Positions 1 to 64,000 of a stretch of 64,000 nt of DNA are shown in pieces. This DNA comes from Acidimicrobiia bacterium (GTDB taxonomy: Bacteria > Actinomycetota > Acidimicrobiia > Spongiisociales > ZC4RG35). Both the position numbers and the translations under genes were made by a program. Position 1 is the first letter of the stretch; every line of letters begins with the position of its first letter. The notes beneath the pieces were generated by a model. That model ran no database searches and was not told the DNA's origin. It saw only the letters and a list, made by a program, of their open reading frames with translations. Location: assembly GCA_035281645.1 (NCBI GenBank), contig DATEDN010000079.1, positions 9,407 through 73,406 on the forward strand, given 5' to 3'.

Positions 1-460
1 AAATCAGAACGGCCATCGACATCAGTGCCAGCGTTTCCATGGTTGGTTCCCAAAGCCCCACCAGGCCCGGGTAAACCATCACCAGCCCGGCCACCAAACC
101 CATCTGCCAATGACCGTTGCGGGCAATGAGCAGAAAGACCGCGATCGGGATGACGAACCATGGAAGCCAAATAAGAGCGTCCTCGACGAAGGTCAGCCCC
201 CAGTTGACGGCCGCAGTGATCGGCTGCAAGAAGGTGGTGAAGAGGGGATGGTTACCGCGATTGGACCTGGCCCAGGCTTCGAAAGCGTCGATCGGAGCCG
301 AGAACGTGGTATCGAAGACGGAGGGGAAGACCTTGGCGTTGGCGAAGGCCACTTGGAGTGCCACCACTCCAACCACCAGGCTCCCCCAGGTCACCAGCTT
401 GCGGTCGACTCCGGCCTTGACTCCTAATGGAAGGGAGGGAGCGGAGACAGTGTCGGTCAT
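1..460 (-). CDS. proW: glycine betaine/proline ABC transporter permease (ProW/OpuAB-like), runs off the window edge
   Basis: Not in the ORF track because no stop lies in the window. Manual minus-strand translation from ATG at 460-458 gives MTDTVSAPSLPLGVKAG...FLQPITAAVNWGLTFVEDALIWLPWFVIPIAVFLLIARNG..., a TM-rich ProW-type N-terminus. ATGA overlap with the proV stop (457-460). Confidence 0.75.
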   Translation of the reverse strand, partial: MTDTVSAPSLPLGVKAGVDRKLVTWGSLVVGVVALQVAFANAKVFPSVFDTTFSAPIDAFEAWARSNRGNHPLFTTFLQPITAAVNWGLTFVEDALIWLPWFVIPIAVFLLIARNGHWQMGLVAGLVMVYPGLVGLWEPTMETLALMSMAVLI

Positions 461-1530
461 TTTTCTTCCTCGAGGACGTTGGCGACTGCCGCTCGATCGA
501 CCACCCCTACCTCCGTCCCTTCGGCATCGTCCACAGCTACCGGGGTGGTGTGGTTGAGCAGATGAGGGAGGACCGTCTCGATCGTGTCCTCGAGGTGGAC
601 CCGGTGAGCGGCTCCGTTGGCGTCGCCCGGTCGAGTCACAGCAGCAGCAGTGAGCACCTTGGTCTTGGGAATGTCTTTGGTGAACTCGCGGACGTAGTCG
701 GTTTGCGGATCGGTGATGAGCTCGGCCGCCGACCCCACTTGGTCGAAGGCTCCGTCTTTCATGATGGCGATCCGGTCGCCCAGTTTGATGGCCTCGGCGA
801 AGTCATGGGTGATGAACACGATCGTTCGCTGCATCGACTCCTGCAGTCGAATCAGCTCGTCTTGCATGTCGCGGCGGATCAGCGGATCGAGGGCTGAGAA
901 TGGTTCGTCGAAGAAAAGGATTTCTGGCTCGACCGTGAGGGCCCGAGCCAAACCGACCCGTTGTTGCATGCCCCCCGAGAGCTGTTGGGGATAGTGGTTT
1001 TCCCAGCCTTTCAATCCGACGACTTCGAGCACCTTCATGGCACGCTCCAACCGCTCGTTCTTCTCGACCCCTTGCACCTCGAGTCCGTAGGCGGCGTTGT
1101 CGATCACCCGGCGGTGTGGGAAGAGACCGAAGTGCTGGAAGACCATCGACATTTTGTGCCGGCGCACGTTGCGAAGCTGCTCCTCGGTCATGGCGGTGAG
1201 ATCCTCGCCGTCGAGGAGAACTCGGCCTTTGGTGACCTCGTTGAGGCGGGCGGCGCAGCGGATGAGGGTCGATTTTCCCGACCCCGACAGGCCCATGACG
1301 ACGAAGGTCTCGCCGACGTTGACGTCGAAGGAAACATCCCGGACTCCAACCGTGCAGCCGGTGGAAGAGAGGATTTCGGCCCGGTTCGCGCCTTCCTCGG
1401 CCATCGCCAGGGCCCGTTCCGGTCGATTTCCGAATACCTTCCAGACCTGGTCGACCTCAAGGCATACTCGGGGCTGGGACCCGTTTTCAGACACATCGGT
1501 AATGTACCAACTCGACCGCTCCGAAGGCAT
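457..1530 (-). CDS. proV: glycine betaine/proline ABC transporter ATP-binding protein (ProV/OpuAA)
   Basis: 357-aa ORF with Walker A GLSGSGKST, signature LSGGMQQRVGLARAL and Walker B ILFFDEPFSALD. The C-terminal CBS-like extension is typical of ProV. The start could lie further downstream. Confidence 0.9.
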   Translation of the reverse strand: MPSERSSWYITDVSENGSQPRVCLEVDQVWKVFGNRPERALAMAEEGANRAEILSSTGCTVGVRDVSFDVNVGETFVVMGLSGSGKSTLIRCAARLNEVTKGRVLLDGEDLTAMTEEQLRNVRRHKMSMVFQHFGLFPHRRVIDNAAYGLEVQGVEKNERLERAMKVLEVVGLKGWENHYPQQLSGGMQQRVGLARALTVEPEILFFDEPFSALDPLIRRDMQDELIRLQESMQRTIVFITHDFAEAIKLGDRIAIMKDGAFDQVGSAAELITDPQTDYVREFTKDIPKTKVLTAAAVTRPGDANGAAHRVHLEDTIETVLPHLLNHTTPVAVDDAEGTEVGVVDRAAVANVLEEEK

Positions 1531-1554
1531 GGGCGGCGACTAAGAGGAGATCGA

Positions 1555-2559
1555 ATGAAGAAACCCCTATTACTAGTTCTTGTAGCCCTGAGCGTTCTCG
1601 CCGCGGCTTGCGGCGGCGGCGACGGTGCCACTGCGACCTCCGCCGATGGTGGCACTGCCACAACCGGCGCGGCCACAGGCGGGACAGTCGGAATCGACCC
1701 GAACAACCCCACCATCAACCTGGCGGTGAACCCCTGGACCGCTTCCCTTCTGAACGTTGAGATCGCCAAGCAACTAATCGAAGCCCACCTCGGCTATCCG
1801 GTCGAGGCCGTGGCGATCGACGAGAACGCGGCGATGTTCACAGGTATGGCCGACGGCACGGTCGACGCCGTGCTCGAACTCTGGCCCTCTGGGATCACCG
1901 ACGATGAGCAGGCGTTCCTCGACGAAGGATCGGTCGTCGAAATCGGCGAGCTCGGCGCGGTCGGCAAGATCGGATGGTTTGTTCCCCAGTACGTGATCGA
2001 CGAGCACCCAGACCTGGCAACGTGGGAAGGATTCCAAGATCCGGCCAACGCGGAGCTTTTTGCCACCGCCGAGACCGGCGACCAGGGTCGCTTCCTCGGC
2101 ACCGATCCTTCCTACTCGCAGTACGACGAAGCGATCATCTCGAACCTCGACTTGCCCTTCCAGGTGGTCTTCTCCGGTTCGGAGGCGGCAACGGTGGCCG
2201 AGCTCGATGCCCGGGTCGCAGCGCAGGAGCCGATCGTGATGTATTGGTGGACCCCGACAGCGGCGGTCGCCAAGTACAACCTGGTCAACGTGCCCCTGCC
2301 CGAGTATTCCGAGGAGTGCTACGCCGATCCGGCAGCGATTGACTGCGACTATCCCGAGGACGTCTTGCTCAAGGTGGCCTCGGCGCAATTGGAAGAGAAA
2401 GCACCCCCGGTGTGGGAGTTCCTAAATAACTTCACCATCACCACCGAGGATCAGCTCTCGATGCTCCCCGCCGCCGAAATCGATGGCGAGGACATCTCAG
2501 TGGTCGCCAAGGAGTGGATCGACACCCACCAGGATGTCTGGCAGGCCTGGCTGCCCTAG
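1555..2559 (+). CDS. proX: glycine betaine ABC transporter substrate-binding lipoprotein (ProX/OpuAC-like)
   Basis: In-frame ATG at 1555 inside the longer track ORF 961..2559, preceded by an AAGAGGAG RBS. Signal peptide with lipobox (MKKPLLLVLVALSVLAAAC), a Gly/Thr/Ala linker, then an OpuAC-like body (NPWTASLLNVEIAKQLIE...). Confidence 0.85.
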   Translation: MKKPLLLVLVALSVLAAACGGGDGATATSADGGTATTGAATGGTVGIDPNNPTINLAVNPWTASLLNVEIAKQLIEAHLGYPVEAVAIDENAAMFTGMADGTVDAVLELWPSGITDDEQAFLDEGSVVEIGELGAVGKIGWFVPQYVIDEHPDLATWEGFQDPANAELFATAETGDQGRFLGTDPSYSQYDEAIISNLDLPFQVVFSGSEAATVAELDARVAAQEPIVMYWWTPTAAVAKYNLVNVPLPEYSEECYADPAAIDCDYPEDVLLKVASAQLEEKAPPVWEFLNNFTITTEDQLSMLPAAEIDGEDISVVAKEWIDTHQDVWQAWLP

Positions 2560-2620
2560 ACAATTTGCGAACCCAGGGTTCACAGGGTGGTACCACCCAC
2601 CTGTGAGCCCACAGAAATGA

Positions 2621-2652
2621 GAAAGGGGCGGTTATTCCGCCCCTTTCTTGTA
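2621..2652 (+). terminator. putative rho-independent terminator after proX
   Basis: Perfect 11-bp stem GAAAGGGGCGG (2621-2631) / CCGCCCCTTTC (2637-2647) with a 5-nt loop, followed by a T-rich TTGTAT tail. Confidence 0.55.
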
Positions 2653-2801
2653 TAGTGGGTCCATAGCGCCGATTTGATTCGATCAGCTTGCGGGCGCTCA
2701 ACAAATGCGGCTAAAGCGTCGGGATGGAAAAACCGCCCGGCCAGAGCTGCGGCGGTTTTCTCGTTGGAGGGCCGCCTCACAATCCAGGAAAGGACTATGA
2801 G

Positions 2802-3797
2802 ATGGCCGGCAACGTTTTCCGAGACCTCCTCAACCGAGGCCGCCCGCTGGTCGCGGACGGGGCCATGGGAACGACGCTTTTCTCCCTGGGTCTCGAAGGA
2901 GGGGGCTGTCCGGAGCTGCTCAATGTCGAGCAGCCAGATCTGGTGGAAAAGGTTCACCGCGGTTTCATCGATGCCGGCGCCGACATCGTCCTCACCAACA
3001 CGTTCGGCGGCAACCGTCGGCGACTGGCGCTCCACCGCCTCGAGGACCGCGTAATCGAGCTCAATGCGGCCGCGGTCGCCGTCGCCCGGCGGGCAACCGA
3101 CCTCGCCGACCGGCCGGTCGCCATCGCCGGCAGCATCGGGCCCACCGGGGACCTCTTCGCTCCTCTGGGACCGCTTTCCCACGATGAAGGAGTCGCGGTA
3201 TTCACCGAGCAGGCGAAGGCACTTGCCGACGCCGGAGCCGACGTGCTTTGGATCGAAACAATCTCGTCTTTCGAAGAGCTCGAGGCGGCGGTCGCCGCGG
3301 CACAAACAACGGATCTCCCGTATACGGCCACTCTCAGCTTTGACACCGCCGGGCACACCATGATGGGCATCAGCCCCCGGGGCCTCGGTGAGTGGTGGCT
3401 TCAGCATGATCAGGTTGCCGCCGTCGGCGCCAACTGCGGAGTGGGTCCGGGCGATGCCGTGGCCACCGCCTGGGAGATCGCCTCGGTCGCCCCCAGGGCC
3501 ATCACCATCACCAAGGCCAACTGCGGTATCCCCCTCTATCAGACCGAAGGTGGGCTCACCTACCCGATCGGCCCCGACCAGATGGGCGACTACGTCGATC
3601 TCGCCCTTCGGTCCGGCGCTCGCATCATCGGTGCTTGTTGTGGATCGACTCCCGACCACATCGCCGCCATTAGGGAGGCGGTCGACAGCCACCTTGCCGG
3701 TGACCGTCCCGAACTGGCGGAAATTGCCGAGCGACTCGACGTCGCAGTTCGCCCTCTGGCGGGAGCCCGCCGCGAGCGACGCCGCCAAGCCGTCTAA
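2802..3797 (+). CDS. homocysteine S-methyltransferase-domain protein, probable betaine-homocysteine methyltransferase
   Basis: Motifs DGAMGT, LTNTFGGN, GANCG and IGACCGSTPDHI (Zn-binding Cys pattern of the Hcy-methyltransferase fold). Start moved to ATG 2802, which has a GGAAAGGA RBS; the track ORF starts in frame at 2724. Betaine-catabolic context. Confidence 0.8.
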   Translation: MAGNVFRDLLNRGRPLVADGAMGTTLFSLGLEGGGCPELLNVEQPDLVEKVHRGFIDAGADIVLTNTFGGNRRRLALHRLEDRVIELNAAAVAVARRATDLADRPVAIAGSIGPTGDLFAPLGPLSHDEGVAVFTEQAKALADAGADVLWIETISSFEELEAAVAAAQTTDLPYTATLSFDTAGHTMMGISPRGLGEWWLQHDQVAAVGANCGVGPGDAVATAWEIASVAPRAITITKANCGIPLYQTEGGLTYPIGPDQMGDYVDLALRSGARIIGACCGSTPDHIAAIREAVDSHLAGDRPELAEIAERLDVAVRPLAGARRERRRQAV

Positions 3798-5230
3798 ACC
3801 CCTCCGAACATCGACTGACGGGCCGACCGCAGGCGGTCGAGGGTGGCATGGTCTCGTGGCATCGCTGCGACGCGTATTCCGGTCTGGGTGCCCCACCGGC
3901 GAGCCACACCATCAGCCGACTCCCCGGTGAGGAGGGAGGTCGCCTGTGCTGCCGCTCCCAAGGCCACCAGCTCTTCCGCTTTCGGGACCTGAAGCTCGCG
4001 ACCGGAAAGTTGACCGATGACCCTTCGCCACACCTTCCCCTTGGCCCCTCCCCCGATGAGAATCAATGGCCGGTCGGGATCGATACCCGATGAGTGCCGA
4101 GAGACGTGCTCGAGGGCCTCGATCAACCCCAGCGCGGCTCCCTGGTAGGCGGCGAGGAGGATCTCGGAGGGATCGGTGGCATGACGGAGGCCGCCGAAGA
4201 CCCCGGCTGCATCTGGCAGGTTGGGAGTCCGCTCCCCATCTAGGTAGGGAAAGGAGAAAACCTCCGTGCGTTCAGCGGCGTTCTCTCGATCGAGTCCCAA
4301 CCAGGAGGCGACCCGATCGACGGCGAGAGTGCAATTGAGCGTCGCCGCCAACGGCAGAAAGTTTCCTGTGGCGTCGGCAAATCCGGCGACGGTGCCGGAA
4401 GGATCGGCGGCTCTCACAGTCGACAGGGCGTAGACGGTGCCGGAGGTTCCCAGGCTGACCACCGGAGCACCCGGCTCGAGTCCCAGGCCCAGGGCGGCCG
4501 CCATGTTGTCCCCGGTCCCTGCCCCGACCGCAGTTCCCGGGCGGAAACCGGTGTGTCGGCTGGCCTCGGTGGTGACCTCGCCGGCGGTCTCCCCCGGCTT
4601 CAAGACCTTGGGCAAGAGATCACGGTCGAGGCGAACCTCCGGGAGCGAGAGAACCTTTGCCGAATAGTCCTCCAGGGAAGTCGACCACCACCCCGTGCCC
4701 GATGCGTCGCCCCGGTCCGTCGTGCGGAGGCCGGTGAGACGGGCGTTGATGAAATCGTGCGGTAACAGCACCGCCCCCGTGGCCGCGGCCACTGCGGTCT
4801 CGTGCTGACGCAGCCACGCCCACTTGCCCACGGTGTACGACGCCACTGGAACCAAGCCGATTTCTTTCGCCCAGACTTGGGGTCCTCCGAGGGCATCGAC
4901 CAAGGCCCCGGCATGGGATGCGGCGCGAGTGTCGTTCCACAGCGGGGCCGGTCTTAGCGGAGAACCGGCCTCATCGAGCACCACCAGGCCGTGCTGCTGG
5001 CCGCCTACCGCGACAGCTTGCACCTCGCCGGCCCGCCCGCACTGGGAAAGCGCCTCAGCGAGGGCACTCCACCATTGCCGAGGATCTGTCTCGCGAGCGC
5101 CGCCTGTCCCCGTCACGTCGTGCCCGGCACGGCCGGTGGCGACCACGGCTCCGGAGTCGATGTCGACGATCAAGACCTTGGTGGCCTGAGTGGAGCAATC
5201 GACACCAGCAACGAGGGGCACGGCCCGCAA
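3794..5230 (-). CDS. xylB: FGGY-family carbohydrate kinase, xylulokinase-like
   Basis: 478-aa ORF. N-terminus VAGVDCSTQATKVLIVD, with internal GTSGT and GGGAKG motifs typical of xylulokinase/FGGY kinases. Confidence 0.8.
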   Translation of the reverse strand: MRAVPLVAGVDCSTQATKVLIVDIDSGAVVATGRAGHDVTGTGGARETDPRQWWSALAEALSQCGRAGEVQAVAVGGQQHGLVVLDEAGSPLRPAPLWNDTRAASHAGALVDALGGPQVWAKEIGLVPVASYTVGKWAWLRQHETAVAAATGAVLLPHDFINARLTGLRTTDRGDASGTGWWSTSLEDYSAKVLSLPEVRLDRDLLPKVLKPGETAGEVTTEASRHTGFRPGTAVGAGTGDNMAAALGLGLEPGAPVVSLGTSGTVYALSTVRAADPSGTVAGFADATGNFLPLAATLNCTLAVDRVASWLGLDRENAAERTEVFSFPYLDGERTPNLPDAAGVFGGLRHATDPSEILLAAYQGAALGLIEALEHVSRHSSGIDPDRPLILIGGGAKGKVWRRVIGQLSGRELQVPKAEELVALGAAAQATSLLTGESADGVARRWGTQTGIRVAAMPRDHATLDRLRSARQSMFGGV

Positions 5231-5245
5231 GCGTAGGTCCGATCG

Positions 5246-6142
5246 ATGTCCGCCACCGATCCCAAGCCCCTCCTGGAGGAGGCATCGCAGGGGGCAATGC
5301 GATTAGACAGTGTGCATATGTCGAAGAAGAAAGGGGTTCGGTCGCACGGCGAGCACGGCGAAGGCGAAAAGCTATCGAAGAAGAAGTACGAGAAGGAGCT
5401 TGCACAACTCCAGGTCGAACTGGTGAAGATGCAGGAGTGGATCCGCCATCAAGGCCTCAAGGTCGTCGTGATATTCGAGGGCCGCGACGCCGCCGGCAAG
5501 GGCGGCACCATCAAGCGCATCACCCAGAGTCTCAGCCCTCGCGTCTGCCGGGTGGAGGCGCTCTCAGCCCCCTCCGATCGAGAGCGAACCCAGTGGTATT
5601 TCCAACGTTACGTCGCCTACCTGCCGGCTGCCGGAGAGATGGTTCTCTTCGACCGGAGTTGGTACAACCGTGCCGGAGTGGAGCGGGTGATGGGGTTCTG
5701 CACCGATGAGGAATACCAAGAGTTTCTCCGCTCGACCCCAGAGTTCGAGAGGATGCTGGTCCGCTCCGGGATCAAGCTCATCAAGTACTGGTTCTCGGTC
5801 TCTGACTCGGTACAAGAGGCGCGCTTTCAGGCAAGGATCAACGACCCCACCCGGCGTTGGAAGCTTTCGCCCATGGATCTCGAATCGCGATCGCGTTGGG
5901 TCGAATACTCGAAAGCCAAGGATGAGATGTTCCGACACACAGACATCAAACAAGCCCCCTGGCATGTGGTGAACTCCGACAACAAGAGGAAGGCTCGCCT
6001 CAACGTCATCCATCACCTTCTCAGCCAGATCCCATATGAGGATCTGACGCCGGAACATATCGAGTTGCCTCCGCGGCAACCCGATCCAGGCTATGTCCGC
6101 CCGCCCCTCGCCGACCAGTCGTTCGTGCCCGAAAAGTTCTAA
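5246..6142 (+). CDS. ppk2: polyphosphate kinase 2 family protein
   Basis: PPK2 hallmarks: VVVIFEGRDAAGKGGTIKRI (Walker A-like), FDRSWYNRAGVERVMGF and a lid region. The start may be an internal ATG. Confidence 0.85.
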   Translation: MSATDPKPLLEEASQGAMRLDSVHMSKKKGVRSHGEHGEGEKLSKKKYEKELAQLQVELVKMQEWIRHQGLKVVVIFEGRDAAGKGGTIKRITQSLSPRVCRVEALSAPSDRERTQWYFQRYVAYLPAAGEMVLFDRSWYNRAGVERVMGFCTDEEYQEFLRSTPEFERMLVRSGIKLIKYWFSVSDSVQEARFQARINDPTRRWKLSPMDLESRSRWVEYSKAKDEMFRHTDIKQAPWHVVNSDNKRKARLNVIHHLLSQIPYEDLTPEHIELPPRQPDPGYVRPPLADQSFVPEKF

Positions 6143-6143
6143 T

Positions 6144-6197
6144 CCGTTCTTGCGTAAAAACGGTACGGTTTACGTGACGAGATTTACGCAAGAATGA
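6144..6197. repeat. conserved inverted-repeat element, copy 1 (CCGTTCTTGCGTAAAA ... TTACGCAAGAAT)
   Basis: 12-bp perfectly complementary arms TTCTTGCGTAAA (6147-6158) / TTTACGCAAGAA (6183-6194) separated by 24 nt. The right arm abuts the ATG at 6194. The same arms recur in inverted orientation at 13831-13881. Confidence 0.8.
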
Positions 6198-7027
6198 ATG
6201 AGTGGTACCGGGCCCAGGACGGCACTCGGCTCGCCGTCTGGCATCAGCCAGGGTCGCGTCGGCCCGAGATCCTTCTCGTGCACGGACTTGCCTCGAACGC
6301 TCGGCTTTGGGATGCGGTCGCCGTCCATCTGAATGGATCCGGTCGGGGAACACTGCAAATTGACCTGCGCGGACACGGCGTGTCCGATAAGCCGGACTCA
6401 GGCTACGACTTCGCCACCATGAGCTCGGATCTGGCCGGAGTCATCCTCGAGACGATGCGACCGCCGGTGATGGCGGTGGGCCAGTCGTTCGGCGGAAATC
6501 TGGTGATGGAACTGGCGGTGAGGTCGTCCGAGCTCATCTCCTCGATCGTATGCGTCGATGGCGGGTTCATCGACCTCGCCCAGCGATTCGGCACCTGGGA
6601 AGCCTGTGTGGCGGACCTGACACCACCGCCGCTCGACCACCTCAGTGCGGACTCACTGGGCGAAGCCGCAGCACAGCTCTATGCGGCTTGGCCACCAGAA
6701 GCGATCGCGGCCCAGTTGGCAAATCTCGAGGAGGCAGAAGATGGCTCGATCCGCCGACGTCTTTCCCTTGCGCACCATCTCTCGCTGCTTCGAGCGATGT
6801 TTGAGCAGGAACCCCTGGCGGTCGCCGAGCGCTGCCAACAACCTGTGCTGCTGATAGCGGCCGACGACGACACTCCTGGCAAGAAGGATCAAGTGAGCGC
6901 CTTTGCCAAACGTCTGACGAGTGGACGCGAGTTATGGATGCAGGGCCATCACGACTTGCATGCCGAACAGCCGGGACGGGTGGCCGCAGTGATCGAGAGT
7001 GCCCTGGGGGAGGGGTTCCTTCGGTGA
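6194..7027 (+). CDS. alpha/beta-fold hydrolase
   Basis: ILLVHGLASNARLW (oxyanion region) and nucleophile elbow GQSFGG. 277 aa. Confidence 0.75.
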   Translation: MNEWYRAQDGTRLAVWHQPGSRRPEILLVHGLASNARLWDAVAVHLNGSGRGTLQIDLRGHGVSDKPDSGYDFATMSSDLAGVILETMRPPVMAVGQSFGGNLVMELAVRSSELISSIVCVDGGFIDLAQRFGTWEACVADLTPPPLDHLSADSLGEAAAQLYAAWPPEAIAAQLANLEEAEDGSIRRRLSLAHHLSLLRAMFEQEPLAVAERCQQPVLLIAADDDTPGKKDQVSAFAKRLTSGRELWMQGHHDLHAEQPGRVAAVIESALGEGFLR

Positions 7028-8004
7028 GTGGCCTCGTCGTGATCATTGGCTCGGGGGAAATGGGCGAATCGATGCGGTCGACGCATCGCCGAGTTTTCGA
7101 CCATACCGGCGCCGACTCAGTCACCCTTCTCGACACGCCTTACGGCTTTCAGGAGAATGCCGACGCCCTCACTGAGCGGATGGTGGCCCACTTCCGGAAT
7201 GCATTTGACGCCAAAGTCGAGGTCGCCAGCCTCCGCCGACCTCATACCTCCGAGAGTGAGCGTCAAGAGTTTCTCGACGCCATTTCGAGGGCCCAGGTGG
7301 TCTTCGCCGGTCCGGGATCGCCGAGTTATGCCCTTCGGGTGTGGAAGGGCCTTTCGATGCGCCAAGCATTCTCATCGGTTATCGAGCGAGGAGGGGCGGT
7401 GGTGATGGCCAGCGCGGCCGCCCTCACGCTCGGAGAAAAGGCCATCCCCGTCTACGAGATCTACAAAGTAGGAGAGGACCTGCATTGGGTTGACGGACTG
7501 GATCTGCTCTCGTCTCTGGGGATGAAAACGGTCGTGGTACCGCATTGGAACAACCGGGAAGGGGGTTTTCATGACACCAGTCATTGCTTCATCGGAGAAC
7601 GCCGATTCCGCGGCTTGGTCGAGATGCTCCCAATGGACACATCGGTGATCGGAGTCGAAGAGCATACGTCGGTGCTAATCGACCCCGTATCCAGATCTAT
7701 GCAAGTTATGGGAAAAGGTAAGGCGTATCTCAATGACGAACCAATCGACGACGGACAGGAGCTCACCGCCCCCGCACTGAGACCGGCCTTCACCGATCTC
7801 GCCCCCGAGAAGCCGGGTGAGAGTGAACCACCGGAGGCCGAAGTCGCCGTGATCGACCTGCTGGTGGAGCTACGAGCAGGGGCCCGCGACCGCTACGACT
7901 TTGCGGAGTCCGACCGCATCCGCGATGCCCTGGCGCAACTCGACATAGAGGTGCACGATCATCCCGACGGCACTACCTGGAATCGACGGCGGGACGATGC
8001 TTAG
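7024..8004 (+). CDS. fusion protein: class-I amidotransferase/peptidase-S51-like domain plus CysRS C-terminal-like domain
   Basis: Start set to GTG 7024, a GTGA overlap with the upstream stop; the track ORF starts at 6934 inside the previous gene. The N-terminal part (VVIIGSGEMG...FAGPGSPSY...VMASAAALTLG) resembles S51/cyanophycinase-like proteins. The C-terminal tail LRAGARDRYDFAESDRIRDALAQLDIEVHDHPDGTTWNRR closely resembles the extreme C-terminus of cysteinyl-tRNA synthetases. Confidence 0.5.
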   Translation: MSGLVVIIGSGEMGESMRSTHRRVFDHTGADSVTLLDTPYGFQENADALTERMVAHFRNAFDAKVEVASLRRPHTSESERQEFLDAISRAQVVFAGPGSPSYALRVWKGLSMRQAFSSVIERGGAVVMASAAALTLGEKAIPVYEIYKVGEDLHWVDGLDLLSSLGMKTVVVPHWNNREGGFHDTSHCFIGERRFRGLVEMLPMDTSVIGVEEHTSVLIDPVSRSMQVMGKGKAYLNDEPIDDGQELTAPALRPAFTDLAPEKPGESEPPEAEVAVIDLLVELRAGARDRYDFAESDRIRDALAQLDIEVHDHPDGTTWNRRRDDA

Positions 8005-8914
8005 GACCTGGCTGACCGATCGCTTCGATCTCGACCTTCCCTTGATCTCCGCACCAATGGGCGGCGCCGCCGACGGGCGCTTTGCCTCCGAGGTTTGCCG
8101 CCATGGGGCGCTGGGCATGGTGGCCGCCGGAACCCGGGCCACAGCTGAGCACATCCTCGAGGAAACGGCGGCCTTGGCAGCAAGCCAGGATGCCTGGGGA
8201 GTGGGTTTGCTCGCCTGGGTTGCGGAGCGAAAGCCCGAGCTCATGGAGGTCGTGGAAACGTTGGCACCTCCCCTCGTCTCGGTCAGCTACGGCAATTACG
8301 AGAGGTATGTGACAAGGTTGCAGGAGGCCGGATCCACGGTCACTACCCAGGTCAATTCGTTGGCAGAGGCCATGGCGGCCGCAGCTGCAGGGGTGGACTT
8401 TCTCGTTGCCCGAGGCGGCGAGGGGGGTGGCCACGGCCGGAACGAAATGGCCACGCTCCCGCTCCTGCAGGAGCTGCTGGAGAACGTCGAACTGCCCGTG
8501 GTGGCAGCGGGAGGAATCGCCACCGGGCGAGGACTAGCGGCCGTGCTGGCGGCGGGTGCCGCCGGTGCCTGGGTGGGCTCGGCCTTCCTCGGCTGCGACG
8601 AGACGGCCTGGCCCGATCAGTCGAAGAAGCGAGTGGTTTCAGCCGGTGACGGCGACACCATTTACACGACGTCCTTTGATGTCGGGCTTGGCCTCGACTG
8701 GCCGGTCGGATACGGAGGCCGCGCCTTGGCTAACGATTATTCCGACCGGTGGCATGGCCGCGAAGCGCAGCTGGCCGGATCCGACTCGCCTCCGGTTGGC
8801 GAAGACGCTCCGATTTGGGCCGGGCAGGCGGTTTCCCTGGTGACGCGCCTGCAAACCGTTGCCGAGGTGATCGCCGATTTCCGAACCGCTGAAGACCTCC
8901 TGCGACGCTGGTGA
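7997..8914 (+). CDS. nitronate monooxygenase (NMO / 2-nitropropane dioxygenase family)
   Basis: LPLISAPMGG, ARGGEGGGHG and VVAAGGIATG motifs. 8-nt overlap with the upstream gene. Confidence 0.8.
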   Translation: MLRTWLTDRFDLDLPLISAPMGGAADGRFASEVCRHGALGMVAAGTRATAEHILEETAALAASQDAWGVGLLAWVAERKPELMEVVETLAPPLVSVSYGNYERYVTRLQEAGSTVTTQVNSLAEAMAAAAAGVDFLVARGGEGGGHGRNEMATLPLLQELLENVELPVVAAGGIATGRGLAAVLAAGAAGAWVGSAFLGCDETAWPDQSKKRVVSAGDGDTIYTTSFDVGLGLDWPVGYGGRALANDYSDRWHGREAQLAGSDSPPVGEDAPIWAGQAVSLVTRLQTVAEVIADFRTAEDLLRRW

Positions 8915-10087
8915 TCAAATGATCCGGCTCGGGTTTTCGTAGAGCGGTTTCTGTTCGAGGATTCGCAGAGGTCCGAGTCGGGACAGGTCGAGTGTGGTCC
9001 TCCGGCCGAGAATCAACTCCGCCAAATGGCGCCCCACCGCGTGGCAATGCTGAAACCCGTGACCCGAGAACCCGTTGGCCAAGAACATGCCGGGCAAGTC
9101 CGGCCACTCGCCAATGATCCCGTTGCCGTCGAGAGTGTTGACCTCGTAGAGGCCGGTCCAGCCGGAGGCGAGATGCAAGGCTTCGAAGGCCGGCAACTGG
9201 GTGGCGAGCTCGGGCCACACTATCTCGTCGAATCTCTGCCTATTGAACGTGAAGTCCTCGCCCACGGGATCGTCAGGGAGGGACCAACCAACTGCAAAAC
9301 GTCCCTCCCCCTCAGGGAGGACGTAGAGGCCGCTGGGGAGAAAAACACTGGGATGGCCTCGATGATCGAGATGGGTATCGATTACATAAACAGTCCTCAT
9401 CACCGGTTTGACCGGAAGGTCGACACCCGCCGTCGCCGCCAGCGGAGCGCACCAGGCGCCGGTGGCGTTGACCACTTTCTCGGTCTGGATGAGATCGCCC
9501 GTTGCCAATGCAACCCCGGCAATTCGGCCACCTTCGACCTTGATGGCGGTGGCTTGCCCGGTGATGAACTGCACACCCAGCGCCCGCGCCCGGCGCAGGT
9601 AACCCTGAAGCACGGCGTTGGGGTCGAGCGAGCCGTCGCGGGCGCCATAGGTACCGCCTAGGTAGCCGGCGCCGGCATAGACGGGAAAACGGTTCCGAAT
9701 CTCAACGGCCTCGAGCCATTCCACCTCACACCCGAAGCTCCGTTGTCTGGTGAGGCCAGCTTGCGCTTGATCGACGCTCGATTCGTCGGTCAGGAAGAGG
9801 TTGCCCTGATATCGAGGAGAAGGCTCAGGCTTCCAATCCCCAACCGCCATCCGCTCGGAGAAGCCCTCAATCGCCTCCAGCGCGAACTGAGACATTTGAA
9901 TGTTTTCCTCCAGGTTGAACTGCACCCGGACATTCCCATCAGAAAGGACGGTGGAGGAGAACCGGTAGGTGGGATCCCTCTCGATCACCATGATCTCGAC
10001 GTTCGGGTCGAGGTTCTTCAAGTAGTAGGCCGTCGCCGAACCCATCGCCGCACCGCCGACGATGACCACATCGGGGTTTGCGATCAA
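8915..10087 (-). CDS. FAD-dependent oxidoreductase (DAO family)
   Basis: N-terminal dinucleotide-binding motif VVIVGGAAMGSATAYYL and DAO-family length (390 aa). 4-nt overlap with the upstream ABC-2 permease. Confidence 0.8.
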   Translation of the reverse strand: MIANPDVVIVGGAAMGSATAYYLKNLDPNVEIMVIERDPTYRFSSTVLSDGNVRVQFNLEENIQMSQFALEAIEGFSERMAVGDWKPEPSPRYQGNLFLTDESSVDQAQAGLTRQRSFGCEVEWLEAVEIRNRFPVYAGAGYLGGTYGARDGSLDPNAVLQGYLRRARALGVQFITGQATAIKVEGGRIAGVALATGDLIQTEKVVNATGAWCAPLAATAGVDLPVKPVMRTVYVIDTHLDHRGHPSVFLPSGLYVLPEGEGRFAVGWSLPDDPVGEDFTFNRQRFDEIVWPELATQLPAFEALHLASGWTGLYEVNTLDGNGIIGEWPDLPGMFLANGFSGHGFQHCHAVGRHLAELILGRRTTLDLSRLGPLRILEQKPLYENPSRII

Positions 10088-11652
10088 ACAGTCGCCTTCT
10101 CGAGCGCCCGCGCCTCACGGCGGCTCGGTCGGGCGGCCCGAACCGAACGACGCATCAAACCAAGGGCCAGCAACGCCAGTACCAGGGCCAGGACCACCCC
10201 CCCACCGATTAGCTCCCAACTGGGTGCTCTCCCCCAAAACGACACCTCCTGCAGCGCACGGATCCCATAAGTAGCTGGGAGCAGGTATGAGACCGGTCGC
10301 ACCGAGGGCAGCAGTCGGTCGATGGAGATGAAGAAGCCGCAGAAGAAGATAGAGACGAGCAAGGTGATCATCGCGTACTGAACCGCCTGGCTTTCTGTCT
10401 TGGCGAGAGCGGAGAGAACGAAGCCTATTCCCTGCGCGGCCAGCACTACCAACAACACCGCGAGGCCATACCAGAGCCACGACCCGATCGGGCGGAAATC
10501 GAATGCGAAAACTGCAGCGGCGGTGAGAGCCGCTCCGACCAGCAGCCCGACGACGACGTTGGCCAGGTACTTGCCGGCAAGCATTTCACCACCCGACAAG
10601 GGAGAGACTCGGAACAACTCGACGGCTCCCTGTGATCTCTCTTTGACCAGAGATAGAGCGGCGAAAGTCAAGGTCAGATGCTGGACCAACAACGAGACAA
10701 CGCCTGGTATGTAGAAATGCATGTCAACCACATCAAGGTTCCGGTAGTTGACAGCCTCGCCCCGGAAGGGGCTCACGAGCACAGCAGGATCCAGGGACCG
10801 GAAGTCCTCGATGGTGGCTTCCATCTCGTCGAGTTCAGCCGACAGAGCCTCAAGCTCCGCTACCCGTTCTTCTCCGGTCGACCCTTCCAGAGCTTTCACC
10901 CGTGAGATCGCGGCGTCGAGTGCTCCTTCGCTCTCCTCACCGCCCGTCGTTTGTTCATTGACCCGATTGAGAACCGAACTCGATGGTCCCAGCTCCGCGG
11001 ACAAATTCGTGAGAGCAGCTTCCAGGTCGCTACGGCCCTTCTCGAAGGCGTCGTCGTCTTCGCTCCGGGCGGCCTGCTCCATGACCTCGACCGCGGCTCT
11101 CGCTTCGGGCAAGGGTTGTTCCACCTGCTCGGCCTCTTCTTGACCCATCACCACCAGGTCCTGAAGCACCTCTCGGTTTACCTGATTGATCGCCCCCACC
11201 GCGAAGAGTTCCACCACTCCCGCCTCAAACGGGTCGATTTGGTCGTGAAGGATCGTGATGACCGCTTGCTCCCCGGAGCGAACCGTTTCCACGGCGTCTT
11301 CGGGAATCACCACTGCGATATTGGCTTGCCGGGAGTCGATCATCGCCGTGGCTTCATCGACCGATGGCACGACGCCGACGAGGTCGGCTTGAGCGCCCAG
11401 CGCGGTGGCGAGGTCATCGCTGCGCTCGCTGAGGCCGCTCCCCGGGGGGGCGACGAGAACGGTTTTGAGTACGGGCGGATCGGGGTCGAAACCGATCCCG
11501 AACAGGAAGAGGATCAAGAACGGTCCGATCACGAGGGTCAGGAGCAGCCGCGGCTGTCGCAACACCTCCAGCACGTCCTTCTTGAAGAAGGCGTAGCTGC
11601 GAGTGAACCCACCGGTGATTCCGCGATTGTCAGCCACCGTTGCGCTCGTCAT
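10084..11652 (-). CDS. ABC-2 type transporter permease with a large coiled-coil extracytoplasmic domain (YhgE/Pip-like)
   Basis: Start moved to ATG 11652 (MTSATVADNRG...). The track ORF extends to 11961 through the ATPase gene in another frame. One N-terminal TM segment, an acidic coiled-coil-like insert of about 250 aa, then C-terminal TM helices. Confidence 0.75.
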   Translation of the reverse strand: MTSATVADNRGITGGFTRSYAFFKKDVLEVLRQPRLLLTLVIGPFLILFLFGIGFDPDPPVLKTVLVAPPGSGLSERSDDLATALGAQADLVGVVPSVDEATAMIDSRQANIAVVIPEDAVETVRSGEQAVITILHDQIDPFEAGVVELFAVGAINQVNREVLQDLVVMGQEEAEQVEQPLPEARAAVEVMEQAARSEDDDAFEKGRSDLEAALTNLSAELGPSSSVLNRVNEQTTGGEESEGALDAAISRVKALEGSTGEERVAELEALSAELDEMEATIEDFRSLDPAVLVSPFRGEAVNYRNLDVVDMHFYIPGVVSLLVQHLTLTFAALSLVKERSQGAVELFRVSPLSGGEMLAGKYLANVVVGLLVGAALTAAAVFAFDFRPIGSWLWYGLAVLLVVLAAQGIGFVLSALAKTESQAVQYAMITLLVSIFFCGFFISIDRLLPSVRPVSYLLPATYGIRALQEVSFWGRAPSWELIGGGVVLALVLALLALGLMRRSVRAARPSRREARALEKATV

Positions 11653-12646
11653 CGTTGAGACGGCCGACCAGCTCGACGAAGACGTCGTCGAAGGGCGGCA
11701 AGTAGGGCTCCGCAGTTTCGAGCTCGAGGCCCTTCTCCCGGGCCCAGGCGCCGATGGCGGGTGAGACCTCGCCGGCGTCCTCCACCACCAGCCGGTACTC
11801 CCCATAACGCCTTTGATCCCAGTCCGTCGCCGAGGCCACCCGCACCAGTTCCTCGATTTGAGCTGGGTCGAGCGAGGCTGCGAACTTGAGATCAAGCACC
11901 TCGCCTCCCATCGCCTGGCGGCGAAGCCCGTCCGGGGTGTCGACCGTGAGCAAGCGACCATCGGCGAGAACGCCGACCTGGTCGCAATAGGCGGCCTCGC
12001 CGACGTACTGCGTGGTGATGAAGAGAGTCCTTCCTTGGTCCTTCAGCTCCAGGAAGTGGTCCCAGAACTTGCGACGGAGAACCGGATCGATGCCCGCGGT
12101 GGGTTCGTCGAGGAACAAGAGCTCTGGGTTGTGGATAAGGGTCGCGGCCAATGCCAAGCGTCGCTGCATCCCTCCCGAGGACTCGCGCAGTAGACGATGG
12201 CGATCGTCCCAGAGTTCGACGAACCCCAGCGTCTCCTTGAGGCTTTGGTGTCGCTCCCGCCAGCCCATCCCAAACAGCGAGGCGGCGAAGGAAAGGTTCT
12301 GCCTGATCGAAAGCTCGGGGTAGAGCACGGAGAGTTGTGGCATGTAGCCGAGGTCGGCCCGGTCTCTGCGGTCGAACTCGACCGGCTGTTTTCCGAGTAC
12401 GGTCAATTGCCCGGAGTCGGGTCGCACTACGCCGGTCATCAATCGAATCGTCGTGGTCTTGCCCGAACCGCTCGGACCGATGAACCCGAAGATGGTCCGT
12501 TGCGGTACCTCGAGATCGAGATCGAATACCCCGACCCCTTCTTCGAACTCCTTCGTGAGACGCTGGGTGGCAATGGCGAGCTCGGGCTCGGCCTTTGCTT
12601 CCTCGAGCAATTCCGGCTCAGGCTCGGTTTGGGGAAGCTCGTCCAC
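11630..12646 (-). CDS. ABC transporter ATP-binding protein (ABC-2/DrrA-like)
   Basis: Walker A GPSGSGKTT, signature SGGMQRRLALA and Walker B LLFLDEPTAGID. Confidence 0.85.
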   Translation of the reverse strand: MDELPQTEPEPELLEEAKAEPELAIATQRLTKEFEEGVGVFDLDLEVPQRTIFGFIGPSGSGKTTTIRLMTGVVRPDSGQLTVLGKQPVEFDRRDRADLGYMPQLSVLYPELSIRQNLSFAASLFGMGWRERHQSLKETLGFVELWDDRHRLLRESSGGMQRRLALAATLIHNPELLFLDEPTAGIDPVLRRKFWDHFLELKDQGRTLFITTQYVGEAAYCDQVGVLADGRLLTVDTPDGLRRQAMGGEVLDLKFAASLDPAQIEELVRVASATDWDQRRYGEYRLVVEDAGEVSPAIGAWAREKGLELETAEPYLPPFDDVFVELVGRLNDDERNGG

Positions 12647-12693
12647 GGGAACAATTGCGTCGGTACTCTCGCTGACCAGATCAACCTCTCTTT

Positions 12694-13833
12694 ATGACCG
12701 AACCCCAGATACCCGATCGCGTCCGCCCCGAAACAGAGAGGGTCGAGACCGACCGATCGTGGGAGCAGCTGTGGCCGCCGCTCTCCTACTGGTCACGAGC
12801 GGCACTCGTCGTGCTGGGGGTGGTGATCGCGGTTCGGATCCTGGCGGCGCTGCAGAACATCTTGCTGATTGTTCTCGCTGCTTTTGTGGTCTCTCTGGGT
12901 CTGCAACCGGCCATCCGCTGGCTGGAGAGCAAGGGCCTTCGACGGGGCACCGCCATGGCCGTGCTCATACTCGCCGGGCTGCTCGTCATGGCAGGAGCGG
13001 CATTGGCCGTGGTGCCGGTCATTGTCGACCAGGCCGCCCAGGCGCTCGATCGCCTTCCGGAGATTTGGGCAGACCTGCGCCAACGGAGCGGACTAGTCGG
13101 CGATCTCGCCAACCGCGTTGACCTGGGAAGCGGCCTCCCTGTCGATTTTGATCCGGTCGCCTTCGTCGGCCCGGTCCTACTGACGCTTTTCAACGTCATC
13201 ACGATGTTGTTGCTGACGCCTTACTTCGCGGTCAGCTTTCCGAGCCTGAAGCTGGCAGTGTTTCGGCTGGTCGCCCGCGACCACCGGGAGGACTACGTGT
13301 ACATGGTCAACCGCGCCGTGGACCTCACCGCCAATTACATCATCGGCAACCTCATCATCAGCGTGGCGGCGGGTGTCGCCGCTTTCATTGTCTTTTCTGC
13401 GATTGGCCTGCCATACGCCGTGGCCCTGGCCACCTGGGTGGGGCTGATGGACCTGATCCCTGCCATCGGGGCGTTGATCGGGATGATCCCGGCATTGCTT
13501 GTTGCCTCGCAGGTGGGAATGCGCGAGGTCGTGTTCGCGATCATCTTCTTCGTGCTCTATCAACAGTTCGAGAATTACGTCATTGCCCCGAGGGTCATGC
13601 GCAAGGCGGTCAATCTCAACCCCGCACTGGTGGTGATCGCTTTGCTGGTCGGAGGCAGCCTCGCCGGTCTGGTGGGAGCTCTGCTGGCCCTGCCGGTGGC
13701 GGCGTTAACCAAAGTGCTCGTGACCGAGTTTTTGGTCGAAGGGAGGCTGCAAACCGTGCGCGAGGATGCTCCCGAACAAAACATCGCTCGACGCCGTCTG
13801 CGTGGCTTCCGCGGCAGCCGTCCCCTCCCTTGA
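12694..13833 (+). CDS. AI-2E family transporter (PerM/YhhT-like membrane protein)
   Basis: Multi-TM 379-aa ORF with family-typical LMDLIPAIGALIG and FFVLYQQFENYVIAPRVM. Confidence 0.85.
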   Translation: MTEPQIPDRVRPETERVETDRSWEQLWPPLSYWSRAALVVLGVVIAVRILAALQNILLIVLAAFVVSLGLQPAIRWLESKGLRRGTAMAVLILAGLLVMAGAALAVVPVIVDQAAQALDRLPEIWADLRQRSGLVGDLANRVDLGSGLPVDFDPVAFVGPVLLTLFNVITMLLLTPYFAVSFPSLKLAVFRLVARDHREDYVYMVNRAVDLTANYIIGNLIISVAAGVAAFIVFSAIGLPYAVALATWVGLMDLIPAIGALIGMIPALLVASQVGMREVVFAIIFFVLYQQFENYVIAPRVMRKAVNLNPALVVIALLVGGSLAGLVGALLALPVAALTKVLVTEFLVEGRLQTVREDAPEQNIARRRLRGFRGSRPLP

Positions 13834-13881
13834 TTCTTGCGTAACTTGGCGCCCTTTTTCCCGGGTTTTACGCAAGAACGG
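13831..13881. repeat. conserved inverted-repeat element, copy 2 (inverted relative to copy 1); probable bidirectional terminator
   Basis: 11-bp arms TTCTTGCGTAA (13834-13844) / TTACGCAAGAA (13868-13878) separated by 23 nt. The reverse complement matches copy 1 at 16/16 nt (CCGTTCTTGCGTAAAA) and 14/16 nt in the flanks. It lies between convergent stops, 13831-13833 (+) and 13868-13870 (-). Confidence 0.8.
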
Positions 13882-14101
13882 AGTCGGTGCGGGTGTCGCG
13901 CCGGACCGTGATCCAGCGACGGCATCCATACTCGTGGAACCACCGCTCGACGACCTCACCTTCGCGGTTGGTGCGGAAGAACCCGCGGTCCAAGTCGATC
14001 GCCTCGGGATCGGTCATCGTCTCGGGGACGGTCGGGATCTCGGCATAGCGGAATTCCTCCACCGAGCGCAGCCCACAGTGAGGACAAGTCAGGAACAACA
14101 T
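13868..14101 (-). CDS. soxD: sarcosine oxidase delta subunit
   Basis: 77 aa. MLFLTCPHCG...WFHEYGCRRW matches the SoxD Cys3-His zinc pattern and size. Confidence 0.85.
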   Translation of the reverse strand: MLFLTCPHCGLRSVEEFRYAEIPTVPETMTDPEAIDLDRGFFRTNREGEVVERWFHEYGCRRWITVRRDTRTDSVLA

Positions 14102-15313
14102 CTACTGGGTTCCCGCCGATCCGCGATCGGACAGCGTCCGATCATTGAGGAAGCGGTCTACGCCAAAGGGGGCGATCAGACTTGGCACCTCACCCGTGGC
14201 GATCAATGCCGCCATCGCCTCCCCCCCGGCCGGGATGGCCTTGAACCCCCAGGTCCCCCAGCCGGTCGTCACCAGTAGCCCTTCCACGGCCGTTCGTCCC
14301 ATGACAGGGGAGTAGTCGGGGGACATGTCGCAAACCCCGGTCCATTGTCGTAGGACCCTCAAATCGGCCAAGAACGGAAGCAGGGCCAGCGCCCGCCCGG
14401 CACACGAGGAGAGGAATCCGTAGCTGGATCGATACGAGTAGGAGGGCTGCCGATCGATCTCGGCTCCGATCAGGATCTCACCACGGGCCGTCTGGCTTGC
14501 GTAGAACAACAACTCCGTCGAGGCGACGATGGCCTCAAGGCCCTGCTGATAGTGGTTGGTTACGAACGCCTGCAAGGGGTGGGTGCGAATCGGAAGGCGA
14601 AGACCGGCCATGGCGGCGATGGTGCTTACCTGTCCACCCAGAGCGAGCAGTACGGTCCCCGCCCTGACGAGCCCGCGATCGGTCTCGACGCCGATGATCC
14701 GTCCGGCGTCGACCTGAAGCCCGATCACCCGGGTTCGCTGATGGACCTCAACCCCTTCCCTCATCGCACCCTCGGCCAGCGACCACACCACGCGATCGTG
14801 CCGGGCGGTGGCCCCTCGGGGGTGATAGGAGGCTCCCAGCACCGGGTAGCGGCCACCACCGGATAAGTCGATCTGGGGACAAATCGAGCGGATCTCCTCC
14901 GGGCCGACGAAGATCGTCTCAGAACCGTACGCTTGGTTGAGGGCGGCGCGGGCTCTTTCGGCCCGCAGGCCCATCTCGGTGTGGGCGATCCAAAGGAGCC
15001 CCTTCTCCTTGTGCATGATCCAGCGCCCGGTTTCGTCTTCAAGGTGCTGGTAAAGCTCGAGGGAGTGCTGATAGAAGCGCACCGCTTCGGGCACGCCGTA
15101 GTTGGCGCGGATGACAGTGGTGTTGCGACCCGAGTTGCCCGAACCGATGTAGCCCCGCTCTAGTACGGCAACGTTGGTGATGCCATGGCGCGTCGCCAGG
15201 TAGTACGCCGTCGCCAACCCATGTCCGCCCCCGCCGATGATTACCACGTCGTAGGAGTGCCGAAGCTCGTCCGGCCACCGCAATCGCACTTTTGACTCGA
15301 TGAACTCGTTCAT
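14102..15313 (-). CDS. soxB: sarcosine oxidase beta subunit
   Basis: 403 aa. YDVVIIGGGGHGLATAYYLA FAD motif and GSGNSGRNTTVIRANY, typical of SoxB. Confidence 0.9.
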   Translation of the reverse strand: MNEFIESKVRLRWPDELRHSYDVVIIGGGGHGLATAYYLATRHGITNVAVLERGYIGSGNSGRNTTVIRANYGVPEAVRFYQHSLELYQHLEDETGRWIMHKEKGLLWIAHTEMGLRAERARAALNQAYGSETIFVGPEEIRSICPQIDLSGGGRYPVLGASYHPRGATARHDRVVWSLAEGAMREGVEVHQRTRVIGLQVDAGRIIGVETDRGLVRAGTVLLALGGQVSTIAAMAGLRLPIRTHPLQAFVTNHYQQGLEAIVASTELLFYASQTARGEILIGAEIDRQPSYSYRSSYGFLSSCAGRALALLPFLADLRVLRQWTGVCDMSPDYSPVMGRTAVEGLLVTTGWGTWGFKAIPAGGEAMAALIATGEVPSLIAPFGVDRFLNDRTLSDRGSAGTQ

Positions 15314-15675
15314 TGGCCCAGGCGCTCCTCGAGTTCGTGCCCGAAAGGTGCGGCGATGATGAAAATGCCCTGGTTGCCGTCGAGATAGACCTTGACCGGC
15401 AGGCCGGCAACCATGCCCTGCACGAGGACCGGCCGATCGGGGGACACCTCAAACGAAGCATGGGATGCGATCAGGTCCAAGGCCCGTTGCTCGGCCATTG
15501 GGAGCGACACCCAGCCCATGTCCCGCTCGACGATGGCGTGAGGATCGTGGACTGCCACCTCAGCGTCTCCCAGGACCAGGGCATCGTCGGGAGCGAAACG
15601 AAGACTCATGCCCTCCAGCTCGTCGAGCGAAGCCGGATCCGCCACGACCCGCCAACCGATGAGTCGTTCAACCAC
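15310..15675 (-). CDS. soxG: sarcosine oxidase gamma subunit-like protein
   Basis: 121-aa ORF coupled by overlap to soxA (8 nt) and soxB (ATGA). The call rests on position and size; sequence recognition is weak. Confidence 0.55.
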   Translation of the reverse strand: MVERLIGWRVVADPASLDELEGMSLRFAPDDALVLGDAEVAVHDPHAIVERDMGWVSLPMAEQRALDLIASHASFEVSPDRPVLVQGMVAGLPVKVYLDGNQGIFIIAAPFGHELEERLGQ

Positions 15676-17794
15676 GTGCGCGTTCTCCCGAGGGGTCGTA
15701 AAAGGGATGTGCAGCGTGACGGGCCAGCCGGCCGTCGATCTGCACCACCTCAGGAAAGCGATCGTTCTCTAGTCGGACCCATCCCAACATCACGGTTTTG
15801 CCGAGCGCCGGGGAAAAGCGCGCCGAGCTCACCTGTCCCACGGGGGCATCGCCCTTCATAAGCATCGAGCCCTCGATCGGCGCCGGACCCTCCATCTCCC
15901 AGCCGACCAGACGCTTGTTGAGCGGAATGGTGTTGGTTCGGATTAACGCTTGCCTCCCAACAAAGTCCGCCTTGTCGAGGCGGGCAGCCCACTCCAGGCC
16001 CAGGCGGCGAGGAGTCGAGTCGTACTCTGAATCCATGCCGACGATGAAATGTCCCTTCTCGAGTCGCAAGGTGAAGAGGACATCGAGGCCATGCGGATAT
16101 AGGTCGAGATCTGACCCGGCTGCTTCCAGCGCACGCCACAACTCAACCGAACGATCGACCGGATGGTGCAGTTCGAAGGAAACCTCGCCCGTGAATGACA
16201 GTCGTACGATCCGGCAAGGCACGCTCGCCACCTCGGCCTCGACGTGGGCCAGGTAGCCGGGGGGATCGCTGACACCGAGGCGATTGAGGAGCTCTTTGGC
16301 TCGCGGGCCGGTGACGTTGATCGCCCCGAGCGACATGGTTCGATCGAGAATGCGGACATCGAGACCAAAGGTCTCCGCCCAATCCCGCACCCACATCTCG
16401 GCAAAGGAAGCTCCCCCGGAAGTGAAGGTCAGGAAGAACCGAGACTCGCTGAGCCGGCAGATGAGGCCGTCATCGATGACATACCCGCGTTCATCGAGCA
16501 GCAGCGCATAACGCACTCGGCCCGGCTTGAGATCTCCCACCCGGCACGGGTAGATGCGCTCCAGCAGTTCTGTCGCACCGGGCCCACCGACCAGCATCTT
16601 GCCCAAGGTTCCGACGTCGCCGAGGGAGACCGCCCCCCGAACGGCTCGGTATTCGGCGCCAACATCGGGATACCGCCAGGGTCTCCACCATCCTCCGAAT
16701 CGATCCATGGTGGCTCCCCAGCGGAGGTGCTCTTCGTGAAGAGAGGTGCGTCGAAAAGGGGGCAGGTCGAAACCGGCAGCCGCCTCGGACATCGTCAGCT
16801 GCCGGGTCACCGGCCGGGCCGTAAAAGGTGATGGAGGCTGCGATTGGCGAGCGGCGAGGAACGAGCGCAGATGGGGCAGACAGACTCCCCCCTGGCAGGT
16901 TCCAGTCCCGGCGAGGGTCGCCCGCTTGACCAGTTCCATCTCTCGAAAGCCCCTCTCCCAGACCGATTCGAGATCGGAGACTTCCACTTGCGAGCAGGGG
17001 CAGATGGTTCCGGTCGAGGGAGACGGCGGCAATTGATCAGCTATGGCCGCGTCTCCCACGGTCTCTATCTCGAGGCCGTCACCCATGCGGGCCAGAGCGT
17101 CACGGGGGTGGAGTCCCAGATCCACGACCGCCGAGTCGCACTCCAGACGCGACCCGTCTTCCAGCACGACAGCTGCTACACGTCGGTCCCCCTCGAAGTA
17201 ACGCGGATGCTGGGTGAGTAAGACCGTCCTTCCAAGGTCGACTCCAGCCGAGGACAGTTTCTCGGCGGCCCGCTTTGTAAAGATCCCGGCAAGGTCTGAT
17301 CCGGGGCAAATCGGTTGTTCCTCGGCGGCGCCAGTTGCCACGATCACCTTGCGGCATCGGGCGTGGACCATCCCCTCCTGGGTCCTCACGACCACCATTG
17401 GTCCGGCGTAGATCCCGATCACCTCTTCTCCCCTGCCCGCATCAAAGGAGATGACTTCGCCCGAGGCCCCCGTCGCCGCCCGACGACCAGCTTCCCCCTG
17501 ACCAACAATCACGACGTCGGCAAAAACAGTACGGGCGTCGACTGCCCCTCCCTCGAGCGACTCCGGGAGGGGAGGATCGCCGGCTTGAGACTCCACCACC
17601 ATGGCGCTTTCGGCGATGGTTTGACAGCTACGGAGGTAGGCCACTCCGTTTACCTTGACCAAACAGTGGGGGCAATCGCCGCCGAGGCAGAGGCAGCCGC
17701 CTCCGGTAGGGTGAATTCCCGCCCGCAGCAGGGCGACGGCGAGCGAATCACCCGCCCGGAAAGAAACCTCTCGGCCGTCGAATGTAAAGCTCAA
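15668..17794 (-). CDS. soxA: sarcosine oxidase alpha subunit-like protein (short form)
   Basis: 708 aa. N-terminal Cys-rich 2Fe-2S-like domain (CLCLGGDCPHCLVKVNG...RSC), a nucleotide-binding middle region, and a C-terminal aminomethyltransferase (GcvT) folate-binding domain. Confidence 0.75.
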   Translation of the reverse strand: MSFTFDGREVSFRAGDSLAVALLRAGIHPTGGGCLCLGGDCPHCLVKVNGVAYLRSCQTIAESAMVVESQAGDPPLPESLEGGAVDARTVFADVVIVGQGEAGRRAATGASGEVISFDAGRGEEVIGIYAGPMVVVRTQEGMVHARCRKVIVATGAAEEQPICPGSDLAGIFTKRAAEKLSSAGVDLGRTVLLTQHPRYFEGDRRVAAVVLEDGSRLECDSAVVDLGLHPRDALARMGDGLEIETVGDAAIADQLPPSPSTGTICPCSQVEVSDLESVWERGFREMELVKRATLAGTGTCQGGVCLPHLRSFLAARQSQPPSPFTARPVTRQLTMSEAAAGFDLPPFRRTSLHEEHLRWGATMDRFGGWWRPWRYPDVGAEYRAVRGAVSLGDVGTLGKMLVGGPGATELLERIYPCRVGDLKPGRVRYALLLDERGYVIDDGLICRLSESRFFLTFTSGGASFAEMWVRDWAETFGLDVRILDRTMSLGAINVTGPRAKELLNRLGVSDPPGYLAHVEAEVASVPCRIVRLSFTGEVSFELHHPVDRSVELWRALEAAGSDLDLYPHGLDVLFTLRLEKGHFIVGMDSEYDSTPRRLGLEWAARLDKADFVGRQALIRTNTIPLNKRLVGWEMEGPAPIEGSMLMKGDAPVGQVSSARFSPALGKTVMLGWVRLENDRFPEVVQIDGRLARHAAHPFYDPSGERARG

Positions 17795-18870
17795 AACTCA
17801 ACCAGAGTGCGAAAGCCCTCGCCTCGCTGCATGCGCCCAAAGGCTTCGTCGATACCTTCGAGATCGGTGCGATGGGTCACTGTGCGCCGGAGATCGATGG
17901 CACCCGAGAGGATCTCTTCGGCGAGAGCGGCAATCTCTCGAGCCGGATTGCCCGACCCGTAGAACGAACCCAGGAGACTCTTCTCGGAAGCGAAGTCGAT
18001 GGCTGCGATCGGGACCTCAGCACCGACTGGGGAGATGCCCACCACTACGGACGCCCCGCCCGGGGCCGTCCACTTCCAGGCTGACGCGATCGTCTCTGGA
18101 CGACCGACCACTTCGAATACCCAATCGAAGGTGCCTTCGACGCCCTCGGGAGGGACGAACGCAGTTGCTCCTTGCGCAAGGGCCAACTCTGCCTTGGCCT
18201 CGACGGGATCAACAGCGACGATGACTTCTGCTCCCGCCGCCGCGGCGGCAGCTATCACCTGCAGACCCACACCGCCGCTGCCGATCACAGCCACCCGATC
18301 GCCAGCCCGAACCCTGGCCTTGTTGCGAACCGCACCAAATCCGGTCACCACCGCACAGCCGAGGAGGGCGGCGTCGGCAAATCCAATTCCAGGGGGCATC
18401 TTCACGACCGATTGCTCGGGGACAATGGTCCGTTCGGCGAAAGCGCCCACCGCCAAAAACTGTTGAAGAGGCGAGCCATCACCGCGGTACATCCTGTAGC
18501 CGCCGTCCAGCATCGTCCCGCTGAAGGAAGCCCGTGACCCGGGCTCGCAGAGATTGGCCTGATCGCGGCGGCACTGACGGCACTCGCCACAAGCGGGAAG
18601 AAAACAAAACGCCACCTCGTCCCCCGGCGCCACGCTCCGAACCCCGCTCCCCACCGTCGTCACCACCCCCGCTCCCTCGTGGCCGAGGACGGTAGGGAAG
18701 CGCCGCCGACCGAGGTGGCCAAGAGCAAGATGGAGGTCGGAGTGACACACTCCCGCTGCCCGCAGTTCAACCTCGACCTCGCCTGCGCCGGGAGCAGCCA
18801 ACTCGACATCTTCAACCGACGGCTTCTCGCCCGCCATCAACCAGACCGCTGCCCTCACCCGACCCTCCAT
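17791..18870 (-). CDS. zinc-dependent alcohol dehydrogenase family protein (possible formaldehyde/aldehyde-handling)
   Basis: GVCHSDLH, GHEGAGVV, structural-Zn Cys cluster CGECRQCRRDQANLC and VIGSGGVGL NAD motif. ATGA overlap with soxA. Confidence 0.8.
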   Translation of the reverse strand: MEGRVRAAVWLMAGEKPSVEDVELAAPGAGEVEVELRAAGVCHSDLHLALGHLGRRRFPTVLGHEGAGVVTTVGSGVRSVAPGDEVAFCFLPACGECRQCRRDQANLCEPGSRASFSGTMLDGGYRMYRGDGSPLQQFLAVGAFAERTIVPEQSVVKMPPGIGFADAALLGCAVVTGFGAVRNKARVRAGDRVAVIGSGGVGLQVIAAAAAAGAEVIVAVDPVEAKAELALAQGATAFVPPEGVEGTFDWVFEVVGRPETIASAWKWTAPGGASVVVGISPVGAEVPIAAIDFASEKSLLGSFYGSGNPAREIAALAEEILSGAIDLRRTVTHRTDLEGIDEAFGRMQRGEGFRTLVEF

Positions 18871-19955
18871 TGCTCAAGAAAATCGAAATCTGGATCAACC
18901 CCCAAGCCAGGGCCAACCGGAGCCACGACTTGGCCCTCGCCGTCCAACGACACGGGCTGCGGCAGCATGAAGTCCCGTCGTTCTGCCGTCCAGGCGGGTG
19001 GATCGAACGGATACTCCAGAAAGGGAGCCTTGGAAAAGGCGAGGGCAACGTGAAGGTTGGCGACCAATCCAAAGCCGGTCGTCCAGGTGTGCGGTGACCA
19101 TTGGATGCCTTTGGCGTCGGCCCACCCCGACACTTCACGACAACCGCCGACACCACCGGCGAGCACGACATCGGTCTGGATCACATCCACGACCTCGGTG
19201 AGGCGATGAGTCTCATTCAGGCTGCGGACCATCTCGCCCGCCGCGATTCGAGTCGGAGAGGTCAATCTGAGCTGGCGATAGTCCTCCAATTGAGCAGGAT
19301 CGAGTGGCTCCTCGAGCCAGTAAACCTCGAGCTCCTCACAGATTGACAGACACTGTTGGGCGGTGGCGAGATCCCAGCGGGGAGCAGTGTCGCCGGGCAT
19401 ACGCCAGCCCTGGTTGGCGTCGACCATGAGGACGAATTGATCACCGACGGCGGCCCGGGCCACCTCGACCACCTTCATGTCGTTTTGCCACTCCCGACCG
19501 AGGCGAATCTTGGCCGCCCTGATCCCCAGTTCCTTTGCTGCCAGCAGGCGCTGCACTCTTTGATCAGGACCCATCGTCTCGCCTGTCGACTGATAGACGG
19601 GATAGCGATCCGATTCGCCGCCAAGAAACCGCCAGAGCGGCACGTCTGCTGCCCGAGCCAGGGCATCCCAAACCGCAACCTCCACGGTCCAGTTCCGGCT
19701 CCCATGGAAATCGACGTTTTCGCACACGGCCAGAACACGATCGGTTTCCTCCGCCGAACCTCCCACGAGCAGAGCGCCGAGAAGGTCGAGGTCGGGAACG
19801 CGCGCCCCGCCGCAATATCCCGAGACGCCTTCGTCGGTCTCGACGGTGACGATGGTCTCGTTGAAGGAGTGGCGGGGTTGCGGATCCCAGGCGGCGAGGA
19901 ACGGCGGATCGAGCGGAAGGCGATATGAACGCGCCTTCAAGGAGGTGATTTTCAT
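18855..19955 (-). CDS. enolase-superfamily enzyme (mandelate racemase/muconate lactonizing family)
   Basis: MKITSL...VTVETDEGVSGYCGG capping domain, and barrel motifs MVDANQGW, YWLEEPL and AAGE. Confidence 0.8.
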   Translation of the reverse strand: MKITSLKARSYRLPLDPPFLAAWDPQPRHSFNETIVTVETDEGVSGYCGGARVPDLDLLGALLVGGSAEETDRVLAVCENVDFHGSRNWTVEVAVWDALARAADVPLWRFLGGESDRYPVYQSTGETMGPDQRVQRLLAAKELGIRAAKIRLGREWQNDMKVVEVARAAVGDQFVLMVDANQGWRMPGDTAPRWDLATAQQCLSICEELEVYWLEEPLDPAQLEDYRQLRLTSPTRIAAGEMVRSLNETHRLTEVVDVIQTDVVLAGGVGGCREVSGWADAKGIQWSPHTWTTGFGLVANLHVALAFSKAPFLEYPFDPPAWTAERRDFMLPQPVSLDGEGQVVAPVGPGLGVDPDFDFLEQWRVG

Positions 19956-19979
19956 CGAGGGTCAGACATCTCCGGCCAA

Positions 19980-20888
19980 CTATCCCAGCAAACCCTGCTG
20001 GGTGAGCCACTCAGTAGCGACCTCCCGGACGTCGCGTTCCTCAATCTCCATCTCCACGCCAAGCTTTGAAAGCTCTTCTGTGGTCAACCGGGACGACACG
20101 TCGTTCAGCAAGGCGACAAAGGTCTCCTCGTGGTCGAGCGAGGCCAAGAGTTCGTTGCGGACCAGTGGCGCAATATTTTCAGCAGGTTGGGTGCCAAGGT
20201 CATCCGTGAGTTCGACGAATCCGTACTGGACTATGGCCGGTTGGTTCGCACACAACCAGGCCACGTCGATTGCCCTCCCATTGAGGGCTTCGGCCATAGG
20301 CACCTCGCAGGCGTCAAATGACTCCCTCAAGGCCGGGGGGTAATCCAACCCATACAGCTCGAGCGCGCCTCGGCACTGGGGATTGACATCGCAGTCCGGA
20401 GGCAGGCCCCAGATGAGCTCGTCCTGGACCCCCACCAAATCGCCAATCGAGTCGAGTTGGAATTCCTCTGCGGTCTCGGCGCGGACTGCGGCGGTGTTGG
20501 TGTCCTCGCCGGGGGTGATCTCCAGGACAGTGATCTCGAGGGGCTCGAGAATGGCTTGCAGCCGCTCGGCGTTGGTCTCCCCATCCCCTGTTATCTGGCT
20601 GGTGTCGTAGTACCCAAGGCCGGAGCCGACGTACTCGGGGACCAAATCGACTTCTCCCTCCTCGAGTGCCGGAACCCTGTCCTGACGCGTGCCAAGGCTC
20701 AATCGACGCTCCACCCGGTAGCCCTCGTTTTCCAGGACTTGCGCGTAGATCTCGGCAATCAGGCGGGATTCATAGAAATTATCGGACCCAACACGGATCG
20801 CCGGCTGATCGCCGGCTCCCGATCCCCCGCAGGCCCCCAAGACGAATACCGCGACGAAAGCAAAGACAAGGAGTTTCCTAGCTCTCAT
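19980..20888 (-). CDS. glycine betaine/choline-type ABC substrate-binding lipoprotein (OpuBC/OsmF-like), orphan
   Basis: Start moved to ATG 20888 (MRARKLLVFAFVAVFVLGAC lipobox). Body IRVGSDNFYESRLIAEIYAQVLENEGY...VDLVPEYVGS is typical of the OpuAC/OpuBC family. Confidence 0.8.
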   Translation of the reverse strand: MRARKLLVFAFVAVFVLGACGGSGAGDQPAIRVGSDNFYESRLIAEIYAQVLENEGYRVERRLSLGTRQDRVPALEEGEVDLVPEYVGSGLGYYDTSQITGDGETNAERLQAILEPLEITVLEITPGEDTNTAAVRAETAEEFQLDSIGDLVGVQDELIWGLPPDCDVNPQCRGALELYGLDYPPALRESFDACEVPMAEALNGRAIDVAWLCANQPAIVQYGFVELTDDLGTQPAENIAPLVRNELLASLDHEETFVALLNDVSSRLTTEELSKLGVEMEIEERDVREVATEWLTQQGLLG

Positions 20889-20905
20889 AAGACCCCGGGC
20901 TGATC

Positions 20906-22078
20906 CTAAGTCCGGCCGCGATCGGGGTTCAGGTCCCATTGCACGGGAAGAGATTGTGGCTTTCGAAAGACCAAGCCTCTGGGACCCTCACTGGTGCGAT
21001 CGAGGTGAACAGCGGGCCAGAAATCGAGAACGGCATCAAGGGCGGCCAAGGTTTCCAACTTCGCCAGGTGGATGCCAATGCAGGCGTGGGGTCCCTGGGC
21101 GAAGGCGAGGTGGGCTCGGGAATTGGATCGGCGAACGTCGAACCGGTCCGGATCAGGAAAGGTCTCAGGATCGCGATTGGCCGCGCTAAGCGAGACGATT
21201 ACCAGGTCTCCCTTTCGGATCGCGGCTCCAGCCAGGTCGAAGTCCTTGGTCGAATATCGGTCGACCCGGGCAGCGGCGGGTTCCAAGCGGAGAGACTCTT
21301 CAACCGCTTGCCGCCCCAAAGACCGGTCGTTCCGCACCAGCTCCAGCTGCTCGGGATTTGTCAGCAAATGCCAGAAGAGGCTGGTGGTCATTCCCTCACT
21401 GGTCTCGATTCCCCCGAACATCATCACCGCTGCGTTCGAGATCAGCTCGTCCGACGTGAGCTTGCGCTTGGCGGCGGCGAGAAGCCCGGTTCGGCTGGCG
21501 GCGCTTTTCGATACCTGCTCGCCGAGCTGAATCACAGCCTCGCGTCCCGCACCGGTAGCCCTCTGGCCCCGCGAAAGCCGATCGACGTCCCCGACAATCC
21601 CTTCGTACCAGCCGAGCACCGTTGTCACCTCGACCGCGACCAGGTCGAGGGCCGCCGAAACCACCGCCACCGCCAGCGGTCCGGCAAGATCCCGCCGTAT
21701 CTCTGCCCTCCCCATCGGGGCCAGCCTTTCGGCGAGACGCCGAGCTTCCTGGTGGACCCGATCGGTGAATCGGTCTCGAACCTCGGCGTGCGCCAACGCA
21801 CCGGCAAATGGATCTCGATGCCGGCGATGCTCGGGTCCGTCGAGCGACAACATGCTCGGGCCAACCACCTGAGCGGTCGAGAAGCGGGGGTCATCGACGG
21901 TAAACGTCTCGGCATCTCGCATGACCTGAATACAAAGATCGCGCCTGGTAACCAGCCAGCCACCCAGAACCGGGGCCCAGGTCACCGGCTCGCTTCTTCG
22001 AATTCGAGCCAAATGTGGATGGGGATCGGTTGCAAGCTGCTCGAGAGTCAGCGACTCACCGAGAGGCGACAAAGACAT
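20906..22078 (-). CDS. cytochrome P450
   Basis: Heme-binding loop FAQGPHACIGIHLA, an EXXR region (ESLRLEP) and an I-helix-like GGIETS. 390 aa. Confidence 0.85.
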   Translation of the reverse strand: MSLSPLGESLTLEQLATDPHPHLARIRRSEPVTWAPVLGGWLVTRRDLCIQVMRDAETFTVDDPRFSTAQVVGPSMLSLDGPEHRRHRDPFAGALAHAEVRDRFTDRVHQEARRLAERLAPMGRAEIRRDLAGPLAVAVVSAALDLVAVEVTTVLGWYEGIVGDVDRLSRGQRATGAGREAVIQLGEQVSKSAASRTGLLAAAKRKLTSDELISNAAVMMFGGIETSEGMTTSLFWHLLTNPEQLELVRNDRSLGRQAVEESLRLEPAAARVDRYSTKDFDLAGAAIRKGDLVIVSLSAANRDPETFPDPDRFDVRRSNSRAHLAFAQGPHACIGIHLAKLETLAALDAVLDFWPAVHLDRTSEGPRGLVFRKPQSLPVQWDLNPDRGRT

Positions 22079-22106
22079 CTCCAGAATCTGCGGGTCCTAG
22101 GAGCGG

Positions 22107-22469
22107 CTACTCGGCTTGCATCGGGCTCATCAGCTGGAAGTAGTTGTCGTCGGGATCAGCGAATGTGGCGATCAACCCGTCGTCGACTTCGCCCATGGTG
22201 TAGGGCTCTTGCACGACTATGGCGCCAGCGTCCCGGAGACGGTCGAAGTCGGCCTTGACATCCGTGGATTCGATATTCCAGATGATTCGACCGGGATGGG
22301 CGTTCTGGCCCTTCACTTGATCGTGAGCTCCAACCGTCATCGCCCCCGACCCGATCAACCAGCCGACAAATCCCTCCATGTCCCAGCTGGGGTGACCAAA
22401 AAGCTTGCTGTAGTACTCGACCAGTCGCTCCGGGTTCTCCGAACCAATGAGGACGCTGTTGAGGTTCAC
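22107..22469 (-). CDS. VOC (glyoxalase/bleomycin-resistance/dioxygenase) family protein
   Basis: 120 aa with the paired beta-alpha-beta-beta-beta pattern and a C-terminal DPDDNYFQL-type motif. Confidence 0.7.
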   Translation of the reverse strand: MNLNSVLIGSENPERLVEYYSKLFGHPSWDMEGFVGWLIGSGAMTVGAHDQVKGQNAHPGRIIWNIESTDVKADFDRLRDAGAIVVQEPYTMGEVDDGLIATFADPDDNYFQLMSPMQAE

Positions 22470-22502
22470 GCTGTCTCCTTTCGGCCGACAGCGTAGGTAG
22501 GG

Positions 22503-23141
22503 CTAGTGGGCTAGTCCGTGGTGGGTTTCCCGAAGTTCCCGGACCGCGTGCCAGACTCGGGACTTTCGATAGTCCCAGTATTTGGTCCGCTCGATCTCAA
22601 TCGATCTTCCCCCGCCGATGCCGCCGGCGAGATAGCCGTTGTGGATCCGGACCGTCTGATAAAAGACCGGGGCGAGTTGCAGCGCCGCCTGGGCATGGAT
22701 AGCGGATGTGCGCCATTGGTCACGGGTATCGGGGAGATCATGCAGCACCAGGTTGGCCCAGTTGCCGTCAGTCAGCTCCATCGAGCTGTAACTGAGGATC
22801 CCATGAAAATTGCGGAACTCGAGCACGATCTCGGCGTTGGCCTGTTCGAGGGGGGTGATATCGCGATCGAGATAGCGCTCGCCAAAAAACCCAACTACAT
22901 AAACATCGCCGGGCTCGTTGAGTCGCAGTGGAGCTGAGATGATGGTTCGGCGATGAAGCCCGTTGACCACCCACTCCATCGGAGGGTAGGCGTGATAACG
23001 GCCGGGCTCGCCCCGAGCGAGAGTCGACCGCAAGTCCTCGAGCATGTAGCCCAAAATCGCCTGGTCGCGGTCGTAAAGCCGCACCGAGGTAAAGGGCCGC
23101 TTGGCAACGGATTGGGTCGGGGCAAGCAAACGTATGGCCAT
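22503..23141 (-). CDS. hypothetical protein (first gene of the long minus-strand operon)
   Basis: 212-aa ORF on the same strand as the downstream genes and tightly spaced with them. No family recognised by eye. Confidence 0.5.
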   Translation of the reverse strand: MAIRLLAPTQSVAKRPFTSVRLYDRDQAILGYMLEDLRSTLARGEPGRYHAYPPMEWVVNGLHRRTIISAPLRLNEPGDVYVVGFFGERYLDRDITPLEQANAEIVLEFRNFHGILSYSSMELTDGNWANLVLHDLPDTRDQWRTSAIHAQAALQLAPVFYQTVRIHNGYLAGGIGGGRSIEIERTKYWDYRKSRVWHAVRELRETHHGLAH

Positions 23142-23316
23142 GGCTAACTGCGCGGATATTTCGGCCAGAAATTAGCGATCAGGAGGCAGATTTCCCGGCG
23201 GCAGGGTCCGCTTGTGTGACCGGTTCCGTTTGCCGGAGTGCTCTTGGTGAGACGAATTTGCGCGGGCGGGGAGCTCCAAGGATCTCGACCCTACTCACAT
23301 AGGATGACCGGCCGAT

Positions 23317-24003
23317 ATGCAGCTCGCCGTCCTGGCCGCTCTCTCCCCATCGCAGAATCGACTGTTCGACAGGCGATTGGCCCACACGGCCGAGGCGATG
23401 GGGCTCGCCCTGACGCGGGCGACCGCCCCAGAGCATGCCGATCTCACCTATGTCTGCGGCTTGCCGGCGAGCCGAATGCTGGGCACGCACTACCCCCTCC
23501 TAGCTCCGGTTCTTCCCTTCGCCCGCTATCAGAGCCAACCCTGGTACTTCGTCGATGTCCTCGCCCGAGAAGAGGACACCGGATTGGGGACGGGGCGTTG
23601 GGCCTACAACCAGACGTCTTCGTTTTCCGGTTGGATGGCCGTCCGTCACGGGCTGCGACTCCACCATGTCGACCCTGATCAATTGGCCTGGGTAGAAACC
23701 GGATCGCACGCCAACTCCCTTTCCGCCCTGAGGAATGGAGCCGCCCATTTGGCGGGCGTTGATTCGATGATCGTGGACCTCGATTCTCAGCTGGCCAAGG
23801 ACTTGACCGTGATCGACTCCTGGGGTCCCTGGCCGACCCCACCTGTCATGGCAGCCCGGTCCCTCGATTCCCGGTTGATCGGCGAGCTGACATCGGCCTT
23901 CCTGGGCGCCGACGAACCAGTTACCTGGGTCGCTCTCGACCCTCGTCACCTCGAACCGATTCAGGTCGTCGCCGGGTCGACTGCAACTTCGGCGGGGGGC
24001 TGA
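23317..24003 (+). CDS. periplasmic-binding-protein-fold protein (PhnD-like?) without an obvious signal peptide
   Basis: 228-aa ORF with weak resemblance to phosphonate/ABC substrate-binding proteins (YVCGLPA..., SGWMAVRHGL). The function is uncertain. Confidence 0.4.
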   Translation: MQLAVLAALSPSQNRLFDRRLAHTAEAMGLALTRATAPEHADLTYVCGLPASRMLGTHYPLLAPVLPFARYQSQPWYFVDVLAREEDTGLGTGRWAYNQTSSFSGWMAVRHGLRLHHVDPDQLAWVETGSHANSLSALRNGAAHLAGVDSMIVDLDSQLAKDLTVIDSWGPWPTPPVMAARSLDSRLIGELTSAFLGADEPVTWVALDPRHLEPIQVVAGSTATSAGG

Positions 24004-26006
24004 CCCTGGAGTAGGCGCAGTTCTTCAATCGGGATGTGGCAGCGCTTGAACCATCCCGGTTCAGCTTCCTCCAGCAACGGCTCGGTCGTCTCGCAGATCT
24101 CACCGATCTTGCGGGGACAGCGGGTCTGAAAAACACAGCCCGAGGGGGGATTCGATGCCGCCGGAATCTCCCCTTCCAGCCGGATGCGAGTGTCTTCCTC
24201 CAGATCTGGTGAGGCAGAAAGCAGAGCCTCGGTATAGGGATGATGAGGGCCCGCAAACACCCGGGTGGCGTTACCTACCTCCATCAGCCGGCCGAGATAC
24301 ATCACCGCAACCCGATCGGCGATGTAGCGCACCACGTTGAGATCATGGGAAATAAACAGGTAGGAGACGTTCTCCTCGGCCTGGAGCTCGGCAAGGAGGT
24401 TGATGATCGCGGCCTGAACCGAAACGTCGAGAGCCGAGGTCGGCTCATCGCAAATGACCAGGGCGGGGGTGCCGGCGAAGGCCCTGGCAATGGCCACCCG
24501 CTGCTTGAGCCCGCCCGATAGTTGTCGGGGTTTGGCCAGAAAGTGTTGGCTACCCATCCGCACTTCTCGCAGGAGATTTCTGGTCCGATCGTCGGTCTGC
24601 TCCCTCCCTTCCCGACGCAGCAGACGAACGGCGCGGCCGATGATTCGTCGCACGGAATGGCGGCGGTTGAGGGCGCTGTCGGGATTCTGGAAGACCATCT
24701 GAATCGCCCCCACTTCGCCTTGGGTGCGTTTTTCCACCTTGGTAGCGAGCCCTTTCCCGCTGAGGGCGATGACGGCTCCATCGTCTGGGGCATGAATCCC
24801 GAGCAGCACTTTGGCCAGGGTCGACTTACCTGAACCCGACTCTCCTACCAGGGCGACCGTCTCCCCGACGCCGATCTCGAGGTCGATGTCGTGAAGGGCG
24901 TAGACCGGTGCTCCGTCCTGGACAAAGGTCTTAGAGGCGTTGTTGATCGTCACCAGGGTCTGGTTGCTCCGTTCCCGACGAGGAGCGGCCTCTGGGACCG
25001 TCCTCGGCAGCTCCTGGGCCCGGTCCCAGAAATGACACCGGCTGACGGCCCCGCCCGGAACCGGGAGTAGATCCGGCTCGATCTGGCGGCAGATGTCCTG
25101 GACATTGCCGCATCGCTCGGCGTAGATACAACCCTTGATATCGGCGCCGAGTGGGGGCAAGACGCCAGGGATGGTGTCAAGGGTGGTCTCGTCGCGGCGT
25201 CCGCCTTCGGGGCTGGGGAGACAGCGCAAGAGGCCGACGGTGTAAGGATGGCTGGGGTTGTTGAACATTTCTTCCGTCGGTCCGAGTGCCATCAACCGCC
25301 CGGCGTACAAGACCGCCACCCGATCACACATCTTGCGAATCACGGCCAGGCTGTGGCTGATAAAGAGAACCGAGGTCCCGATCTCATCGCGCAAATCCCT
25401 CACCAGATCGAGCACCTCGGCTTCGACCGTCGCATCCAAACCGGTTGTGGGTTCGTCGAGAATGAGGAGTTCGGGCCGGGAGGCGATCGCCATCGCGATC
25501 ACCACTCGTTGCAGCATCCCTCCGGAAAGCTGATGCGGATAGCGCCGCATGACGCGGATCGGATCCGCGATTTGCACCTTGTCCAGTACCTGGCGAACCC
25601 GCGCCTCTCGCTCACGGGCCGGCACTCCCATGAGCTCAAACACGTCCTCCACCTGCCGACCAACCCTGATCGATGGGTTGAGCGCCGTGCTCGGGTTCTG
25701 ATAGACCATCGAAACCTTCTTGACTCGCAGGTCGCGCAACTCGCTCGGGCTCAGGTCGGTGACGTCCCGACCGGCGAGACGAATCGATCCCCGTGTGACT
25801 CGACCATTGCGCGGCAAGTAGTGCATGATCGCCATCGCCACTGTCGACTTGCCGCAGCCCGATTCACCTACCAAACCGAAAGACTCACCCCGCTCCACGG
25901 TGAAGTTGATATCCCGGAGAGCGGTTTTCCAGTCGGGTCCGATTCGATATTCGAGGGCCAGATCACGGACCTCGAGCGCCGGTTGGATCACCGCAGGCGC
26001 GATCAT
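23961..26006 (-). CDS. fused duplicated ABC ATP-binding protein (DppD-DppF type)
   Basis: Start moved to ATG 26006, an ATGA overlap with the permease stop. Two ABC cassettes: GESGCGKST and LSGGMLQRVVIA, then GESGSGKST and LSGGLKQRVAIA. Oligopeptide-type C-terminal Cys motifs. Confidence 0.85.
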   Translation of the reverse strand: MIAPAVIQPALEVRDLALEYRIGPDWKTALRDINFTVERGESFGLVGESGCGKSTVAMAIMHYLPRNGRVTRGSIRLAGRDVTDLSPSELRDLRVKKVSMVYQNPSTALNPSIRVGRQVEDVFELMGVPAREREARVRQVLDKVQIADPIRVMRRYPHQLSGGMLQRVVIAMAIASRPELLILDEPTTGLDATVEAEVLDLVRDLRDEIGTSVLFISHSLAVIRKMCDRVAVLYAGRLMALGPTEEMFNNPSHPYTVGLLRCLPSPEGGRRDETTLDTIPGVLPPLGADIKGCIYAERCGNVQDICRQIEPDLLPVPGGAVSRCHFWDRAQELPRTVPEAAPRRERSNQTLVTINNASKTFVQDGAPVYALHDIDLEIGVGETVALVGESGSGKSTLAKVLLGIHAPDDGAVIALSGKGLATKVEKRTQGEVGAIQMVFQNPDSALNRRHSVRRIIGRAVRLLRREGREQTDDRTRNLLREVRMGSQHFLAKPRQLSGGLKQRVAIARAFAGTPALVICDEPTSALDVSVQAAIINLLAELQAEENVSYLFISHDLNVVRYIADRVAVMYLGRLMEVGNATRVFAGPHHPYTEALLSASPDLEEDTRIRLEGEIPAASNPPSGCVFQTRCPRKIGEICETTEPLLEEAEPGWFKRCHIPIEELRLLQGQPPAEVAVDPATT

Positions 26007-26848
26007 TCGAACGCCTGACTGATCGAGTCCGCGACCAGATTCACAGCCACTACCAGAGAAGCTATCGCCAGAGCCGGAAACAGAACCGGCCACCAAATGT
26101 TGCCCGTGAGGTACCCATAGTGCTGGGCGATCATCAGCCCCCAATCAGGGATCGACGGCTCGATGCCAAAGCCAAGGAACGAGAGTGCGAGGACGGTGAA
26201 GATCGCATAGCCCAAACGGACCGTGAACTCGACAATGATTACGTTGGCAACATTGGGCAGAATCTCGACGAACAATACGTAGAGGGGATTGTCTCTTCTC
26301 AGTTGGGCGGCGGTGACGTAGTCGAGCTGACGCTCGGAGAGGACCGCCGCCCGCACGGTTTTGGCGATGATCGGAGTGAAGACGAGCCCGATGACGACGA
26401 TCACGCCAAGGGTATTGGGACCGAGAGCAGTCAGGGCGAGCATGCCGGTGATCACCAGCGGGATCGATAGGAAGGCATCGAGAATCCGGCTGAGGATCTC
26501 GTCGAGGATGCCGCCGGCATAGCCGACCAAGAGACCGAGAGCGGTGCCCAGGATCGTTCCCAGCACTGTGGCGGCCAGCGCCACTGTCAGCACCTGGCGG
26601 GCTCCGGCCAGGACCCGGGAGAGGACGTCACGGCCCAACTCGTCGGTGCCCAGCGGATGCACACCGGAGGGGGCTTCGAGCCGGTTAAGCACGTCAGCCG
26701 GAGTACCCAAAGGATCGAAGGGGGTCAGAAAGTCACCAAAGATCGCGAAGACGATCCAAACGACGACGATCGTGGCCCCGACCCAGAAGGTGGCCGACCG
26801 GCGCAAGACCCGCCAGCGTTGCGATCGAGAGGTCTGAGGAATCGTCAC
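26003..26848 (-). CDS. ABC transporter permease (DppC/OppC-like)
   Basis: 281-aa multi-TM protein with the N-terminal pattern and EAA-loop region typical of DppC. 4-nt overlaps on both sides. Confidence 0.85.
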   Translation of the reverse strand: MTIPQTSRSQRWRVLRRSATFWVGATIVVVWIVFAIFGDFLTPFDPLGTPADVLNRLEAPSGVHPLGTDELGRDVLSRVLAGARQVLTVALAATVLGTILGTALGLLVGYAGGILDEILSRILDAFLSIPLVITGMLALTALGPNTLGVIVVIGLVFTPIIAKTVRAAVLSERQLDYVTAAQLRRDNPLYVLFVEILPNVANVIIVEFTVRLGYAIFTVLALSFLGFGIEPSIPDWGLMIAQHYGYLTGNIWWPVLFPALAIASLVVAVNLVADSISQAFE

Positions 26849-27798
26849 CCGGCCCCTGCCAGCCGAATTCGGGGATTGAGCCAGGAATATGCGAGGTCGG
26901 CGAGCAACATCGAAGCCTGGAAAACCGCCCCGACCACCAAGACCCCCCCGGCGAGGAGAGGAAAATCGGCATTCTGGGCGGCGTTGTACAGCAACTGGCC
27001 GATTCCTTGGTAAGAGAAAAGGACCTCGACTACCACCAGACCGCCGATCAGATACCCCACCTGGGAAGCGACCACTGCAATGGTGGGTAGCAAGGCATTT
27101 CGCAGCACTTCGCGCCGGATCACGACCCGCCGAGGGAGACCCTTGAGAATCGCCGTCCGGGTGTAGTCGGCTTCCATTGCCTCAACCACTCCGGCCCGGG
27201 TGATGCGGGCGATATATCCAAACAACACCAGCGTCAAGCAGATTGCGGGCAGGAGCAGGTAGCGGAGCTGGGTGAAAAAACCCGAACCCCTGGGTGCCGA
27301 GGCGGTGCCAGGCAGCCACCCGAGGACGACTGCAAAGACCAGGATCAACACGATCCCGGAGACGAACTCCGGAATCACCGTGGCGGAGAGCCCGCCGACA
27401 GTGATGAGGCGGTCGGTGAGCCTTCCCCGCCGCAAGGCGGCCACGATTCCGCCGAAGATTGACAAGGGAACCACGATCACGAAGGCAAGGGCGCCCAGCT
27501 TGGCCGAGTTGATCAGAGCCCTCCTCACCAGCTCGGATACCGGTCGGGCAAAGGTGATCGAATCTCCGAGATCGCCGGTGACGGCACCGCCGATCCAATC
27601 GGCGTACTGGACCAGTGCCGGCCGGTCGGTTCCCAGTCGGGCGTTGAGGGCGTCGACCGATTCCTGGGTGGCAAACGGGCCCAGCACCCGCCGGCCGACG
27701 TCTCCAGGAAGGAGCTGGGTCCCGATAAACACCAAGACACTCAGGAGGGCAAGCGTGATCAAGGCGAGACCACTGCGGCGCAATATGAACCTAGCCAT
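26845..27798 (-). CDS. ABC transporter permease (DppB/OppB-like)
   Basis: 317 aa. MARFILRRSGLALITLALLSVLVFIGTQLLPGD is the classical DppB N-terminus. Confidence 0.85.
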   Translation of the reverse strand: MARFILRRSGLALITLALLSVLVFIGTQLLPGDVGRRVLGPFATQESVDALNARLGTDRPALVQYADWIGGAVTGDLGDSITFARPVSELVRRALINSAKLGALAFVIVVPLSIFGGIVAALRRGRLTDRLITVGGLSATVIPEFVSGIVLILVFAVVLGWLPGTASAPRGSGFFTQLRYLLLPAICLTLVLFGYIARITRAGVVEAMEADYTRTAILKGLPRRVVIRREVLRNALLPTIAVVASQVGYLIGGLVVVEVLFSYQGIGQLLYNAAQNADFPLLAGGVLVVGAVFQASMLLADLAYSWLNPRIRLAGAG

Positions 27799-27854
27799 CT
27801 AGCGCCGATCGCACTCGCCCGCCGAAGTTGTCGAGGTGGATCGTTGTCCCTAGG

Positions 27855-29633
27855 TCAGGCGAAGGTGCTGTTGATCAAATCGACGTGGCCCATACCAGTG
27901 ACCGCAATTCCCGAGAAGTTCGGTTGCGTGATGGTGATGTGGTCGACGTAGTAGGGGACGATGAACGGCACCTCGTCGTTCAGCAGGGTCTGGATCTCTC
28001 CGGCCAGCTGACGCTGAACGTCGAGATCCGGAGCGCTGGCGAACTGGGCATAAAGGTCGTCGTAGGCCTCATTCACCCAGTGCGAAGCGTTCCAGGTCCC
28101 GTCGCTGAGGAGGGGCGCTGCCATATAGACATTCGGCACTCCCCGATGGCCATAGTTGACGATTCCCATCGATCCGGCCGCAGCCAGCCAGTAGTCGTTG
28201 TAATAGGTCCCGGAGTCATACACCCCAACCTGGAGGTCAATGCCCACCTGAGAGGCCGAGGCCTGAATCAGCTGGGCAAGATCCTCTACCTCGGCAAACT
28301 GCAAGGTATCGAGTGCTGCCGAAAAGCTTCCGACTCCGGCGGCATCCAACAGGCCCTGGGCGGCGGTTAAGTCCTCCTCTCGTTGGGCAGGGGTGTCGGG
28401 GTTGTACATGGGGAAGAGCGACCAGATGGGATGGTCATTGCCTACGGTCCCATAGCCCGCCAAAAGCCCGTCGATCAAAACCTGACGATTGAGCGTCAGT
28501 GCCACAGCTTGGCGAACTCGCTTGTCATTGAAAGGCGGCGCCGAGGTATCGAAGTACACCTGCCGGTGCTGGGCGGTGGAGATGCTGGCGACGTTCGCAT
28601 CCGGGCTCTCCAAGAGTGCTTGCCCGCCAGAGGAGGAAATGTGGGGGATGGTGTCCACCCGTCCCTCTTGGAAAGCACTGACTGCCACTGCCTCGTCGTC
28701 GTACCAGAGCACCTCGAGGCGCTCCGGCTGGGCGCTGTTATCGCCCCAGTAGTTCTGGTTCTTGACAAACGAGGCCGAAACACCTTGCTCGAAGTTTTCG
28801 ATCTGCCAGATCCCCGTGCCGGGAAACTCGGCTTCGTAACTGCCCTCCGCATAGTTGTCCCAGAAGGAGGCGGGGACGATGATGGCGTTGTAGTTGTCTG
28901 AGCTGACGAAGAACGGAAAGCTCCCGTTGGGACGTGCGAGCGTGAACTCGACCGTGGCGTCGTCGAGAGCGACGATGTTCGCTGGGTCGACTCCGAACGT
29001 CTCGTAGGCCGAAGCGGCATTGCCCTCGGCAATATTGTTAAAGACAGCTACTACATCAGCGGCCATCATCGGGGAGCCGTCGTGATAGGTAACGCCTTGT
29101 CGAAGGTGGAACGTCCAGACGTCGAGGGTGTCATTGGGCTCCCAGCTCTCCGCCAGGACCGGGATCAGGTTGAGTTCGGCGTCGGAAAAGGTCAGGTACT
29201 GACCGGTCTGCCCGAGAATCGCCAGGCGCCCCTCGTCGTTCGTTAACACTGGATCAATCGCCCCGGCGGGGGTGATCATCGCCGCGCGGATGGTGCCGCT
29301 TCCGGCCGCACCGGTGGTTCCCGTGGCGCCGGTGGTGGCAGTCGCACCGGTGGTAGTCGGCCCACCAGCCGTCGTTGCCGCGCCGCCGAGGGTGGTAGTG
29401 ACGTCGTCTGAGGCGCAGGCGGTGGCCACAAAGCCCAGAACGGACAACGACATACCGACCATCGTCCCCCGTCGGATGAAGTCGCGGCGGGTGATCTTGC
29501 CAGCCGCATATTCGTCGATGATGTGGTTCTCGATCGGGCTCGCTTTCCGCCGGATGGCGTCTAGTCGCTCCCGAACGAACGGGCTTTTCCTGGCTCTCAT
29601 CTTGATTCTCCTCATTCCGGCGGACCTGTTCAC
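27855..29633 (-). CDS. ABC substrate-binding protein, family 5 (peptide/opine/nickel type), Tat-lipoprotein
   Basis: Twin-arginine motif RRDFIRRG followed by lipobox VATAC, a Thr/Gly/Ala linker and a family-5 body of about 500 aa. The exact start (29633, 29615 or 29600) is uncertain. Confidence 0.85.
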   Translation of the reverse strand: MNRSAGMRRIKMRARKSPFVRERLDAIRRKASPIENHIIDEYAAGKITRRDFIRRGTMVGMSLSVLGFVATACASDDVTTTLGGAATTAGGPTTTGATATTGATGTTGAAGSGTIRAAMITPAGAIDPVLTNDEGRLAILGQTGQYLTFSDAELNLIPVLAESWEPNDTLDVWTFHLRQGVTYHDGSPMMAADVVAVFNNIAEGNAASAYETFGVDPANIVALDDATVEFTLARPNGSFPFFVSSDNYNAIIVPASFWDNYAEGSYEAEFPGTGIWQIENFEQGVSASFVKNQNYWGDNSAQPERLEVLWYDDEAVAVSAFQEGRVDTIPHISSSGGQALLESPDANVASISTAQHRQVYFDTSAPPFNDKRVRQAVALTLNRQVLIDGLLAGYGTVGNDHPIWSLFPMYNPDTPAQREEDLTAAQGLLDAAGVGSFSAALDTLQFAEVEDLAQLIQASASQVGIDLQVGVYDSGTYYNDYWLAAAGSMGIVNYGHRGVPNVYMAAPLLSDGTWNASHWVNEAYDDLYAQFASAPDLDVQRQLAGEIQTLLNDEVPFIVPYYVDHITITQPNFSGIAVTGMGHVDLINSTFA

Positions 29634-29692
29634 TCGATCGAAGTCCGCGATATTCCCACCATACCGATCGACGGCCTCGTCAGGGCCGAAAA

Positions 29693-31240
29693 CTAGGACT
29701 CGGGAGGTGCGCCCCCCTCGGCGGTCCGCCGGCTGACGAATTCGTCCAGCTCTTGCTTGATGCCGTCGTCGAGAGCGGGGGGCTCAAAGTCGGCAAGTAT
29801 CTGCTTCCAGACGGCATTGGCCCGTTGAGCGGCGGTCAACGAACCGCCTTCCTCCCACTGACCAAAGTTTGCCCTGGTGAAGACCACCGGCTCGTAAAAT
29901 GCCTTCTCATATCGCTCCAACGTGTGGTCAATGCCGAAGAAATGGCCCCCAGGCTGCACGGTGTGGATCGCTTCGAGCCCCATCTCGCCCGCCGACGAAT
30001 CCAGGGGCAAGAACAACTCCGCAAACATCTGTGCCATCTCGACGTCGAGGATGAACTTCTCATAGGACGCCGACAGACCTGACTCGAGCCAGCCGGCCGT
30101 GTGCAAGATGAAGTTCGCACCCCCCAAGGCGGCGCCCATCATGTTCATCATTGACTCGTAGCCCGCTTGGGCGTCAGGGATGTTCGACGTGCAAACCGCC
30201 GATGACCGCCAGGGGAGCCCGATGTGGCGCGCCAGCTGGCCGCTGGCAAAGGCCGCCTTGGCGGCCTCGGGAGTACCGAAGGCCGGGGCTCCCGACCGCA
30301 TATCGACATTGGAGGTGAATGCCCCGTAGACCACCGGAGCTCCGCTGCGACTTATCTGTGACAGAGTGATGCCAGCCAGGGCCTCGGCGTGCTGTAGCAC
30401 CAGGGCACCGGCGAGCGTGACCGGTGCCATTGCCCCCGAGAGGGTGAAAGGGGTCACGATCGCGGGCTGATTCATCTCGGCAAACTGAATCACCCCTAGG
30501 GCCATGGGGACGTCGAGTTGGCGAGGTGAGTTGGTATTGATGACCGTGTAGCAGTAGTGACCGGCGGAGAATTCGTCCTCGGAGAGACCCAAGCCGATCC
30601 GCAACATCTCGAGACAGTCCGTCACCTGCCCAATTCCGCGGGAGTAGATGAACGGCGCCTTGTCCGAAAGGGCCAGATAAGCCCTAGTGGTTTCGAGGTG
30701 GCGGAAGTTGACCGGGACGTCCTGGGGCTCCACCTGTTGACTGGTGACATGGATCACGTCAAAGGCCTGGGATAGCCGCAGCAGGTCGGAAAAGTCTTGG
30801 AGCGTTCCCGACCGCCGCCCGCGATCGAGATCGACCGCATGCGGAGGTCCGCCTACCGGTGCCAGCACGACGTTGTACCCGCCGATCCGGACATTTCTCT
30901 CGGGGTTGCGGGCTACCAATTCGAATTCGGCCGGAGCCGACTTCAAGGCGGAGCTAACGAGCTCGGGGTCGATTCTGACCATGAAGTCAGCATCAACCGA
31001 CGCACCGGCCTTCTCGAAACGGCGTCGGCCATCCTCAAGCAGAACCTTGATCCCGTCCTCGGCGAGAATCGTCAGAGCGGCCTGGTGGATCCCGGCGATT
31101 TCGTCGTCGCTCAGAACCCGGAGCGGTTGGAAGGGGTTGATCAAACGCCGGTAACGCGGCTCCACCCGACCGGCAAGAGGCTGCCTCTCACGCCGGGGCC
31201 GCCTGCGAGTAGCCACTTCGGAGCCAGCTTGCTGGTTCAC
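29693..31240 (-). CDS. MttB-superfamily (trimethylamine methyltransferase family) protein, non-pyrrolysine, paralog 1
   Basis: 515-aa uninterrupted ORF with a GTG start and no in-frame TAG. MttB-family blocks include INPFQPLRVLSDDEIAGIHQAALTILAEDG and TPFTLSGAMAPVT...FTSNVDMRSGAPAFGTPE. Confidence 0.85.
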   Translation of the reverse strand: MNQQAGSEVATRRRPRRERQPLAGRVEPRYRRLINPFQPLRVLSDDEIAGIHQAALTILAEDGIKVLLEDGRRRFEKAGASVDADFMVRIDPELVSSALKSAPAEFELVARNPERNVRIGGYNVVLAPVGGPPHAVDLDRGRRSGTLQDFSDLLRLSQAFDVIHVTSQQVEPQDVPVNFRHLETTRAYLALSDKAPFIYSRGIGQVTDCLEMLRIGLGLSEDEFSAGHYCYTVINTNSPRQLDVPMALGVIQFAEMNQPAIVTPFTLSGAMAPVTLAGALVLQHAEALAGITLSQISRSGAPVVYGAFTSNVDMRSGAPAFGTPEAAKAAFASGQLARHIGLPWRSSAVCTSNIPDAQAGYESMMNMMGAALGGANFILHTAGWLESGLSASYEKFILDVEMAQMFAELFLPLDSSAGEMGLEAIHTVQPGGHFFGIDHTLERYEKAFYEPVVFTRANFGQWEEGGSLTAAQRANAVWKQILADFEPPALDDGIKQELDEFVSRRTAEGGAPPES

Positions 31241-31262
31241 GACTGAACTCTACGATCCAGAT

Positions 31263-33701
31263 GTGGCACGGCAGGCGAGCGTGGTGGTGATCGGTGCCGG
31301 GATCATCGGCTCGAGCGTCGCTTATCACCTGGCCGACCTCGGAGTCGAGGGAATCGTCGTACTCGACAAGGGAGCGCTAGCGGACAACGACGGCTCCACA
31401 TCGCACGCCCCCGGCGGTCTCCGCACTCTCACCATCTCGAAGTTTTTCACCAGGCTCGGAATCGCCTCGCGCCAGCTCTACGACCTCCTACCGCTCGCCG
31501 AGCCCGGTCAAGAGCAGTTCTTTCGCACGGGATTTCTTCAGGTGGCCTCGTCGGTGGCACGCTTCGAGAGTTACAAGCGCATTCAAGAGATCGGCTCGAG
31601 CCTCGGGGTTCCCTCCGCCCTCCTGTCGCCCGAGCAAACCGCCGAGATGATCCCTCTTCTCGACTCCTCCCAGATCATCGGCGGAATGTTTTCGCCGACT
31701 TCCGGAGTGATCAAAACCAGCCTGGTGGCGACCTCGATGCAACATGTCGCGGCCGCAACCGGTCGAGCAGTCTTTTACTCCGACACCGAAGTCACGGATG
31801 TTGTGGTCGAGGGTGGCCGCGTTCGCGGGGTGAGGACCTCCAATCCCGAGATCGAACGAATCGAATGTCCGCAGGTCGTCCTCTGCACGAACATCTGGGC
31901 GCCAGTGCTGGCGGCGAAGGTCGGAATCAATATGCCGCTCTTCCCCGGCGAGCATCAATACATCTTCACGACCCCGGTTCCGGATCTCGCCGATCGAGCC
32001 GATCGCGAGGTCACCATGCCCATCTCCACGATCGACGATATCTCGATCTATTTTCGCCAGCATCACGACCGGCTAGGGATCGGTAGCTACCACCACGAAG
32101 CGCGGCTGGTCGACCCATGGGCGTTGCCGAAACGAGCCCAGCTTCCGTTCACTCCAGCCGACTTCGACGAGGCGTGGCACTTGATGCGGAAGCACCTTCC
32201 GGCTCTGCATCAAGTCGAAGTAGATACCGGATTCAACGGCATGTTCTCTTTCACCGCCGACCACTATCCAATTCTGGGCGAGTCCCCCATCAAGGGTCTA
32301 TGGGCAGCTGTGGGAGCCTGGCTCTCCTATGCCTCGGAGGTGGGAAAGGTGATGGCCCGCTGGATCACGGAAGGTGATCCAGGAATGGACGTGTCCGTGG
32401 CCGACATCAACCGCTTTCACGATCACCAGTCCAATCACTCGTTTCTATCCCGGCAAAGCAAATATTTCTACGAGATTGGTTTTGACATCCTTCATCCCAA
32501 CGAGGTGGCCTCCTCGGTGCGCAACCTCCGACTTGCTCCCTACCACGATCGCACCGAACGGTTGGGCGCGGTCTACGTCCCCTTCGCCGGCTACGAGACT
32601 CCCTACTACTACGAGTCCAACGGCCCCCTCGTGGATCGATATTCAGATCGAATCCCGCGCCGGCAGGGATACGACGCCACTTCTTGGTCGCCGATCATTG
32701 GGGCCGAGCACCTGGCGTTGCGCGAAAAGGCCGGGTTGATCGATTGGTCGGCGTCGATTGGCCCCGTCGAGGTCTCGGGCCCGGGGAGTCTCTCCTTCTT
32801 GCAGTACCTGTGCACGAACAACATCGACATTTCCATCGGAGCGGCTACTTACACCCTGGTCCTCACTCCGCGAGGGACCGTCAAGCGGGACGTAACCATC
32901 GCTCGCCTCTCCCAGGAGCGCTTTTGGCTGCTGACGGGAAAGTCCAACCTTCCAGCGGAACTGGCCTATTACCGGTCATTTGCCCCAGCCGACGGATCGG
33001 TACAGATCGTCGATCGCTCCGAGCAGTTTGCCGCAGTCGGGCTATGGGGCCCCAGGGCCCGTGAGATCCTCGAGGCGGTCACGGACGCCAACCTTTCCAA
33101 CGAGGCGTTTCCCTGGTACTCGGTACGACACATTGGAGTGGGCATGGCTCCGGCAACGGCCCTTCGCATCTCATATGTGGGCGAGTTGGGCTGGGAGATT
33201 TACGTTCCCGCGAGCTTCGGACGTCATCTTTGGGACGCCCTCTGGAGTGCCGGGAGAGATCACGGCCTCACGGCAGTGGGCATGGCTTCCCTGTTCTCGT
33301 TGCGAATCGAAAAGGGCTACCGCCTGATCGGCAGCGATCTCAACCCCGAAATCACACCTCGACAGGCCCAAATGTCGTGGTTGCTCGACAAAAGCAAAGA
33401 TTTTCTCGGGCGGGACGGCGCCTCTGCCGATGGACACCGTTTGGCGACACTCCGCTTCGATGATCCGGCTGCCCTTATGTACTCGTGGACTCCGGTCTAC
33501 CGCTTAGACGACGTGGTCGGCTGGATAGCAAGCGGAGAATTCGGTTACTCGGTAGGCGCCTTCATCGCCCATGCGTTCGTTCCACAAGAGCTCACAGTGC
33601 CGGGTACGAGGCTACGGGTCCGATACACCGGCCAATTCTTCGAAGGGGAAGTGGTCAAAGGACCCCTCTGGGATCCCACCAACCTCCGCCTCAGGGCCTA
33701 G
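31263..33701 (+). CDS. dimethylglycine oxidase/dehydrogenase-like flavoenzyme (DAO domain + GcvT folate domain), paralog 1
   Basis: 812 aa. VVVIGAGIIGSSVAYHL FAD motif, GSTSHAPGG (candidate covalent-flavin His region), and a C-terminal aminomethyltransferase-type domain (SYVGELGWEIYVP, LRIEKGY). Confidence 0.85.
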   Translation: MARQASVVVIGAGIIGSSVAYHLADLGVEGIVVLDKGALADNDGSTSHAPGGLRTLTISKFFTRLGIASRQLYDLLPLAEPGQEQFFRTGFLQVASSVARFESYKRIQEIGSSLGVPSALLSPEQTAEMIPLLDSSQIIGGMFSPTSGVIKTSLVATSMQHVAAATGRAVFYSDTEVTDVVVEGGRVRGVRTSNPEIERIECPQVVLCTNIWAPVLAAKVGINMPLFPGEHQYIFTTPVPDLADRADREVTMPISTIDDISIYFRQHHDRLGIGSYHHEARLVDPWALPKRAQLPFTPADFDEAWHLMRKHLPALHQVEVDTGFNGMFSFTADHYPILGESPIKGLWAAVGAWLSYASEVGKVMARWITEGDPGMDVSVADINRFHDHQSNHSFLSRQSKYFYEIGFDILHPNEVASSVRNLRLAPYHDRTERLGAVYVPFAGYETPYYYESNGPLVDRYSDRIPRRQGYDATSWSPIIGAEHLALREKAGLIDWSASIGPVEVSGPGSLSFLQYLCTNNIDISIGAATYTLVLTPRGTVKRDVTIARLSQERFWLLTGKSNLPAELAYYRSFAPADGSVQIVDRSEQFAAVGLWGPRAREILEAVTDANLSNEAFPWYSVRHIGVGMAPATALRISYVGELGWEIYVPASFGRHLWDALWSAGRDHGLTAVGMASLFSLRIEKGYRLIGSDLNPEITPRQAQMSWLLDKSKDFLGRDGASADGHRLATLRFDDPAALMYSWTPVYRLDDVVGWIASGEFGYSVGAFIAHAFVPQELTVPGTRLRVRYTGQFFEGEVVKGPLWDPTNLRLRA

Positions 33702-33733
33702 CCAGAGAATTCGCTTTAGCCTCCCCGGGCACC

Positions 33734-34927
33734 GTGAGTTTGCTTTGGAACGCTCGGGTAATCGATCGCGACGGGATCCGGGAAGGACTGGCGATCTCGA
33801 TCTCTGGTGACCGAATCGGCGCGATCGAGAAGGGCGGAGGCGACGCGCCGGCGGGGGCGATTGACCTTGCTGGCAAGTCCCTGCTGCCGGGGCTGATCGA
33901 CGCCCACAACCACTTCCTCTCCGAAACCGATCGCAGTCCCGGATTCGGGCCACCTCCGCCTCGGCATGGCGATGCTCCTCGCCCGCGCGCACTCGGGCAC
34001 TACATCCTGGCTGCCGCAGCGCGGGCGATAATCCGCAGTGGATTCACCAGCATCCGCGACGTCGGCTGTTATGACGACGAGGCTCTCGCCGCCGGTCAGG
34101 CGATCGATCTCGGACTGATCCCCGGGCCGCGCATCTTTTCATGTGGGCGGATCATCTCCGCCACCGCCCCAGGTGGGGCAATCTTTGGCTCCATGTACCG
34201 TGAAGCCGATGGCCCATGGGAAATGCGAAAAGCAGTTCGGGAGCAAATCCGGCGGGGTGGCCACTTCATCAAATTCATGGCCACCGGTGCCCGGTCGGTG
34301 GTCCTCGAGGATCCCGAGCCTCCGCAAATGACCACCGAGGAGATGACGGCGATTGTCGATGAGGCTCATCGGATGGGAGTTCGGGTGGCGGCTCACGCCG
34401 AGGGCCTGGAAGGTACGCGCTGGGCTCTTCGGGCCGGAGCCGACACCATCGAGCATGGGCTGGCATTGCATCGTGATCCCGAGTTGCTCGCCTTGATGGC
34501 CGCCAACGGAACCGTGCTGGTTCCCACTCTGACCACATTCCATGATCTGGCCGAACGCTTTGCCGACGAGTTCTCTCCGCCCCTGGTGGAGCAGGCCAAA
34601 CGACAGTTGGAGGAGGCTTACAAGACAGTCGCCGCCGCGCACGCGGCCGGGGTGACGATCGCGGTTGGCTATGACAGCGGACCTCCGGGCGCTTCGGCCC
34701 AGGAGATGCTTCGACTGGCGCATGCGGGCCTGAGCGGGATAGAGGTCATCGGCGCCGCCACTCGGGGCGGTGCAGCCGCCCTTGGGCGCGAAGATCTCGG
34801 ATCGATCAGGAGTGGCGCACTCGCTGACTTGGTGGTCGTGGATGGAGAGCCCGACCAAAATCTCGCCGTCCTGGGAGATCCGGAAGCCATCCATTTCGTC
34901 ATCAAGGGCGGGGAGTTGGTGTCGTGA
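33734..34927 (+). CDS. amidohydrolase-superfamily protein (COG1228-type; imidazolonepropionase/Xaa-Pro-dipeptidase relatives)
   Basis: PGLIDAHNHF metal-binding HxH motif, VAAHAEG, TIEHG, and a C-terminal ALADLVVVDG. The start is provisionally GTG 33734; the track ORF starts at 33485, inside the previous gene. Confidence 0.7.
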   Translation: MSLLWNARVIDRDGIREGLAISISGDRIGAIEKGGGDAPAGAIDLAGKSLLPGLIDAHNHFLSETDRSPGFGPPPPRHGDAPRPRALGHYILAAAARAIIRSGFTSIRDVGCYDDEALAAGQAIDLGLIPGPRIFSCGRIISATAPGGAIFGSMYREADGPWEMRKAVREQIRRGGHFIKFMATGARSVVLEDPEPPQMTTEEMTAIVDEAHRMGVRVAAHAEGLEGTRWALRAGADTIEHGLALHRDPELLALMAANGTVLVPTLTTFHDLAERFADEFSPPLVEQAKRQLEEAYKTVAAAHAAGVTIAVGYDSGPPGASAQEMLRLAHAGLSGIEVIGAATRGGAAALGREDLGSIRSGALADLVVVDGEPDQNLAVLGDPEAIHFVIKGGELVS

Positions 34928-37371
34928 GCATGCGGGTGGTCGTAGTCGGCTCGGGGATCGTCGGCTCATCCGTGGCCTATCACCTCGCCCGCCTGGGCTG
35001 GACCGATGTAGTCGTAGTCGATCGCGGCGATCCGGTCGAGAATCCCGGTTCCACCTCACATGCCCCCGGCGGGGTGGTGGCGCTATCGCATAACAAGACC
35101 CTCACCCAACTCGCCGTCTACTCGAGCCGGCTCTACGCCACCCTCGAGCCCTTCTCTCCCGACCGCCAGATGGTCAACCGAGTCGGGATCCTCGACGTGG
35201 CGATCTCGCCCCGCCGGATGGCCGATCTGGTGCGGCTGCACGGAGAATCTCTCAGCTTCGAGACGGGGGCCAGGCTTCTCACCCCCACCGAAACGGCCGA
35301 CATCCATCCGCTGATCAACCCCAAGGCGATGGAGGGTTCCATCTTCATGGTCGAGGGCCAGACGGTGGCCCCTGCCCACGTCAGCGGGGCACTGCAGCGA
35401 GATGCGGGGGTCGACGTGGTCGGTCAGACAGAGGTGACGGAGATCGATGCTGCCGACGGCCGAGTTCGGGCGGTGATGACAAGCAATCCCGAGCAGGCGC
35501 GTATCGAATGCGATCACGTCGTCATCGCCACCAACATCTGGGCACCGCTCCTGGGCGACGGTCTCGGGGTACCAATCCCGCTGATGGGATACGAACATCA
35601 ATATCTCCGAACCGGACCCCTTCCTGAGTTGGATCGGTTCGATCCTTCCCAACCCGAGGACGAGATTGTCTATCCCTCGGTGCGAGAGCTCGACACCTAT
35701 ATCTACTTCCGCCAGCATTGGAACTCATTCGGAGTAGGTAGCTACCGCCACGCTCCCCGGCCGGTCCCCGCCCCACTGGTGGGGCCCAATGCCATCCATC
35801 CTTTTACGCCCGACGACTTTGAAGGCGAAGCTTGGGAGAAGGCGCGCCGGATTTTCCCGCTGCTGGCCAACACTGACTTCCGGACCTACCCACGGACGAT
35901 CAACGGAATCTTCGCCTTTCCCGTCGACGGCATGCCCATCGTCGGCCCCACCCCCATCGAGGGGGTGTGGGTAGCGGCGGGTTCTTGGCTCACCCACGCC
36001 GGGGGAGTCGGCAAGACGCTGGCCGAATGGATGACCTCCGGTGACACGGAATGGGATCCGCGTCTGATCGACGTCAATCGCTTCCATGGCTTTCAGACCA
36101 CGCGGCGCTTCATCGAAAAGGTCTGCGACAAGAACTACGCCGAGATTTACGACATCATTCACCCCCGGGAGCCGATCACCGAACCGCGCAATGTGAGGCT
36201 TTCCCCATTCGACGAGAGGCACCGGGCCCGAGGGGCGGTCTTCACGACCTTCGCCGGCTACGAACTCCCCAACTGGTTCCAGTCCAACTCCGGCCTCGTC
36301 GAAGAATTCGCCGACCAGATCCCGACGCGGAGCGGTTGGGCCGCCGAGCACTGGTCCCCGATCCAGGGAGCCGAGCACCTCGCCACTCGCAATTCCGTTG
36401 GCCTCCTCGACCTCACCGGACTTTCCATCATCGAAGTCTCCGGCCGCGACGCCTTGAGCGCCGTGCAGTGGCTTTGCTCCAACCAAATGGATGTGGCGCC
36501 CGGAAGAGTCGTGTACACCACGTGGCTTACCAAGGCGGGCGGAGTGCGCAGAGATCTGGCCGTAGCTCGCCTCGAGGCGGACCGGTTCTGGATGTTCGTC
36601 GGTGAAGGCACGAGACCGCGTGATCTCGACTGGGTGCTTCGCCACACTGAGGAATACGACGTCGCAGTTGCTGACATCTCCGATTCCTTCACCGCTCTCG
36701 GGTTATGGGGCCCCAATGCCCGGAAGGTGCTGGAGCGAGTTTCATCCACCTCTCTCGACTTCGGATATTTTCGGGCCCGGTGGATCGACCTCGACTACAC
36801 CCGGGCATTGGCGGTGCGGATTTCTTACGCCGGCGAGTTCGGGTGGGAATTGCACTTTCCCCCCGAGGCCGCCCTCCCGGTGTGGGATCGGCTGATCGAT
36901 GCCGGTGCAGGCGTTGGTTTGATTCCTTTCGGCTTCGGCGCCTTTGACTCCTTGCGGTTGGAAAAGGGTTATCGAGGCTGGGGAATCGACGTCCACACCG
37001 AATACAACCCTTATGAGGCGGGGCTGGGGTGGACGGTCCGACTGGACAAAGGCGATTTTCTTGGCGCCAGCGCCTGTCAGCGCCTCGTAGCCGAACCGCT
37101 CAAGAAGAAGCTGGCTTGTCTGACCTTCGACCAAGCCCAGGACGTAGTCCTGGGATACGAGCCGATCATGGCTGGCGACCAGTGCCTGGGTCACGTCACC
37201 AGTGCGAACTTTGGCTACTCGGTTGGAAAGTCCATCGCCTATGGCTATCTCCCCGCCGAGGCCGCGGTGGAAGGAACGAAGGTTGAGGTGATCTATTTCG
37301 GCGAGCGGATTTCGGCCACAGTTGCCCCCGATCCGCTCTTCGATCCCAAGATGACCCGAATGAAGGACTGA
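34924..37371 (+). CDS. dimethylglycine oxidase/dehydrogenase-like flavoenzyme, paralog 2
   Basis: 815 aa. VVVVGSGIVGSSVAYHL, GSTSHAPGG, ATNIWAP, YIYFRQH, and a C-terminal GcvT-type domain (SYAGEFGWELHFP, LRLEKGY). GTGA overlap with the amidohydrolase stop. Confidence 0.85.
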   Translation: MSMRVVVVGSGIVGSSVAYHLARLGWTDVVVVDRGDPVENPGSTSHAPGGVVALSHNKTLTQLAVYSSRLYATLEPFSPDRQMVNRVGILDVAISPRRMADLVRLHGESLSFETGARLLTPTETADIHPLINPKAMEGSIFMVEGQTVAPAHVSGALQRDAGVDVVGQTEVTEIDAADGRVRAVMTSNPEQARIECDHVVIATNIWAPLLGDGLGVPIPLMGYEHQYLRTGPLPELDRFDPSQPEDEIVYPSVRELDTYIYFRQHWNSFGVGSYRHAPRPVPAPLVGPNAIHPFTPDDFEGEAWEKARRIFPLLANTDFRTYPRTINGIFAFPVDGMPIVGPTPIEGVWVAAGSWLTHAGGVGKTLAEWMTSGDTEWDPRLIDVNRFHGFQTTRRFIEKVCDKNYAEIYDIIHPREPITEPRNVRLSPFDERHRARGAVFTTFAGYELPNWFQSNSGLVEEFADQIPTRSGWAAEHWSPIQGAEHLATRNSVGLLDLTGLSIIEVSGRDALSAVQWLCSNQMDVAPGRVVYTTWLTKAGGVRRDLAVARLEADRFWMFVGEGTRPRDLDWVLRHTEEYDVAVADISDSFTALGLWGPNARKVLERVSSTSLDFGYFRARWIDLDYTRALAVRISYAGEFGWELHFPPEAALPVWDRLIDAGAGVGLIPFGFGAFDSLRLEKGYRGWGIDVHTEYNPYEAGLGWTVRLDKGDFLGASACQRLVAEPLKKKLACLTFDQAQDVVLGYEPIMAGDQCLGHVTSANFGYSVGKSIAYGYLPAEAAVEGTKVEVIYFGERISATVAPDPLFDPKMTRMKD

Positions 37372-38900
37372 TGCCGCGGGAAGGAGCCAGGCGGGCCGAA
37401 CGTCGGGCTAGCCGCAGTGGTGGGGTCCGCCAACTGGCCTGGCGCTCACTTCGTAACCCCTATCACCCGATTGACGTCATCTCGACCGACCAAATCGAGG
37501 CCATCCACCAAACGTCATTGCGAATCCTGGCCGAAATCGGGATGGACTTTCTCCACCCCGAGGCACTATCGATTTTCTCCGAGGCGGGAGCGATGGTGGA
37601 AGCCGGCAGCAATCGGGTCCGCTTCGACCCCGACTGGGTTATCGACAAGGTGTCAACCGTGCCAGACACCTTCGCGCTACATGCCCGCAACCCCGAGCAC
37701 AACGTCACAGTCGGTGGAAACCACATCAATTTCGCCACCGTCGCCTCTCCCCCTAACGCTTCCGATGCGGATCGCGGACGACGCAGTGGCAACTTCGACG
37801 ACTTCCAAAACCTGATTCGGTTGGGGCAGAGCTTCAACATCATCCATCTCTTCGGTGGGTACCCGGTCGAGCCGGTCGATCTCCCCCCGAGTACGCGCCA
37901 TCTCGATTGCCTTTCCGCTGTCGTAACCCTGGGGGACAAGGCGTTTCACTCGTATGCATTGGGGCGGGAGCGGATGACAGACGCGATCGAGATCGCTCGC
38001 ATTGCCCGGGGGGTCAGCGCGGAACAGCTCCGTGGCGAGCCCTCGCTGTTCACTGTGGTCAACACTTCCTCACCGCTTCGTCTCGACGGGCCGATGATCG
38101 AGGGGCTGATCGAGATGGCGCGCATGGGTCAGGTGGTGATCGCCACTCCCTTCACCCTTTCGGGGGCGATGGCACCCGCCACCATCGCCGGGGCCCTGGC
38201 CCAGCAGAACGCAGAGGCACTGGCCACGATCGTGCTGATCCAGTGCGTCAATCCCGGTGCCCCGGCGATGTATGGGGGATTCACCTCCAACGTCGACATG
38301 CGCTCGGGCGCCCCCGCCTTCGGCACTCCGGAGTACACCAAAGCGGCGCTGGCGGGCGGCCAGCTCGCCCGTCGATACGGATTTCCCTATCGATCCTCGA
38401 ACGCCTGTGCCGCCAATGCGGTCGATTCCCAGGCCGCGTATGAGGCCGAGATGTCGACCTGGGGAGCGGTCATGGGGCACGCCAACTTGATCATGCATGG
38501 CGCCGGTTGGATGGAAGGGGGACTGACGGCCTCGTTCGAGAAGTTCATTATCGATGTGGAGATCCTGCAGATGATGAGTGAATTCCTGCAGCCGCTGACG
38601 GTGGACGAGGCCAGCCTGGCCCTCGACGCCATTGCCGAGGTGGGGCCCGGTGGACATTTCTTCGGCGCTGCCCACACTCTCGAGCGCTACGAAAGCGCCT
38701 TCTACTCTCCGATTGTCTCTGACTGGCGAAACTTCGAGAGTTGGGAACTGGCCGGGTCTCCCACCGCCGAGCAGCATGCCAACCGGGTTTGGAAAGAGGC
38801 TCTGGAAACCTTTTCCCCGCCTCCCCTCCCCGACGACCGGGCCGCCGAGCTCGCCGATTTCGTCGAACGGCGCCGGTCCGAGGGAGGCGTCAGCGCGTGA
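37371..38900 (+). CDS. MttB-superfamily protein, non-pyrrolysine, paralog 2
   Basis: 509 aa with no in-frame TAG. Long blocks are shared with paralog 1 (TPFTLSGAMAP, FTSNVDMRSGAPAFGTPE, EKFIIDVE). 1-nt TGATG overlap with the upstream oxidase. Confidence 0.85.
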   Translation: MPREGARRAERRASRSGGVRQLAWRSLRNPYHPIDVISTDQIEAIHQTSLRILAEIGMDFLHPEALSIFSEAGAMVEAGSNRVRFDPDWVIDKVSTVPDTFALHARNPEHNVTVGGNHINFATVASPPNASDADRGRRSGNFDDFQNLIRLGQSFNIIHLFGGYPVEPVDLPPSTRHLDCLSAVVTLGDKAFHSYALGRERMTDAIEIARIARGVSAEQLRGEPSLFTVVNTSSPLRLDGPMIEGLIEMARMGQVVIATPFTLSGAMAPATIAGALAQQNAEALATIVLIQCVNPGAPAMYGGFTSNVDMRSGAPAFGTPEYTKAALAGGQLARRYGFPYRSSNACAANAVDSQAAYEAEMSTWGAVMGHANLIMHGAGWMEGGLTASFEKFIIDVEILQMMSEFLQPLTVDEASLALDAIAEVGPGGHFFGAAHTLERYESAFYSPIVSDWRNFESWELAGSPTAEQHANRVWKEALETFSPPPLPDDRAAELADFVERRRSEGGVSA

Positions 38901-38924
38901 CTCACCGCCCCGGGTGCCTGCCGC

Positions 38925-39200
38925 TCAGGACTGCGAACGGCCGCCTCTCTCAGGCACCAGCGTCGAAGCTACTACTGATCCATCCGCATTAGGGGTGAAC
39001 GTGAGGGCCCAGTTCCCGTCGATAAAGGCGCTCGCTGCCGGGAAGAAGTACCAGGTGTCCTCGATCTCGTCGACGTTGCCCCCGATGCGAAATTTGACGG
39101 TGCCGGTGTCGGAGAGATCAACGCCGCCACCGCCGCCTCCGCAGGCCACGGTCAGCATCGAGAGCACCAGGAACAGCACAAACGCACGGCGATAGGTCAT
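38925..39200 (-). CDS. small predicted lipoprotein, unknown function
   Basis: 91 aa. Signal peptide with lipobox MTYRRAFVLFLVLSMLTVAC followed by a Gly run. Confidence 0.5.
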   Translation of the reverse strand: MTYRRAFVLFLVLSMLTVACGGGGGGVDLSDTGTVKFRIGGNVDEIEDTWYFFPAASAFIDGNWALTFTPNADGSVVASTLVPERGGRSQS

Positions 39201-39288
39201 AGACGGAAGCTATCGAAGGTCGGGCGTCGGTCGCACTAGGGAAACCCCTAGGTCATGAGAACGGCCTCTCGCCGCGTAGGCTCGCTCT

Positions 39289-40467
39289 GTGCGGGCGACT
39301 GATCTGCTGGCTCAGATAGAGACGATCGGCCGGGAGCCCACCACAGGCGGCTACCGACGATTTTCCTGGACCGCAGCCGACGCCGAACTACGGCAATGGT
39401 TCTCCTCCCAGGCCAAAACCAGGGGACTATCCCTCGAGGTCGACCGCAATGGCAATCTGTGGGCCTACCGGGGCGACCCGGTGCCCGGCGGGGTCGTGGC
39501 GGTCGGCAGTCATCTCGATTCGGTCCCTGACGGCGGCCAGTTCGACGGACCGCTGGGAATCGCTTCCGCCTTCGCAGCCCTCGATCTCATGGCCGGCCAG
39601 GGGGTCGATCCACCTAGTCCGCTGGCGGTCGTGGGCTTCGTCGAGGAAGAAGGAGCCCGCTTCGGGGTGGCCTGTCTCGGATCCCGGCTCGGCACCGGGT
39701 CGATCGAGCCCGAGAAGGCCGCGTTGCTCAGCGATGGCGAGGGTGTCACCTGGGCCGAAGCGATGGATCGGGCGGGGCTCGACGCAGGCTCGATCGGGGC
39801 AGACCAACCACGACTCGAGCAGTTGCGATGTTTTGTCGAGCTCCACATCGAGCAGGGTCGAGCCCTGGAACCGGCCGGGGCAGCTGTTGGTATAGGCACT
39901 GAGATTTGGCCGCACGGCCGCTGGCGATTCGTATTCGGGGGAGAGGCCAACCACGCCGGCACCACCGCCATGGACGATCGTCAGGATCCGATGCCCAGGC
40001 TGGCAGAAACCATTCTCCAGGTGACAGAGGACGCCCGCCGCCTAGGCGCCCGGGCAACTTTTGGACGGCTCCTGGTCGAACCGAACGGGGTCAATGCGAT
40101 CCCGTCGCTGGTGACCGGCTGGCTCGACGCTCGCGCTCCCAACCAGGCTTTGTTGGACCAGGTCGTCGGATCTCTTCATTCTCGCCCGGGAATCTCGGTC
40201 ACGACGCAATCTTCATCACCGGCTGTCCACTTCGACCCGGCGCTACGAGCGGGCGTAGAAGAGGTCCTTCCCTCTCTGCCTCCGATCCCGACTGCGGCAG
40301 GCCACGACGCCGGGATCCTGGCGGGGGCCGGGGTACCAACCACGATGCTCTTTGTTCGCAACCGCAGCGGGGTCTCCCATTCCCCTAAGGAACATGCCGA
40401 CCCGGGCGACATCGAGGCCGGCGTCGAGGCCCTTGCTCGGGTGATCGCTCATCTGGCTGGAAAATGA
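39289..40467 (+). CDS. M20-family Zn-dependent amidohydrolase (allantoate amidohydrolase / N-carbamoyl-amino-acid hydrolase family)
   Basis: 392 aa with a GTG start. GGYRRFSWT, VAVGSHLDSVPDGGQFDGPLG, and the HA/E motifs of AllC/HyuC-type hydrolases. Confidence 0.8.
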   Translation: MRATDLLAQIETIGREPTTGGYRRFSWTAADAELRQWFSSQAKTRGLSLEVDRNGNLWAYRGDPVPGGVVAVGSHLDSVPDGGQFDGPLGIASAFAALDLMAGQGVDPPSPLAVVGFVEEEGARFGVACLGSRLGTGSIEPEKAALLSDGEGVTWAEAMDRAGLDAGSIGADQPRLEQLRCFVELHIEQGRALEPAGAAVGIGTEIWPHGRWRFVFGGEANHAGTTAMDDRQDPMPRLAETILQVTEDARRLGARATFGRLLVEPNGVNAIPSLVTGWLDARAPNQALLDQVVGSLHSRPGISVTTQSSSPAVHFDPALRAGVEEVLPSLPPIPTAAGHDAGILAGAGVPTTMLFVRNRSGVSHSPKEHADPGDIEAGVEALARVIAHLAGK

Positions 40468-41729
40468 CGTCGTTCTGGTGCCAACAAGCATGGATCTCGG
40501 GCCAGGCCGTGCCGTCGGTGGCCATCGAAGCGAGCACCGACGGGAAGATCGCTGCCGTCGAGGTAGGAGTCGATCCGGGCAACCGCCATCGGTTGGACGG
40601 CTTGGTGTTCCCCGGGCTGGCCAACGCTCACTCCCACGCCTTTCACCGCGCTCTCCGGGGAAGAGCCTCGACCCAGAAGGACTTTTGGGCCTGGCGGGAG
40701 GCGATGTACAGGGTCGCCGACGGCCTCGACCCCGATTCCTACCTCGACTTGGGCACAAGGGTCTATCGGGAGATGGCCCTCGCCGGTTTCACCGCCGTCG
40801 GCGAGTTTCACTACCTCCACCACGGACCCGGCGGAGTGCCTTATTCGAATCCCAACGCCATGGGTGAAGCTCTTCGACATGCTGCGGCGAGGGCCGGGAT
40901 TCGACTGACCCTCCTCGATACGTGCTATCTGGCGGGAGGTATTGGAATCGAGCTTTCGCCCACCCAGCAACGTTTCGCCGACGGGTCGGTGGAGGCTTGG
41001 AGCCAGCGACGGCAACTGCTGACAGAAGACGCCAACACTCGGATCGGAGTCGCGATCCACTCGGTGAGAGCGGTCAAGCCTCCCGATCTGGCTCTAGTCG
41101 CGACGGAGGCAGAACGCCTTCCCCTCCACGTCCACATCTCCGAACAGGTGGCCGAGAACGAGGCGGCGCAGGCTGCCTACGGCCTTTCCCCCACCGAACT
41201 CCTGCAGCGGGCGGGGGCCTTGGGTCCACTCAGTACCGCAGTTCACGCCATTCATCTCAGCGCCCACGACCGCCAAATCCTGAGTGGATCGGGGACAACG
41301 GTTTGCGCCTGCCCCACCACCGAGGCCGATCTCGGCGACGGCATCGGTCCATTCTCGATTCTGGCTCGCTCCGGCGTACCCCTAGCCGTGGGTAGCGATC
41401 AGCACGTGCGAATCGACCCCTTCGAAGAAGTGCGGCGCCTCGAGATGGATCAACGTCTCGCGCTGGGAGATCGCGGCCATTTCAGTGCTTTCGACCTGGT
41501 AGAGATCTTGAGCGAGAACGGTTACCGATCGATTGGTTGGGATGAGGGCGGCAAAATCGCGCTCGGGGGCCTCTGTGACTTGGTGGCGGTCCGCACCGAC
41601 ACCATTCGGACCGCGGGCGCCGACTTGTCGTCACTGATTTGGTCAGCCGGGCCGGGAGACATATCGGAAGTAGTAGTGGGTGGGAGGACCATTGTCCGTG
41701 ATGGGATCCACCTGATCAACGGTGATTGA
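40464..41729 (+). CDS. hutF: formimidoylglutamate deiminase
   Basis: 421 aa. PGLANAHSHAFHRALRGR...DFWAWREAMY is characteristic of HutF. 4-nt overlap with the upstream M20 gene. Confidence 0.8.
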   Translation: MTSFWCQQAWISGQAVPSVAIEASTDGKIAAVEVGVDPGNRHRLDGLVFPGLANAHSHAFHRALRGRASTQKDFWAWREAMYRVADGLDPDSYLDLGTRVYREMALAGFTAVGEFHYLHHGPGGVPYSNPNAMGEALRHAAARAGIRLTLLDTCYLAGGIGIELSPTQQRFADGSVEAWSQRRQLLTEDANTRIGVAIHSVRAVKPPDLALVATEAERLPLHVHISEQVAENEAAQAAYGLSPTELLQRAGALGPLSTAVHAIHLSAHDRQILSGSGTTVCACPTTEADLGDGIGPFSILARSGVPLAVGSDQHVRIDPFEEVRRLEMDQRLALGDRGHFSAFDLVEILSENGYRSIGWDEGGKIALGGLCDLVAVRTDTIRTAGADLSSLIWSAGPGDISEVVVGGRTIVRDGIHLINGD

Positions 41730-42810
41730 CCACCACCTCCCGAGCGGTTTGAGACAGGGTGGCGGTCATCGATTCAAGGGGACCGCGGCCGACAAAGTGC
41801 CGCCAGAGCAGCCCGAAGACAATCGCCACCGAGCCGTGGATCAAGAAAAGGCTCATGCGGTCATCCCTCCCTGCTCCGGTGGCCAGGGCCGCCACATGGA
41901 AGGTGTAGATCGACAAGGTCATCGCTCCTGCCGCCGCGATCCAATGGACCAAGCCAGCAATCAAAAGACACGCACCGATCACCAGCAAAGATGTCCCGAG
42001 TGTGTGGGCCAGGTCGAAAGGAGTAGCGGAATGAGGCGTGGAAACCGCTAGATACCACCACGTGGTGGTCGGGGTGACGCCGAAGAACTGGATAGGCAGC
42101 TCATCGACGAACCTCGAACCTCCCAGCGGTCCGAGCAGCAACGCCGAGCCGGCTTTGGCCGCCACCGCCAAAGCCCCTCCCACGAAGAAGATTTTCAGGG
42201 CATTGGGCTTCATGTTGAGGCGGCCGAGGCCCATGCCCATCCACAAGTACGCCATCCACGAGAACAAGGGGTAGTAGCCGGTCAAGAAGATCTCACGGAA
42301 AAGCAGAACCGGCTGGGCGAGCATGTCGAAGTCGGGCACGCTCAGTCCCGGCTCTGGCAGTCGCATCCTGAGGAGATGACTGAGAACCGGCCCGGCCACG
42401 ACCCATAACGAGGCCATCCATAGGAGGGCCTTGGCCCTGAGCCCGAGAAAGACTGATGCGAGCAGGAAAAGGAATCCGTAGTTGACCAGGATCACCGCCA
42501 CCCCTGATTGGAGTTCGCCCAAGAACAGGCCGATCAGGCCGATCACTGCCGCCCTCACGACCAGGGCCGTGCCCGCAGCCCGCAACGCCTCCCCTTTGGG
42601 TGGCTCGGTCCGTCCGTAAGCCAGAGCCAGCCCCACCCCGGCCAGCACTGCGAATAGCGCTGAGGATCGGCCAGAAGCGATGAAGTAAGCCGTCGAGATG
42701 GTGTTGTCGGGATCGCGGGAGGGAAGGATGTGGACCGCCATCATCCCGATGAGAGCCAGGCCTCGAGCGGCGTCGACCCCGATCAAGCGTTGGGGGGCTT
42801 CAGAATTCAC
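41716..42810 (-). CDS. integral membrane protein, DUF1624/DUF418 (acyltransferase-like) family
   Basis: 364-aa poly-TM ORF. The N-terminus RLIGVDAARGLALIGMMAVHI is typical of the family. Confidence 0.6.
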   Translation of the reverse strand: MNSEAPQRLIGVDAARGLALIGMMAVHILPSRDPDNTISTAYFIASGRSSALFAVLAGVGLALAYGRTEPPKGEALRAAGTALVVRAAVIGLIGLFLGELQSGVAVILVNYGFLFLLASVFLGLRAKALLWMASLWVVAGPVLSHLLRMRLPEPGLSVPDFDMLAQPVLLFREIFLTGYYPLFSWMAYLWMGMGLGRLNMKPNALKIFFVGGALAVAAKAGSALLLGPLGGSRFVDELPIQFFGVTPTTTWWYLAVSTPHSATPFDLAHTLGTSLLVIGACLLIAGLVHWIAAAGAMTLSIYTFHVAALATGAGRDDRMSLFLIHGSVAIVFGLLWRHFVGRGPLESMTATLSQTAREVVVNHR

Positions 42811-42878
42811 AAGGTGGCGAAGCTAACGCCCGAACTGTCCAATACTTTTCGAATGCCCCCAATCTCGGGCTTGCGAGC

Positions 42879-44093
42879 TCAGCCGGCGATGATCTGGAGC
42901 TCGGTGCCGATTCGATCAGCCATTTCGGCACAGGTCTGCAGATCGGGATGGCGAACGACGACCATGCCGTCACCCACCAGCTGCTGCTTCCAGTTGCGTC
43001 GCAAGGCCCCGATGGGATTGAGTTCAACCGCCGCCACCCAAGGGTCGAGTTCCGCCAGGAGGCGATCCAGACCCTCATATCGGAGAATTCTGCCCTGGCC
43101 GATAGCCCGCTTGAAGACGGTGGCAGCGTTGAACTTACGCTCGACCGGCTGGGAAATGCTCCCGTGCACCGCCGCCTCCGCCCAGGACCTGAACAGATCG
43201 ATGTCGGACGCGAAGTTCATTGCATCGACCGTTCTCCCTCCCGGCGGCCTGGCTCCGATCTCCCCGAAGACCGCCTCGCCATCGGGCCTCAAATACCACT
43301 CCATGTGGGTGAATCCGTCCCTGAAGTTCATTGCTTTCAGGACTTGGTGGCCCATCTCCTTCCCTGCCGCCAAGTAGGGGACGTCAGGATCTCGGAGCGC
43401 GACGGTCTGTTGACTCACCCATTCGTGGGTTTTGCCGATCAATGGTCGCGGTCGGTACCAGCACATGTTGTAGAAGAGCACCCGACCCTCTGAGCAGATG
43501 GTGTCGAAGGTGAACTCTTCCCCATCGACAAACTCCTCCACACTCACCTCTTCGACATGGCGGAGTTTGGGGAGGATCTTCTCGAGTTGCGCCCGATCGT
43601 TGACGCGAAAGGTGTCGGCCGATCCGGCGCCGGCTATGGGCTTGACGATGGCCGGGTAACCAATTTGATCGATAGCCTTCCAAACGTCATCTATCGACTT
43701 GGCGGAGTAATGATGCGGCGTCCGGATGCCCGCCGCATCCAGCACTTGCTTCATCGCCTCCTTGTCGCGAAAGGGAACTGTTTCCACCTGGCTCATGCCG
43801 GGCACTCGCAACAGCTCTCGAATCTGGGCTGCGAGGATCATCAGCGGCTCCCATAGCGATTCGATTCGTTCGACTTTCACTCGCTCTCCGATGGCGGCAG
43901 CAGTCTCGAGCACCGATTCCGGTCGGGAAAAGCTCACCTGGTAATAGGCCGCCAGTGCCCGGCGGGCCTTCTCGGGGACGTTGTGCTCAGGTTGATCGCC
44001 GAGCCCGATGACATTGGCCCCGACCTCGGCCAGGCCGCGCACAAAGTCCGTCATTTCCGTGGGAAATCCCGGCGATAGAAACAAAACGTTCAT
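42879..44093 (-). CDS. ATP-grasp domain protein, paralog A1
   Basis: 404 aa. MNVLFLSPGFP N-terminus and ATP-grasp core (GYPAIVKPIAGAGSADTFRV, VSVEEFVDGEEFTFD, HMEWYLRPDGEAVFGEIGARPPG). ATGA overlap with paralog A2. Confidence 0.8.
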   Translation of the reverse strand: MNVLFLSPGFPTEMTDFVRGLAEVGANVIGLGDQPEHNVPEKARRALAAYYQVSFSRPESVLETAAAIGERVKVERIESLWEPLMILAAQIRELLRVPGMSQVETVPFRDKEAMKQVLDAAGIRTPHHYSAKSIDDVWKAIDQIGYPAIVKPIAGAGSADTFRVNDRAQLEKILPKLRHVEEVSVEEFVDGEEFTFDTICSEGRVLFYNMCWYRPRPLIGKTHEWVSQQTVALRDPDVPYLAAGKEMGHQVLKAMNFRDGFTHMEWYLRPDGEAVFGEIGARPPGGRTVDAMNFASDIDLFRSWAEAAVHGSISQPVERKFNAATVFKRAIGQGRILRYEGLDRLLAELDPWVAAVELNPIGALRRNWKQQLVGDGMVVVRHPDLQTCAEMADRIGTELQIIAG

Positions 44094-45310
44094 CCCAGCT
44101 CCACCTTGACGTTGCTGACGATTGCCGCGATGGCCTCTTCCACCCGCCTGGTTTCGGGATGTCGCACGATCACAAAACCCTCACCCTCATAGTGACCGCT
44201 CGGAGTTTGTCCCTCTTTCGGAAGCTGGACCTCGACCACCGTTCCCGCTGCCACCGCTTGGGCTCGGTCGAGCCCGGTAATCCCGACCACCCGCCCTTGG
44301 CCCTGACCCCGCAAATACGCTGCCCCGACCGCGAACTTACGAGTCGGCGGGTCGAACTCCTCATATGTCATCAGCCGTCCCCACGCCTCATAGAGATCGA
44401 AGTCGTGAGCGTATGAGATCAAGGTCGAGAACTGAGCACCCGGGGGACGAACCGCGGCTTCCGAAATCGCAATCGAACCATCTGGCCGCCGAAACCACTC
44501 CATGTGGACAAGACCGGTCTCCAGGCCGAGGGTTGCGATTGCCCGCGGCCCTGCTTCACGGATGGCCTCGTACTCAGGTCCGGAGATGTCCTGGGGAAGG
44601 ATGACCGCCCACTGAATCCAGGGATTCTCCATCACCTGGAGCGGGGTGGGGTAATAGCGGGTGATGTTCCACCAAACCGCTCGTCCTTTGACAAACACGC
44701 AATCGAAGGCGTGCTCTTCGCCGATGACAAACTCCTCCAGCAAGGTCGGCTGTTTTTCGTCCGGCGCTGACCATTGGAGCCAATCCTCGACCTGTTGGGA
44801 ATCGTTCAAACGAAAAGTGTTGCGGGTGCCCGATCCCGCCGGAGGTTTCGCTACCACCGGCAGCCCGATCGCGGAGATGAAGCGGCGGGCTTCCTCCGCT
44901 GACCCCACCAGACGGTGACGTGCACATGGAAGTCCGTTCCGCGCCATCACACTCTTCATCCGGTCTTTGTCACGGAAGTTGCGGGCGGTCTCGACACCGA
45001 TTCCAGGAATGCCGAGCTGTTCGCGCACCACTGCCAGCGGAACCTGCAACTCCTCAAGCGGGCCCATCAGCCGGTCGACGCCTCCCATCTCGCGACCGAT
45101 GGCTGCAACCGCTCCCACGAGATGAGCGGTGTCGAGAGCGTTGTCCACCCTGAGGTGCGACGTCAGGCGATTGCTGACCTCAGCCCCGAGTTTCTCCCGC
45201 GGGTCGTGGCTTATCAGGCCAAGACGGACGCCAGGGGTGCGGGCAACGGCATCTATGAAGCGCGCGGTGGTAGGGAGAAAGTACGGCGCTACGAAAACGA
45301 CATCGGGCAC
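44090..45310 (-). CDS. ATP-grasp domain protein, paralog A2
   Basis: The start is provisionally GTG 45310; the track ORF runs to 45448, across the glgA start. GLPVVAKPPAGSGTRNTFRL, LLEEFVIGEEHAFD and HMEWFRRPDGSIAISEAAVRPPG are collinear with A1 and A3. Confidence 0.75.
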   Translation of the reverse strand: MPDVVFVAPYFLPTTARFIDAVARTPGVRLGLISHDPREKLGAEVSNRLTSHLRVDNALDTAHLVGAVAAIGREMGGVDRLMGPLEELQVPLAVVREQLGIPGIGVETARNFRDKDRMKSVMARNGLPCARHRLVGSAEEARRFISAIGLPVVAKPPAGSGTRNTFRLNDSQQVEDWLQWSAPDEKQPTLLEEFVIGEEHAFDCVFVKGRAVWWNITRYYPTPLQVMENPWIQWAVILPQDISGPEYEAIREAGPRAIATLGLETGLVHMEWFRRPDGSIAISEAAVRPPGAQFSTLISYAHDFDLYEAWGRLMTYEEFDPPTRKFAVGAAYLRGQGQGRVVGITGLDRAQAVAAGTVVEVQLPKEGQTPSGHYEGEGFVIVRHPETRRVEEAIAAIVSNVKVELG

Positions 45311-45372
45311 CAGAAAACGGTAGTGGGCACCGACCTGACCCCGCCCGACGAAGGGCGTGACAGAATCGAGTC

Positions 45373-46803
45373 GTGCGAATCCTGTTCGTGGCTGCCGAGG
45401 TCGCGCCCTTTTCCAAAACCGGCGGACTGGCGGATGTGGCTGATGCACTGCCCGAAGCCCTGCAGGCGATCGGACATGAACCCATGGTGGTCAGTCCTTT
45501 GTACTCCCGCATTCACGAGGGAAACCATCAGCTCCACCGAGTCTTCGAGTCGGTTCCCATCACTCTGCTGGGGGGAGAGCCTTTCGACGCCTACCTGGCA
45601 GAGGACGGCCGAAATTGGTTCATCGACTACCCCCGCTACTACGACCGGGAGGGGATTTACCGAAACGATGGTGACGAGCACCTCCGTTTCTTGTTTCTCA
45701 CCCACGCTGCCCTCGAGCTCTGCCGACGCCGCTCCTGGTCCCCCGAAATTGCCCATGCCAACGACTGGCACACCGGGTTGCTACCACTGTTCCTTCGGAG
45801 CACCTATCAGAGCGATCCGGTCCTTGCCCAGACTCGGTCGATTTTCACGATCCACAATCTCGCTTACCAGGGCGTCTTCGGAGCCGACATCGCCGGAGAG
45901 CTCCGTTTGGGAACTCAGAGCTACCTTCTACACCAGGACCATCTCCGCGAGGGCCGCCTTTCCTTTATGGAGCATGCCCTGATCTATGCCGATGCCATCA
46001 CCACGGTGTCCCCCACGTATGCCCGGGAGATCCAAACCCCGGAGTACGGCGTCGGCCTCGATGGGGTGCTCCGCTATCGCTCGAGCGATCTCTATGGGAT
46101 TCTGAACGGGATAGACACCATGGTCTGGAATCCGCGTACTGACGTCCGCATCCCGGTCAATTACTCCGAAATCTCCCTCGAAGCCAAGGGCGTCAATAGA
46201 GCAGCGCTGTTGGCGCGGGCAGGTGTGACGGGCGGCCTCAATCAAATGACGGTCGGCATCGTCAGCCGCCTAACTGGCCAGAAGGGGATCGAACTCCTGA
46301 TCCGCCCGCTGGCCCGACGCCTGGAATCAGGGCATATCAATTTCGTGGCGCTGGGATCGGGGGAGAATCGGTATGAGCAGGCTCTTACCTGGCTCGCCTC
46401 AACCTTCCCTTCCAGCGCCCATTTCCAACAGGGATACGACGAGGACATGGCCCATCTGATCGAGGCCGGTGCCGACGTGTTTCTCATGCCCTCGCGCTAT
46501 GAGCCGAGTGGACTCAATCAGATGTACAGCCTTGCCTACGGAACCCCGCCGATTGTCCGGCGCACGGGGGGTTTGGCAGATTCGGTCACCCATTACGATG
46601 CCGGGTCGGGTGAGGGAACCGGGTTCGTCTTCGACCACTACACCGAAGTCGGCCTGGCCTGGGCGCTCGATCAAGCCCTGGCGATATATCCGAACCGGGA
46701 ACAGTGGGAACGGCTGCAAAGGAACGGAATGTCAGAGGACAACTCCTGGGAGCGGCGAGCCGGCGAATATGACTATCTCTATCGCAAGGTGATCGCCTCG
46801 TGA
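45373..46803 (+). CDS. glgA: glycogen/starch synthase (GT5, ADP-glucose type)
   Basis: MRILFVAAEVAPFSKTGGLADV N-terminal signature, internal HNLAYQG, and C-terminal PSRYEPSGLNQMY...GGLADSV. Confidence 0.85.
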   Translation: MRILFVAAEVAPFSKTGGLADVADALPEALQAIGHEPMVVSPLYSRIHEGNHQLHRVFESVPITLLGGEPFDAYLAEDGRNWFIDYPRYYDREGIYRNDGDEHLRFLFLTHAALELCRRRSWSPEIAHANDWHTGLLPLFLRSTYQSDPVLAQTRSIFTIHNLAYQGVFGADIAGELRLGTQSYLLHQDHLREGRLSFMEHALIYADAITTVSPTYAREIQTPEYGVGLDGVLRYRSSDLYGILNGIDTMVWNPRTDVRIPVNYSEISLEAKGVNRAALLARAGVTGGLNQMTVGIVSRLTGQKGIELLIRPLARRLESGHINFVALGSGENRYEQALTWLASTFPSSAHFQQGYDEDMAHLIEAGADVFLMPSRYEPSGLNQMYSLAYGTPPIVRRTGGLADSVTHYDAGSGEGTGFVFDHYTEVGLAWALDQALAIYPNREQWERLQRNGMSEDNSWERRAGEYDYLYRKVIAS

Positions 46804-48020
46804 ATGTGATCTTCGTCGAACCGAGCTTTCCCAATTACCAGCGGGAGTTTCCCCGGGCATTGGCGACGGTCGGGGCAACTGTGATCGGTATCGGCGAGCG
46901 CCCCAAAGACTGGCTCGATCCCGAGATGAAGGGCTGGCTCACCCACTATGAACAGGTCGGATCGGTAGTCGACGTAGAAGCGCTCGAACAGGCCGTGCGA
47001 CTCGTCCAGTCCCGTGTAAATGTCGATCGGCTCGAGGCGACGATCGAGGCGCATGTCGAAGCGGCTGCCGCGGTCCGGGAGCGCTGCGGAATCCCCGGGA
47101 CGTCCTCCTACACCGCGTTCTTGTGCCGCGACAAACCCGCCATGAAGGAAGCTCTTCGTCAGGTGGGCGTCCCCACCGCGCAATCGGCCGGGGTCGGAAG
47201 CGCCGAAGAACTCTATGCCTTTGCTCATCACGTTGGTTATCCGCTGATCATCAAGCCCAGGGACGCCGCGGGTGCCTCGGGGACGCGCCGAGTTGACAGC
47301 GATGCCGATGTGCAGGCGGCTCTCCCCTCACTGGGGTTCGACTACGGGCGCTCAGTGGCGGTGGAAGAGTTCATCGAGGGACACGAGGGCTTCTATGACA
47401 CGATCTCGATCGACGGCAAAGTCGCATGCGACTTCGTCAGCCACTACTACCCGGGCGTTCTCGAGGCTATGCGCACCCGATGGATCTCACCGGTGTTCAT
47501 CACCAGCAATCGCATCGACCAGTCCGGCTACGACGAAGTGAAGGCACTGGGCCAGCGAGTAATTCCGGCCCTGGGGATCGGTACTTCCGCCACTCATATG
47601 GAATGGTTCTACGGGCCGAAGGGTCTGAAGTTCTCAGAGATCGGCTGCCGGCCACCCGGAGTCGGGGCCTGGGATCTCTATTGCGCGGCCAACGATCTCG
47701 ATGTCTACCAAGAATGGGCCATGGCGATTTGCTACGGGAGAATTGCTCGTCAACCCTCCCGTCGCTTCTCCGCCGGCATCATCGCCCTTCGCCCCGATCG
47801 AGACGGTGTGATCAGTGGATACGAAGGAATGGCAGAAGTACAGGACCGCTACGGCGGGTTGATCATCGACTATCACCTGCCGCCGCCCGGAACCCCCACC
47901 CAGCCCGTCGAAGCGGGGTACATGGCCAACGCCTGGGTCCGGATGCGCCACGAGGATTACGACGAATTGCGGGGGATTCTTCAACACGTTGGCGAGATTG
48001 CGCAGGTGCGAGCAGTCTGA
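46800..48020 (+). CDS. ATP-grasp domain protein, paralog A3
   Basis: 406 aa with a GTG start in a GTGA overlap with the glgA stop. MNVIFVEPSFP, GYPLIIKPRDAAGASGTRRV, VAVEEFIEGHEGFYD and HMEWFYGPKGLKFSEIGCRPPG. Confidence 0.8.
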   Translation: MNVIFVEPSFPNYQREFPRALATVGATVIGIGERPKDWLDPEMKGWLTHYEQVGSVVDVEALEQAVRLVQSRVNVDRLEATIEAHVEAAAAVRERCGIPGTSSYTAFLCRDKPAMKEALRQVGVPTAQSAGVGSAEELYAFAHHVGYPLIIKPRDAAGASGTRRVDSDADVQAALPSLGFDYGRSVAVEEFIEGHEGFYDTISIDGKVACDFVSHYYPGVLEAMRTRWISPVFITSNRIDQSGYDEVKALGQRVIPALGIGTSATHMEWFYGPKGLKFSEIGCRPPGVGAWDLYCAANDLDVYQEWAMAICYGRIARQPSRRFSAGIIALRPDRDGVISGYEGMAEVQDRYGGLIIDYHLPPPGTPTQPVEAGYMANAWVRMRHEDYDELRGILQHVGEIAQVRAV

Positions 48021-49090
48021 TGACAGCACCTGAGATTCTCGAACCGTTGCGCGAGGCGGACGCGGCGGCGATCGACCTATTTGTAAGCAGCAAGCAATTT
48101 CCGCTGATCGAGCAAGGTAAAGCGACCTTCCTCTTCCGGGGGCAAGCCGATGCAGTGGCCCTCCGACCGATGATGGCCGGATTTCCCGGTCAGCACCGGT
48201 TTGCTCGTCTTGATGGACACGACCTCTGGTGGTTGCGAATGTCGCTCCCAGACGGTGCGCGGCTCGAATACAAGCTCGAGGTTCAGCGGGATCATCACGC
48301 CGACTGGATCAACGACCCGCTCAATCCACTGACCACTACCAACCCTTTCGGGACCAACTCGGTTTGTCGCGGCTTCGGTTACAAAGTTCCCGACTTTGCG
48401 GAGGTTCATCCCGAGACTCCCACCGGATCCTTCTCCGACCTGTTCGTTTCCTCTCGGAAGCTGACGTTGTACCGCCCGGCCTCCTTCGAAGCCCACCGGG
48501 CGTATCCGCTCCTCTTCGTCCACGATGGGGGCGACTACCTCCAGTACGGGTCGATGGCGCTGGTACTCGACAACCTGATCCATGCCGGAGTCGTGGGCCC
48601 GCTAGTGGCCGCTTTTTCCTGGCCTCAAGAGCGGCTTCATGAGTACGCCGCCAACGAAGAGCACGCTCGCTTCGTGGTTGAGGAGGCCTTGCCGGCGATC
48701 GGGAACGAAATTCCCCTGCTGGACCGGCGAGTAGTCATGGGAGCCAGCCTGGGAGCGGTGGCTGCGCTCCACACGGCGTGGCGATATCCCGAAGCCTTCG
48801 GGGGGATGATCCTCCAGTCGGGGACCTTCGCTCAGACCAGGGGCTGGGGGTCCGCCCAGCACCTCCTCGCTCCAATTGCCAACCTGCTGCATCGTCTGGA
48901 GCCTTCGCGACTGCCCCAGCGTGTATTCATGTCTTGTGGAACGTTCGAGCGCATGATCGGCGAGAACCGGACCATGTCGCATCGCTTGCAACGAGCCGGC
49001 CTGAAGGTGAAGTACATCGAAAGCCGGGACGGCCACACCTGGGAGGCTTGGCGGGACCGACTCTCGGAGGCCTTGGACTGGGTCTTCTGA
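48020..49090 (+). CDS. putative esterase (esterase-D/enterochelin-esterase-like alpha/beta hydrolase) with an N-terminal beta-sandwich domain
   Basis: Start moved to ATG 48020, a TGATG overlap; the track ORF 47426.. is a 5' read-through of A3 in another frame. PLLFVHDGGDY and nucleophile region GASLGAVAAL. The N-terminal part (ATFLFRG...WWLRMSLPDGARLEYKL) resembles Fes/CBM48-like modules. Confidence 0.7.
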   Translation: MTAPEILEPLREADAAAIDLFVSSKQFPLIEQGKATFLFRGQADAVALRPMMAGFPGQHRFARLDGHDLWWLRMSLPDGARLEYKLEVQRDHHADWINDPLNPLTTTNPFGTNSVCRGFGYKVPDFAEVHPETPTGSFSDLFVSSRKLTLYRPASFEAHRAYPLLFVHDGGDYLQYGSMALVLDNLIHAGVVGPLVAAFSWPQERLHEYAANEEHARFVVEEALPAIGNEIPLLDRRVVMGASLGAVAALHTAWRYPEAFGGMILQSGTFAQTRGWGSAQHLLAPIANLLHRLEPSRLPQRVFMSCGTFERMIGENRTMSHRLQRAGLKVKYIESRDGHTWEAWRDRLSEALDWVF

Positions 49091-49680
49091 TGGCGATCCC
49101 GGCGACGCTGAGGGGAACGATCTTGCACGGCCAGAGCGTCACTCTTCGTCCTCCGGTTCCAGACGACGCTTCCTCTCTCTTCGCGCCGACCCACGGGGAT
49201 GAGGAGAGGAATTCGGTGTGGACCTACATGGCGTATGGACCCTGGCCCTCTGAAGAAGCCTTCACCGAGTGGGTAGCGGAGCGCGCTGCCTCTTCCGACC
49301 CTTTGTGGTTCACGGTCGAACGAGAGAGCAGTCCGGTGGGCATGGCAACCATGTGCAACTACGCCCCCGAGCATCGTCGGGTGGAGTTGGGTCATATCTG
49401 GTACATCCCATCGGCACAACGAACTGTGGTGAATACCGAGGCGACCTACCTCTTGCTCAAGCACAGCTTCGAGAGCTATCAGGCGAGGCGCGTCGAATGG
49501 AAAGCCGACGCTCGTAACGAACGGTCGCGAGCGGCAGCTCTGCGCCTCGGCTTTTCCTTCGAGGGAATATTTCGCCAACACATGATCGTCAAGGGAGAAA
49601 ACCGCGACACGGTTTGGTTTGCCATGACCGACGGAGATTGGCCGGAGGTCGAGGCTCGCCTGCGTGCCAAACTCGCCTGA
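49090..49680 (+). CDS. GNAT-family N-acetyltransferase (RimJ/RimL-like)
   Basis: Start moved to ATG 49090, a TGATG overlap. 196 aa. LRPPVPDD..., VELGHIWY...QRTVVNTEATYLLLKHSFE...RVEWKADARNERSRAAALRLGFSFEG. Confidence 0.8.
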   Translation: MAIPATLRGTILHGQSVTLRPPVPDDASSLFAPTHGDEERNSVWTYMAYGPWPSEEAFTEWVAERAASSDPLWFTVERESSPVGMATMCNYAPEHRRVELGHIWYIPSAQRTVVNTEATYLLLKHSFESYQARRVEWKADARNERSRAAALRLGFSFEGIFRQHMIVKGENRDTVWFAMTDGDWPEVEARLRAKLA

Positions 49681-50273
49681 TGGAACCCACTCACATCCCC
49701 ACCTTTCTCGTCAAGCAAAAAATCACGGTGATGGTGAATCGATACGAGGTAAGGGCAGCGGAAGCGGACGGAACCGAGGGTTCCCTGCTCGCCTTCGCTC
49801 AACAGAAGCGAATGCAGTTCAAAGAAGAGGTCATCTTCTACGCCGACGAAGCCCGGAAGGAGCGGCTCTTCTCTTTCAAGGCCCGGCAGGGCCTCGACGT
49901 CCGCGCCGAGCACGATGTCTTCGATGCCGACGGCAACATCATCGGTTGGTTCAAGAAAGAGTTCGCCCAGAGCCTGCTGCGTTCTACCTGGCAACTCAGC
50001 TATGACGGGGTGACAGCCCGGGGCCAGGAGCGCAACCAAACCGTGGCGATTCTCCGCCGGATTTGGGACTTCATCCCGGTGGTGGGGGATATCTGGATTC
50101 CGTTCCTATTCCATTTCGACTTCGTCGATCAGGCCACCGGCCAGCAGGTGATGAGCAGCGAGCGGGCGGTGGCGGTTCGGGACCGCTACACGATCCAGGT
50201 CCCCGACCCCCGCTTGGACTTCCGGGTCGCCGCCTCGATGGCGGTAGCTCTCGACGCCCTCCAAAGCCGCTGA
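49680..50273 (+). CDS. LURP-one-related/scramblase-like (tubby C-terminal fold, YxjI-like) protein
   Basis: Start moved to ATG 49680, a TGATG overlap. 197 aa. The FLVKQKITVMVNRYEV...FAQQKRMQFKEEVIFYADE...FSFKAR pattern resembles the DUF567/LOR family. Confidence 0.55.
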   Translation: MEPTHIPTFLVKQKITVMVNRYEVRAAEADGTEGSLLAFAQQKRMQFKEEVIFYADEARKERLFSFKARQGLDVRAEHDVFDADGNIIGWFKKEFAQSLLRSTWQLSYDGVTARGQERNQTVAILRRIWDFIPVVGDIWIPFLFHFDFVDQATGQQVMSSERAVAVRDRYTIQVPDPRLDFRVAASMAVALDALQSR

Positions 50274-50321
50274 TCTGCGAACCCAGGGTTGGGGACCGCG
50301 TTGGGCGCGGATAACGGTCTG

Positions 50322-50360
50322 TAGAAAAGAAACCCGGCCGCTAGGACCGGGTTTCTTCAA
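50322..50360. terminator. bidirectional rho-independent terminator between the convergent LURP-like gene and groEL
   Basis: Perfect 10-bp stem AGAAACCCGG (50328-50337) / CCGGGTTTCT (50347-50356) with a 9-nt loop. There is a T-run on the groEL (minus) side (TTTTCTAC) and TTCAA on the plus side. Confidence 0.75.
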
Positions 50361-50375
50361 CTCGCATGCTTGCGC

Positions 50376-52022
<1,647 letters not shown>

Positions 52023-52313
52023 TCAAGAAACGACGGCCAGGATGTCGCGGGCCGACAACACCAAGTACTCCGTGCCTTCGAGCTTGACCTCGGTGCCGGC
52101 GTACTTGGAATAGAGAACGCGTTCCCCCTTTTTGACGTCAACCGGCATTCGCTTGCCGTCGTCATTGAGCGCACCCGGTCCTACCTCCAGCACCTCACCG
52201 ATCATCGGCTTTTCCTTGGCCGTGTCGGGGATGACCAGTCCGGAAGCGGTCTTCTGCTCGAGCTCATCCTCGGCTTTGACGACGACGCGATCGCCGAGTG
52301 GGCGAAGCTTCAT
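52023..52313 (-). CDS. groES: co-chaperonin GroES
   Basis: 96 aa. [36 protein letters not shown]. Confidence 0.95.
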
Positions 52314-52337
52314 CTGGACTCCTCCTGTCTGAAACGG

Positions 52338-52364
52338 TTAGCACTCGCTCCTGCGGAGTGCTAA
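52338..52364 (-). promoter_or_regulatory. CIRCE operator (HrcA binding site), perfect consensus
   Basis: TTAGCACTC-N9-GAGTGCTAA exactly (52338-52346 / 52356-52364), 24 nt upstream of the groES start. Confidence 0.9.
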
Positions 52365-52371
52365 CCGCACG

Positions 52372-52398
52372 TTAGCGGTCTCCGGCGCGGACTGCTAA
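52372..52398 (-). promoter_or_regulatory. second, degenerate CIRCE-like operator in tandem
   Basis: TTAGCGGTC-N9-GACTGCTAA, 3 mismatches to consensus with correct 9-nt spacing, 7 nt from the first CIRCE. Confidence 0.6.
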
Positions 52399-52424
52399 TC
52401 GGTAACCCCCGGGTCGGCTGGGGA

Positions 52425-53426
52425 TCAGAGCCGGCGGCCGGGGTCGACGGGCGCCGCCCAATCGCTGATATGACCTTTTGCCAGCCAGTGTCCGGCAGTG
52501 ACTCCGATCATGGCGGCGTTGTCGGTGCAGAGCGCCGGTGCCGGCAGGCACAGGTTCACTCCCCGGTTTCCGGCCTCTTCTTCGAGCCGAGCCCGCAGCC
52601 GGCGGTTGGCCAGCACTCCACCACCGGCCCCGAGCACCTTGACCCCGGTGTCGTCCACCGCCCGCATGGTTTTATCCACCAGCACGTCGACGATCGCTTC
52701 CTGGACCGAGGCCGCCACGTCGGCCCGGGCTGGCAGCTCGCCACTCCGCTTGGCCTTGCGAAGATAGGTGCTCACCGAGGTCTTCAGGCCCGAGAAAGAC
52801 ACGTGATAGGGCCGATCCGGAATAGCCCGGGGAAAGGTCACGGCGCTGGGGTCCCCACCCTCGGCTGCCCGATCGATCTCGGGCCCACCAGGAAATCCAA
52901 GACCCAGCAGCCGGGCGAGCTTGTCAAATGCCTCGCCGGCAGCGTCATCGATGGTTTCCCCCATCACCTGGTACTCGCCCCAATCGCTGACATGGATTAT
53001 CTGAGAGTGACCGCCCGAGGCCAGGAGCACCACGGCGGCTGGCTGAAAGGTATCGAACTCGATCCGGGGGGCCATCAGGTGTCCCTCCATGTGATCGACC
53101 CCGATAAAGGGCAGCTGGCGAGCGTAAGCGGTCGCTTTGGCGAAGGAGTGCCCAACCAGCAAAGCCCCCACCAGCCCCGGGCCGGCGGTGGCAGCGACCG
53201 CATCGAGGTCGGCCGGATGAACCCCCGACTCCACCAACGCCCGATGGGTGAGAGGGCGGATGGCCTCAACGTGGGCCCGGGCCGCCACCTCCGGCACCAC
53301 TCCTCCAAATCGAGCATGCAAATCGACTTGCGAGGACAGGATCGAGGAGAGCACCTTCCGCCCCTTGACCACCGCCACTGCGGTCTCGTCGCAACTGGTC
53401 TCAAAGGCGAGGACCAGCGGGGTCAT
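52425..53426 (-). CDS. tsaD: tRNA N6-adenosine threonylcarbamoyltransferase TsaD
   Basis: Start moved to ATG 53426, an ATGA overlap with the rimI stop. LVLAFETSCDETAVAVV..., GVDHMEGH, and a Kae1/TsaD-family C-terminus. The track ORF to 53969 is an out-of-frame read-through over rimI. Confidence 0.9.
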   Translation of the reverse strand: MTPLVLAFETSCDETAVAVVKGRKVLSSILSSQVDLHARFGGVVPEVAARAHVEAIRPLTHRALVESGVHPADLDAVAATAGPGLVGALLVGHSFAKATAYARQLPFIGVDHMEGHLMAPRIEFDTFQPAAVVLLASGGHSQIIHVSDWGEYQVMGETIDDAAGEAFDKLARLLGLGFPGGPEIDRAAEGGDPSAVTFPRAIPDRPYHVSFSGLKTSVSTYLRKAKRSGELPARADVAASVQEAIVDVLVDKTMRAVDDTGVKVLGAGGGVLANRRLRARLEEEAGNRGVNLCLPAPALCTDNAAMIGVTAGHWLAKGHISDWAAPVDPGRRL

Positions 53427-53920
53427 GATCCGAGCTCCTGGCGGATGGAGTCGAGCCTCTCCTGGTAAAGGTCGCTGTCGATATCGTGGACCCACATGAT
53501 GAGCGCGTCCTCGTCGCGGTAATAGCCCTTGCGCACTCCTACCGGCGCCATACCGAACTTGTTGTAGAGCGCCTGGGCATTGCGATTCGAGACCCGGACC
53601 TCCAAGGTCAGACTGGAAGCGCCCGCCGACCGGGCGGCCGAGGCGAGTTCGAGCATCAGACGGGTCCCGAGGTTGCGGCCCCGCCAGGCCGCATCGACAG
53701 TCACTGAGGTGACGTGGGCATCGGGCAGCACCACCATCATCCCGCCATAACCAGCGATGCCGTCGGGTCCATCGGCCACGAGGTAGGTCCTTCCGGCGGC
53801 TACCAACTCGTCGCGAAAGATGCCCTCTGTCCAGGGAACGGGATAGGTGGCCTCCTCGATCTTGAGACAGGCAGCGATGTCGGCCTCGGACATCGTTCGA
53901 ATCACGAAGCCGAGGACCAC
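53423..53920 (-). CDS. rimI: ribosomal-protein-alanine N-acetyltransferase
   Basis: 165-aa GNAT (RGRNLGTRLMLEL acetyl-CoA motif) in the canonical position between tsaB and tsaD. Confidence 0.85.
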   Translation of the reverse strand: MVLGFVIRTMSEADIAACLKIEEATYPVPWTEGIFRDELVAAGRTYLVADGPDGIAGYGGMMVVLPDAHVTSVTVDAAWRGRNLGTRLMLELASAARSAGASSLTLEVRVSNRNAQALYNKFGMAPVGVRKGYYRDEDALIMWVHDIDSDLYQERLDSIRQELGS

Positions 53921-54612
53921 GGATCCTCGGGTGCCAGCTTTTCCCAGTTGAGGTTGACGTCGGGCTCACGCAGATAAAGAGGGGTCAAGGGCTCGGAGGC
54001 GAAGTTGTCCCGCTCGAGCTTTGACATACCGATCTCCAGCACCGCCCGCACCGACGGATATCGCGGCCGTCCCACCTTGACCCGGTGCTGGCCCCGCAAG
54101 ACGGACTCGGGAAGCACCGGCACATCTCCCACCACCAATGGGTTTCCGGGGTCAGACATCAGGACATCGCGCAGCTGGTCGGGGTGCATGAGCTCGGCCT
54201 CGCTGTCCCGCACCACTCCTCCAGGCACCGGGCGATAGGTGGAGACGGCGAGCTCGCCCCGCCGCACGTCCACCAAAGAGAAGATGTGCCGATGCCCGGT
54301 CGAGGCGGCCAGGGCCTGGGCGTCGAGCGAAGATGCCGTCACCACTGGAATGCCCAGCGCCGCCGACAGGCCCTGGGCGGTGGCGATCCCTACCCTGAGC
54401 CCGGTATAGAGCCCGGGACCGACGTCCACCACAATGGCGTCGAGGTCGTCGGGGAACCAGCCGGCCTGGTCGAGGCAGAAGTCGATGGCGGGAACGAGAA
54501 AGGTGCCGTGCCCAGTTCGATCGACCCGGGTGGCAGTCGCTTGCACCTGTCGATCGAGTGTCAGCGCTACTGCCGATTGCGCGGTGGCGGTCTCGATGGC
54601 GAGAAGCTTCAC
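53902..54612 (-). CDS. tsaB: tRNA threonylcarbamoyladenosine biosynthesis protein TsaB
   Basis: Start provisionally GTG 54612, a GTGA overlap with the tsaE stop. KLLAIETATAQSAVAL, GPGLYTGLRVGIATAQG. Confidence 0.8.
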   Translation of the reverse strand: MKLLAIETATAQSAVALTLDRQVQATATRVDRTGHGTFLVPAIDFCLDQAGWFPDDLDAIVVDVGPGLYTGLRVGIATAQGLSAALGIPVVTASSLDAQALAASTGHRHIFSLVDVRRGELAVSTYRPVPGGVVRDSEAELMHPDQLRDVLMSDPGNPLVVGDVPVLPESVLRGQHRVKVGRPRYPSVRAVLEIGMSKLERDNFASEPLTPLYLREPDVNLNWEKLAPEDPWSSAS

Positions 54613-55064
54613 AACAGCAAGCCGCCAGGCAGGCGCGAGACCCACGTACCGCTCGGGGTGAAGGTGATCGTCCGGGCTTCGTCAGCTCCTACCTCGAAAT
54701 CGATCCGGAGGTGATCGTCGGGTAATTCTGCCTCGATTGCGTCTCCCCACTCGATCACCAGTACGCCGTCTTCCGAATCGGCAATGAGATCAAGGTCTTC
54801 GAACTCGTTGCGGGTTCGGAGGCGGTAGATGTCGGCGTGGGTGAGGGGGAGAAAGCCGGTTCGATATTGCCGCACGAGCACGAACGAGGGACTGGTCACC
54901 ATTTCCTCCACCCCGAGACCGGCGGCAAGCCCGCCGGCAAAGAGTGTCTTTCCCGAACCGAGCTCACCGACCAACAAGACAATGTCACCAGCTTGGAGCA
55001 TCGGTGCGAGTCGAACACCGAGGTTGGCGGTATCGGCCGGCAACAGGCAGGAAGCCTCATACAT
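54609..55064 (-). CDS. tsaE: tRNA threonylcarbamoyladenosine biosynthesis ATPase TsaE
   Basis: 151 aa. Walker A GELGSGKT, SPSF, and HADIYRL-type motifs. Confidence 0.85.
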   Translation of the reverse strand: MYEASCLLPADTANLGVRLAPMLQAGDIVLLVGELGSGKTLFAGGLAAGLGVEEMVTSPSFVLVRQYRTGFLPLTHADIYRLRTRNEFEDLDLIADSEDGVLVIEWGDAIEAELPDDHLRIDFEVGADEARTITFTPSGTWVSRLPGGLLL

Positions 55065-55076
55065 CGCTCAGGCCGA

Positions 55077-55691
55077 TCACGGGAAAAGGTTCATCTGCTC
55101 ACTCGCCTTCTCCACCACCGGGGGAGGCACCCGGGGGGTTTCCAGCGCCCGGCTGATGAGCTGGAAGTCGTTCTGCATCTCAGGAATCAGCGAGCTCGGA
55201 GAGCGGAGAGCAGCGGCCGGGTGATACGTGGGCACCAACAACCGCCCTTGCCACCACGGATAACTGCGACCGCGTAGGCGAGTGATCCCGGTTTCGGTGC
55301 GAAGGAGAAGCTTGGTGGCGAAGTTGCCGAGGGTGGCCACCACGTTGGGGTCGATCGAGCTGATCTGATCACGCAGATAGCCCTTGCAGCTGTCGATCTC
55401 GTCGGGCAAAGGATCGCGATTACCGGGTGGGCGGCATTTGATGACGTTGGCGATGTATACGTCCTCGCGGGAGAGGCCAATGCCCGAGAGCAAGCGGTTG
55501 AGGAGCTGTCCGGCTGCTCCGACGAAGGGTTCGCCCTGCTGATCCTCGTTGAAGCCCGGAGCTTCCCCGACGAACATCAGGTCCGCCGACGGATCACCCA
55601 CTCCAAATACGACCTGAGTCCGGGTCTCGGCCAGCCGGCAGCGAATGCAGCCCAAGGCCTCATGCTCGAGGATGCGGAGGGCCTCTGTCAT
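55077..55691 (-). CDS. uracil-DNA glycosylase, family 4
   Basis: CIRCRL (Fe-S Cys) and the GEAPGFNEDQQGEPFVGAAG motif. Confidence 0.85.
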   Translation of the reverse strand: MTEALRILEHEALGCIRCRLAETRTQVVFGVGDPSADLMFVGEAPGFNEDQQGEPFVGAAGQLLNRLLSGIGLSREDVYIANVIKCRPPGNRDPLPDEIDSCKGYLRDQISSIDPNVVATLGNFATKLLLRTETGITRLRGRSYPWWQGRLLVPTYHPAAALRSPSSLIPEMQNDFQLISRALETPRVPPPVVEKASEQMNLFP

Positions 55692-55720
55692 GTCATTGGA
55701 GGGTATAGGCTGAGGAGCAA

Positions 55721-56611
55721 ATGCCTTTTGATCAGCAACTGGAGGTCCTGGGGGCGATCGATGGCGACATCAGAAGGCTATTCGACGAACACCGCCAGCG
55801 ACGTGAGCACTGGTACTTCCACGAGTTCGTTCCCTGGGAGCGCGGCCGCAACTATGTGACCGAGCCCTGGGACGTCTCCCAATGCACGATCTCGGAAGCC
55901 GCCCGCACGTCGCTCGTCCTCAATCTGCTGACCGAGGACAACCTTCCCTACTACCACTCGGCGATCGAAAGCCGGGTGCCGCCCGACTCGGCCCTGGCCG
56001 AATGGAATCGGCTCTGGACCGCCGAAGAGGGACAACACGCGATCGCCCTCCGGAGCTACCTCCTCACCTCACGCAACTGCAATCCCCGGTTGCTCGAGGA
56101 CGACCGACTGTCGGTGATGACCACCGGTTACCACCCCTCCTGGCAAAACATCGCCGAGCTCTTCGCCTATACCACTGCTCAGGAGCTCGCCACCCGGGTC
56201 TCGCACCGCAACGCCGGCAAGCTCACCGACGACCCCGTCGCCTTCGAGTTGATGAGGCTCATCGCCTCCGACGAGAACCATCACTTCATCTTCTACAAAG
56301 GCGTGATGACCGCCTTGGTGAAGCTGGCTCCCTCGCTCGCCCTCGAAGGGATCTACAAAGCGCTCTCCAGTTTTGAGATGCCCGGAACAGTCATCCCCGG
56401 ATTCCTTCGTCGCTCGATCGAGATCGCCAGGGCCGGGGTCTACAACCTCCGCATCCATCACGATCGGGTATTGCAGCCCCTGCTGCGGGACTGGAACGTC
56501 GGCGCTTTGGAGAATCTGACCAGCAAGGCGGCAGAGATCCAGGAGAAGCTGATGCAGCTCCCCCACCAGATCATTGCCCGAGCGGAACGGTTCGAAGCTC
56601 GCTTCGCTTGA
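55721..56611 (+). CDS. acyl-ACP desaturase (soluble di-iron, DesA-like)
   Basis: 296 aa. Di-iron EXXH motifs (TAEEGQHAIAL, ASDENHHFIFY) and an N-terminus like actinobacterial DesA1/DesA2. Confidence 0.8.
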   Translation: MPFDQQLEVLGAIDGDIRRLFDEHRQRREHWYFHEFVPWERGRNYVTEPWDVSQCTISEAARTSLVLNLLTEDNLPYYHSAIESRVPPDSALAEWNRLWTAEEGQHAIALRSYLLTSRNCNPRLLEDDRLSVMTTGYHPSWQNIAELFAYTTAQELATRVSHRNAGKLTDDPVAFELMRLIASDENHHFIFYKGVMTALVKLAPSLALEGIYKALSSFEMPGTVIPGFLRRSIEIARAGVYNLRIHHDRVLQPLLRDWNVGALENLTSKAAEIQEKLMQLPHQIIARAERFEARFA

Positions 56612-56624
56612 TCGCGGTGTCGGG

Positions 56625-57506
56625 TCAGCTGGTGCTGGAAGACACCGCTTTCTCGATGGCGAGTCCGGTGGCGACAAATGCGCCCTCGGCAGCCAGGTCG
56701 ACGTCGCCCCTCCCGGCTCCCACCGCGGTCATAAAGACCACGTCACCGTCGAAACGGGTATGAGCGGGGCGGACACAAGCCCCGATGGCGTCGTGAGCCC
56801 GGATTCCGAGCCGGGTCAGTTCGGCCCGTGACATGGCGGCATCGGTCACTATCGACACCAGCGTGGTGTTGGTCCCCGCCCATGGCGGTGGAGCCGGAGG
56901 CCCGGGAATTGGATCGCCGCCGGTCAGAGAGCGACCGTCGAGGCTGAAAACATCCCCCACCGGATTCATCACGACCAGCGCCCCCACCAGGTGGCCGTCT
57001 GGTGTGGTGATCGCGGCCGAGCCGATCCCGGTCATCACCCGAAGGTCGAATCCTCGCCACTTGCCAGATGAGGTCGAGGCGCCGGCTCCCACCCGCCCCA
57101 TCTCCACCTCTATCGGCGATGCCGCTCGATACGCCAACGCCCCCTGTTCAGGCCCGGGGCACACCCCGCCGCCCTCCAGGGGCAAGTCGTAGACCACGGC
57201 GGCGGGCACGATCGGGACCGGAGTGGCTGGAGTCGGATGGCCGCGTCCATCCGCGACGAGTTCGCGCACCACGCCTTCGGCAGCCGCCAGGCCGAAGGCA
57301 CTTCCGCCGGTCAACAGGATGGCCTGGACCTGCTCCACCCTCATCCCGACCGAAAGCAGGTCGGTCTCTCGGGTACCAGGGGCTCCGCCGCGGACGTCGA
57401 CCCCGGTGACGTTGGGTTCGGGGAGGACGATGACCGTGCAACCCGTCCTCCGTTCCGGGTCGGTCCAGTGCCCGACCTCGACCCCCGGTATGGCCGTCAG
57501 CGTCAC
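56625..57506 (-). CDS. P1/S58-family aminopeptidase (DmpA/BapA-like)
   Basis: Start provisionally GTG 57506, a GTGA overlap with the alr stop. IPGVEVGHWTDPERRTGCTVIV, VDVRGGAPGTRETDLL. Confidence 0.75.
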   Translation of the reverse strand: MTLTAIPGVEVGHWTDPERRTGCTVIVLPEPNVTGVDVRGGAPGTRETDLLSVGMRVEQVQAILLTGGSAFGLAAAEGVVRELVADGRGHPTPATPVPIVPAAVVYDLPLEGGGVCPGPEQGALAYRAASPIEVEMGRVGAGASTSSGKWRGFDLRVMTGIGSAAITTPDGHLVGALVVMNPVGDVFSLDGRSLTGGDPIPGPPAPPPWAGTNTTLVSIVTDAAMSRAELTRLGIRAHDAIGACVRPAHTRFDGDVVFMTAVGAGRGDVDLAAEGAFVATGLAIEKAVSSSTS

Positions 57507-58582
57507 GATTCGTAGCGGCGCGGAAGGCGAGGTCCGATCTGACAGACCACCTCGTAAGAGATGGTGCCGAGATGCGACGACCATTCGTCGGCGGTCACCT
57601 CCTCCTCTCCTTGGGATCCGAGCAGCACTACCTCTTCACCTGCCCCTACTTCTTCGTCGCCTAGGTCGACGATGATTTGATCCATGGTGACGGTCCCCGC
57701 CAGCGGTCGGCGCTTTCCCCGGATGAGCACCTCGAGCTTGTCGGTCAAAAGTCGCGGCAGGCCGTCGGCGTAGCCAAGTGGAATTGTGGCCACGTATGCG
57801 TCCGTCGGCAGCTCTCGCCGGCGCCCATAGGACGGGCGCTCGCCAGCGGCCAATCTCTGCACGAAAGCCACGTGCGACACGATTCGCATGGCTGGGCGGA
57901 GTGTCACATGGGACCGAGTGGCGTCGCAGGGATGCAACCCATAGATCCCGATTCCCAGGCGGACGAGGTCACGGCGTGAAGAGGGGTGGAGGATGGCCCC
58001 CGCGGTATTGGCCATGTGGACCAGCGGGCCCTCGATCCCGCGAGTGGCACGGTCGAAGCGCTCCACCTGCTCGCGGGTGAAGCCGTCGTCCTCGTCGGAG
58101 GAAGCGAAGTGAGTGAAGATCCCGCCCAGGGTTAGTAGGGGGTGGCGATCGATGCGAGCGACGAGATCTGTCACCTCCTCGGGCTTGGCCCCTACCCGGT
58201 GCATACCGGTATTGACCTTCAAATGGACTCCGCAGATCCTCGTGGCCGCGTCTCCCAGGGCGTCGATCATTTCTCTCCGGTAGACGGTCGGGGTGAGACG
58301 CCATCCGAGCAGCTCAGCAGCATCAGACGGATCAGGTTCAGAAAGGACGAGAACCGGAGCCTCGATGCCTGCCTCGCGAAGCCGGATCCCCTCCTCCAAG
58401 AGCGCCACCGCGATCCACTCCGCCCCGGCCGCTAGTGCCGCTTCGGCCACGGGGACATCACCATGCCCGTAGCCGTCGGCCTTGACGACTGCACAGACAG
58501 CCGCCGGAGCCACCAGGTCCCGTAAGGCGCCCACGTTGTCGGCGATCGCCCGGAGGTCAACCTCCACCCACGAAGGTCTCAT
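57503..58582 (-). CDS. alr: alanine racemase
   Basis: Start moved to ATG 58582, an ATGA overlap with the nnr stop. AVVKADGYGHG PLP-lysine motif and C-terminal domain. Confidence 0.9.
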   Translation of the reverse strand: MRPSWVEVDLRAIADNVGALRDLVAPAAVCAVVKADGYGHGDVPVAEAALAAGAEWIAVALLEEGIRLREAGIEAPVLVLSEPDPSDAAELLGWRLTPTVYRREMIDALGDAATRICGVHLKVNTGMHRVGAKPEEVTDLVARIDRHPLLTLGGIFTHFASSDEDDGFTREQVERFDRATRGIEGPLVHMANTAGAILHPSSRRDLVRLGIGIYGLHPCDATRSHVTLRPAMRIVSHVAFVQRLAAGERPSYGRRRELPTDAYVATIPLGYADGLPRLLTDKLEVLIRGKRRPLAGTVTMDQIIVDLGDEEVGAGEEVVLLGSQGEEEVTADEWSSHLGTISYEVVCQIGPRLPRRYES

Positions 58583-59922
58583 CGAATATGACCGATTTCT
58601 TCGATCAAAGATGGGGCCGTGACAGTGGTCCGCGCGGCCAGTTGGGCACCGGCCCTTCCGTGCCAAAAAGCGGCGGCACGAGCGGCGGCGGCGGGTTCGA
58701 GCCCTTGAGCCAGCAGGGCTCCGATCATTCCGGAGAGGACATCGCCGGTTCCGATCGTTGCCAGTTCGGGCCCGCCGCTATTGACGATCCAGGGAACGTC
58801 ATCTCCTGCGATCACGGTGGGGTTGCCCTTCAACAACACCGTCGCTTTCAACTTGCGAGCCAGAGCAACGGCATTTTCGGGCGTGGGCTCCCCTCCACCC
58901 AATCGTTCGAATTCTCCGGCATGGGGGGTAAGCACCAATTTCGGATCCGGTTCGGTCACCAGTGAGAGAGCATCGGCATCGACCACAACCGGCCCGTTCC
59001 AGGTGGCAATCAGCTTGGCCGCCAGGTCATCATGTTCGTGACCAAGGCCGGGACCTATCACCAATACCCGATAGCGATCCGGGAGATCCTCGAGCCGATG
59101 CTGCAAGAGGTCCGGAGCGTTGGCGGCTGCCACGCTGGCGGCCGATTCGGGCACCGCCAGTCCGACGGCACCGGCACCGAAATGCAGAGCCGCCCGCCCG
59201 GCCATGACCGCAGCACCGGTCATACCGACCGCACCACCGACCACCAGAACCGACCCGGCCGACCACTTGTGAGCACGACGAGACCGCCTCGGTAGCGATG
59301 CGTCCACCTCCTCAACGAGATACATGGTCGGCTCCGGCGAGGGCAGGCCGATATCGACGACCTCGACTTCGCCCGAAAGATCGGGTCCGTCACTCAGAAG
59401 GTGGCCGACCTTGTAAGCACCAAAGGTCACCGTGCGCTCTGCTCTGAATGCCGCCCCGGCCGCTCCTCCGGTCAGCGGGTCGAGACCGGAGGGGACGTCG
59501 ACGGACAGGACTCGCTGCTCGCTTTGGATCCAGCCGGTGACGGCCGGATCGGGTCGGAAGCTCCCGCCGAAGAGGCCGTCGATGACCAGATCGAACGGCT
59601 CCGGGTCGCCGAGATCATCGACATCGACCCCGGCTGCCATGGCTCGCTGGCGAGCAAGTTGGGCTTCGGCGGTTCGAGGCGCCGCCAAGGCGCGCACCGT
59701 GACTCCGACGCCACGGGCCTTGAGGATGCGGGCGGCGACATATCCGTCGCCGCCGTTGTTGCCCGGACCGGCGAGAACCACCGCCCGTTTTCCATACGCC
59801 ATACCCATCCCCGCCGCGGCCGCTGCCACCGCCGATCCGGCCCGCTCCATGAGAACGTCGACTCCGACCGAGCTGGAATCATCTAGTCGCCTCGCCTCCG
59901 CCGGAGTGATGACCGGTAGCAT
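58579..59922 (-). CDS. nnr: bifunctional NAD(P)H-hydrate epimerase / ADP-dependent dehydratase
   Basis: 447 aa. The YjeF N-terminal domain (GPGNNGGDGYVAAR) is fused to the carbohydrate-kinase-like C-terminal domain (HKWSAGSVLVVGG..., GTGDVLSG). Confidence 0.85.
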   Translation of the reverse strand: MLPVITPAEARRLDDSSSVGVDVLMERAGSAVAAAAAGMGMAYGKRAVVLAGPGNNGGDGYVAARILKARGVGVTVRALAAPRTAEAQLARQRAMAAGVDVDDLGDPEPFDLVIDGLFGGSFRPDPAVTGWIQSEQRVLSVDVPSGLDPLTGGAAGAAFRAERTVTFGAYKVGHLLSDGPDLSGEVEVVDIGLPSPEPTMYLVEEVDASLPRRSRRAHKWSAGSVLVVGGAVGMTGAAVMAGRAALHFGAGAVGLAVPESAASVAAANAPDLLQHRLEDLPDRYRVLVIGPGLGHEHDDLAAKLIATWNGPVVVDADALSLVTEPDPKLVLTPHAGEFERLGGGEPTPENAVALARKLKATVLLKGNPTVIAGDDVPWIVNSGGPELATIGTGDVLSGMIGALLAQGLEPAAAARAAAFWHGRAGAQLAARTTVTAPSLIEEIGHIR

Positions 59923-60297
59923 TCAGTGTTCTCCGACGGCAACGGCCATCACCAGGGCGCTCTGGTCGGTGTGGGTGATCGTGACCAAGACTTCCGTGAC
60001 ACCCAGCGCCTCTGCCCGAGCTTTCCCGGTTCCATAGAGATTGACAGTGGGCTTTCCCCCTCCGGTGATCTCGACATCTTTCCAGCGGATTCGCCGATAA
60101 CCGGTTCCCAGTGACTTCATCACCGCCTCCTTGCCGGCAAAACGGGCCGCATAACGCCGGGCGGGGCTGGCAAATCGTCGGGCATAGTTTTGCTCGTGCT
60201 CGGTGAAGCACCGCTCGGCGAAGCGGGGGTAGCGCTCGAGCAACGATTCGACCCGGGAGATGTCGGCCAGGTCGACCCCCAAACCGAGAATCCTCAC
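59923..60297 (-). CDS. acpS: holo-[acyl-carrier-protein] synthase
   Basis: 124 aa. ILGLGVDLADISR..., FAGKEAVMK. Confidence 0.85.
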   Translation of the reverse strand: MRILGLGVDLADISRVESLLERYPRFAERCFTEHEQNYARRFASPARRYAARFAGKEAVMKSLGTGYRRIRWKDVEITGGGKPTVNLYGTGKARAEALGVTEVLVTITHTDQSALVMAVAVGEH

Positions 60298-62126
60298 TCC
60301 ACCGTCACCGTCTTCGCCAGGTTGCGGGGCTTGTCGACATCGAGTCCCTTGGCGGAGGCGATCTGATAGGCGAGGATCTGCAGGGGCACCACCGAGGTCA
60401 CGGTGTAGATGAGGTCGGGGCCGGAGGGCACCTCCAAGATATGGTCCGCTACCGATGACGCCTCGTCGCGATGACCCTCCGCCAGCACCAGCAGGACCGT
60501 CGCCCCCCTCGCCTTCATCTCGGCCATGTTGGACAGAGTCTTGCCCCTGACATGGGAGTCGGTAGCGACACCCACCACGAGCACCCCGGGCTCGATCAGA
60601 GCTATCGGACCGTGCTTCATCTCCCCGGCGGCATAACCTTCGGCCCGGGTATAGGCGATCTCTTTCAGCTTGAGTGCCCCTTCCATGGCGACCGGAAAGT
60701 CGCCGCTGCGGCCCAGGAAGAAGACGTCGCGGGTGTCGGCCAATTCCTTGGCCAGGTCGGTGATGGCGGGCACCGTTTCGAGCACGGCCTCCACCGAGGC
60801 GGGAAGCCGCCTGATGCCTTCTACCAAATTGACGATGGTGCCCTCGTCCATGGTCCCCCGCACCTGGGCGAGGTGGAGACCGATCAACTGCAGGGCCACC
60901 AGCTGGGTGGTGAAGGTCTTGGTGGCGGCCACACCGATCTCGGGGCCGGCCCTGGTGTAAAGAACTGCATCCGCCTCCCGGGCCAGGGCCGAGTCGACCA
61001 CGTTCGAGACGCCAACGAGGACTGACCCCTGGGCGCGGGCGTAACGAACTGCGGCCAGCGTGTCGAGGGTTTCGCCCGACTGGGAAATTCCGATGACGAG
61101 CGACCTCCGATCGAGCACTGGGTCGCGGTAGCGGAACTCCGAGGCAATGTCGATCTCGACCGGCAACCGCGTCCAGCGCTCGATCGCATACTTCGCCATC
61201 ATCGCCGCGTGGAACGAGGTCCCACAGGCGACCACGAATACTTTGTCGATCTCGCGCAGCCGCCGCTCGGCGTCGGCGAACTCGGTGAGGCGCACCCCTC
61301 CGTTACGAGCGATTCGGCCCCGGAGGGTGTCCGCAATCGCCTTGGGCTGCTCGAAGATCTCCTTCTCCATGAAGGTGGCAAAGCCGCCCTTCTCGGCTGC
61401 TTCCAGATCCCACTCGATCAGCCGTTCCGGCGCCTCGACCGGGTTGCCATCGAGGTCGGTGATGACCACCGAATCTGGCCGAAGGGCAACAACTCGATCG
61501 TCGTCAACCACGATCATCTGCCGGGTGTGCTCCAAGAAGGCGGGGATGTCAGAGCCGAGGAAGTTCTCCCCCACACCCCGTCCCACCACGAGCGGGCTCC
61601 CCCGACGAGCTCCCACCAAGAGCTCGGAGTCCGAAGACCTCATCGCCACCAAGGCCAATGCCCCCTCGGCTCGTTTCATGACCAATCGCACGGCCTCCTC
61701 GAGGGCCATTTCGGACATTTCCTCGATCATGTGAGCGACAACCTCGGTGTCGGTCTCGGAGGCGAACTCATGGCCGTTGGCCTCCAATTCGGTTTTCAAC
61801 TCCGCCCAGTTCTCGATGATCCCGTTGTGGACGACGATCACTTGACCGGTGCAGTCGCGATGGGGATGGGCGTTGATCGTGTTGGGTACTCCGTGGGTTG
61901 CCCAGCGGGTATGACCGATTCCGGCATGGGCATTGGGAATCCCGGCTCTGGTCAGAGATCGCTCGAGGTCGGCAATCCGGCCTGCCTGCTTGACGATGGC
62001 GATCCCGTTCTCCTCCCAGAACGCCACTCCGGCGGAGTCGTACCCGCGATATTCGAGCCGGGCCAGTCCGGGAATCAGGATTTCGACCGCTGAACGCGGC
62101 CCTACGTAACCGACGATGCCACACAT
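60294..62126 (-). CDS. glmS: glutamine--fructose-6-phosphate aminotransferase
   Basis: 610 aa. MCGIVGYVG N-terminal nucleophile, two SIS domains, and C-terminal KPRNLAKTVTVE. Confidence 0.95.
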   Translation of the reverse strand: MCGIVGYVGPRSAVEILIPGLARLEYRGYDSAGVAFWEENGIAIVKQAGRIADLERSLTRAGIPNAHAGIGHTRWATHGVPNTINAHPHRDCTGQVIVVHNGIIENWAELKTELEANGHEFASETDTEVVAHMIEEMSEMALEEAVRLVMKRAEGALALVAMRSSDSELLVGARRGSPLVVGRGVGENFLGSDIPAFLEHTRQMIVVDDDRVVALRPDSVVITDLDGNPVEAPERLIEWDLEAAEKGGFATFMEKEIFEQPKAIADTLRGRIARNGGVRLTEFADAERRLREIDKVFVVACGTSFHAAMMAKYAIERWTRLPVEIDIASEFRYRDPVLDRRSLVIGISQSGETLDTLAAVRYARAQGSVLVGVSNVVDSALAREADAVLYTRAGPEIGVAATKTFTTQLVALQLIGLHLAQVRGTMDEGTIVNLVEGIRRLPASVEAVLETVPAITDLAKELADTRDVFFLGRSGDFPVAMEGALKLKEIAYTRAEGYAAGEMKHGPIALIEPGVLVVGVATDSHVRGKTLSNMAEMKARGATVLLVLAEGHRDEASSVADHILEVPSGPDLIYTVTSVVPLQILAYQIASAKGLDVDKPRNLAKTVTVE

Positions 62127-62184
62127 GACGAAGTCCTCTCGCTCACGACGGCAACGTTTCGCTGACCACCGGTTGGGCCAGTGT

Positions 62185-62335
62185 CACCAAGACCGCCTCT
62201 GTTTCGGAATCGCTTCCGGGTTTTCTCAGGTCTCTTACGGCTGTGACCAGCCGGGAAGGCATCCGCCGAATCTTTCGATGACCTTCCTCCTCGTCACCTC
62301 CCAGATGAAATTCACGGGGAGGCCAGGCGCTATCA
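62185..62335 (-). ncRNA. glmS ribozyme (GlcN6P-activated self-cleaving riboswitch)
   Basis: The minus-strand leader reads ...GAUAGCGCCUGGCCUCCCCGUGAAUUUCAUCUGGGAGGUGACGAGGAGGAAGGUCAUCGAAAGAUUCGGCGGAUGCCUUCCCGGCUGGUCACAGCCGUAAGAGACC...CGGAAGCGAUUCCG...GGUCUU. It contains the conserved cleavage-site AGCGCC, the GACGAGG core, AUCGAA-N-UUCGGCGGAUGCC-UCCCGGCUG, CAGCCGUAAG, and a P4a GNRA hairpin. It sits directly upstream of glmS. Confidence 0.85.
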
Positions 62336-62380
62336 ATTATGAACCGTCACCATCGACATTCCGGTAGCCGCTACTTGCTC

Positions 62381-63742
62381 CTATCGCTCGGCCAATTGCC
62401 TGGCAACTATCTCTGCCAGGCGATCAGCGTAACCGCCCGCCTGCTGTTGGCTAGCAGCTTCGACCATGACCCTGACCACGGGCTCGGTCCCAGAGGGCCT
62501 CAGCAAGACCCGACCATCGGCGCCGAGCTCATTCTCGACCTCGGCCACCGCATCCCAAACCTCCTTGGCGGCCCCGAGGTCCACGCCTCTCGCCACGTTG
62601 ACATTCTTCAGCACCTGCGGATATTCGACCATCGCCTCCTTCCGCAGCTGCCGCAGCTCTTGTCCAGAGCCGGCAACGATGTCGAGCAGGCGAATCGCAG
62701 TCATCAACCCATCGCCGGTTCGGCCTTTGTCGAGGAAGATGATGTGACCCGATTGCTCGCCTCCCAGGACCGCGCGGTGTTCGTTCATCGCTTCGAGGAC
62801 GTAGCGATCCCCAACCTTGGTTTCGATCAGCTCGATGCCGGCGCTCTCCATTGCCCGGCGGAAGCCCAGATTCGACATCACCGTCGCCACCACCTTGTTG
62901 TTCTTGAGGCGGCCCTGGGCTTTCCAATGCAAGGCAACTATGGCCATGATCACATCGCCATTGACCGGGTTCCCGTCTTCGTCGATGGCGAGCAGGCGGT
63001 CGGCGTCGCCATCGAAGGCAAGGCCGATTCGACCTTCGGCCTTACCGGCCAGAAATTCGGGATGGGTCGAGCCGCACTCGAGATTGATATTGGTTCCATC
63101 CGGCTCGACTGCAAAGCGTTCGACCTGGGCCCCCAGCTTGGTGAGGACGGCCGGAGCAGCTTGGAAGGCGGCACCGTTGGCGGCGTCTACCGCCAGATTG
63201 AGACCGCGGTATGAGTAGCGGGCGACCTTGGCCAGGAAGGAGACATAGCTGTTGAGAGCCTTTGAATCGTGAAAGCGGGTTCCCACCAGATGACCGGTGG
63301 GGATGCGGGCGCTCTCGCTCCGGAGTCGCCCCTCGATCCGATCCTCTTCGTCGTCGCTCAGCTTGGTTCCGGTGGCACTGAGAAACTTGATGCCGTTGTC
63401 GGAGGCGGGATTGTGGGAGGCGGAGACGATCGCTCCCATGGTCGCCCCGGTTGACGCCGTCAAATAGGAGATTCCCCCGGCGGGCATGATCCCGACGTCG
63501 ACCGTGTCGATCCCGGCCGAGTGAAATCCCGACTGCAGAGCCAGGGAGAGCATCTCCCCGGACCGGCGGGTGTCGCGACCCACCAGCGCGGGCCCGACCG
63601 AGAGTTGGAGGCCAGCGGCCCGCCCCAGACTCAAAGCCAGATCGGGAGTGAGCTCGAGATTGGCTACGCCCCGCACCCCATCGGTGCCAAAGAGGCGCCG
63701 TCCGCTTCTGAGCAGCGAACGATGCTGAGATGCCGCCGGCAA
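62381..63742 (-). CDS. glmM: phosphoglucosamine mutase
   Basis: LFGTDGVRG N-terminus and active-site SASHNPASDNGIKF. The exact start is uncertain and may be downstream of 63742. Confidence 0.9.
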   Translation of the reverse strand: MPAASQHRSLLRSGRRLFGTDGVRGVANLELTPDLALSLGRAAGLQLSVGPALVGRDTRRSGEMLSLALQSGFHSAGIDTVDVGIMPAGGISYLTASTGATMGAIVSASHNPASDNGIKFLSATGTKLSDDEEDRIEGRLRSESARIPTGHLVGTRFHDSKALNSYVSFLAKVARYSYRGLNLAVDAANGAAFQAAPAVLTKLGAQVERFAVEPDGTNINLECGSTHPEFLAGKAEGRIGLAFDGDADRLLAIDEDGNPVNGDVIMAIVALHWKAQGRLKNNKVVATVMSNLGFRRAMESAGIELIETKVGDRYVLEAMNEHRAVLGGEQSGHIIFLDKGRTGDGLMTAIRLLDIVAGSGQELRQLRKEAMVEYPQVLKNVNVARGVDLGAAKEVWDAVAEVENELGADGRVLLRPSGTEPVVRVMVEAASQQQAGGYADRLAEIVARQLAER

Positions 63743-63744
63743 CT

Positions 63745-64000
63745 TCAGCGCTTTGTGTACTGAACCGCCCGCCGGGCCTTGCGCAAACCGTACTTCTTCC
63801 GCTCCACGGCGCGGGCATCGCGGGTCAGAAGTCCTGCCTTTTTCAGCGAGGCCCGCATCTCCCCGTCGTATTCCACCAGCGCTCGGGCGATGCCGAGGCG
63901 AAGGGCATCAGCCTGGCCATTGATGCCCCCGCCTTCGAGGGTGGCGTCGACGTCGAAGCGGCCCTGGGTGGAGGTGAGCTGGAGCGGCTCCATCACTCGC
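63745..64000 (-). CDS. rpsI: 30S ribosomal protein S9 (N-terminus outside the window)
   Basis: The C-terminal sequence [19 protein letters not shown]...[27 protein letters not shown] is diagnostic of uS9. The ORF remains open to the window edge. Confidence 0.9.

Follow-up and report, generated by a model that had tools for sequence, protein, structure and literature searches.

We analysed a 64 kb stretch of DNA, referred to here as the window, from a soil Acidimicrobiia bacterium. It contains two paralogous pairs of genes, each comprising a methyltransferase of the MttB family and a DMG-oxidase-like flavoenzyme (MttB1 and DMGO1, MttB2 and DMGO2), together with an amidohydrolase gene and the following neighbours:

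~1555-2559 and 19980-20939: OpuAC-type betaine-binding proteins
2724-3797, (+): stand-alone MetH-type homocysteine S-methyltransferase module, MtgE-like (PF02574)
14102-17794: SoxBDA-like genes (SoxA/SoxB-like)
23961-29633, (-): peptide/opine-type ABC importer operon, downstream of MttB1 (Pfam)
23961 to ~26006, (-): fused double ATPase of the importer (Pfam)
26845-27798 and 26003-26848, (-): permeases of the importer (Pfam)
27855-29633, (-): SBP_bac_5 protein of the importer (Pfam)
29693-31240, (-): MttB1, 515 aa, non-pyrrolysine MttB-family (MtgB-type) methyltransferase (PF06253, E=6e-194)
31263-33701, (+): DMGO1, 812 aa, DMG-oxidase/dehydrogenase-type flavoenzyme with a THF-binding GcvT domain (DAO+FAO_M+GCV_T+GCV_T_C)
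33734-34927, (+): amidohydrolase, 397 aa, Xaa-Pro / Xaa-Arg dipeptidase-carboxypeptidase group (PF01979)
34924-37371, (+): DMGO2, 815 aa, second DMG-oxidase/dehydrogenase-type flavoenzyme (DAO+FAO_M+GCV_T+GCV_T_C)
37371-38900, (+): MttB2, 509 aa, second non-pyrrolysine MttB-family methyltransferase (PF06253, E=5e-199)
39289-40467, (+): M20 carbamoylase/allantoate-amidohydrolase-type hydrolase (NF006770, 539 bits, cutoff 372)
40464-41729, (+): HutF-type deiminase (NF006681, 560 bits, cutoff 362)

Pfam matches and open reading frame coordinates confirm the layout of the five core genes that had been claimed in an earlier sequence-only reading, and the junctions are all as it described them. MttB1 and DMGO1 are divergent with 22 nt between them, or 40 nt if DMGO1 starts six codons later, as in the public gene call. 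A gap of 32 nt separates DMGO1 from the amidohydrolase gene, which overlaps DMGO2 at GTGA, while DMGO2 overlaps MttB2 at TGATG; DMGO2 is translationally coupled on both sides. The claimed paralogy also holds: identity is 52% between MttB1 and MttB2 (E=7e-172) and 40% between DMGO1 and DMGO2 (E=0), and every motif that had been quoted, including GSTSHAPGG in DMGO1 and DMGO2, is found in both copies. Neither mttB1 nor mttB2 contains an internal stop codon and thus, as claimed, neither has an in-frame TAG.

We found that DMGO1 and DMGO2 have the four domains and the flavinylation histidine of the DMG oxidase/dehydrogenase family. The best PDB match of DMGO1 is A. globiformis DMG oxidase (1PJ5, 515 bits), and DMGO2 matches the same structure with 576 bits and with its STSHAPG flavinylation motif aligned; neither protein reached the cutoff of an NCBIfam equivalog. 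Both share the DAO-FAO_M-GcvT-GcvT_C architecture and the aligned histidine with 1PJ5 and with mammalian DMGDH (5L46, 4PAB), and the alignments scoring 515 and 576 bits are full-length. The two enzymes of the window are mutually just 40% identical. Their same-position orthologues in a sister locus (L091) are 82% (DMGO1) and 76% (DMGO2) identical. The amidohydrolase scores under the cutoff of the NCBIfam Xaa-Pro dipeptidase model (236 bits, cutoff 500), and its PDB matches are 9KOV (182 bits, no informative name), the Xaa-Pro dipeptidase 2QS8 (166 bits) and the L-Arg carboxypeptidase 3MTW (158 bits). It accompanies the DMGO2-MttB2 pair in three related loci (L008, L009, L093) and is missing in three others (L003, L010, L091). 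The M20 hydrolase and HutF-type deiminase genes both lie downstream of MttB2 in L003 and L008, and in L010 a HutF-like gene alone was detected. The MtgE-like module adjoins an OpuA-type betaine ABC transporter. Its best PDB match is the homocysteine domain of T. maritima MetH (167 bits), compared to 56-63 bits for BHMT, and against the PF02574 genes that neighbour MtgC and MttB in L032 and L074 it scores ~300 bits. Its putative role is that of MtgE and not of a different homocysteine methyltransferase.

MttB1 and MttB2 span nearly the whole PF06253 profile of 500 positions (residues 12-510 on positions 3-500 and residues 7-506 on positions 4-500, respectively), and both score 317 bits against the Pyl-type TMA methyltransferase model TIGR02369, under its cutoff of 525. 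Among solved structures, MttB2 matches 4YYC with 340 bits, D. hafniense MtgB (2QNE/9YCE) with 336 bits and Pyl-MttB (7XCL) with 161 bits; its similarity to MtgB, whose cobalamin dependence is biochemically proven, equals that to any solved structure. In MtgB, R312 and H348 bind the carboxylate and are essential for activity, the aromatic pair Y97/F356 cages the trimethylammonium group of glycine betaine, and a non-aromatic residue at Y97 or F356 increases the Km for glycine betaine by a factor of several hundred (PMC13080624). Our alignment indicates that the equivalents of R312 and H348 are kept in MttB1, MttB2 (R341 and H376) and six homologues. The aromatic pair is missing in both enzymes, with glycine replacing Y97 and F356 in MttB1 and A125 and G384 replacing them in MttB2. 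Since this pair is absent, the substrates of MttB1 and MttB2 are probably other than glycine betaine.

These residues bear on whether the locus serves plain glycine betaine catabolism, without any new substrate. In that case the role of MtgB proper, a glycine betaine methyltransferase, would fall to MttB2 or to both MttBs, that of dimethylglycine dehydrogenase to DMGO2, and the final work on sarcosine to the SoxBDA-like genes. Such a pathway would fit the two OpuAC-type betaine-binding proteins, the nearby SoxA/SoxB-like genes and the closeness of both DMGOs to A. globiformis DMG oxidase, and glycine betaine is the substrate of the published aerobic MtgBCD system (PMC12478193). We nevertheless consider it unlikely, given that both MttBs lack the Y97/F356 pair (PMC13080624), that the divergence within the MttB pair (52% identity) and the DMGO pair (40%) argues for more than one substrate, and that the importer linked to the MttB1 module is of the peptide/opine type rather than the OpuA type, together with a dipeptidase-like amidohydrolase.

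We next turn to the methyl acceptor. Pfam scans of ~58 window ORFs found neither PF02310 nor PF02607, and searches of every six-frame ORF of 50 aa or longer in the window with B12-binding and pterin-binding HMMs and with Acidimicrobiia MtgC, DUF1638 and MtgD gave no match at E<=1. These results uphold the earlier observation, made by eye, that no CDS in the 64 kb has a cobalamin-binding signature. No B12-binding or pterin-binding family occurs among the genes called in a further 9.5 kb of the contig on the left, and an Rfam search found no cobalamin riboswitch. ETF genes are present ~9 kb left of the window on the same contig; the MtgC predicted by synteny to follow them is not there, and a DUF2079 gene and a PBP-family gene are found instead. 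Overall, MtgC, MtgD, DUF1638 and RACo are found neither in the window nor in the readable part of the contig (18930-92473, ~74 kb of 93.4 kb).

The missing corrinoid gene had been taken as a sign of an undescribed, corrinoid-independent variant. In such a variant the methyl group would pass to an acceptor other than a corrinoid protein, for example to THF on the coupled DMGO or to homocysteine via the MtgE-like protein. Several observations agree with such a relay: B12- and pterin-binding genes were not found in ~74 kb around these genes, nor within 10 kb of MttB2-type genes in any Acidimicrobiia locus of our genome scan, the start and stop codons of DMGO2 and MttB2 overlap tightly, and the MtgC operon was lost or never present at the place where sister genomes have one. 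The sister genomes argue against it. Sister Acidimicrobiia contigs (L091/L093, L099-L108) carry the same DMGO1 / MttB1 / SBP5-DppBC-DppDF block, with 76% nucleotide and 82-90% protein identity to the window, and ~1.8 kb past this block they encode MtgC (PF02607+PF02310), DUF1638, MtgD (PF00809), a RACo-type activase, a third MttB, MTHFR, IclR and FTHFS (formate-THF ligase). On at least 10 Acidimicrobiia contigs, the syntenic MttB1 module precedes MtgC-DUF1638-MtgD-RACo-MttB3-MTHFR-FTHFS. The MttB1 orthologues in sister contigs are 85-86% identical and ~7.5 kb from MtgC and MtgD, and the sister MtgC is named 'corrinoid protein [Acidimicrobiia bacterium]' by NCBI. Similarity between the window and the sisters stops at window position 24007, directly after the ABC ATPase, where the sisters have the MtgC operon.

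MttB2 belongs to a different orthologous group, being 59-70% identical to alphaproteobacterial orthologues compared to 52% to MttB1. Contig JBBDQN010000002.1 holds a DMGO2-MttB2-type pair (L010) ~28 kb from an MtgC-DUF1638-MtgD-RACo operon (L098). The MtgC of Acidimicrobiia shares 73% identity with one from Alphaproteobacteria, and alphaproteobacterial MttB2 orthologues are found within 10-14 kb of MtgC (L032, L074), MtgD (L022) or MtgE-like genes (8 loci).

Close relatives thus encode a cognate corrinoid protein together with a methylcorrinoid:THF methyltransferase beside the same module, contrary to the variant that the sequence-only reading had proposed. Its premise that the corrinoid protein is usually encoded adjacently is also out of date, as unlinked, shared MtgC/MtgD serve several PF06253 paralogues in Ruegeria pomeroyi and Phaeobacter inhibens (PMC12478193; bioRxiv 10.64898/2025.12.19.695462). 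A corrinoid-independent relay is very improbable in our view, and we give equally little credence to the broader claim that both MttBs here work without a dedicated corrinoid protein, be it with free cobalamin, the MtgE-like module or the coupled flavoenzyme as acceptor. Orthologues with 85% identity cluster with MtgC, MtgD and a corrinoid reductive activase, one Acidimicrobiia contig holds both the pair and the MtgC operon, and no sequence feature separates MttB1 or MttB2 from corrinoid-linked orthologues. Furthermore, all characterised MttB family members methylate cob(I)alamin (PMC13080624, PMC8604678, PMC12155760), and for aerobes the published norm is that the corrinoid genes are unlinked (PMC12478193).

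The end of sister similarity just before the MtgC operon, and the negative search for corrinoid genes in what could be read of the contig, would also fit a module that was copied without this operon and is non-functional, its MttB genes being decaying remnants. We regard this as barely credible, since all five genes are full-length with no internal stops and full-length Pfam matches, and, in line with purifying selection, the sisters are closer in protein sequence (82-90% identity) than in nucleotide sequence (76%). Several relatives also have MttB2 and DMGO2 with no MtgC beside them, and in one of these MtgC lies 28 kb off.

A neighbourhood analysis of PF06253 genes with DAO+GcvT proteins, suggested earlier, revealed conserved adjacency. 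Of all neighbours of MttB2-type genes, a fused DAO+GcvT enzyme occurs most often: it lies immediately beside the MttB2-type gene in 17 of 84 loci, and 25 of 84 have it within 10 kb. Among the six closest Acidimicrobiia genome loci, it is directly beside the MttB2-type gene in five (L007-L010, L017), and in the sixth (L012) one MttB1-like gene lies between the two. In Alphaproteobacteria the gene order is reversed and the partner comes from a different DAO+GcvT subfamily. MttBs and DMGOs are not always paired one to one: sister contigs carry both DMGO1 and DMGO2 alongside a single MttB1 and lack MttB2, and L012 has two MttBs and one DMGO. The frequency of this neighbour supports the previously proposed two-enzyme relay, in which MttB would take the first methyl and the flavoenzyme would act later.

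Our data suggest that the region is very likely part of a methylated-amine catabolic island in an aerobic member of the Acidimicrobiia, combining a corrinoid-dependent MtgB-type pathway with oxidative demethylation. Corrinoid dependence of MttB1 and MttB2 in this genome is suggested by homology and by gene context in relatives. MttB1 and MttB2 would each move one methyl from an acidic quaternary amine to the Co(I) of the corrinoid protein MtgC, the pterin-binding methyltransferase MtgD would pass it from MtgC to tetrahydrofolate, and a RACo/RamA-type activase would hold the corrinoid reduced. The MtgC, MtgD and activase genes would be located beyond the ~74 kb read here and are probably common to both MttBs. 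DMGO1 and DMGO2 would then oxidatively demethylate the tertiary and secondary amine products, their GcvT domains trapping the C1 unit on THF and their electrons probably passing to ETF. The peptide-type ABC importer may supply the substrate of the MttB1 module, and the amidohydrolase, M20 hydrolase and HutF-type deiminase may work on the carbon-nitrogen skeleton. We consider it more likely than corrinoid-free working that both modules demethylate quaternary amines assigned to no MttB member so far, one of them imported by the peptide-type ABC system.

The corrinoid genes beside the same cluster in sister genomes would make the locus an ordinary member of the system described in 2025, the aerobic MtgBCD(E) pathway of R. 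pomeroyi DSS-3 as well as P. inhibens (Mausz et al., PNAS 2025; PMC12478193). That system likewise occurs in aerobes with several PF06253 paralogues per genome (up to seven in marine bacteria, four in P. inhibens; PMC12478193; bioRxiv 10.64898/2025.12.19.695462) and has a stand-alone MetH-type homocysteine module (MtgE) and, in the same pathway, DMG dehydrogenase-type genes for later demethylation and ETF; in aerobes the genes for later demethylation are often colocated (PMC12478193). Its MtgC and methyl-corrinoid:THF methyltransferase are shared and encoded away from mtgB, an arrangement that probably applies here too, and the sister Acidimicrobiia clusters resemble it in having MTHFR (cf. 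MetF2) and C1-oxidation genes. Deletion phenotypes of mtgB1 and mtgC and cobalt dependence have been demonstrated (bioRxiv 10.64898/2025.12.19.695462). The locus differs in phylum, as Acidimicrobiia are outside those studies; no actinobacterial names turned up when the PNAS supplements were searched for them. It also differs in the peptide-type ABC importer and dipeptidase-like amidohydrolase of one module and in its substrates, which are probably not glycine betaine given the absent aromatic pair.

Compared to D. hafniense MtgB/MtgC/MtgA/RamA (Ticak et al. 2014; structure and active site in PMC13080624), MttB2 shares the fold family and both MttBs keep the R312/H348 equivalents, while Y97/F356 are not conserved. 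The sister clusters have the same component set, with a methyltransferase, a corrinoid protein, a pterin-binding methyltransferase and a reductive activase. In the anaerobe D. hafniense all of these are encoded side by side, and the methyl groups enter anaerobic respiration, in contrast to the presumably aerobic THF-linked C1 oxidation here. The MtpB, MtcB, MtyB and MthB enzymes of E. limosum are likewise non-Pyl MttB paralogues with differing quaternary-amine substrates, namely proline betaine, carnitine, gamma-butyrobetaine and phosphocholine. They keep R312 (H348 less so) and lack the aromatic pair, which is the pattern of MttB1 and MttB2 (compared via PMC13080624). Several of these substrate-specific enzymes use one corrinoid protein, a likeness to our proposal, but E. 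limosum is an anaerobic acetogen with no flavoenzyme for follow-up demethylation next to these genes.

If the corrinoid-dependent explanation is true, little about it is new, and it would extend aerobic cobalamin-dependent betaine demethylation from marine Proteobacteria to metagenome-derived Acidimicrobiia. For annotation, it warns that the absence of a neighbouring corrinoid gene is uninformative on mechanism. Furthermore, it points to a recurrent cassette of one MttB and one or two DMG-oxidase-type enzymes that could remove all three methyls of a trimethylammonium compound, and it singles out two MttB orthologous groups whose substrates are probably other than glycine betaine.

The five genes of the core lie where the sequence-only reading placed them, as confirmed by ORF listing and Pfam scans:

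29693-31240, minus strand: MttB1, a non-pyrrolysine MttB-family gene (PF06253, E=6e-194; ORF listing and Pfam)
31263-33701, plus strand: DMGO1, a DMG-oxidase-type flavoenzyme gene (DAO+FAO_M+GCV_T+GCV_T_C; Pfam)
33734-34927, plus strand: amidohydrolase (ORF listing and Pfam)
34924-37371, plus strand: DMGO2 (ORF listing and Pfam)
37371-38900, plus strand: MttB2 (PF06253, E=5e-199; ORF listing and Pfam)

The junctions (22 nt, 32 nt, GTGA and TGATG), the motifs shared between the paralogues and the absence of internal stops in the mttB genes were also as first described. MttB1 and MttB2 share 52% identity, while DMGO1 and DMGO2 share 40%. Since MttB2 is nearer to its alphaproteobacterial orthologues (59-70% identity) than to MttB1, our data indicate that the two MttB/DMGO pairs are old paralogues of different orthologous groups and not the product of a recent duplication. 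The core sits in a wider methylated-amine island:

2724-3797, plus strand: stand-alone PF02574 protein, a MetH-type homocysteine S-methyltransferase (MtgE-like), adjoining an OpuA-type betaine ABC transporter
23961-29633, minus strand: peptide/opine-type ABC importer, downstream of MttB1
downstream of MttB2: M20 carbamoylase-type hydrolase and HutF-type deiminase
further upstream: P450, OpuAC protein, enolase-superfamily enzyme, Zn-ADH and heterotetrameric sarcosine oxidase A/B-like genes
some 9 kb beyond the left edge of the window: genes for ETF alpha and beta

The PF02574 protein at 2724-3797 scored 167 bits against the MetH homocysteine domain versus 56-63 bits against betaine-homocysteine methyltransferase. 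It resembles MtgE, the homocysteine module of the split methionine synthase (Mausz et al., PMC12478193), and may mark such a synthase in this Acidimicrobiia lineage. The sarcosine-oxidase-like set (14102-17794, minus strand) comprises an unusual 708-aa alpha subunit with an N-terminal 2Fe-2S Fer2_4 domain and GcvT, a 121-aa ORF without a Pfam match and a DAO beta subunit; all three recur beside a DMGO-MttB pair at a homologous locus, L006. A short phosphonate-binding-like protein (PF12974, 226-271 aa) recurs beside MttB/DMGO clusters of Acidimicrobiia and Proteobacteria, at five loci by neighbour clustering (window 23317-24003, plus strand; L003 6848-7528; L074 14382-15173; L021 13489-14304), and in L003 its gene overlaps the start of the DMGO gene.

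The claim, made by eye, that the 64 kb hold no cobalamin-binding gene survived profile testing. There was no B12-binding Pfam match among approximately 58 window ORFs. Across all six-frame window ORFs of at least 50 aa, no match at E≤1 was obtained with B12-binding and pterin-binding profile HMMs, nor with Acidimicrobiia queries for MtgC (corrinoid protein), DUF1638 and MtgD (methylcorrinoid:THF methyltransferase). The decisive evidence came from a metagenome scan with MttB1 as query, which gave Acidimicrobiia loci containing MtgC. The window is collinear with two sister contigs, L091 and L093; nucleotide identity is 76% and protein identity 76-90%. L091 7474-17170 aligns with window 33701-24007, and L091 3473-5897 with window 37353-34938. 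Approximately 1.8 kb beyond the ABC ATPase, both have genes for a B12-binding_2 + B12-binding protein, for DUF1638 and for a Pterin_bind protein, and NCBI labels this exact MtgC 'corrinoid protein [Acidimicrobiia bacterium]'. From an MtgC look-up we read 24 carrying contigs and retrieved ten places (NCBI, JGI, ENA), among which L100 and L104 duplicate the L091 and L093 contigs. Nine of the ten share the following layout, and the tenth begins inside the solute-binding gene and is identical from there:

DMGO1, then MttB1 on the opposite strand
SBP5-DppB-DppC-DppDF
CHRD and SelD
MtgC-DUF1638-(98 aa)-MtgD-(392 aa)
RACo reductive activase
third MttB, MTHFR, IclR and formate-THF ligase

Judged by its gene content, this cluster makes up a full corrinoid methyltransferase system together with C1 oxidation. 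Selenocysteine machinery flanks it (SelA, SelB and a SelD-like AIRS protein; L091 50-3279 and 17883-18917, and L099 8863-9906), which points to a selenoprotein, for example a formate dehydrogenase, close by or within the pathway. DUF1638 directly follows the corrinoid gene in both Alphaproteobacteria and Acidimicrobiia (L032 1402-2163, L091 19711-20301, L098 10699-11313, L090 12909-14045), in L090 within one gene call with the RACo C-terminal domain; it is a candidate for an accessory role in these systems.

An unlinked arrangement of MtgC and MttB is seen directly on JBBDQN010000002.1 (Acidimicrobiia LejiaC_62_17, 63.6 kb), whose MtgC belongs to the same 90%-identity cluster. There, a third DMGO-type gene and ETF diverge from an MtgC-DUF1638-MtgD-RACo operon (L098), which lies approximately 28 kb from a DMGO2-MttB2 pair (L010). 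The window's own contig (ena:ERZ27257124:k141_2044726, 93.4 kb, from an Acidimicrobiia metagenome-assembled genome) yielded no MtgC, MtgD, DUF1638 or RACo within coordinates 18930-92473 of 93418. Since ten genes on the left flank of the window run collinear with L098, MtgC was predicted to follow the ETF genes just left of the window; this prediction failed, and a DUF2079 gene and a PBP-family gene follow ETF-beta. Similarity between the window and the sister contigs ends at 24007, exactly where the sisters run on to MtgC. Given the relatives, the MtgE-like gene and the fact that both MttB genes are intact and conserved, we infer that the corrinoid genes exist in this genome, outside the part of the contig that was read.

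The importer-MttB1-DMGO1 block is thus collinear with the sister contigs up to a sharp breakpoint. Furthermore, L003, with the same flanking genes, lacks the segment (approximately 23961-34927) that holds the ABC importer, MttB1, DMGO1 and the amidohydrolase, and L091 carries a glyoxalase gene similar to window 22096-22468 in place of the amidohydrolase (compare window 33701-34938). By these comparisons the island looks like the result of modular rearrangement. Elsewhere in the window, the only Rfam match was a glmS ribozyme/riboswitch (RF00234, 98 bits; 62179-62342, minus strand) directly upstream of glmS (60294-62126, minus strand). Two ATP-grasp genes and a glycogen/starch-synthase-like glycosyltransferase (42879-48020) are unrelated to the MttB/DMGO finding; paired ATP-grasp genes occupy the corresponding position in L001 and L003.

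The sequence-only reading took the absence of a corrinoid partner as a possible sign of an undescribed aerobic variant. This is not supported, as the sister contigs carry MtgC, MtgD and RACo beside the same module. In the aerobe Ruegeria pomeroyi, glycine betaine is demethylated by PF06253 proteins with MtgC and MtgD, which are encoded elsewhere in the genome and form a split methionine synthase with MtgE; mtgBCD often lie together with genes for the later demethylation steps (Mausz et al., PNAS 2025, PMC12478193). For Phaeobacter inhibens, a 2025 preprint (10.64898/2025.12.19.695462) describes phenotypes of mtgB1 and mtgC deletions, dependence on cobalt and induction of ETF. Since unlinked MtgC and MtgD are already known from aerobes, the lack of a corrinoid gene nearby does not speak for a new mechanism.

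MttB2, used as query against species-representative genomes, gave 80 loci, to which exact-protein look-ups added four contexts. Among these 84 MttB2-type loci, MtgC occurs in two (L032 and L074), MtgD in one (L022) and MtgE-like genes in eight. The gene set of L032 is nearly that of the window (MtgE, enolase-superfamily gene, ADH, SoxA/B-like genes and an MttB2 orthologue) and additionally includes MtgC and DUF1638. An alphaproteobacterial MtgC query recovered no Acidimicrobiia MtgC among its best 120 matches, which were all at least 82% identical to the query and whose displayed taxon names were all alphaproteobacterial or Pseudomonadota; the 50%-identity representatives came without taxon names. 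Two other proteins failed as routes to an Acidimicrobiia MtgC: P0308, a putative actinobacterial MtgC-MtgD fusion, led to Streptosporangiaceae-type proteins and to L090, and P0271 to an unrelated context. In the protein P0360 (744 aa), an MttB-family domain is naturally fused to a C-terminal B12-binding domain, a Rosetta-stone connection of the two components. Its MttB domain is apparently MtgB-type, with a Tyr in APGYGSPF that by eye resembles the context of MtgB Y97.

The PDB matches of MttB2 were 4YYC (340 bits, the best), the cobalamin-dependent MtgB of Desulfitobacterium hafniense (2QNE/9YCE, 336 bits) and Pyl-MttB (161 bits). Four residues that bind glycine betaine were found in MtgB (Picking et al., PMC13080624). 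The equivalents of R312 and H348 are kept in MttB1, MttB2 and six homologues, while at the Y97 position MttB1 and MttB2 have G or A, and at the F356 position G. MtpB, MtcB, MtyB and MthB are reported to show the same pattern (PMC13080624). Degenerate MttB active sites, which would have spoken against the proposed relay, are therefore not what we found. These residues suggest that MttB1 and MttB2 probably act on acidic quaternary amines, bound unlike glycine betaine in MtgB. A. globiformis DMG oxidase is the nearest match of both DMGO1 (515 bits) and DMGO2 (576 bits), and the DMGO2 flavinylation motif aligned. The amidohydrolase falls in the Xaa-Pro/Xaa-Arg dipeptidase group. Speculatively, this assignment and the peptide-type importer could mean that the module handles a peptide-like or N-acyl compound. 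A hercynine/histidine-betaine substrate, raised by the HutF-type deiminase and a weak HutI similarity of the amidohydrolase, was dropped because of this group assignment and because neither HutH nor HutU was found in the window. A proline-betaine pathway, with the enolase-superfamily gene at 18855-19955 as a possible HpbD-like epimerase, found no support; the PDB matches of that gene were only generic mandelate-racemase-family proteins (≤109 bits).

The adjacency of MttB and oxidase proved to be conserved in other genomes. A fused DAO+GcvT gene directly adjoins the MttB2-type gene in 17 of the 84 loci and lies within 10 kb in 25, and unsupervised neighbour clustering returned DAO+GcvT as the commonest neighbour family. 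Among the six closest Acidimicrobiia genome loci, the two are directly adjacent in five (L007-L010 and L017), and the sixth, L012, has one MttB1-like gene separating them. DMGO precedes MttB in Acidimicrobiia and follows it in Alphaproteobacteria, where the partner is of a different DAO+GcvT subfamily (only 260-350 bits). The opposite order and different subfamily indicate that the pairing has had more than one origin, a point in favour of a functional relay. The two-enzyme relay first proposed is thus reasonable, but the pairing is not one to one: L012 has a single DMGO followed by MttB1-like and MttB2-like genes, the sister contigs lack MttB2 and combine MttB1 with DMGO1 and DMGO2, and a relative on a 2.93-Mb contig has DMGO2-MttB2 only. 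One MttB and two DMGO-type enzymes would be enough to strip all three methyls from a trimethylammonium compound.

Taken together, the observation of two MttB/DMGO pairs with no corrinoid gene in the window is real, and these Acidimicrobiia genes belong to a system already described in anaerobes (2014 onward) and aerobes (2025). What is new here is the occurrence of this corrinoid methyltransferase system in Acidimicrobiia, with substrates that are probably not glycine betaine.

Follow-up and report, generated by a model that had tools for sequence, protein, structure and literature searches.

The window, that is, the whole 64,000-nucleotide stretch of Acidimicrobiia DNA analysed here, carries at positions 42879-50273 a cluster of seven genes organized as two divergent units, one running from A2 to A1 on the minus strand and the other from glgA through A3, an esterase and a GNAT to a 197-aa ORF on the plus strand. 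On either side the cluster is bordered by housekeeping genes unrelated to it. The features are as follows.

42879-44093, minus strand: A1, ATP-grasp ligase paralogue (404 aa)
44090-45310, minus strand: A2, ATP-grasp ligase paralogue (406 aa, GTG start)
45311-45372, no strand assigned: A2/glgA divergent control region (62 bp)
45317-45322, minus strand reads TACCGT: ACGGTA block, 6 nt before the A2 GTG
45361-45366, plus strand: CAGAAT block, 6 nt before the glgA GTG
45373-46803, plus strand: glgA, cluster-type GT5 ADP-glucose-type glycogen/starch synthase (476 aa)
46800-48020, plus strand: A3, core ATP-grasp ligase (406 aa)
48020-49090, plus strand: two-domain serine esterase (356 aa)
49090-49680, plus strand: RimJ/RimL-type GNAT N-acetyltransferase, lineage-specific (196 aa)
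49680-50273, plus strand: last ORF, family unplaced, lineage-specific (197 aa)
50329-50355, no strand assigned: GC-rich hairpin between the last ORF and groEL (GAAACCCGGCCGCTAGGACCGGGTTTC, 13-bp stem)

The genes are coupled in an operon-like manner. Direct reading of the junctions confirmed the two divergent units and the overlaps described in an earlier sequence-only reading: ATGA at A2/A1, GTGA at glgA/A3, and TGATG three times, at A3/esterase, esterase/GNAT and GNAT/last ORF. The single intergenic gap within the cluster is the 62 bp from A2 to glgA. The long A2 ORF opens at 45448, and the start was assigned to the GTG at 45310, which yields the collinear N-terminus MPDVVFVAPYF. Within the 62-bp region, the ACGGTA and CAGAAT blocks are conserved among Acidimicrobiia relatives and may represent TANNNT-like -10 boxes, with leaderless transcripts; a sigma-70 consensus scan of this region gave no match. 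At the other end, groEL is convergent with the last ORF, and the hairpin between them, whose 13-bp stem lies within an intergenic structure of -43.5 kcal/mol according to folding prediction, is probably a bidirectional terminator.

A1, A2 and A3 are paralogous and collinear, as had been proposed, with full-length pairwise identities of 31-32%, mutual tblastn E-values of about 1e-50 (far past chance), and the K-P, EEF, HMEW and RPPG motifs retained in all three. Pfam assigns A1 to ATP-grasp_3 (32.7 bits, cutoff 23.2) and both A2 (35 bits, cutoff 27) and A3 (40.9 bits) to ATP-grasp, with an additional weak LAL_C2 match of A2 (21.5 bits) under the cutoff of 29.4. The closest relatives appear to be the L-amino-acid ligases (LALs): the best PDB and Foldseek matches of A3 are RizA (4WD3), BL00235 (3VOT) and BacD/YwfE (3VMM), with E-values of 3e-19 by sequence profile and 4e-22 by Foldseek. 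Like A3, these enzymes are about 400 aa long, and A1, A2 and A3 keep the LAL ATP/Mg and catalytic Arg motifs, the set of catalytic motifs being complete. However, A3 is just 13-20% identical to known LALs, none of the window ligases reaches a curated LAL model, and known LALs are single genes of narrow antibiotic or dipeptide pathways, whereas the present module has three to four conserved paralogues, coupled to a GlgA and distributed over more than 10 phyla. Every NCBIfam match of the ligases fell far under its cutoff, and none of them belongs to a characterized primary-metabolism family.

The glgA product matches TIGR02095 (507 bits, cutoff 328), although it reaches none of the curated GlgA equivalog cutoffs; its alignment with E. 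coli GlgA (2QZS, E 9e-86) covers the full length. It carries the same KTGGL motif as the bacterial GT5 enzymes of E. coli and A. tumefaciens (1RZU) but, unlike them, falls in a clade of its own that accompanies the ATP-grasp cluster. In a neighbor-joining tree with three outside references only, 30 A3-adjacent GlgAs from 8 phylum-level groups are monophyletic (bootstrap 200/200), leaving out the E. coli, Agrobacterium and non-adjacent Myxococcota enzymes, and the window GlgA shares 46-48% identity with the gammaproteobacterial members, which reach only 35-37% with E. coli GlgA. Two additional GT5 lineages occur close to the cluster as well, in loci L038/L051 and L075/L078. All catalytic and ADP-glucose residues checked are intact in the cluster-type GlgA, alongside the clade-specific substitutions H136N, S360A, T382N and A386S (E. 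coli numbering), and pairwise identities of A3 and GlgA co-vary (Spearman 0.54). No glgB, glgC or glgP adjoins the window glgA, which probably encodes a dedicated glycogen-synthase paralogue.

The esterase belongs to PF00756 (64.9 bits), and Ser243 (in GASLG), Asp337 and His339 are invariant across 23 orthologues. Its structural model (pLDDT 92.6) combines an N-terminal beta-sandwich with an alpha/beta-hydrolase domain and, together with Foldseek, supports the earlier suggestion of a Fes/CBM48-like N-terminal module. The best Foldseek E-values are those of CBM48-CE1 polysaccharide esterases (7B5V, E 3e-23), whereas overall superposition is better on Fes (TM 0.75-0.78, compared with about 0.6 for CBM48-CE1 enzymes); FrmB is also among the matches, and the best NCBIfam match is enterochelin esterase, at 80 bits versus a Fes cutoff of 222. 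The window esterase thus resembles both the CBM48-CE1 feruloyl/acetyl-xylan esterases (7B5V, 6RZO, 6NE9) and Fes (3C8D, 3MGA) in having two domains and a Ser-Asp-His alpha/beta hydrolase, although identity to either group is about 20% and the gene context is neither plant-cell-wall nor siderophore related. We know of no glycan binding by the Fes N-domain. The esterase is presumably cytoplasmic, since it has no evident signal peptide and is encoded beside ATP-dependent enzymes.

The GNAT (Acetyltransf_3, 72 bits; best PDB matches the uncharacterized GNATs 3PZJ and 3TCV) occurs in the closest Acidimicrobiia relatives only, while in more distant members the slot after the esterase holds an unrelated double GNAT, so that two unrelated GNAT types fill this position in the class. 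The relatives with an MshD-like double GNAT, at 73-78% A3 identity, are flanked by a gene of the TIGR03083 mycothiol-dependent-enzyme family or DinB, plus rhodanese; the DinB/MDMPI and rhodanese genes lie on the other strand and were seen in one class only. For the last ORF, found only in the window and in loci L004 and L005, Pfam, NCBIfam and PDB sequence searches gave no match; its previous LURP-one-like label could not be reproduced, the sole support being a precomputed PF04525 match on the 77% identical L004 orthologue.

Orthologues of A3 (64-81% identity to the window protein) were found in at least 594 species from more than 10 phyla, and those of A1 (43-61% identity) adjoin A2 (orthologues at 41-58%) and A3 in many phyla. 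The cluster centred on A1, A2, glgA and A3 is modular and recurrent across more than 10 phyla: these four genes are followed by an S51-like hydrolase (GGH and SAGAM motifs, weak S51 match) and the esterase, then by a fourth ATP-grasp gene, a second esterase, a GCS2-CBS gene and an AstE-like gene. The seven genes described in the sequence-only reading are therefore not conserved as a unit, the GNAT and last ORF being limited to close Acidimicrobiia relatives. Nor are they complete, since the window lacks the S51-like hydrolase, the fourth ATP-grasp gene, the second esterase, the GCS2-CBS gene and the AstE-like gene; it appears to hold a reduced form, particular to Acidimicrobiia, of a widespread and presumably cytoplasmic module. 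The most constant A3-linked gene is the esterase, with an orthologue in 44 of 53 A3 loci with enough downstream sequence. With cluster-type glgA defined by at least 42% identity to the GlgA of the window, 26 of the 66 loci with enough upstream sequence have such a gene no more than 10 kb from A3, and in 19 of the 26 the two genes are direct neighbors (14 co-directional, 5 divergent); the taxa represented are Myxococcota, Gammaproteobacteria, Planctomycetota, Acidimicrobiia, Acidobacteriota, Gemmatimonadota, Chloroflexota and Krumholzibacteriota. A1-A2-glgA-A3 forms a stand-alone four-gene block in three loci (L089, L069, L083), and the overlapping glgA/A3 stop/start is conserved between Acidimicrobiia and Chloroflexota. 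About 60% of A3 loci have no cluster-type glgA inside 10 kb, the Actinomycetes and Dormibacterota versions are entirely without it, a minimal A3-S51-like-esterase form occurs in Ornithinimicrobium, and the ligase count per locus ranges from 1 to 5 between lineages. Adjacency in 8 phylum-level groups, co-directional with overlap as well as divergent, and involving a dedicated clade, argues that the pairing of glgA with A3 is not accidental. No described system of this composition was found in curated families or the literature searched, in agreement with the initial impression.

The module probably joins amino-acid-derived groups to a storage glucan or makes them alongside it, and the options raised previously, decoration of a glucan or production of a small amide metabolite, are still the two leading models. 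We tentatively favor the former, in which an alpha-glucan synthesized by the dedicated GlgA would receive amino-acid or peptide groups from the ligases and be stripped of them by the esterase. The cluster-type GlgA would polymerize ADP-glucose into alpha-1,4-glucan; A3, the universal core ligase, would convert a carboxylate, from an amino acid or an acidic metabolite, into an acyl-phosphate and transfer the acyl group to a glucan hydroxyl, forming an ester, or to a glucan-borne amine; A1 and A2 might form additional amide bonds that lengthen or vary the substituent; in the lineage of the window, the GNAT could cap the free amine; and the esterase, binding the polymer via its CBM48-like domain, would hydrolyse the ester link and so allow turnover. 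We infer all substrates, the ester linkage to glucan, the step order and the physiological role. ATP-grasp enzymes can form esters, as in VanA (D-Ala-D-lactate) and graspetide omega-esters, and polysaccharides or polyols that bear acyl or aminoacyl esters and are served by dedicated esterases are exemplified by mycobacterial acylated alpha-1,4-glucans (MGLP) and teichoic-acid D-alanyl esters. These are conceptually nearest to the proposed product, with no sequence relationship implied, but they depend on acyl-CoA acyltransferases or the Dlt adenylation system rather than ATP-grasp ligases, and we know of no precedent for aminoacylated or peptidylated glycogen. In favor of glucan decoration count the wide occurrence of A3, the adjacent and monophyletic cluster-type GlgAs with their intact residues and co-varying identities, the stand-alone four-gene block, the further GT5 lineages near the cluster, the constantly linked CBM48-CE1-like esterase, the LAL-like ligases and the two GNAT types in the slot behind the esterase. 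The glgA-less loci and the better superposition of the esterase on Fes count against glucan decoration, as do the peptide-type enzymes of the wider cluster (S51-like hydrolase, AstE/AspA-like deacylase, GCS2 ligase), the presence of which fits a free peptide and a glucan-bound peptide equally.

The other leading model, which we consider somewhat unlikely, is that of parallel products, in which the ligases would make an oligopeptide or poly-amino-acid that stays free in the cytoplasm. It could serve as a reserve polymer, as cyanophycin does, or be an acidic, N-acetylated peptide solute of the NAGGN/NAAG kind, and it would be degraded by the esterase and, in other phyla, by the S51-like and AstE-like hydrolases; co-expression of GlgA would then reflect no more than shared production conditions for carbon and nitrogen reserves, or for solutes. 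An ATP-grasp ligase beside an S51-type serine hydrolase is the arrangement of cyanophycin cphA/cphB, with a reserve polymer as the apparent common theme; in many phyla the cluster also includes AstE/AspA-like and GCS2-CBS genes, the glgA-free minimal form and variable ligase number fit, and the window GNAT would yield an N-acetyl peptide. The cluster ligases, however, have neither the Mur-ligase domain nor the 900-aa architecture of CphA and reach 37-42 bits against a cyanophycin synthetase cutoff of 850, and the window contains no S51-like gene (the CphB counterpart), AstE-like gene or GCS2 gene. Such parallel production also leaves unexplained why a separate GlgA clade, not the putative resident glgA, is used across 8 phyla, why glgA and A3 are translationally coupled, and why a CBM48/CE1-like esterase, not a peptidase, is the hydrolase found so constantly. 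A small glycoside-peptide made by mycothiol/bacillithiol logic is improbable; here the GT5 would glucosylate a small acceptor, amino acids, perhaps including cysteine, would be joined on by the ligases, and the GNAT would acetylate the product. The mycothiol pathway (MshA glycosyltransferase, MshC ligase, MshD double GNAT) has the same order of activities, the Acidimicrobiia relatives offer the MshD-like, TIGR03083 or DinB, and rhodanese genes, GCS2 (glutamate-cysteine-ligase family) is added in other phyla, and PF00756 includes S-formylglutathione hydrolases, with FrmB among the Foldseek matches. Yet its glycosyltransferase is GT4 rather than a GT5 keeping the whole checked glycogen-synthase residue set with end-to-end GlgA alignment, its ligase is aaRS-like rather than ATP-grasp, the double GNAT scores 47 bits against the MshD cutoff of 163 and is not in the window, the genes for DinB/MDMPI and rhodanese lie on the opposite strand and were seen in a single class, and many carriers are Proteobacteria or Myxococcota, in which glutathione use is expected.

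The Fes superposition and the enterochelin esterase match would suit an NRPS-independent depsipeptide or siderophore-like compound assembled by the ligases and hydrolysed after use, but the esterase score far below the Fes cutoff, the unexplained dedicated GlgA, and the finding of no transporter, receptor, or catecholate/hydroxamate biosynthesis gene in the window region or related loci examined make this very improbable. That a housekeeping glgA lies by chance beside unrelated ligase genes is disfavored and still harder to credit: most A3 loci have no glgA and the window flanks are unrelated, but 26 of 66 loci in 8 phyla compare with a chance we estimate at far below 1% per genome, and the monophyly of the adjacent GlgAs and the retained stop/start overlap also contradict it. 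A graspetide-type RiPP, with ATP-grasp enzymes cyclising a ribosomal precursor peptide, had been suggested by several such genes beside a GNAT and a hydrolase; it is now close to refuted, since the locus leaves no space for a precursor gene. The search at the locus found no free-standing small ORF, the gaps being only 62, 68 and 102 bp, and all ORFs of at least 20 aa touching the two flanking gaps overlap a coding gene; moreover, the ligases are four-domain LAL-like enzymes of about 405 aa, not RimK-like graspetide ligases.

The cluster was mapped from an ORF listing and direct sequence reading, and its features are arranged as follows.

42879-44093, minus strand: A1, ATP-grasp ligase
44090-45310, minus strand: A2, ATP-grasp ligase
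between 45310 and 45373: 62-bp gap from A2 to glgA
45373-46803, plus strand: glgA, GT5 glycosyltransferase
46800-48020, plus strand: A3, the core ATP-grasp ligase
48020-49090, plus strand: esterase
49090-49680, plus strand: GNAT acetyltransferase
49680-50273, plus strand: last ORF, 197 aa
50329-50355: GC-rich hairpin between the last ORF and the convergent groEL

Direct sequence reading bore out the gene overlaps claimed by the sequence-only reading, namely ATGA at A2/A1, GTGA at glgA/A3, and TGATG at the three following junctions. The probable start of A2 is placed at the GTG at 45310, not at the start of a 452-aa ORF, because its N-terminus is then collinear with those of A1 and A3. The hexamers TACCGT and CAGAAT, both kept in relatives, lie 6 nt before the GTG starts of A2 and glgA, respectively, and may represent -10-like boxes of leaderless transcripts; a consensus scan for promoters and terminators returned nothing informative. 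Shadow ORFs at window 44915-45982 (+), 47426-48019 (+), and 48832-49581 (-) overlap real genes in another frame or strand, as is expected of long ORFs at 61% G+C, and some starts in the mechanical ORF list are over-extended.

The description of A1, A2, and A3 as three collinear ATP-grasp paralogues was confirmed: they are 31-32% identical to one another, and the K-P, EEF, HMEW, and RPPG motifs are invariant across them. Each exceeds its Pfam ATP-grasp cutoff (A1, 32.7 bits versus 23.2; A2, 35.0 versus 27; A3, 40.9 versus 27), and none comes near a curated NCBIfam cutoff (best 76 bits versus 625). A profile of A3 orthologues searched against the PDB retrieved L-amino-acid ligases (LALs) first, with RizA (E 3e-19) followed by BacD and BL00235, and Foldseek with the AlphaFold model of A3 (pLDDT 71.6) produced the same ranking. 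Although these three enzymes are the top matches in both searches, identity to them is 13-20%, and the LAL_C2 domain is detected among the three paralogues in A2 alone, below cutoff (21.5 versus 29.4 bits). Similarity to cyanophycin synthetase covers the ATP-binding part alone, with scores of 35.6-41.8 bits against cutoffs of 850-877. Membership in a CphA/cyanophycinase system was rejected, as the CphA architecture is missing and the window holds no S51 gene, whereas an S51-like gene is present in related loci only. A graspetide, a product class whose clusters the sequence-only reading named among those combining ATP-grasp and GNAT proteins, ranks lower among the possible products: the cluster has no precursor-peptide gene, its genes overlap or lie 62 bp apart, and a check for precursor ORFs found no free-standing ORF of at least 20 aa in the flanking gaps.

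The GlgA-type GT5 identity of the glycosyltransferase held up, with 506.8 bits against TIGR02095 (cutoff 328.45) and an end-to-end alignment with E. coli GlgA; the protein falls below all curated equivalog cutoffs (best 467.7 versus 616, 459.4 versus 603, and 449.5 versus 459). The KTGGL motif and the residues E9, K15, D137, H161, R300, K305, and E377 (E. coli numbering), which we take to be catalytic or ADP-glucose residues, are kept in the window GlgA and in 30/30 members of the clade adjoining A3 (cluster-type GlgA). Position 355 is Y or F, a variation also within the residues of canonical references, and four positions switch clade-specifically in cluster-type GlgA.

Upstream sequence is sufficient for this comparison in 66 loci. 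In 19 of them (14 co-directional, 5 divergent), A3 directly adjoins a cluster-type glgA, defined as encoding a protein at least 42% identical to that of the window; in 7 more, such a gene lies elsewhere within 10 kb of A3. A Limnocylindria genome has the same 4-nt glgA/A3 overlap. The A3-adjacent GlgAs, gammaproteobacterial hosts included, share 45-51% identity with the window protein and only 35-41% with E. coli GlgA. In a neighbor-joining (NJ) tree, the sole method used, with few outside references (E. coli, A. tumefaciens, and barley SSI, taken from PDB alignments), 30/30 of them fall in one clade in 200/200 bootstraps. The association recurs in eight phylum-level groups, although not in Actinomycetes or Dormibacterota. 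Accidental adjacency, a caveat of the sequence-only reading, ranks lower as an explanation, given this recurrence and the single clade of adjacent GlgAs. Pairwise identities of A3 and GlgA also co-vary (Spearman 0.54, pairs non-independent). In the same tree, two Myxococcota GlgAs located 7-9 kb from A3 cluster with the canonical references, and two Gemmatimonadota GT5 genes adjoining A1 constitute a third lineage. The GT5 genes of these two other lineages, one canonical GlgA-like and one of a divergent Gemmatimonadota type, lie within 10 kb of the cluster in four related loci.

L038, 17719-19257: GT5 gene
L051, 19662-21122: GT5 gene
L075, 5972-7423: GT5 gene
L078, 5905-7368: GT5 gene

Given two further lineages near the cluster, glucan synthases seem to have been recruited to it more than once. 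We conclude that the window GT5, as judged from its residues and phylogeny, is probably a catalytically ordinary glucan synthase belonging to a dedicated lineage that travels with the ligase cluster.

A3 has thousands of close homologues, of which the best 120 listed are 67-97% identical, with source names spanning Acidimicrobiia, Myxococcales, and Limnocylindria. A pattern-based scan, with one genome taken for each species, identified at least 594 loci encoding A3; the best 80 are all 64-98% identical to the window protein and come from Acidimicrobiia, Myxococcota, Planctomycetota, Acidobacteriota, Gemmatimonadota, Dormibacterota, Chloroflexota, Krumholzibacteriota, Gamma- and Alphaproteobacteria, and Actinomycetes such as Ornithinimicrobium, Plantactinospora, and Nakamurella. 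When library sequences are clustered at 50% identity, 241 representatives match A3 at E<=1e-30, which makes the family a compact one. No A3 homologue was found among PLSDB plasmids.

Mapping the proteins of the window, together with additional ones from a Myxococcales locus, across all loci delineated a modular cluster in the order A1 and A2, glgA, A3, X, esterase, Y, Z, GCS2-CBS, and AstE/AspA-like. X (320 aa) carries GGH and SAGAM motifs and matches S51 weakly. Y, the fourth ATP-grasp protein of the wider cluster, is divergent and remotely Ddl-like, has no Pfam match, and is conserved at 60-80% across most lineages. Z is a short PF00756-like protein. The gene for Y (7803-9038 in L001, with orthologues elsewhere) encodes a protein that in most lineages shares 57-82% identity with the Myxococcales reference and has many invariant Trp, Cys, and His residues. 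Where 6 kb or more of sequence follows A3, as in 53 loci, the partners are the esterase (44/53), Y (39/53), X (36/53), and Z (36/53). When all ORFs were clustered against one another, no other widespread family emerged, and the GNAT, the last ORF, and the HGSNAT-like neighbor of A1 were restricted to the closest Acidimicrobiia relatives. Of the seven-gene neighborhood of the sequence-only reading, A1, A2, glgA, A3, and the esterase recur widely, but the GNAT and the last ORF do not. Homologues of X, Y, Z, GCS2, and AstE are absent from the window. The complete ten-gene set occurs in L008, L013, and L060, A1-A2-glgA-A3 stands alone in L089, L069, and L083, and a minimal A3-X-esterase variant is found in Ornithinimicrobium.

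The esterase matches PF00756, and all 23 orthologues compared keep Ser243 (in GASLG), Asp337, and His339. Its N-terminal beta-sandwich, previously likened to Fes/CBM48 modules, retains that description on structural grounds: the model (pLDDT 92.6) matches the CBM48-CE1 fold of 7B5V, 6RZO, and 6NE9 at Foldseek E-values of 3e-23 to 1e-20. While CBM48-CE1 feruloyl/acetyl-xylan esterases give the best E-value (3e-23) at a TM of about 0.6, Fes gives the best overall superposition (TM 0.75-0.78). Identity as the enterobactin esterase Fes was rejected, with 80.2 bits versus a cutoff of 222 and 23.3 versus 27.1 for Enterochelin_N. A siderophore-like product, which would fit the superposition on Fes, ranks lower; the neighboring genes include no siderophore genes.

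The window GNAT belongs to Acetyltransf_3 (RimJ/RimL-like; 72.0 bits versus a cutoff of 25.4), and its closest PDB relatives are uncharacterised GNATs. Three Acidimicrobiia loci (L085-L087, 73-78% A3 identity) retain A1-A2 divergent from glgA-A3-esterase and carry after the esterase, in place of this GNAT, a 326-333-aa double GNAT that has no detectable sequence similarity to it. The presence of two unrelated acetyltransferases in the same slot may mean that this class requires N-acetylation at some step. Assignment of the double GNAT (L085, L086) as MshD was rejected, the best model, TIGR03448, giving 42-47 bits versus a cutoff of 163. The flanks of L085-L087 contain a gene of the mycothiol-dependent-enzyme family (MDMPI, TIGR03083) or a DinB gene together with a 432-443-aa rhodanese; in another related locus, L004, an MDMPI gene lies between the GNAT and the last ORF. 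A thiol-glycoside metabolite, whose only basis is the MDMPI/DinB and rhodanese flanks of L085-L087 plus GCS2 elsewhere, ranks lower. The LURP-like label given to the last ORF is backed only by a precomputed PF04525 match of the L004 orthologue, for which our own scan gives Tubby_C_like alone (E 0.12), and the window protein itself has no match in Pfam (E up to 10), NCBIfam, or PDB sequence searches.

Of the two products proposed by the sequence-only reading, an amino-acid-decorated alpha-glucan and a small amide metabolite, we tentatively favor a glucan-amino-acid conjugate, at somewhat less than an even chance. The dedicated GlgA would make the alpha-1,4-glucan, and A3, followed by A1 and A2, would convert carboxylates into acyl-phosphates and use them to add or lengthen substituents derived from amino acids, with an ester to a sugar hydroxyl as the first bond. 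The GNAT would cap the amine in the window's lineage, and the CBM48/CE1-like esterase would strip the substituent. It is the sole model that draws on every constant feature: a GlgA clade dedicated to the cluster, translational coupling, the occurrence of A1-A2-glgA-A3 as a set of its own, and the fact that the most constant partner is a hydrolase resembling polysaccharide esterases. Against it, we know of no precedent, most A3 loci lack glgA, the esterase is overall closer to Fes, and the wider cluster contains peptide-type hydrolases. The main alternative, a free peptide or poly-amino acid that is built and broken down in the manner of cyanophycin or NAGGN and simply co-expressed with a glucan synthase, accommodates such hydrolases and the loci lacking glgA, and leaves the constant glucan-related features aside; we regard it as somewhat less likely. 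A little less likely still is the broader reading that many soil, sediment, and sludge bacteria of more than 10 phyla make a hitherto unknown, covalently modified storage glucan as a combined carbon-nitrogen reserve, in which a dedicated GlgA clade would build the alpha-1,4-glucan, LAL-type ATP-grasp ligases would esterify it with, and extend it by, amino-acid or peptide groups, and cytoplasmic CBM48/CE1-like esterases would remove them. If true, no ATP-grasp enzyme before these would have been known to act on a polysaccharide, and the chemistry would be categorically new.

The enzyme classes are all known. What appears to be undescribed, in the curated families and literature searched, is the way they are combined, how broadly the combination occurs, and the GlgA lineage dedicated to it. 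No relevant description of a module combining such ligases with glgA, esterase, and hydrolase partners was found in that literature, and A1, A2, A3, the esterase, X, Y, Z, GCS2-CBS, and the AstE-like protein all score below cutoff with every NCBIfam model. A role in known anti-phage defence was rejected, with 0/7 proteins matching any PADLOC model. Conservation of the core ligase across phyla (64-70% identity), in at least 594 species, equals that of many housekeeping proteins. If the link to glgA is chemical, it would imply that bacteria make modified storage polysaccharides of a new class and that ATP-grasp ligases use a new type of acceptor; if it is purely regulatory, the ligases and hydrolases would still amount to a new peptide or polymer pathway of wide occurrence. 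Cultured carriers include Sorangium, Ornithinimicrobium, and Plantactinospora, and the four-gene A1-A2-glgA-A3 set is small enough for heterologous expression.

The window flanks contain no other glycogen genes; the cluster's neighbors are glycine-betaine/dimethylglycine catabolism, hutF, groESL, and tsaBDE. Upstream, window 31263-41729 resembles a glycine-betaine/dimethylglycine catabolic block, which also includes an amidohydrolase and an M20 peptidase.

31263-33701: DAO-GCV_T fusion dehydrogenase
34924-37371: DAO-GCV_T fusion dehydrogenase
37371-38900: MttB-family methyltransferase
40464-41729: formimidoylglutamate deiminase (hutF)

Between this block and the cluster, window 41716-42810 encodes an HGSNAT_cat/Acyl_transf_3-like membrane acyltransferase on the minus strand, as is A1, whose end lies 68 bp away. 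In Ornithinimicrobium, A3 is preceded by an Acyl_transf_3 protein unrelated to it, and the association recurs nowhere else. The membrane acyltransferase was rejected as part of the system, since the window and Ornithinimicrobium genes are not homologous and a regulator is inserted in a sister genome. In that genome (L005, 98% A3 identity), a 906-aa ORF at 3311-6031 (-), between the HGSNAT-like gene and A1, reads like a putative AAA-ATPase with a C-terminal LuxR-type HTH; it is absent from the window, pointing to a recent indel at the cluster's left edge. The TsaD ORF at window 52425-53969 (-) is 514 aa long, with the TsaD domain beginning at residue 205; as a separate 111-155-aa RimI-like GNAT precedes tsaD in relatives, this ORF may be a fusion or have an over-extended start.
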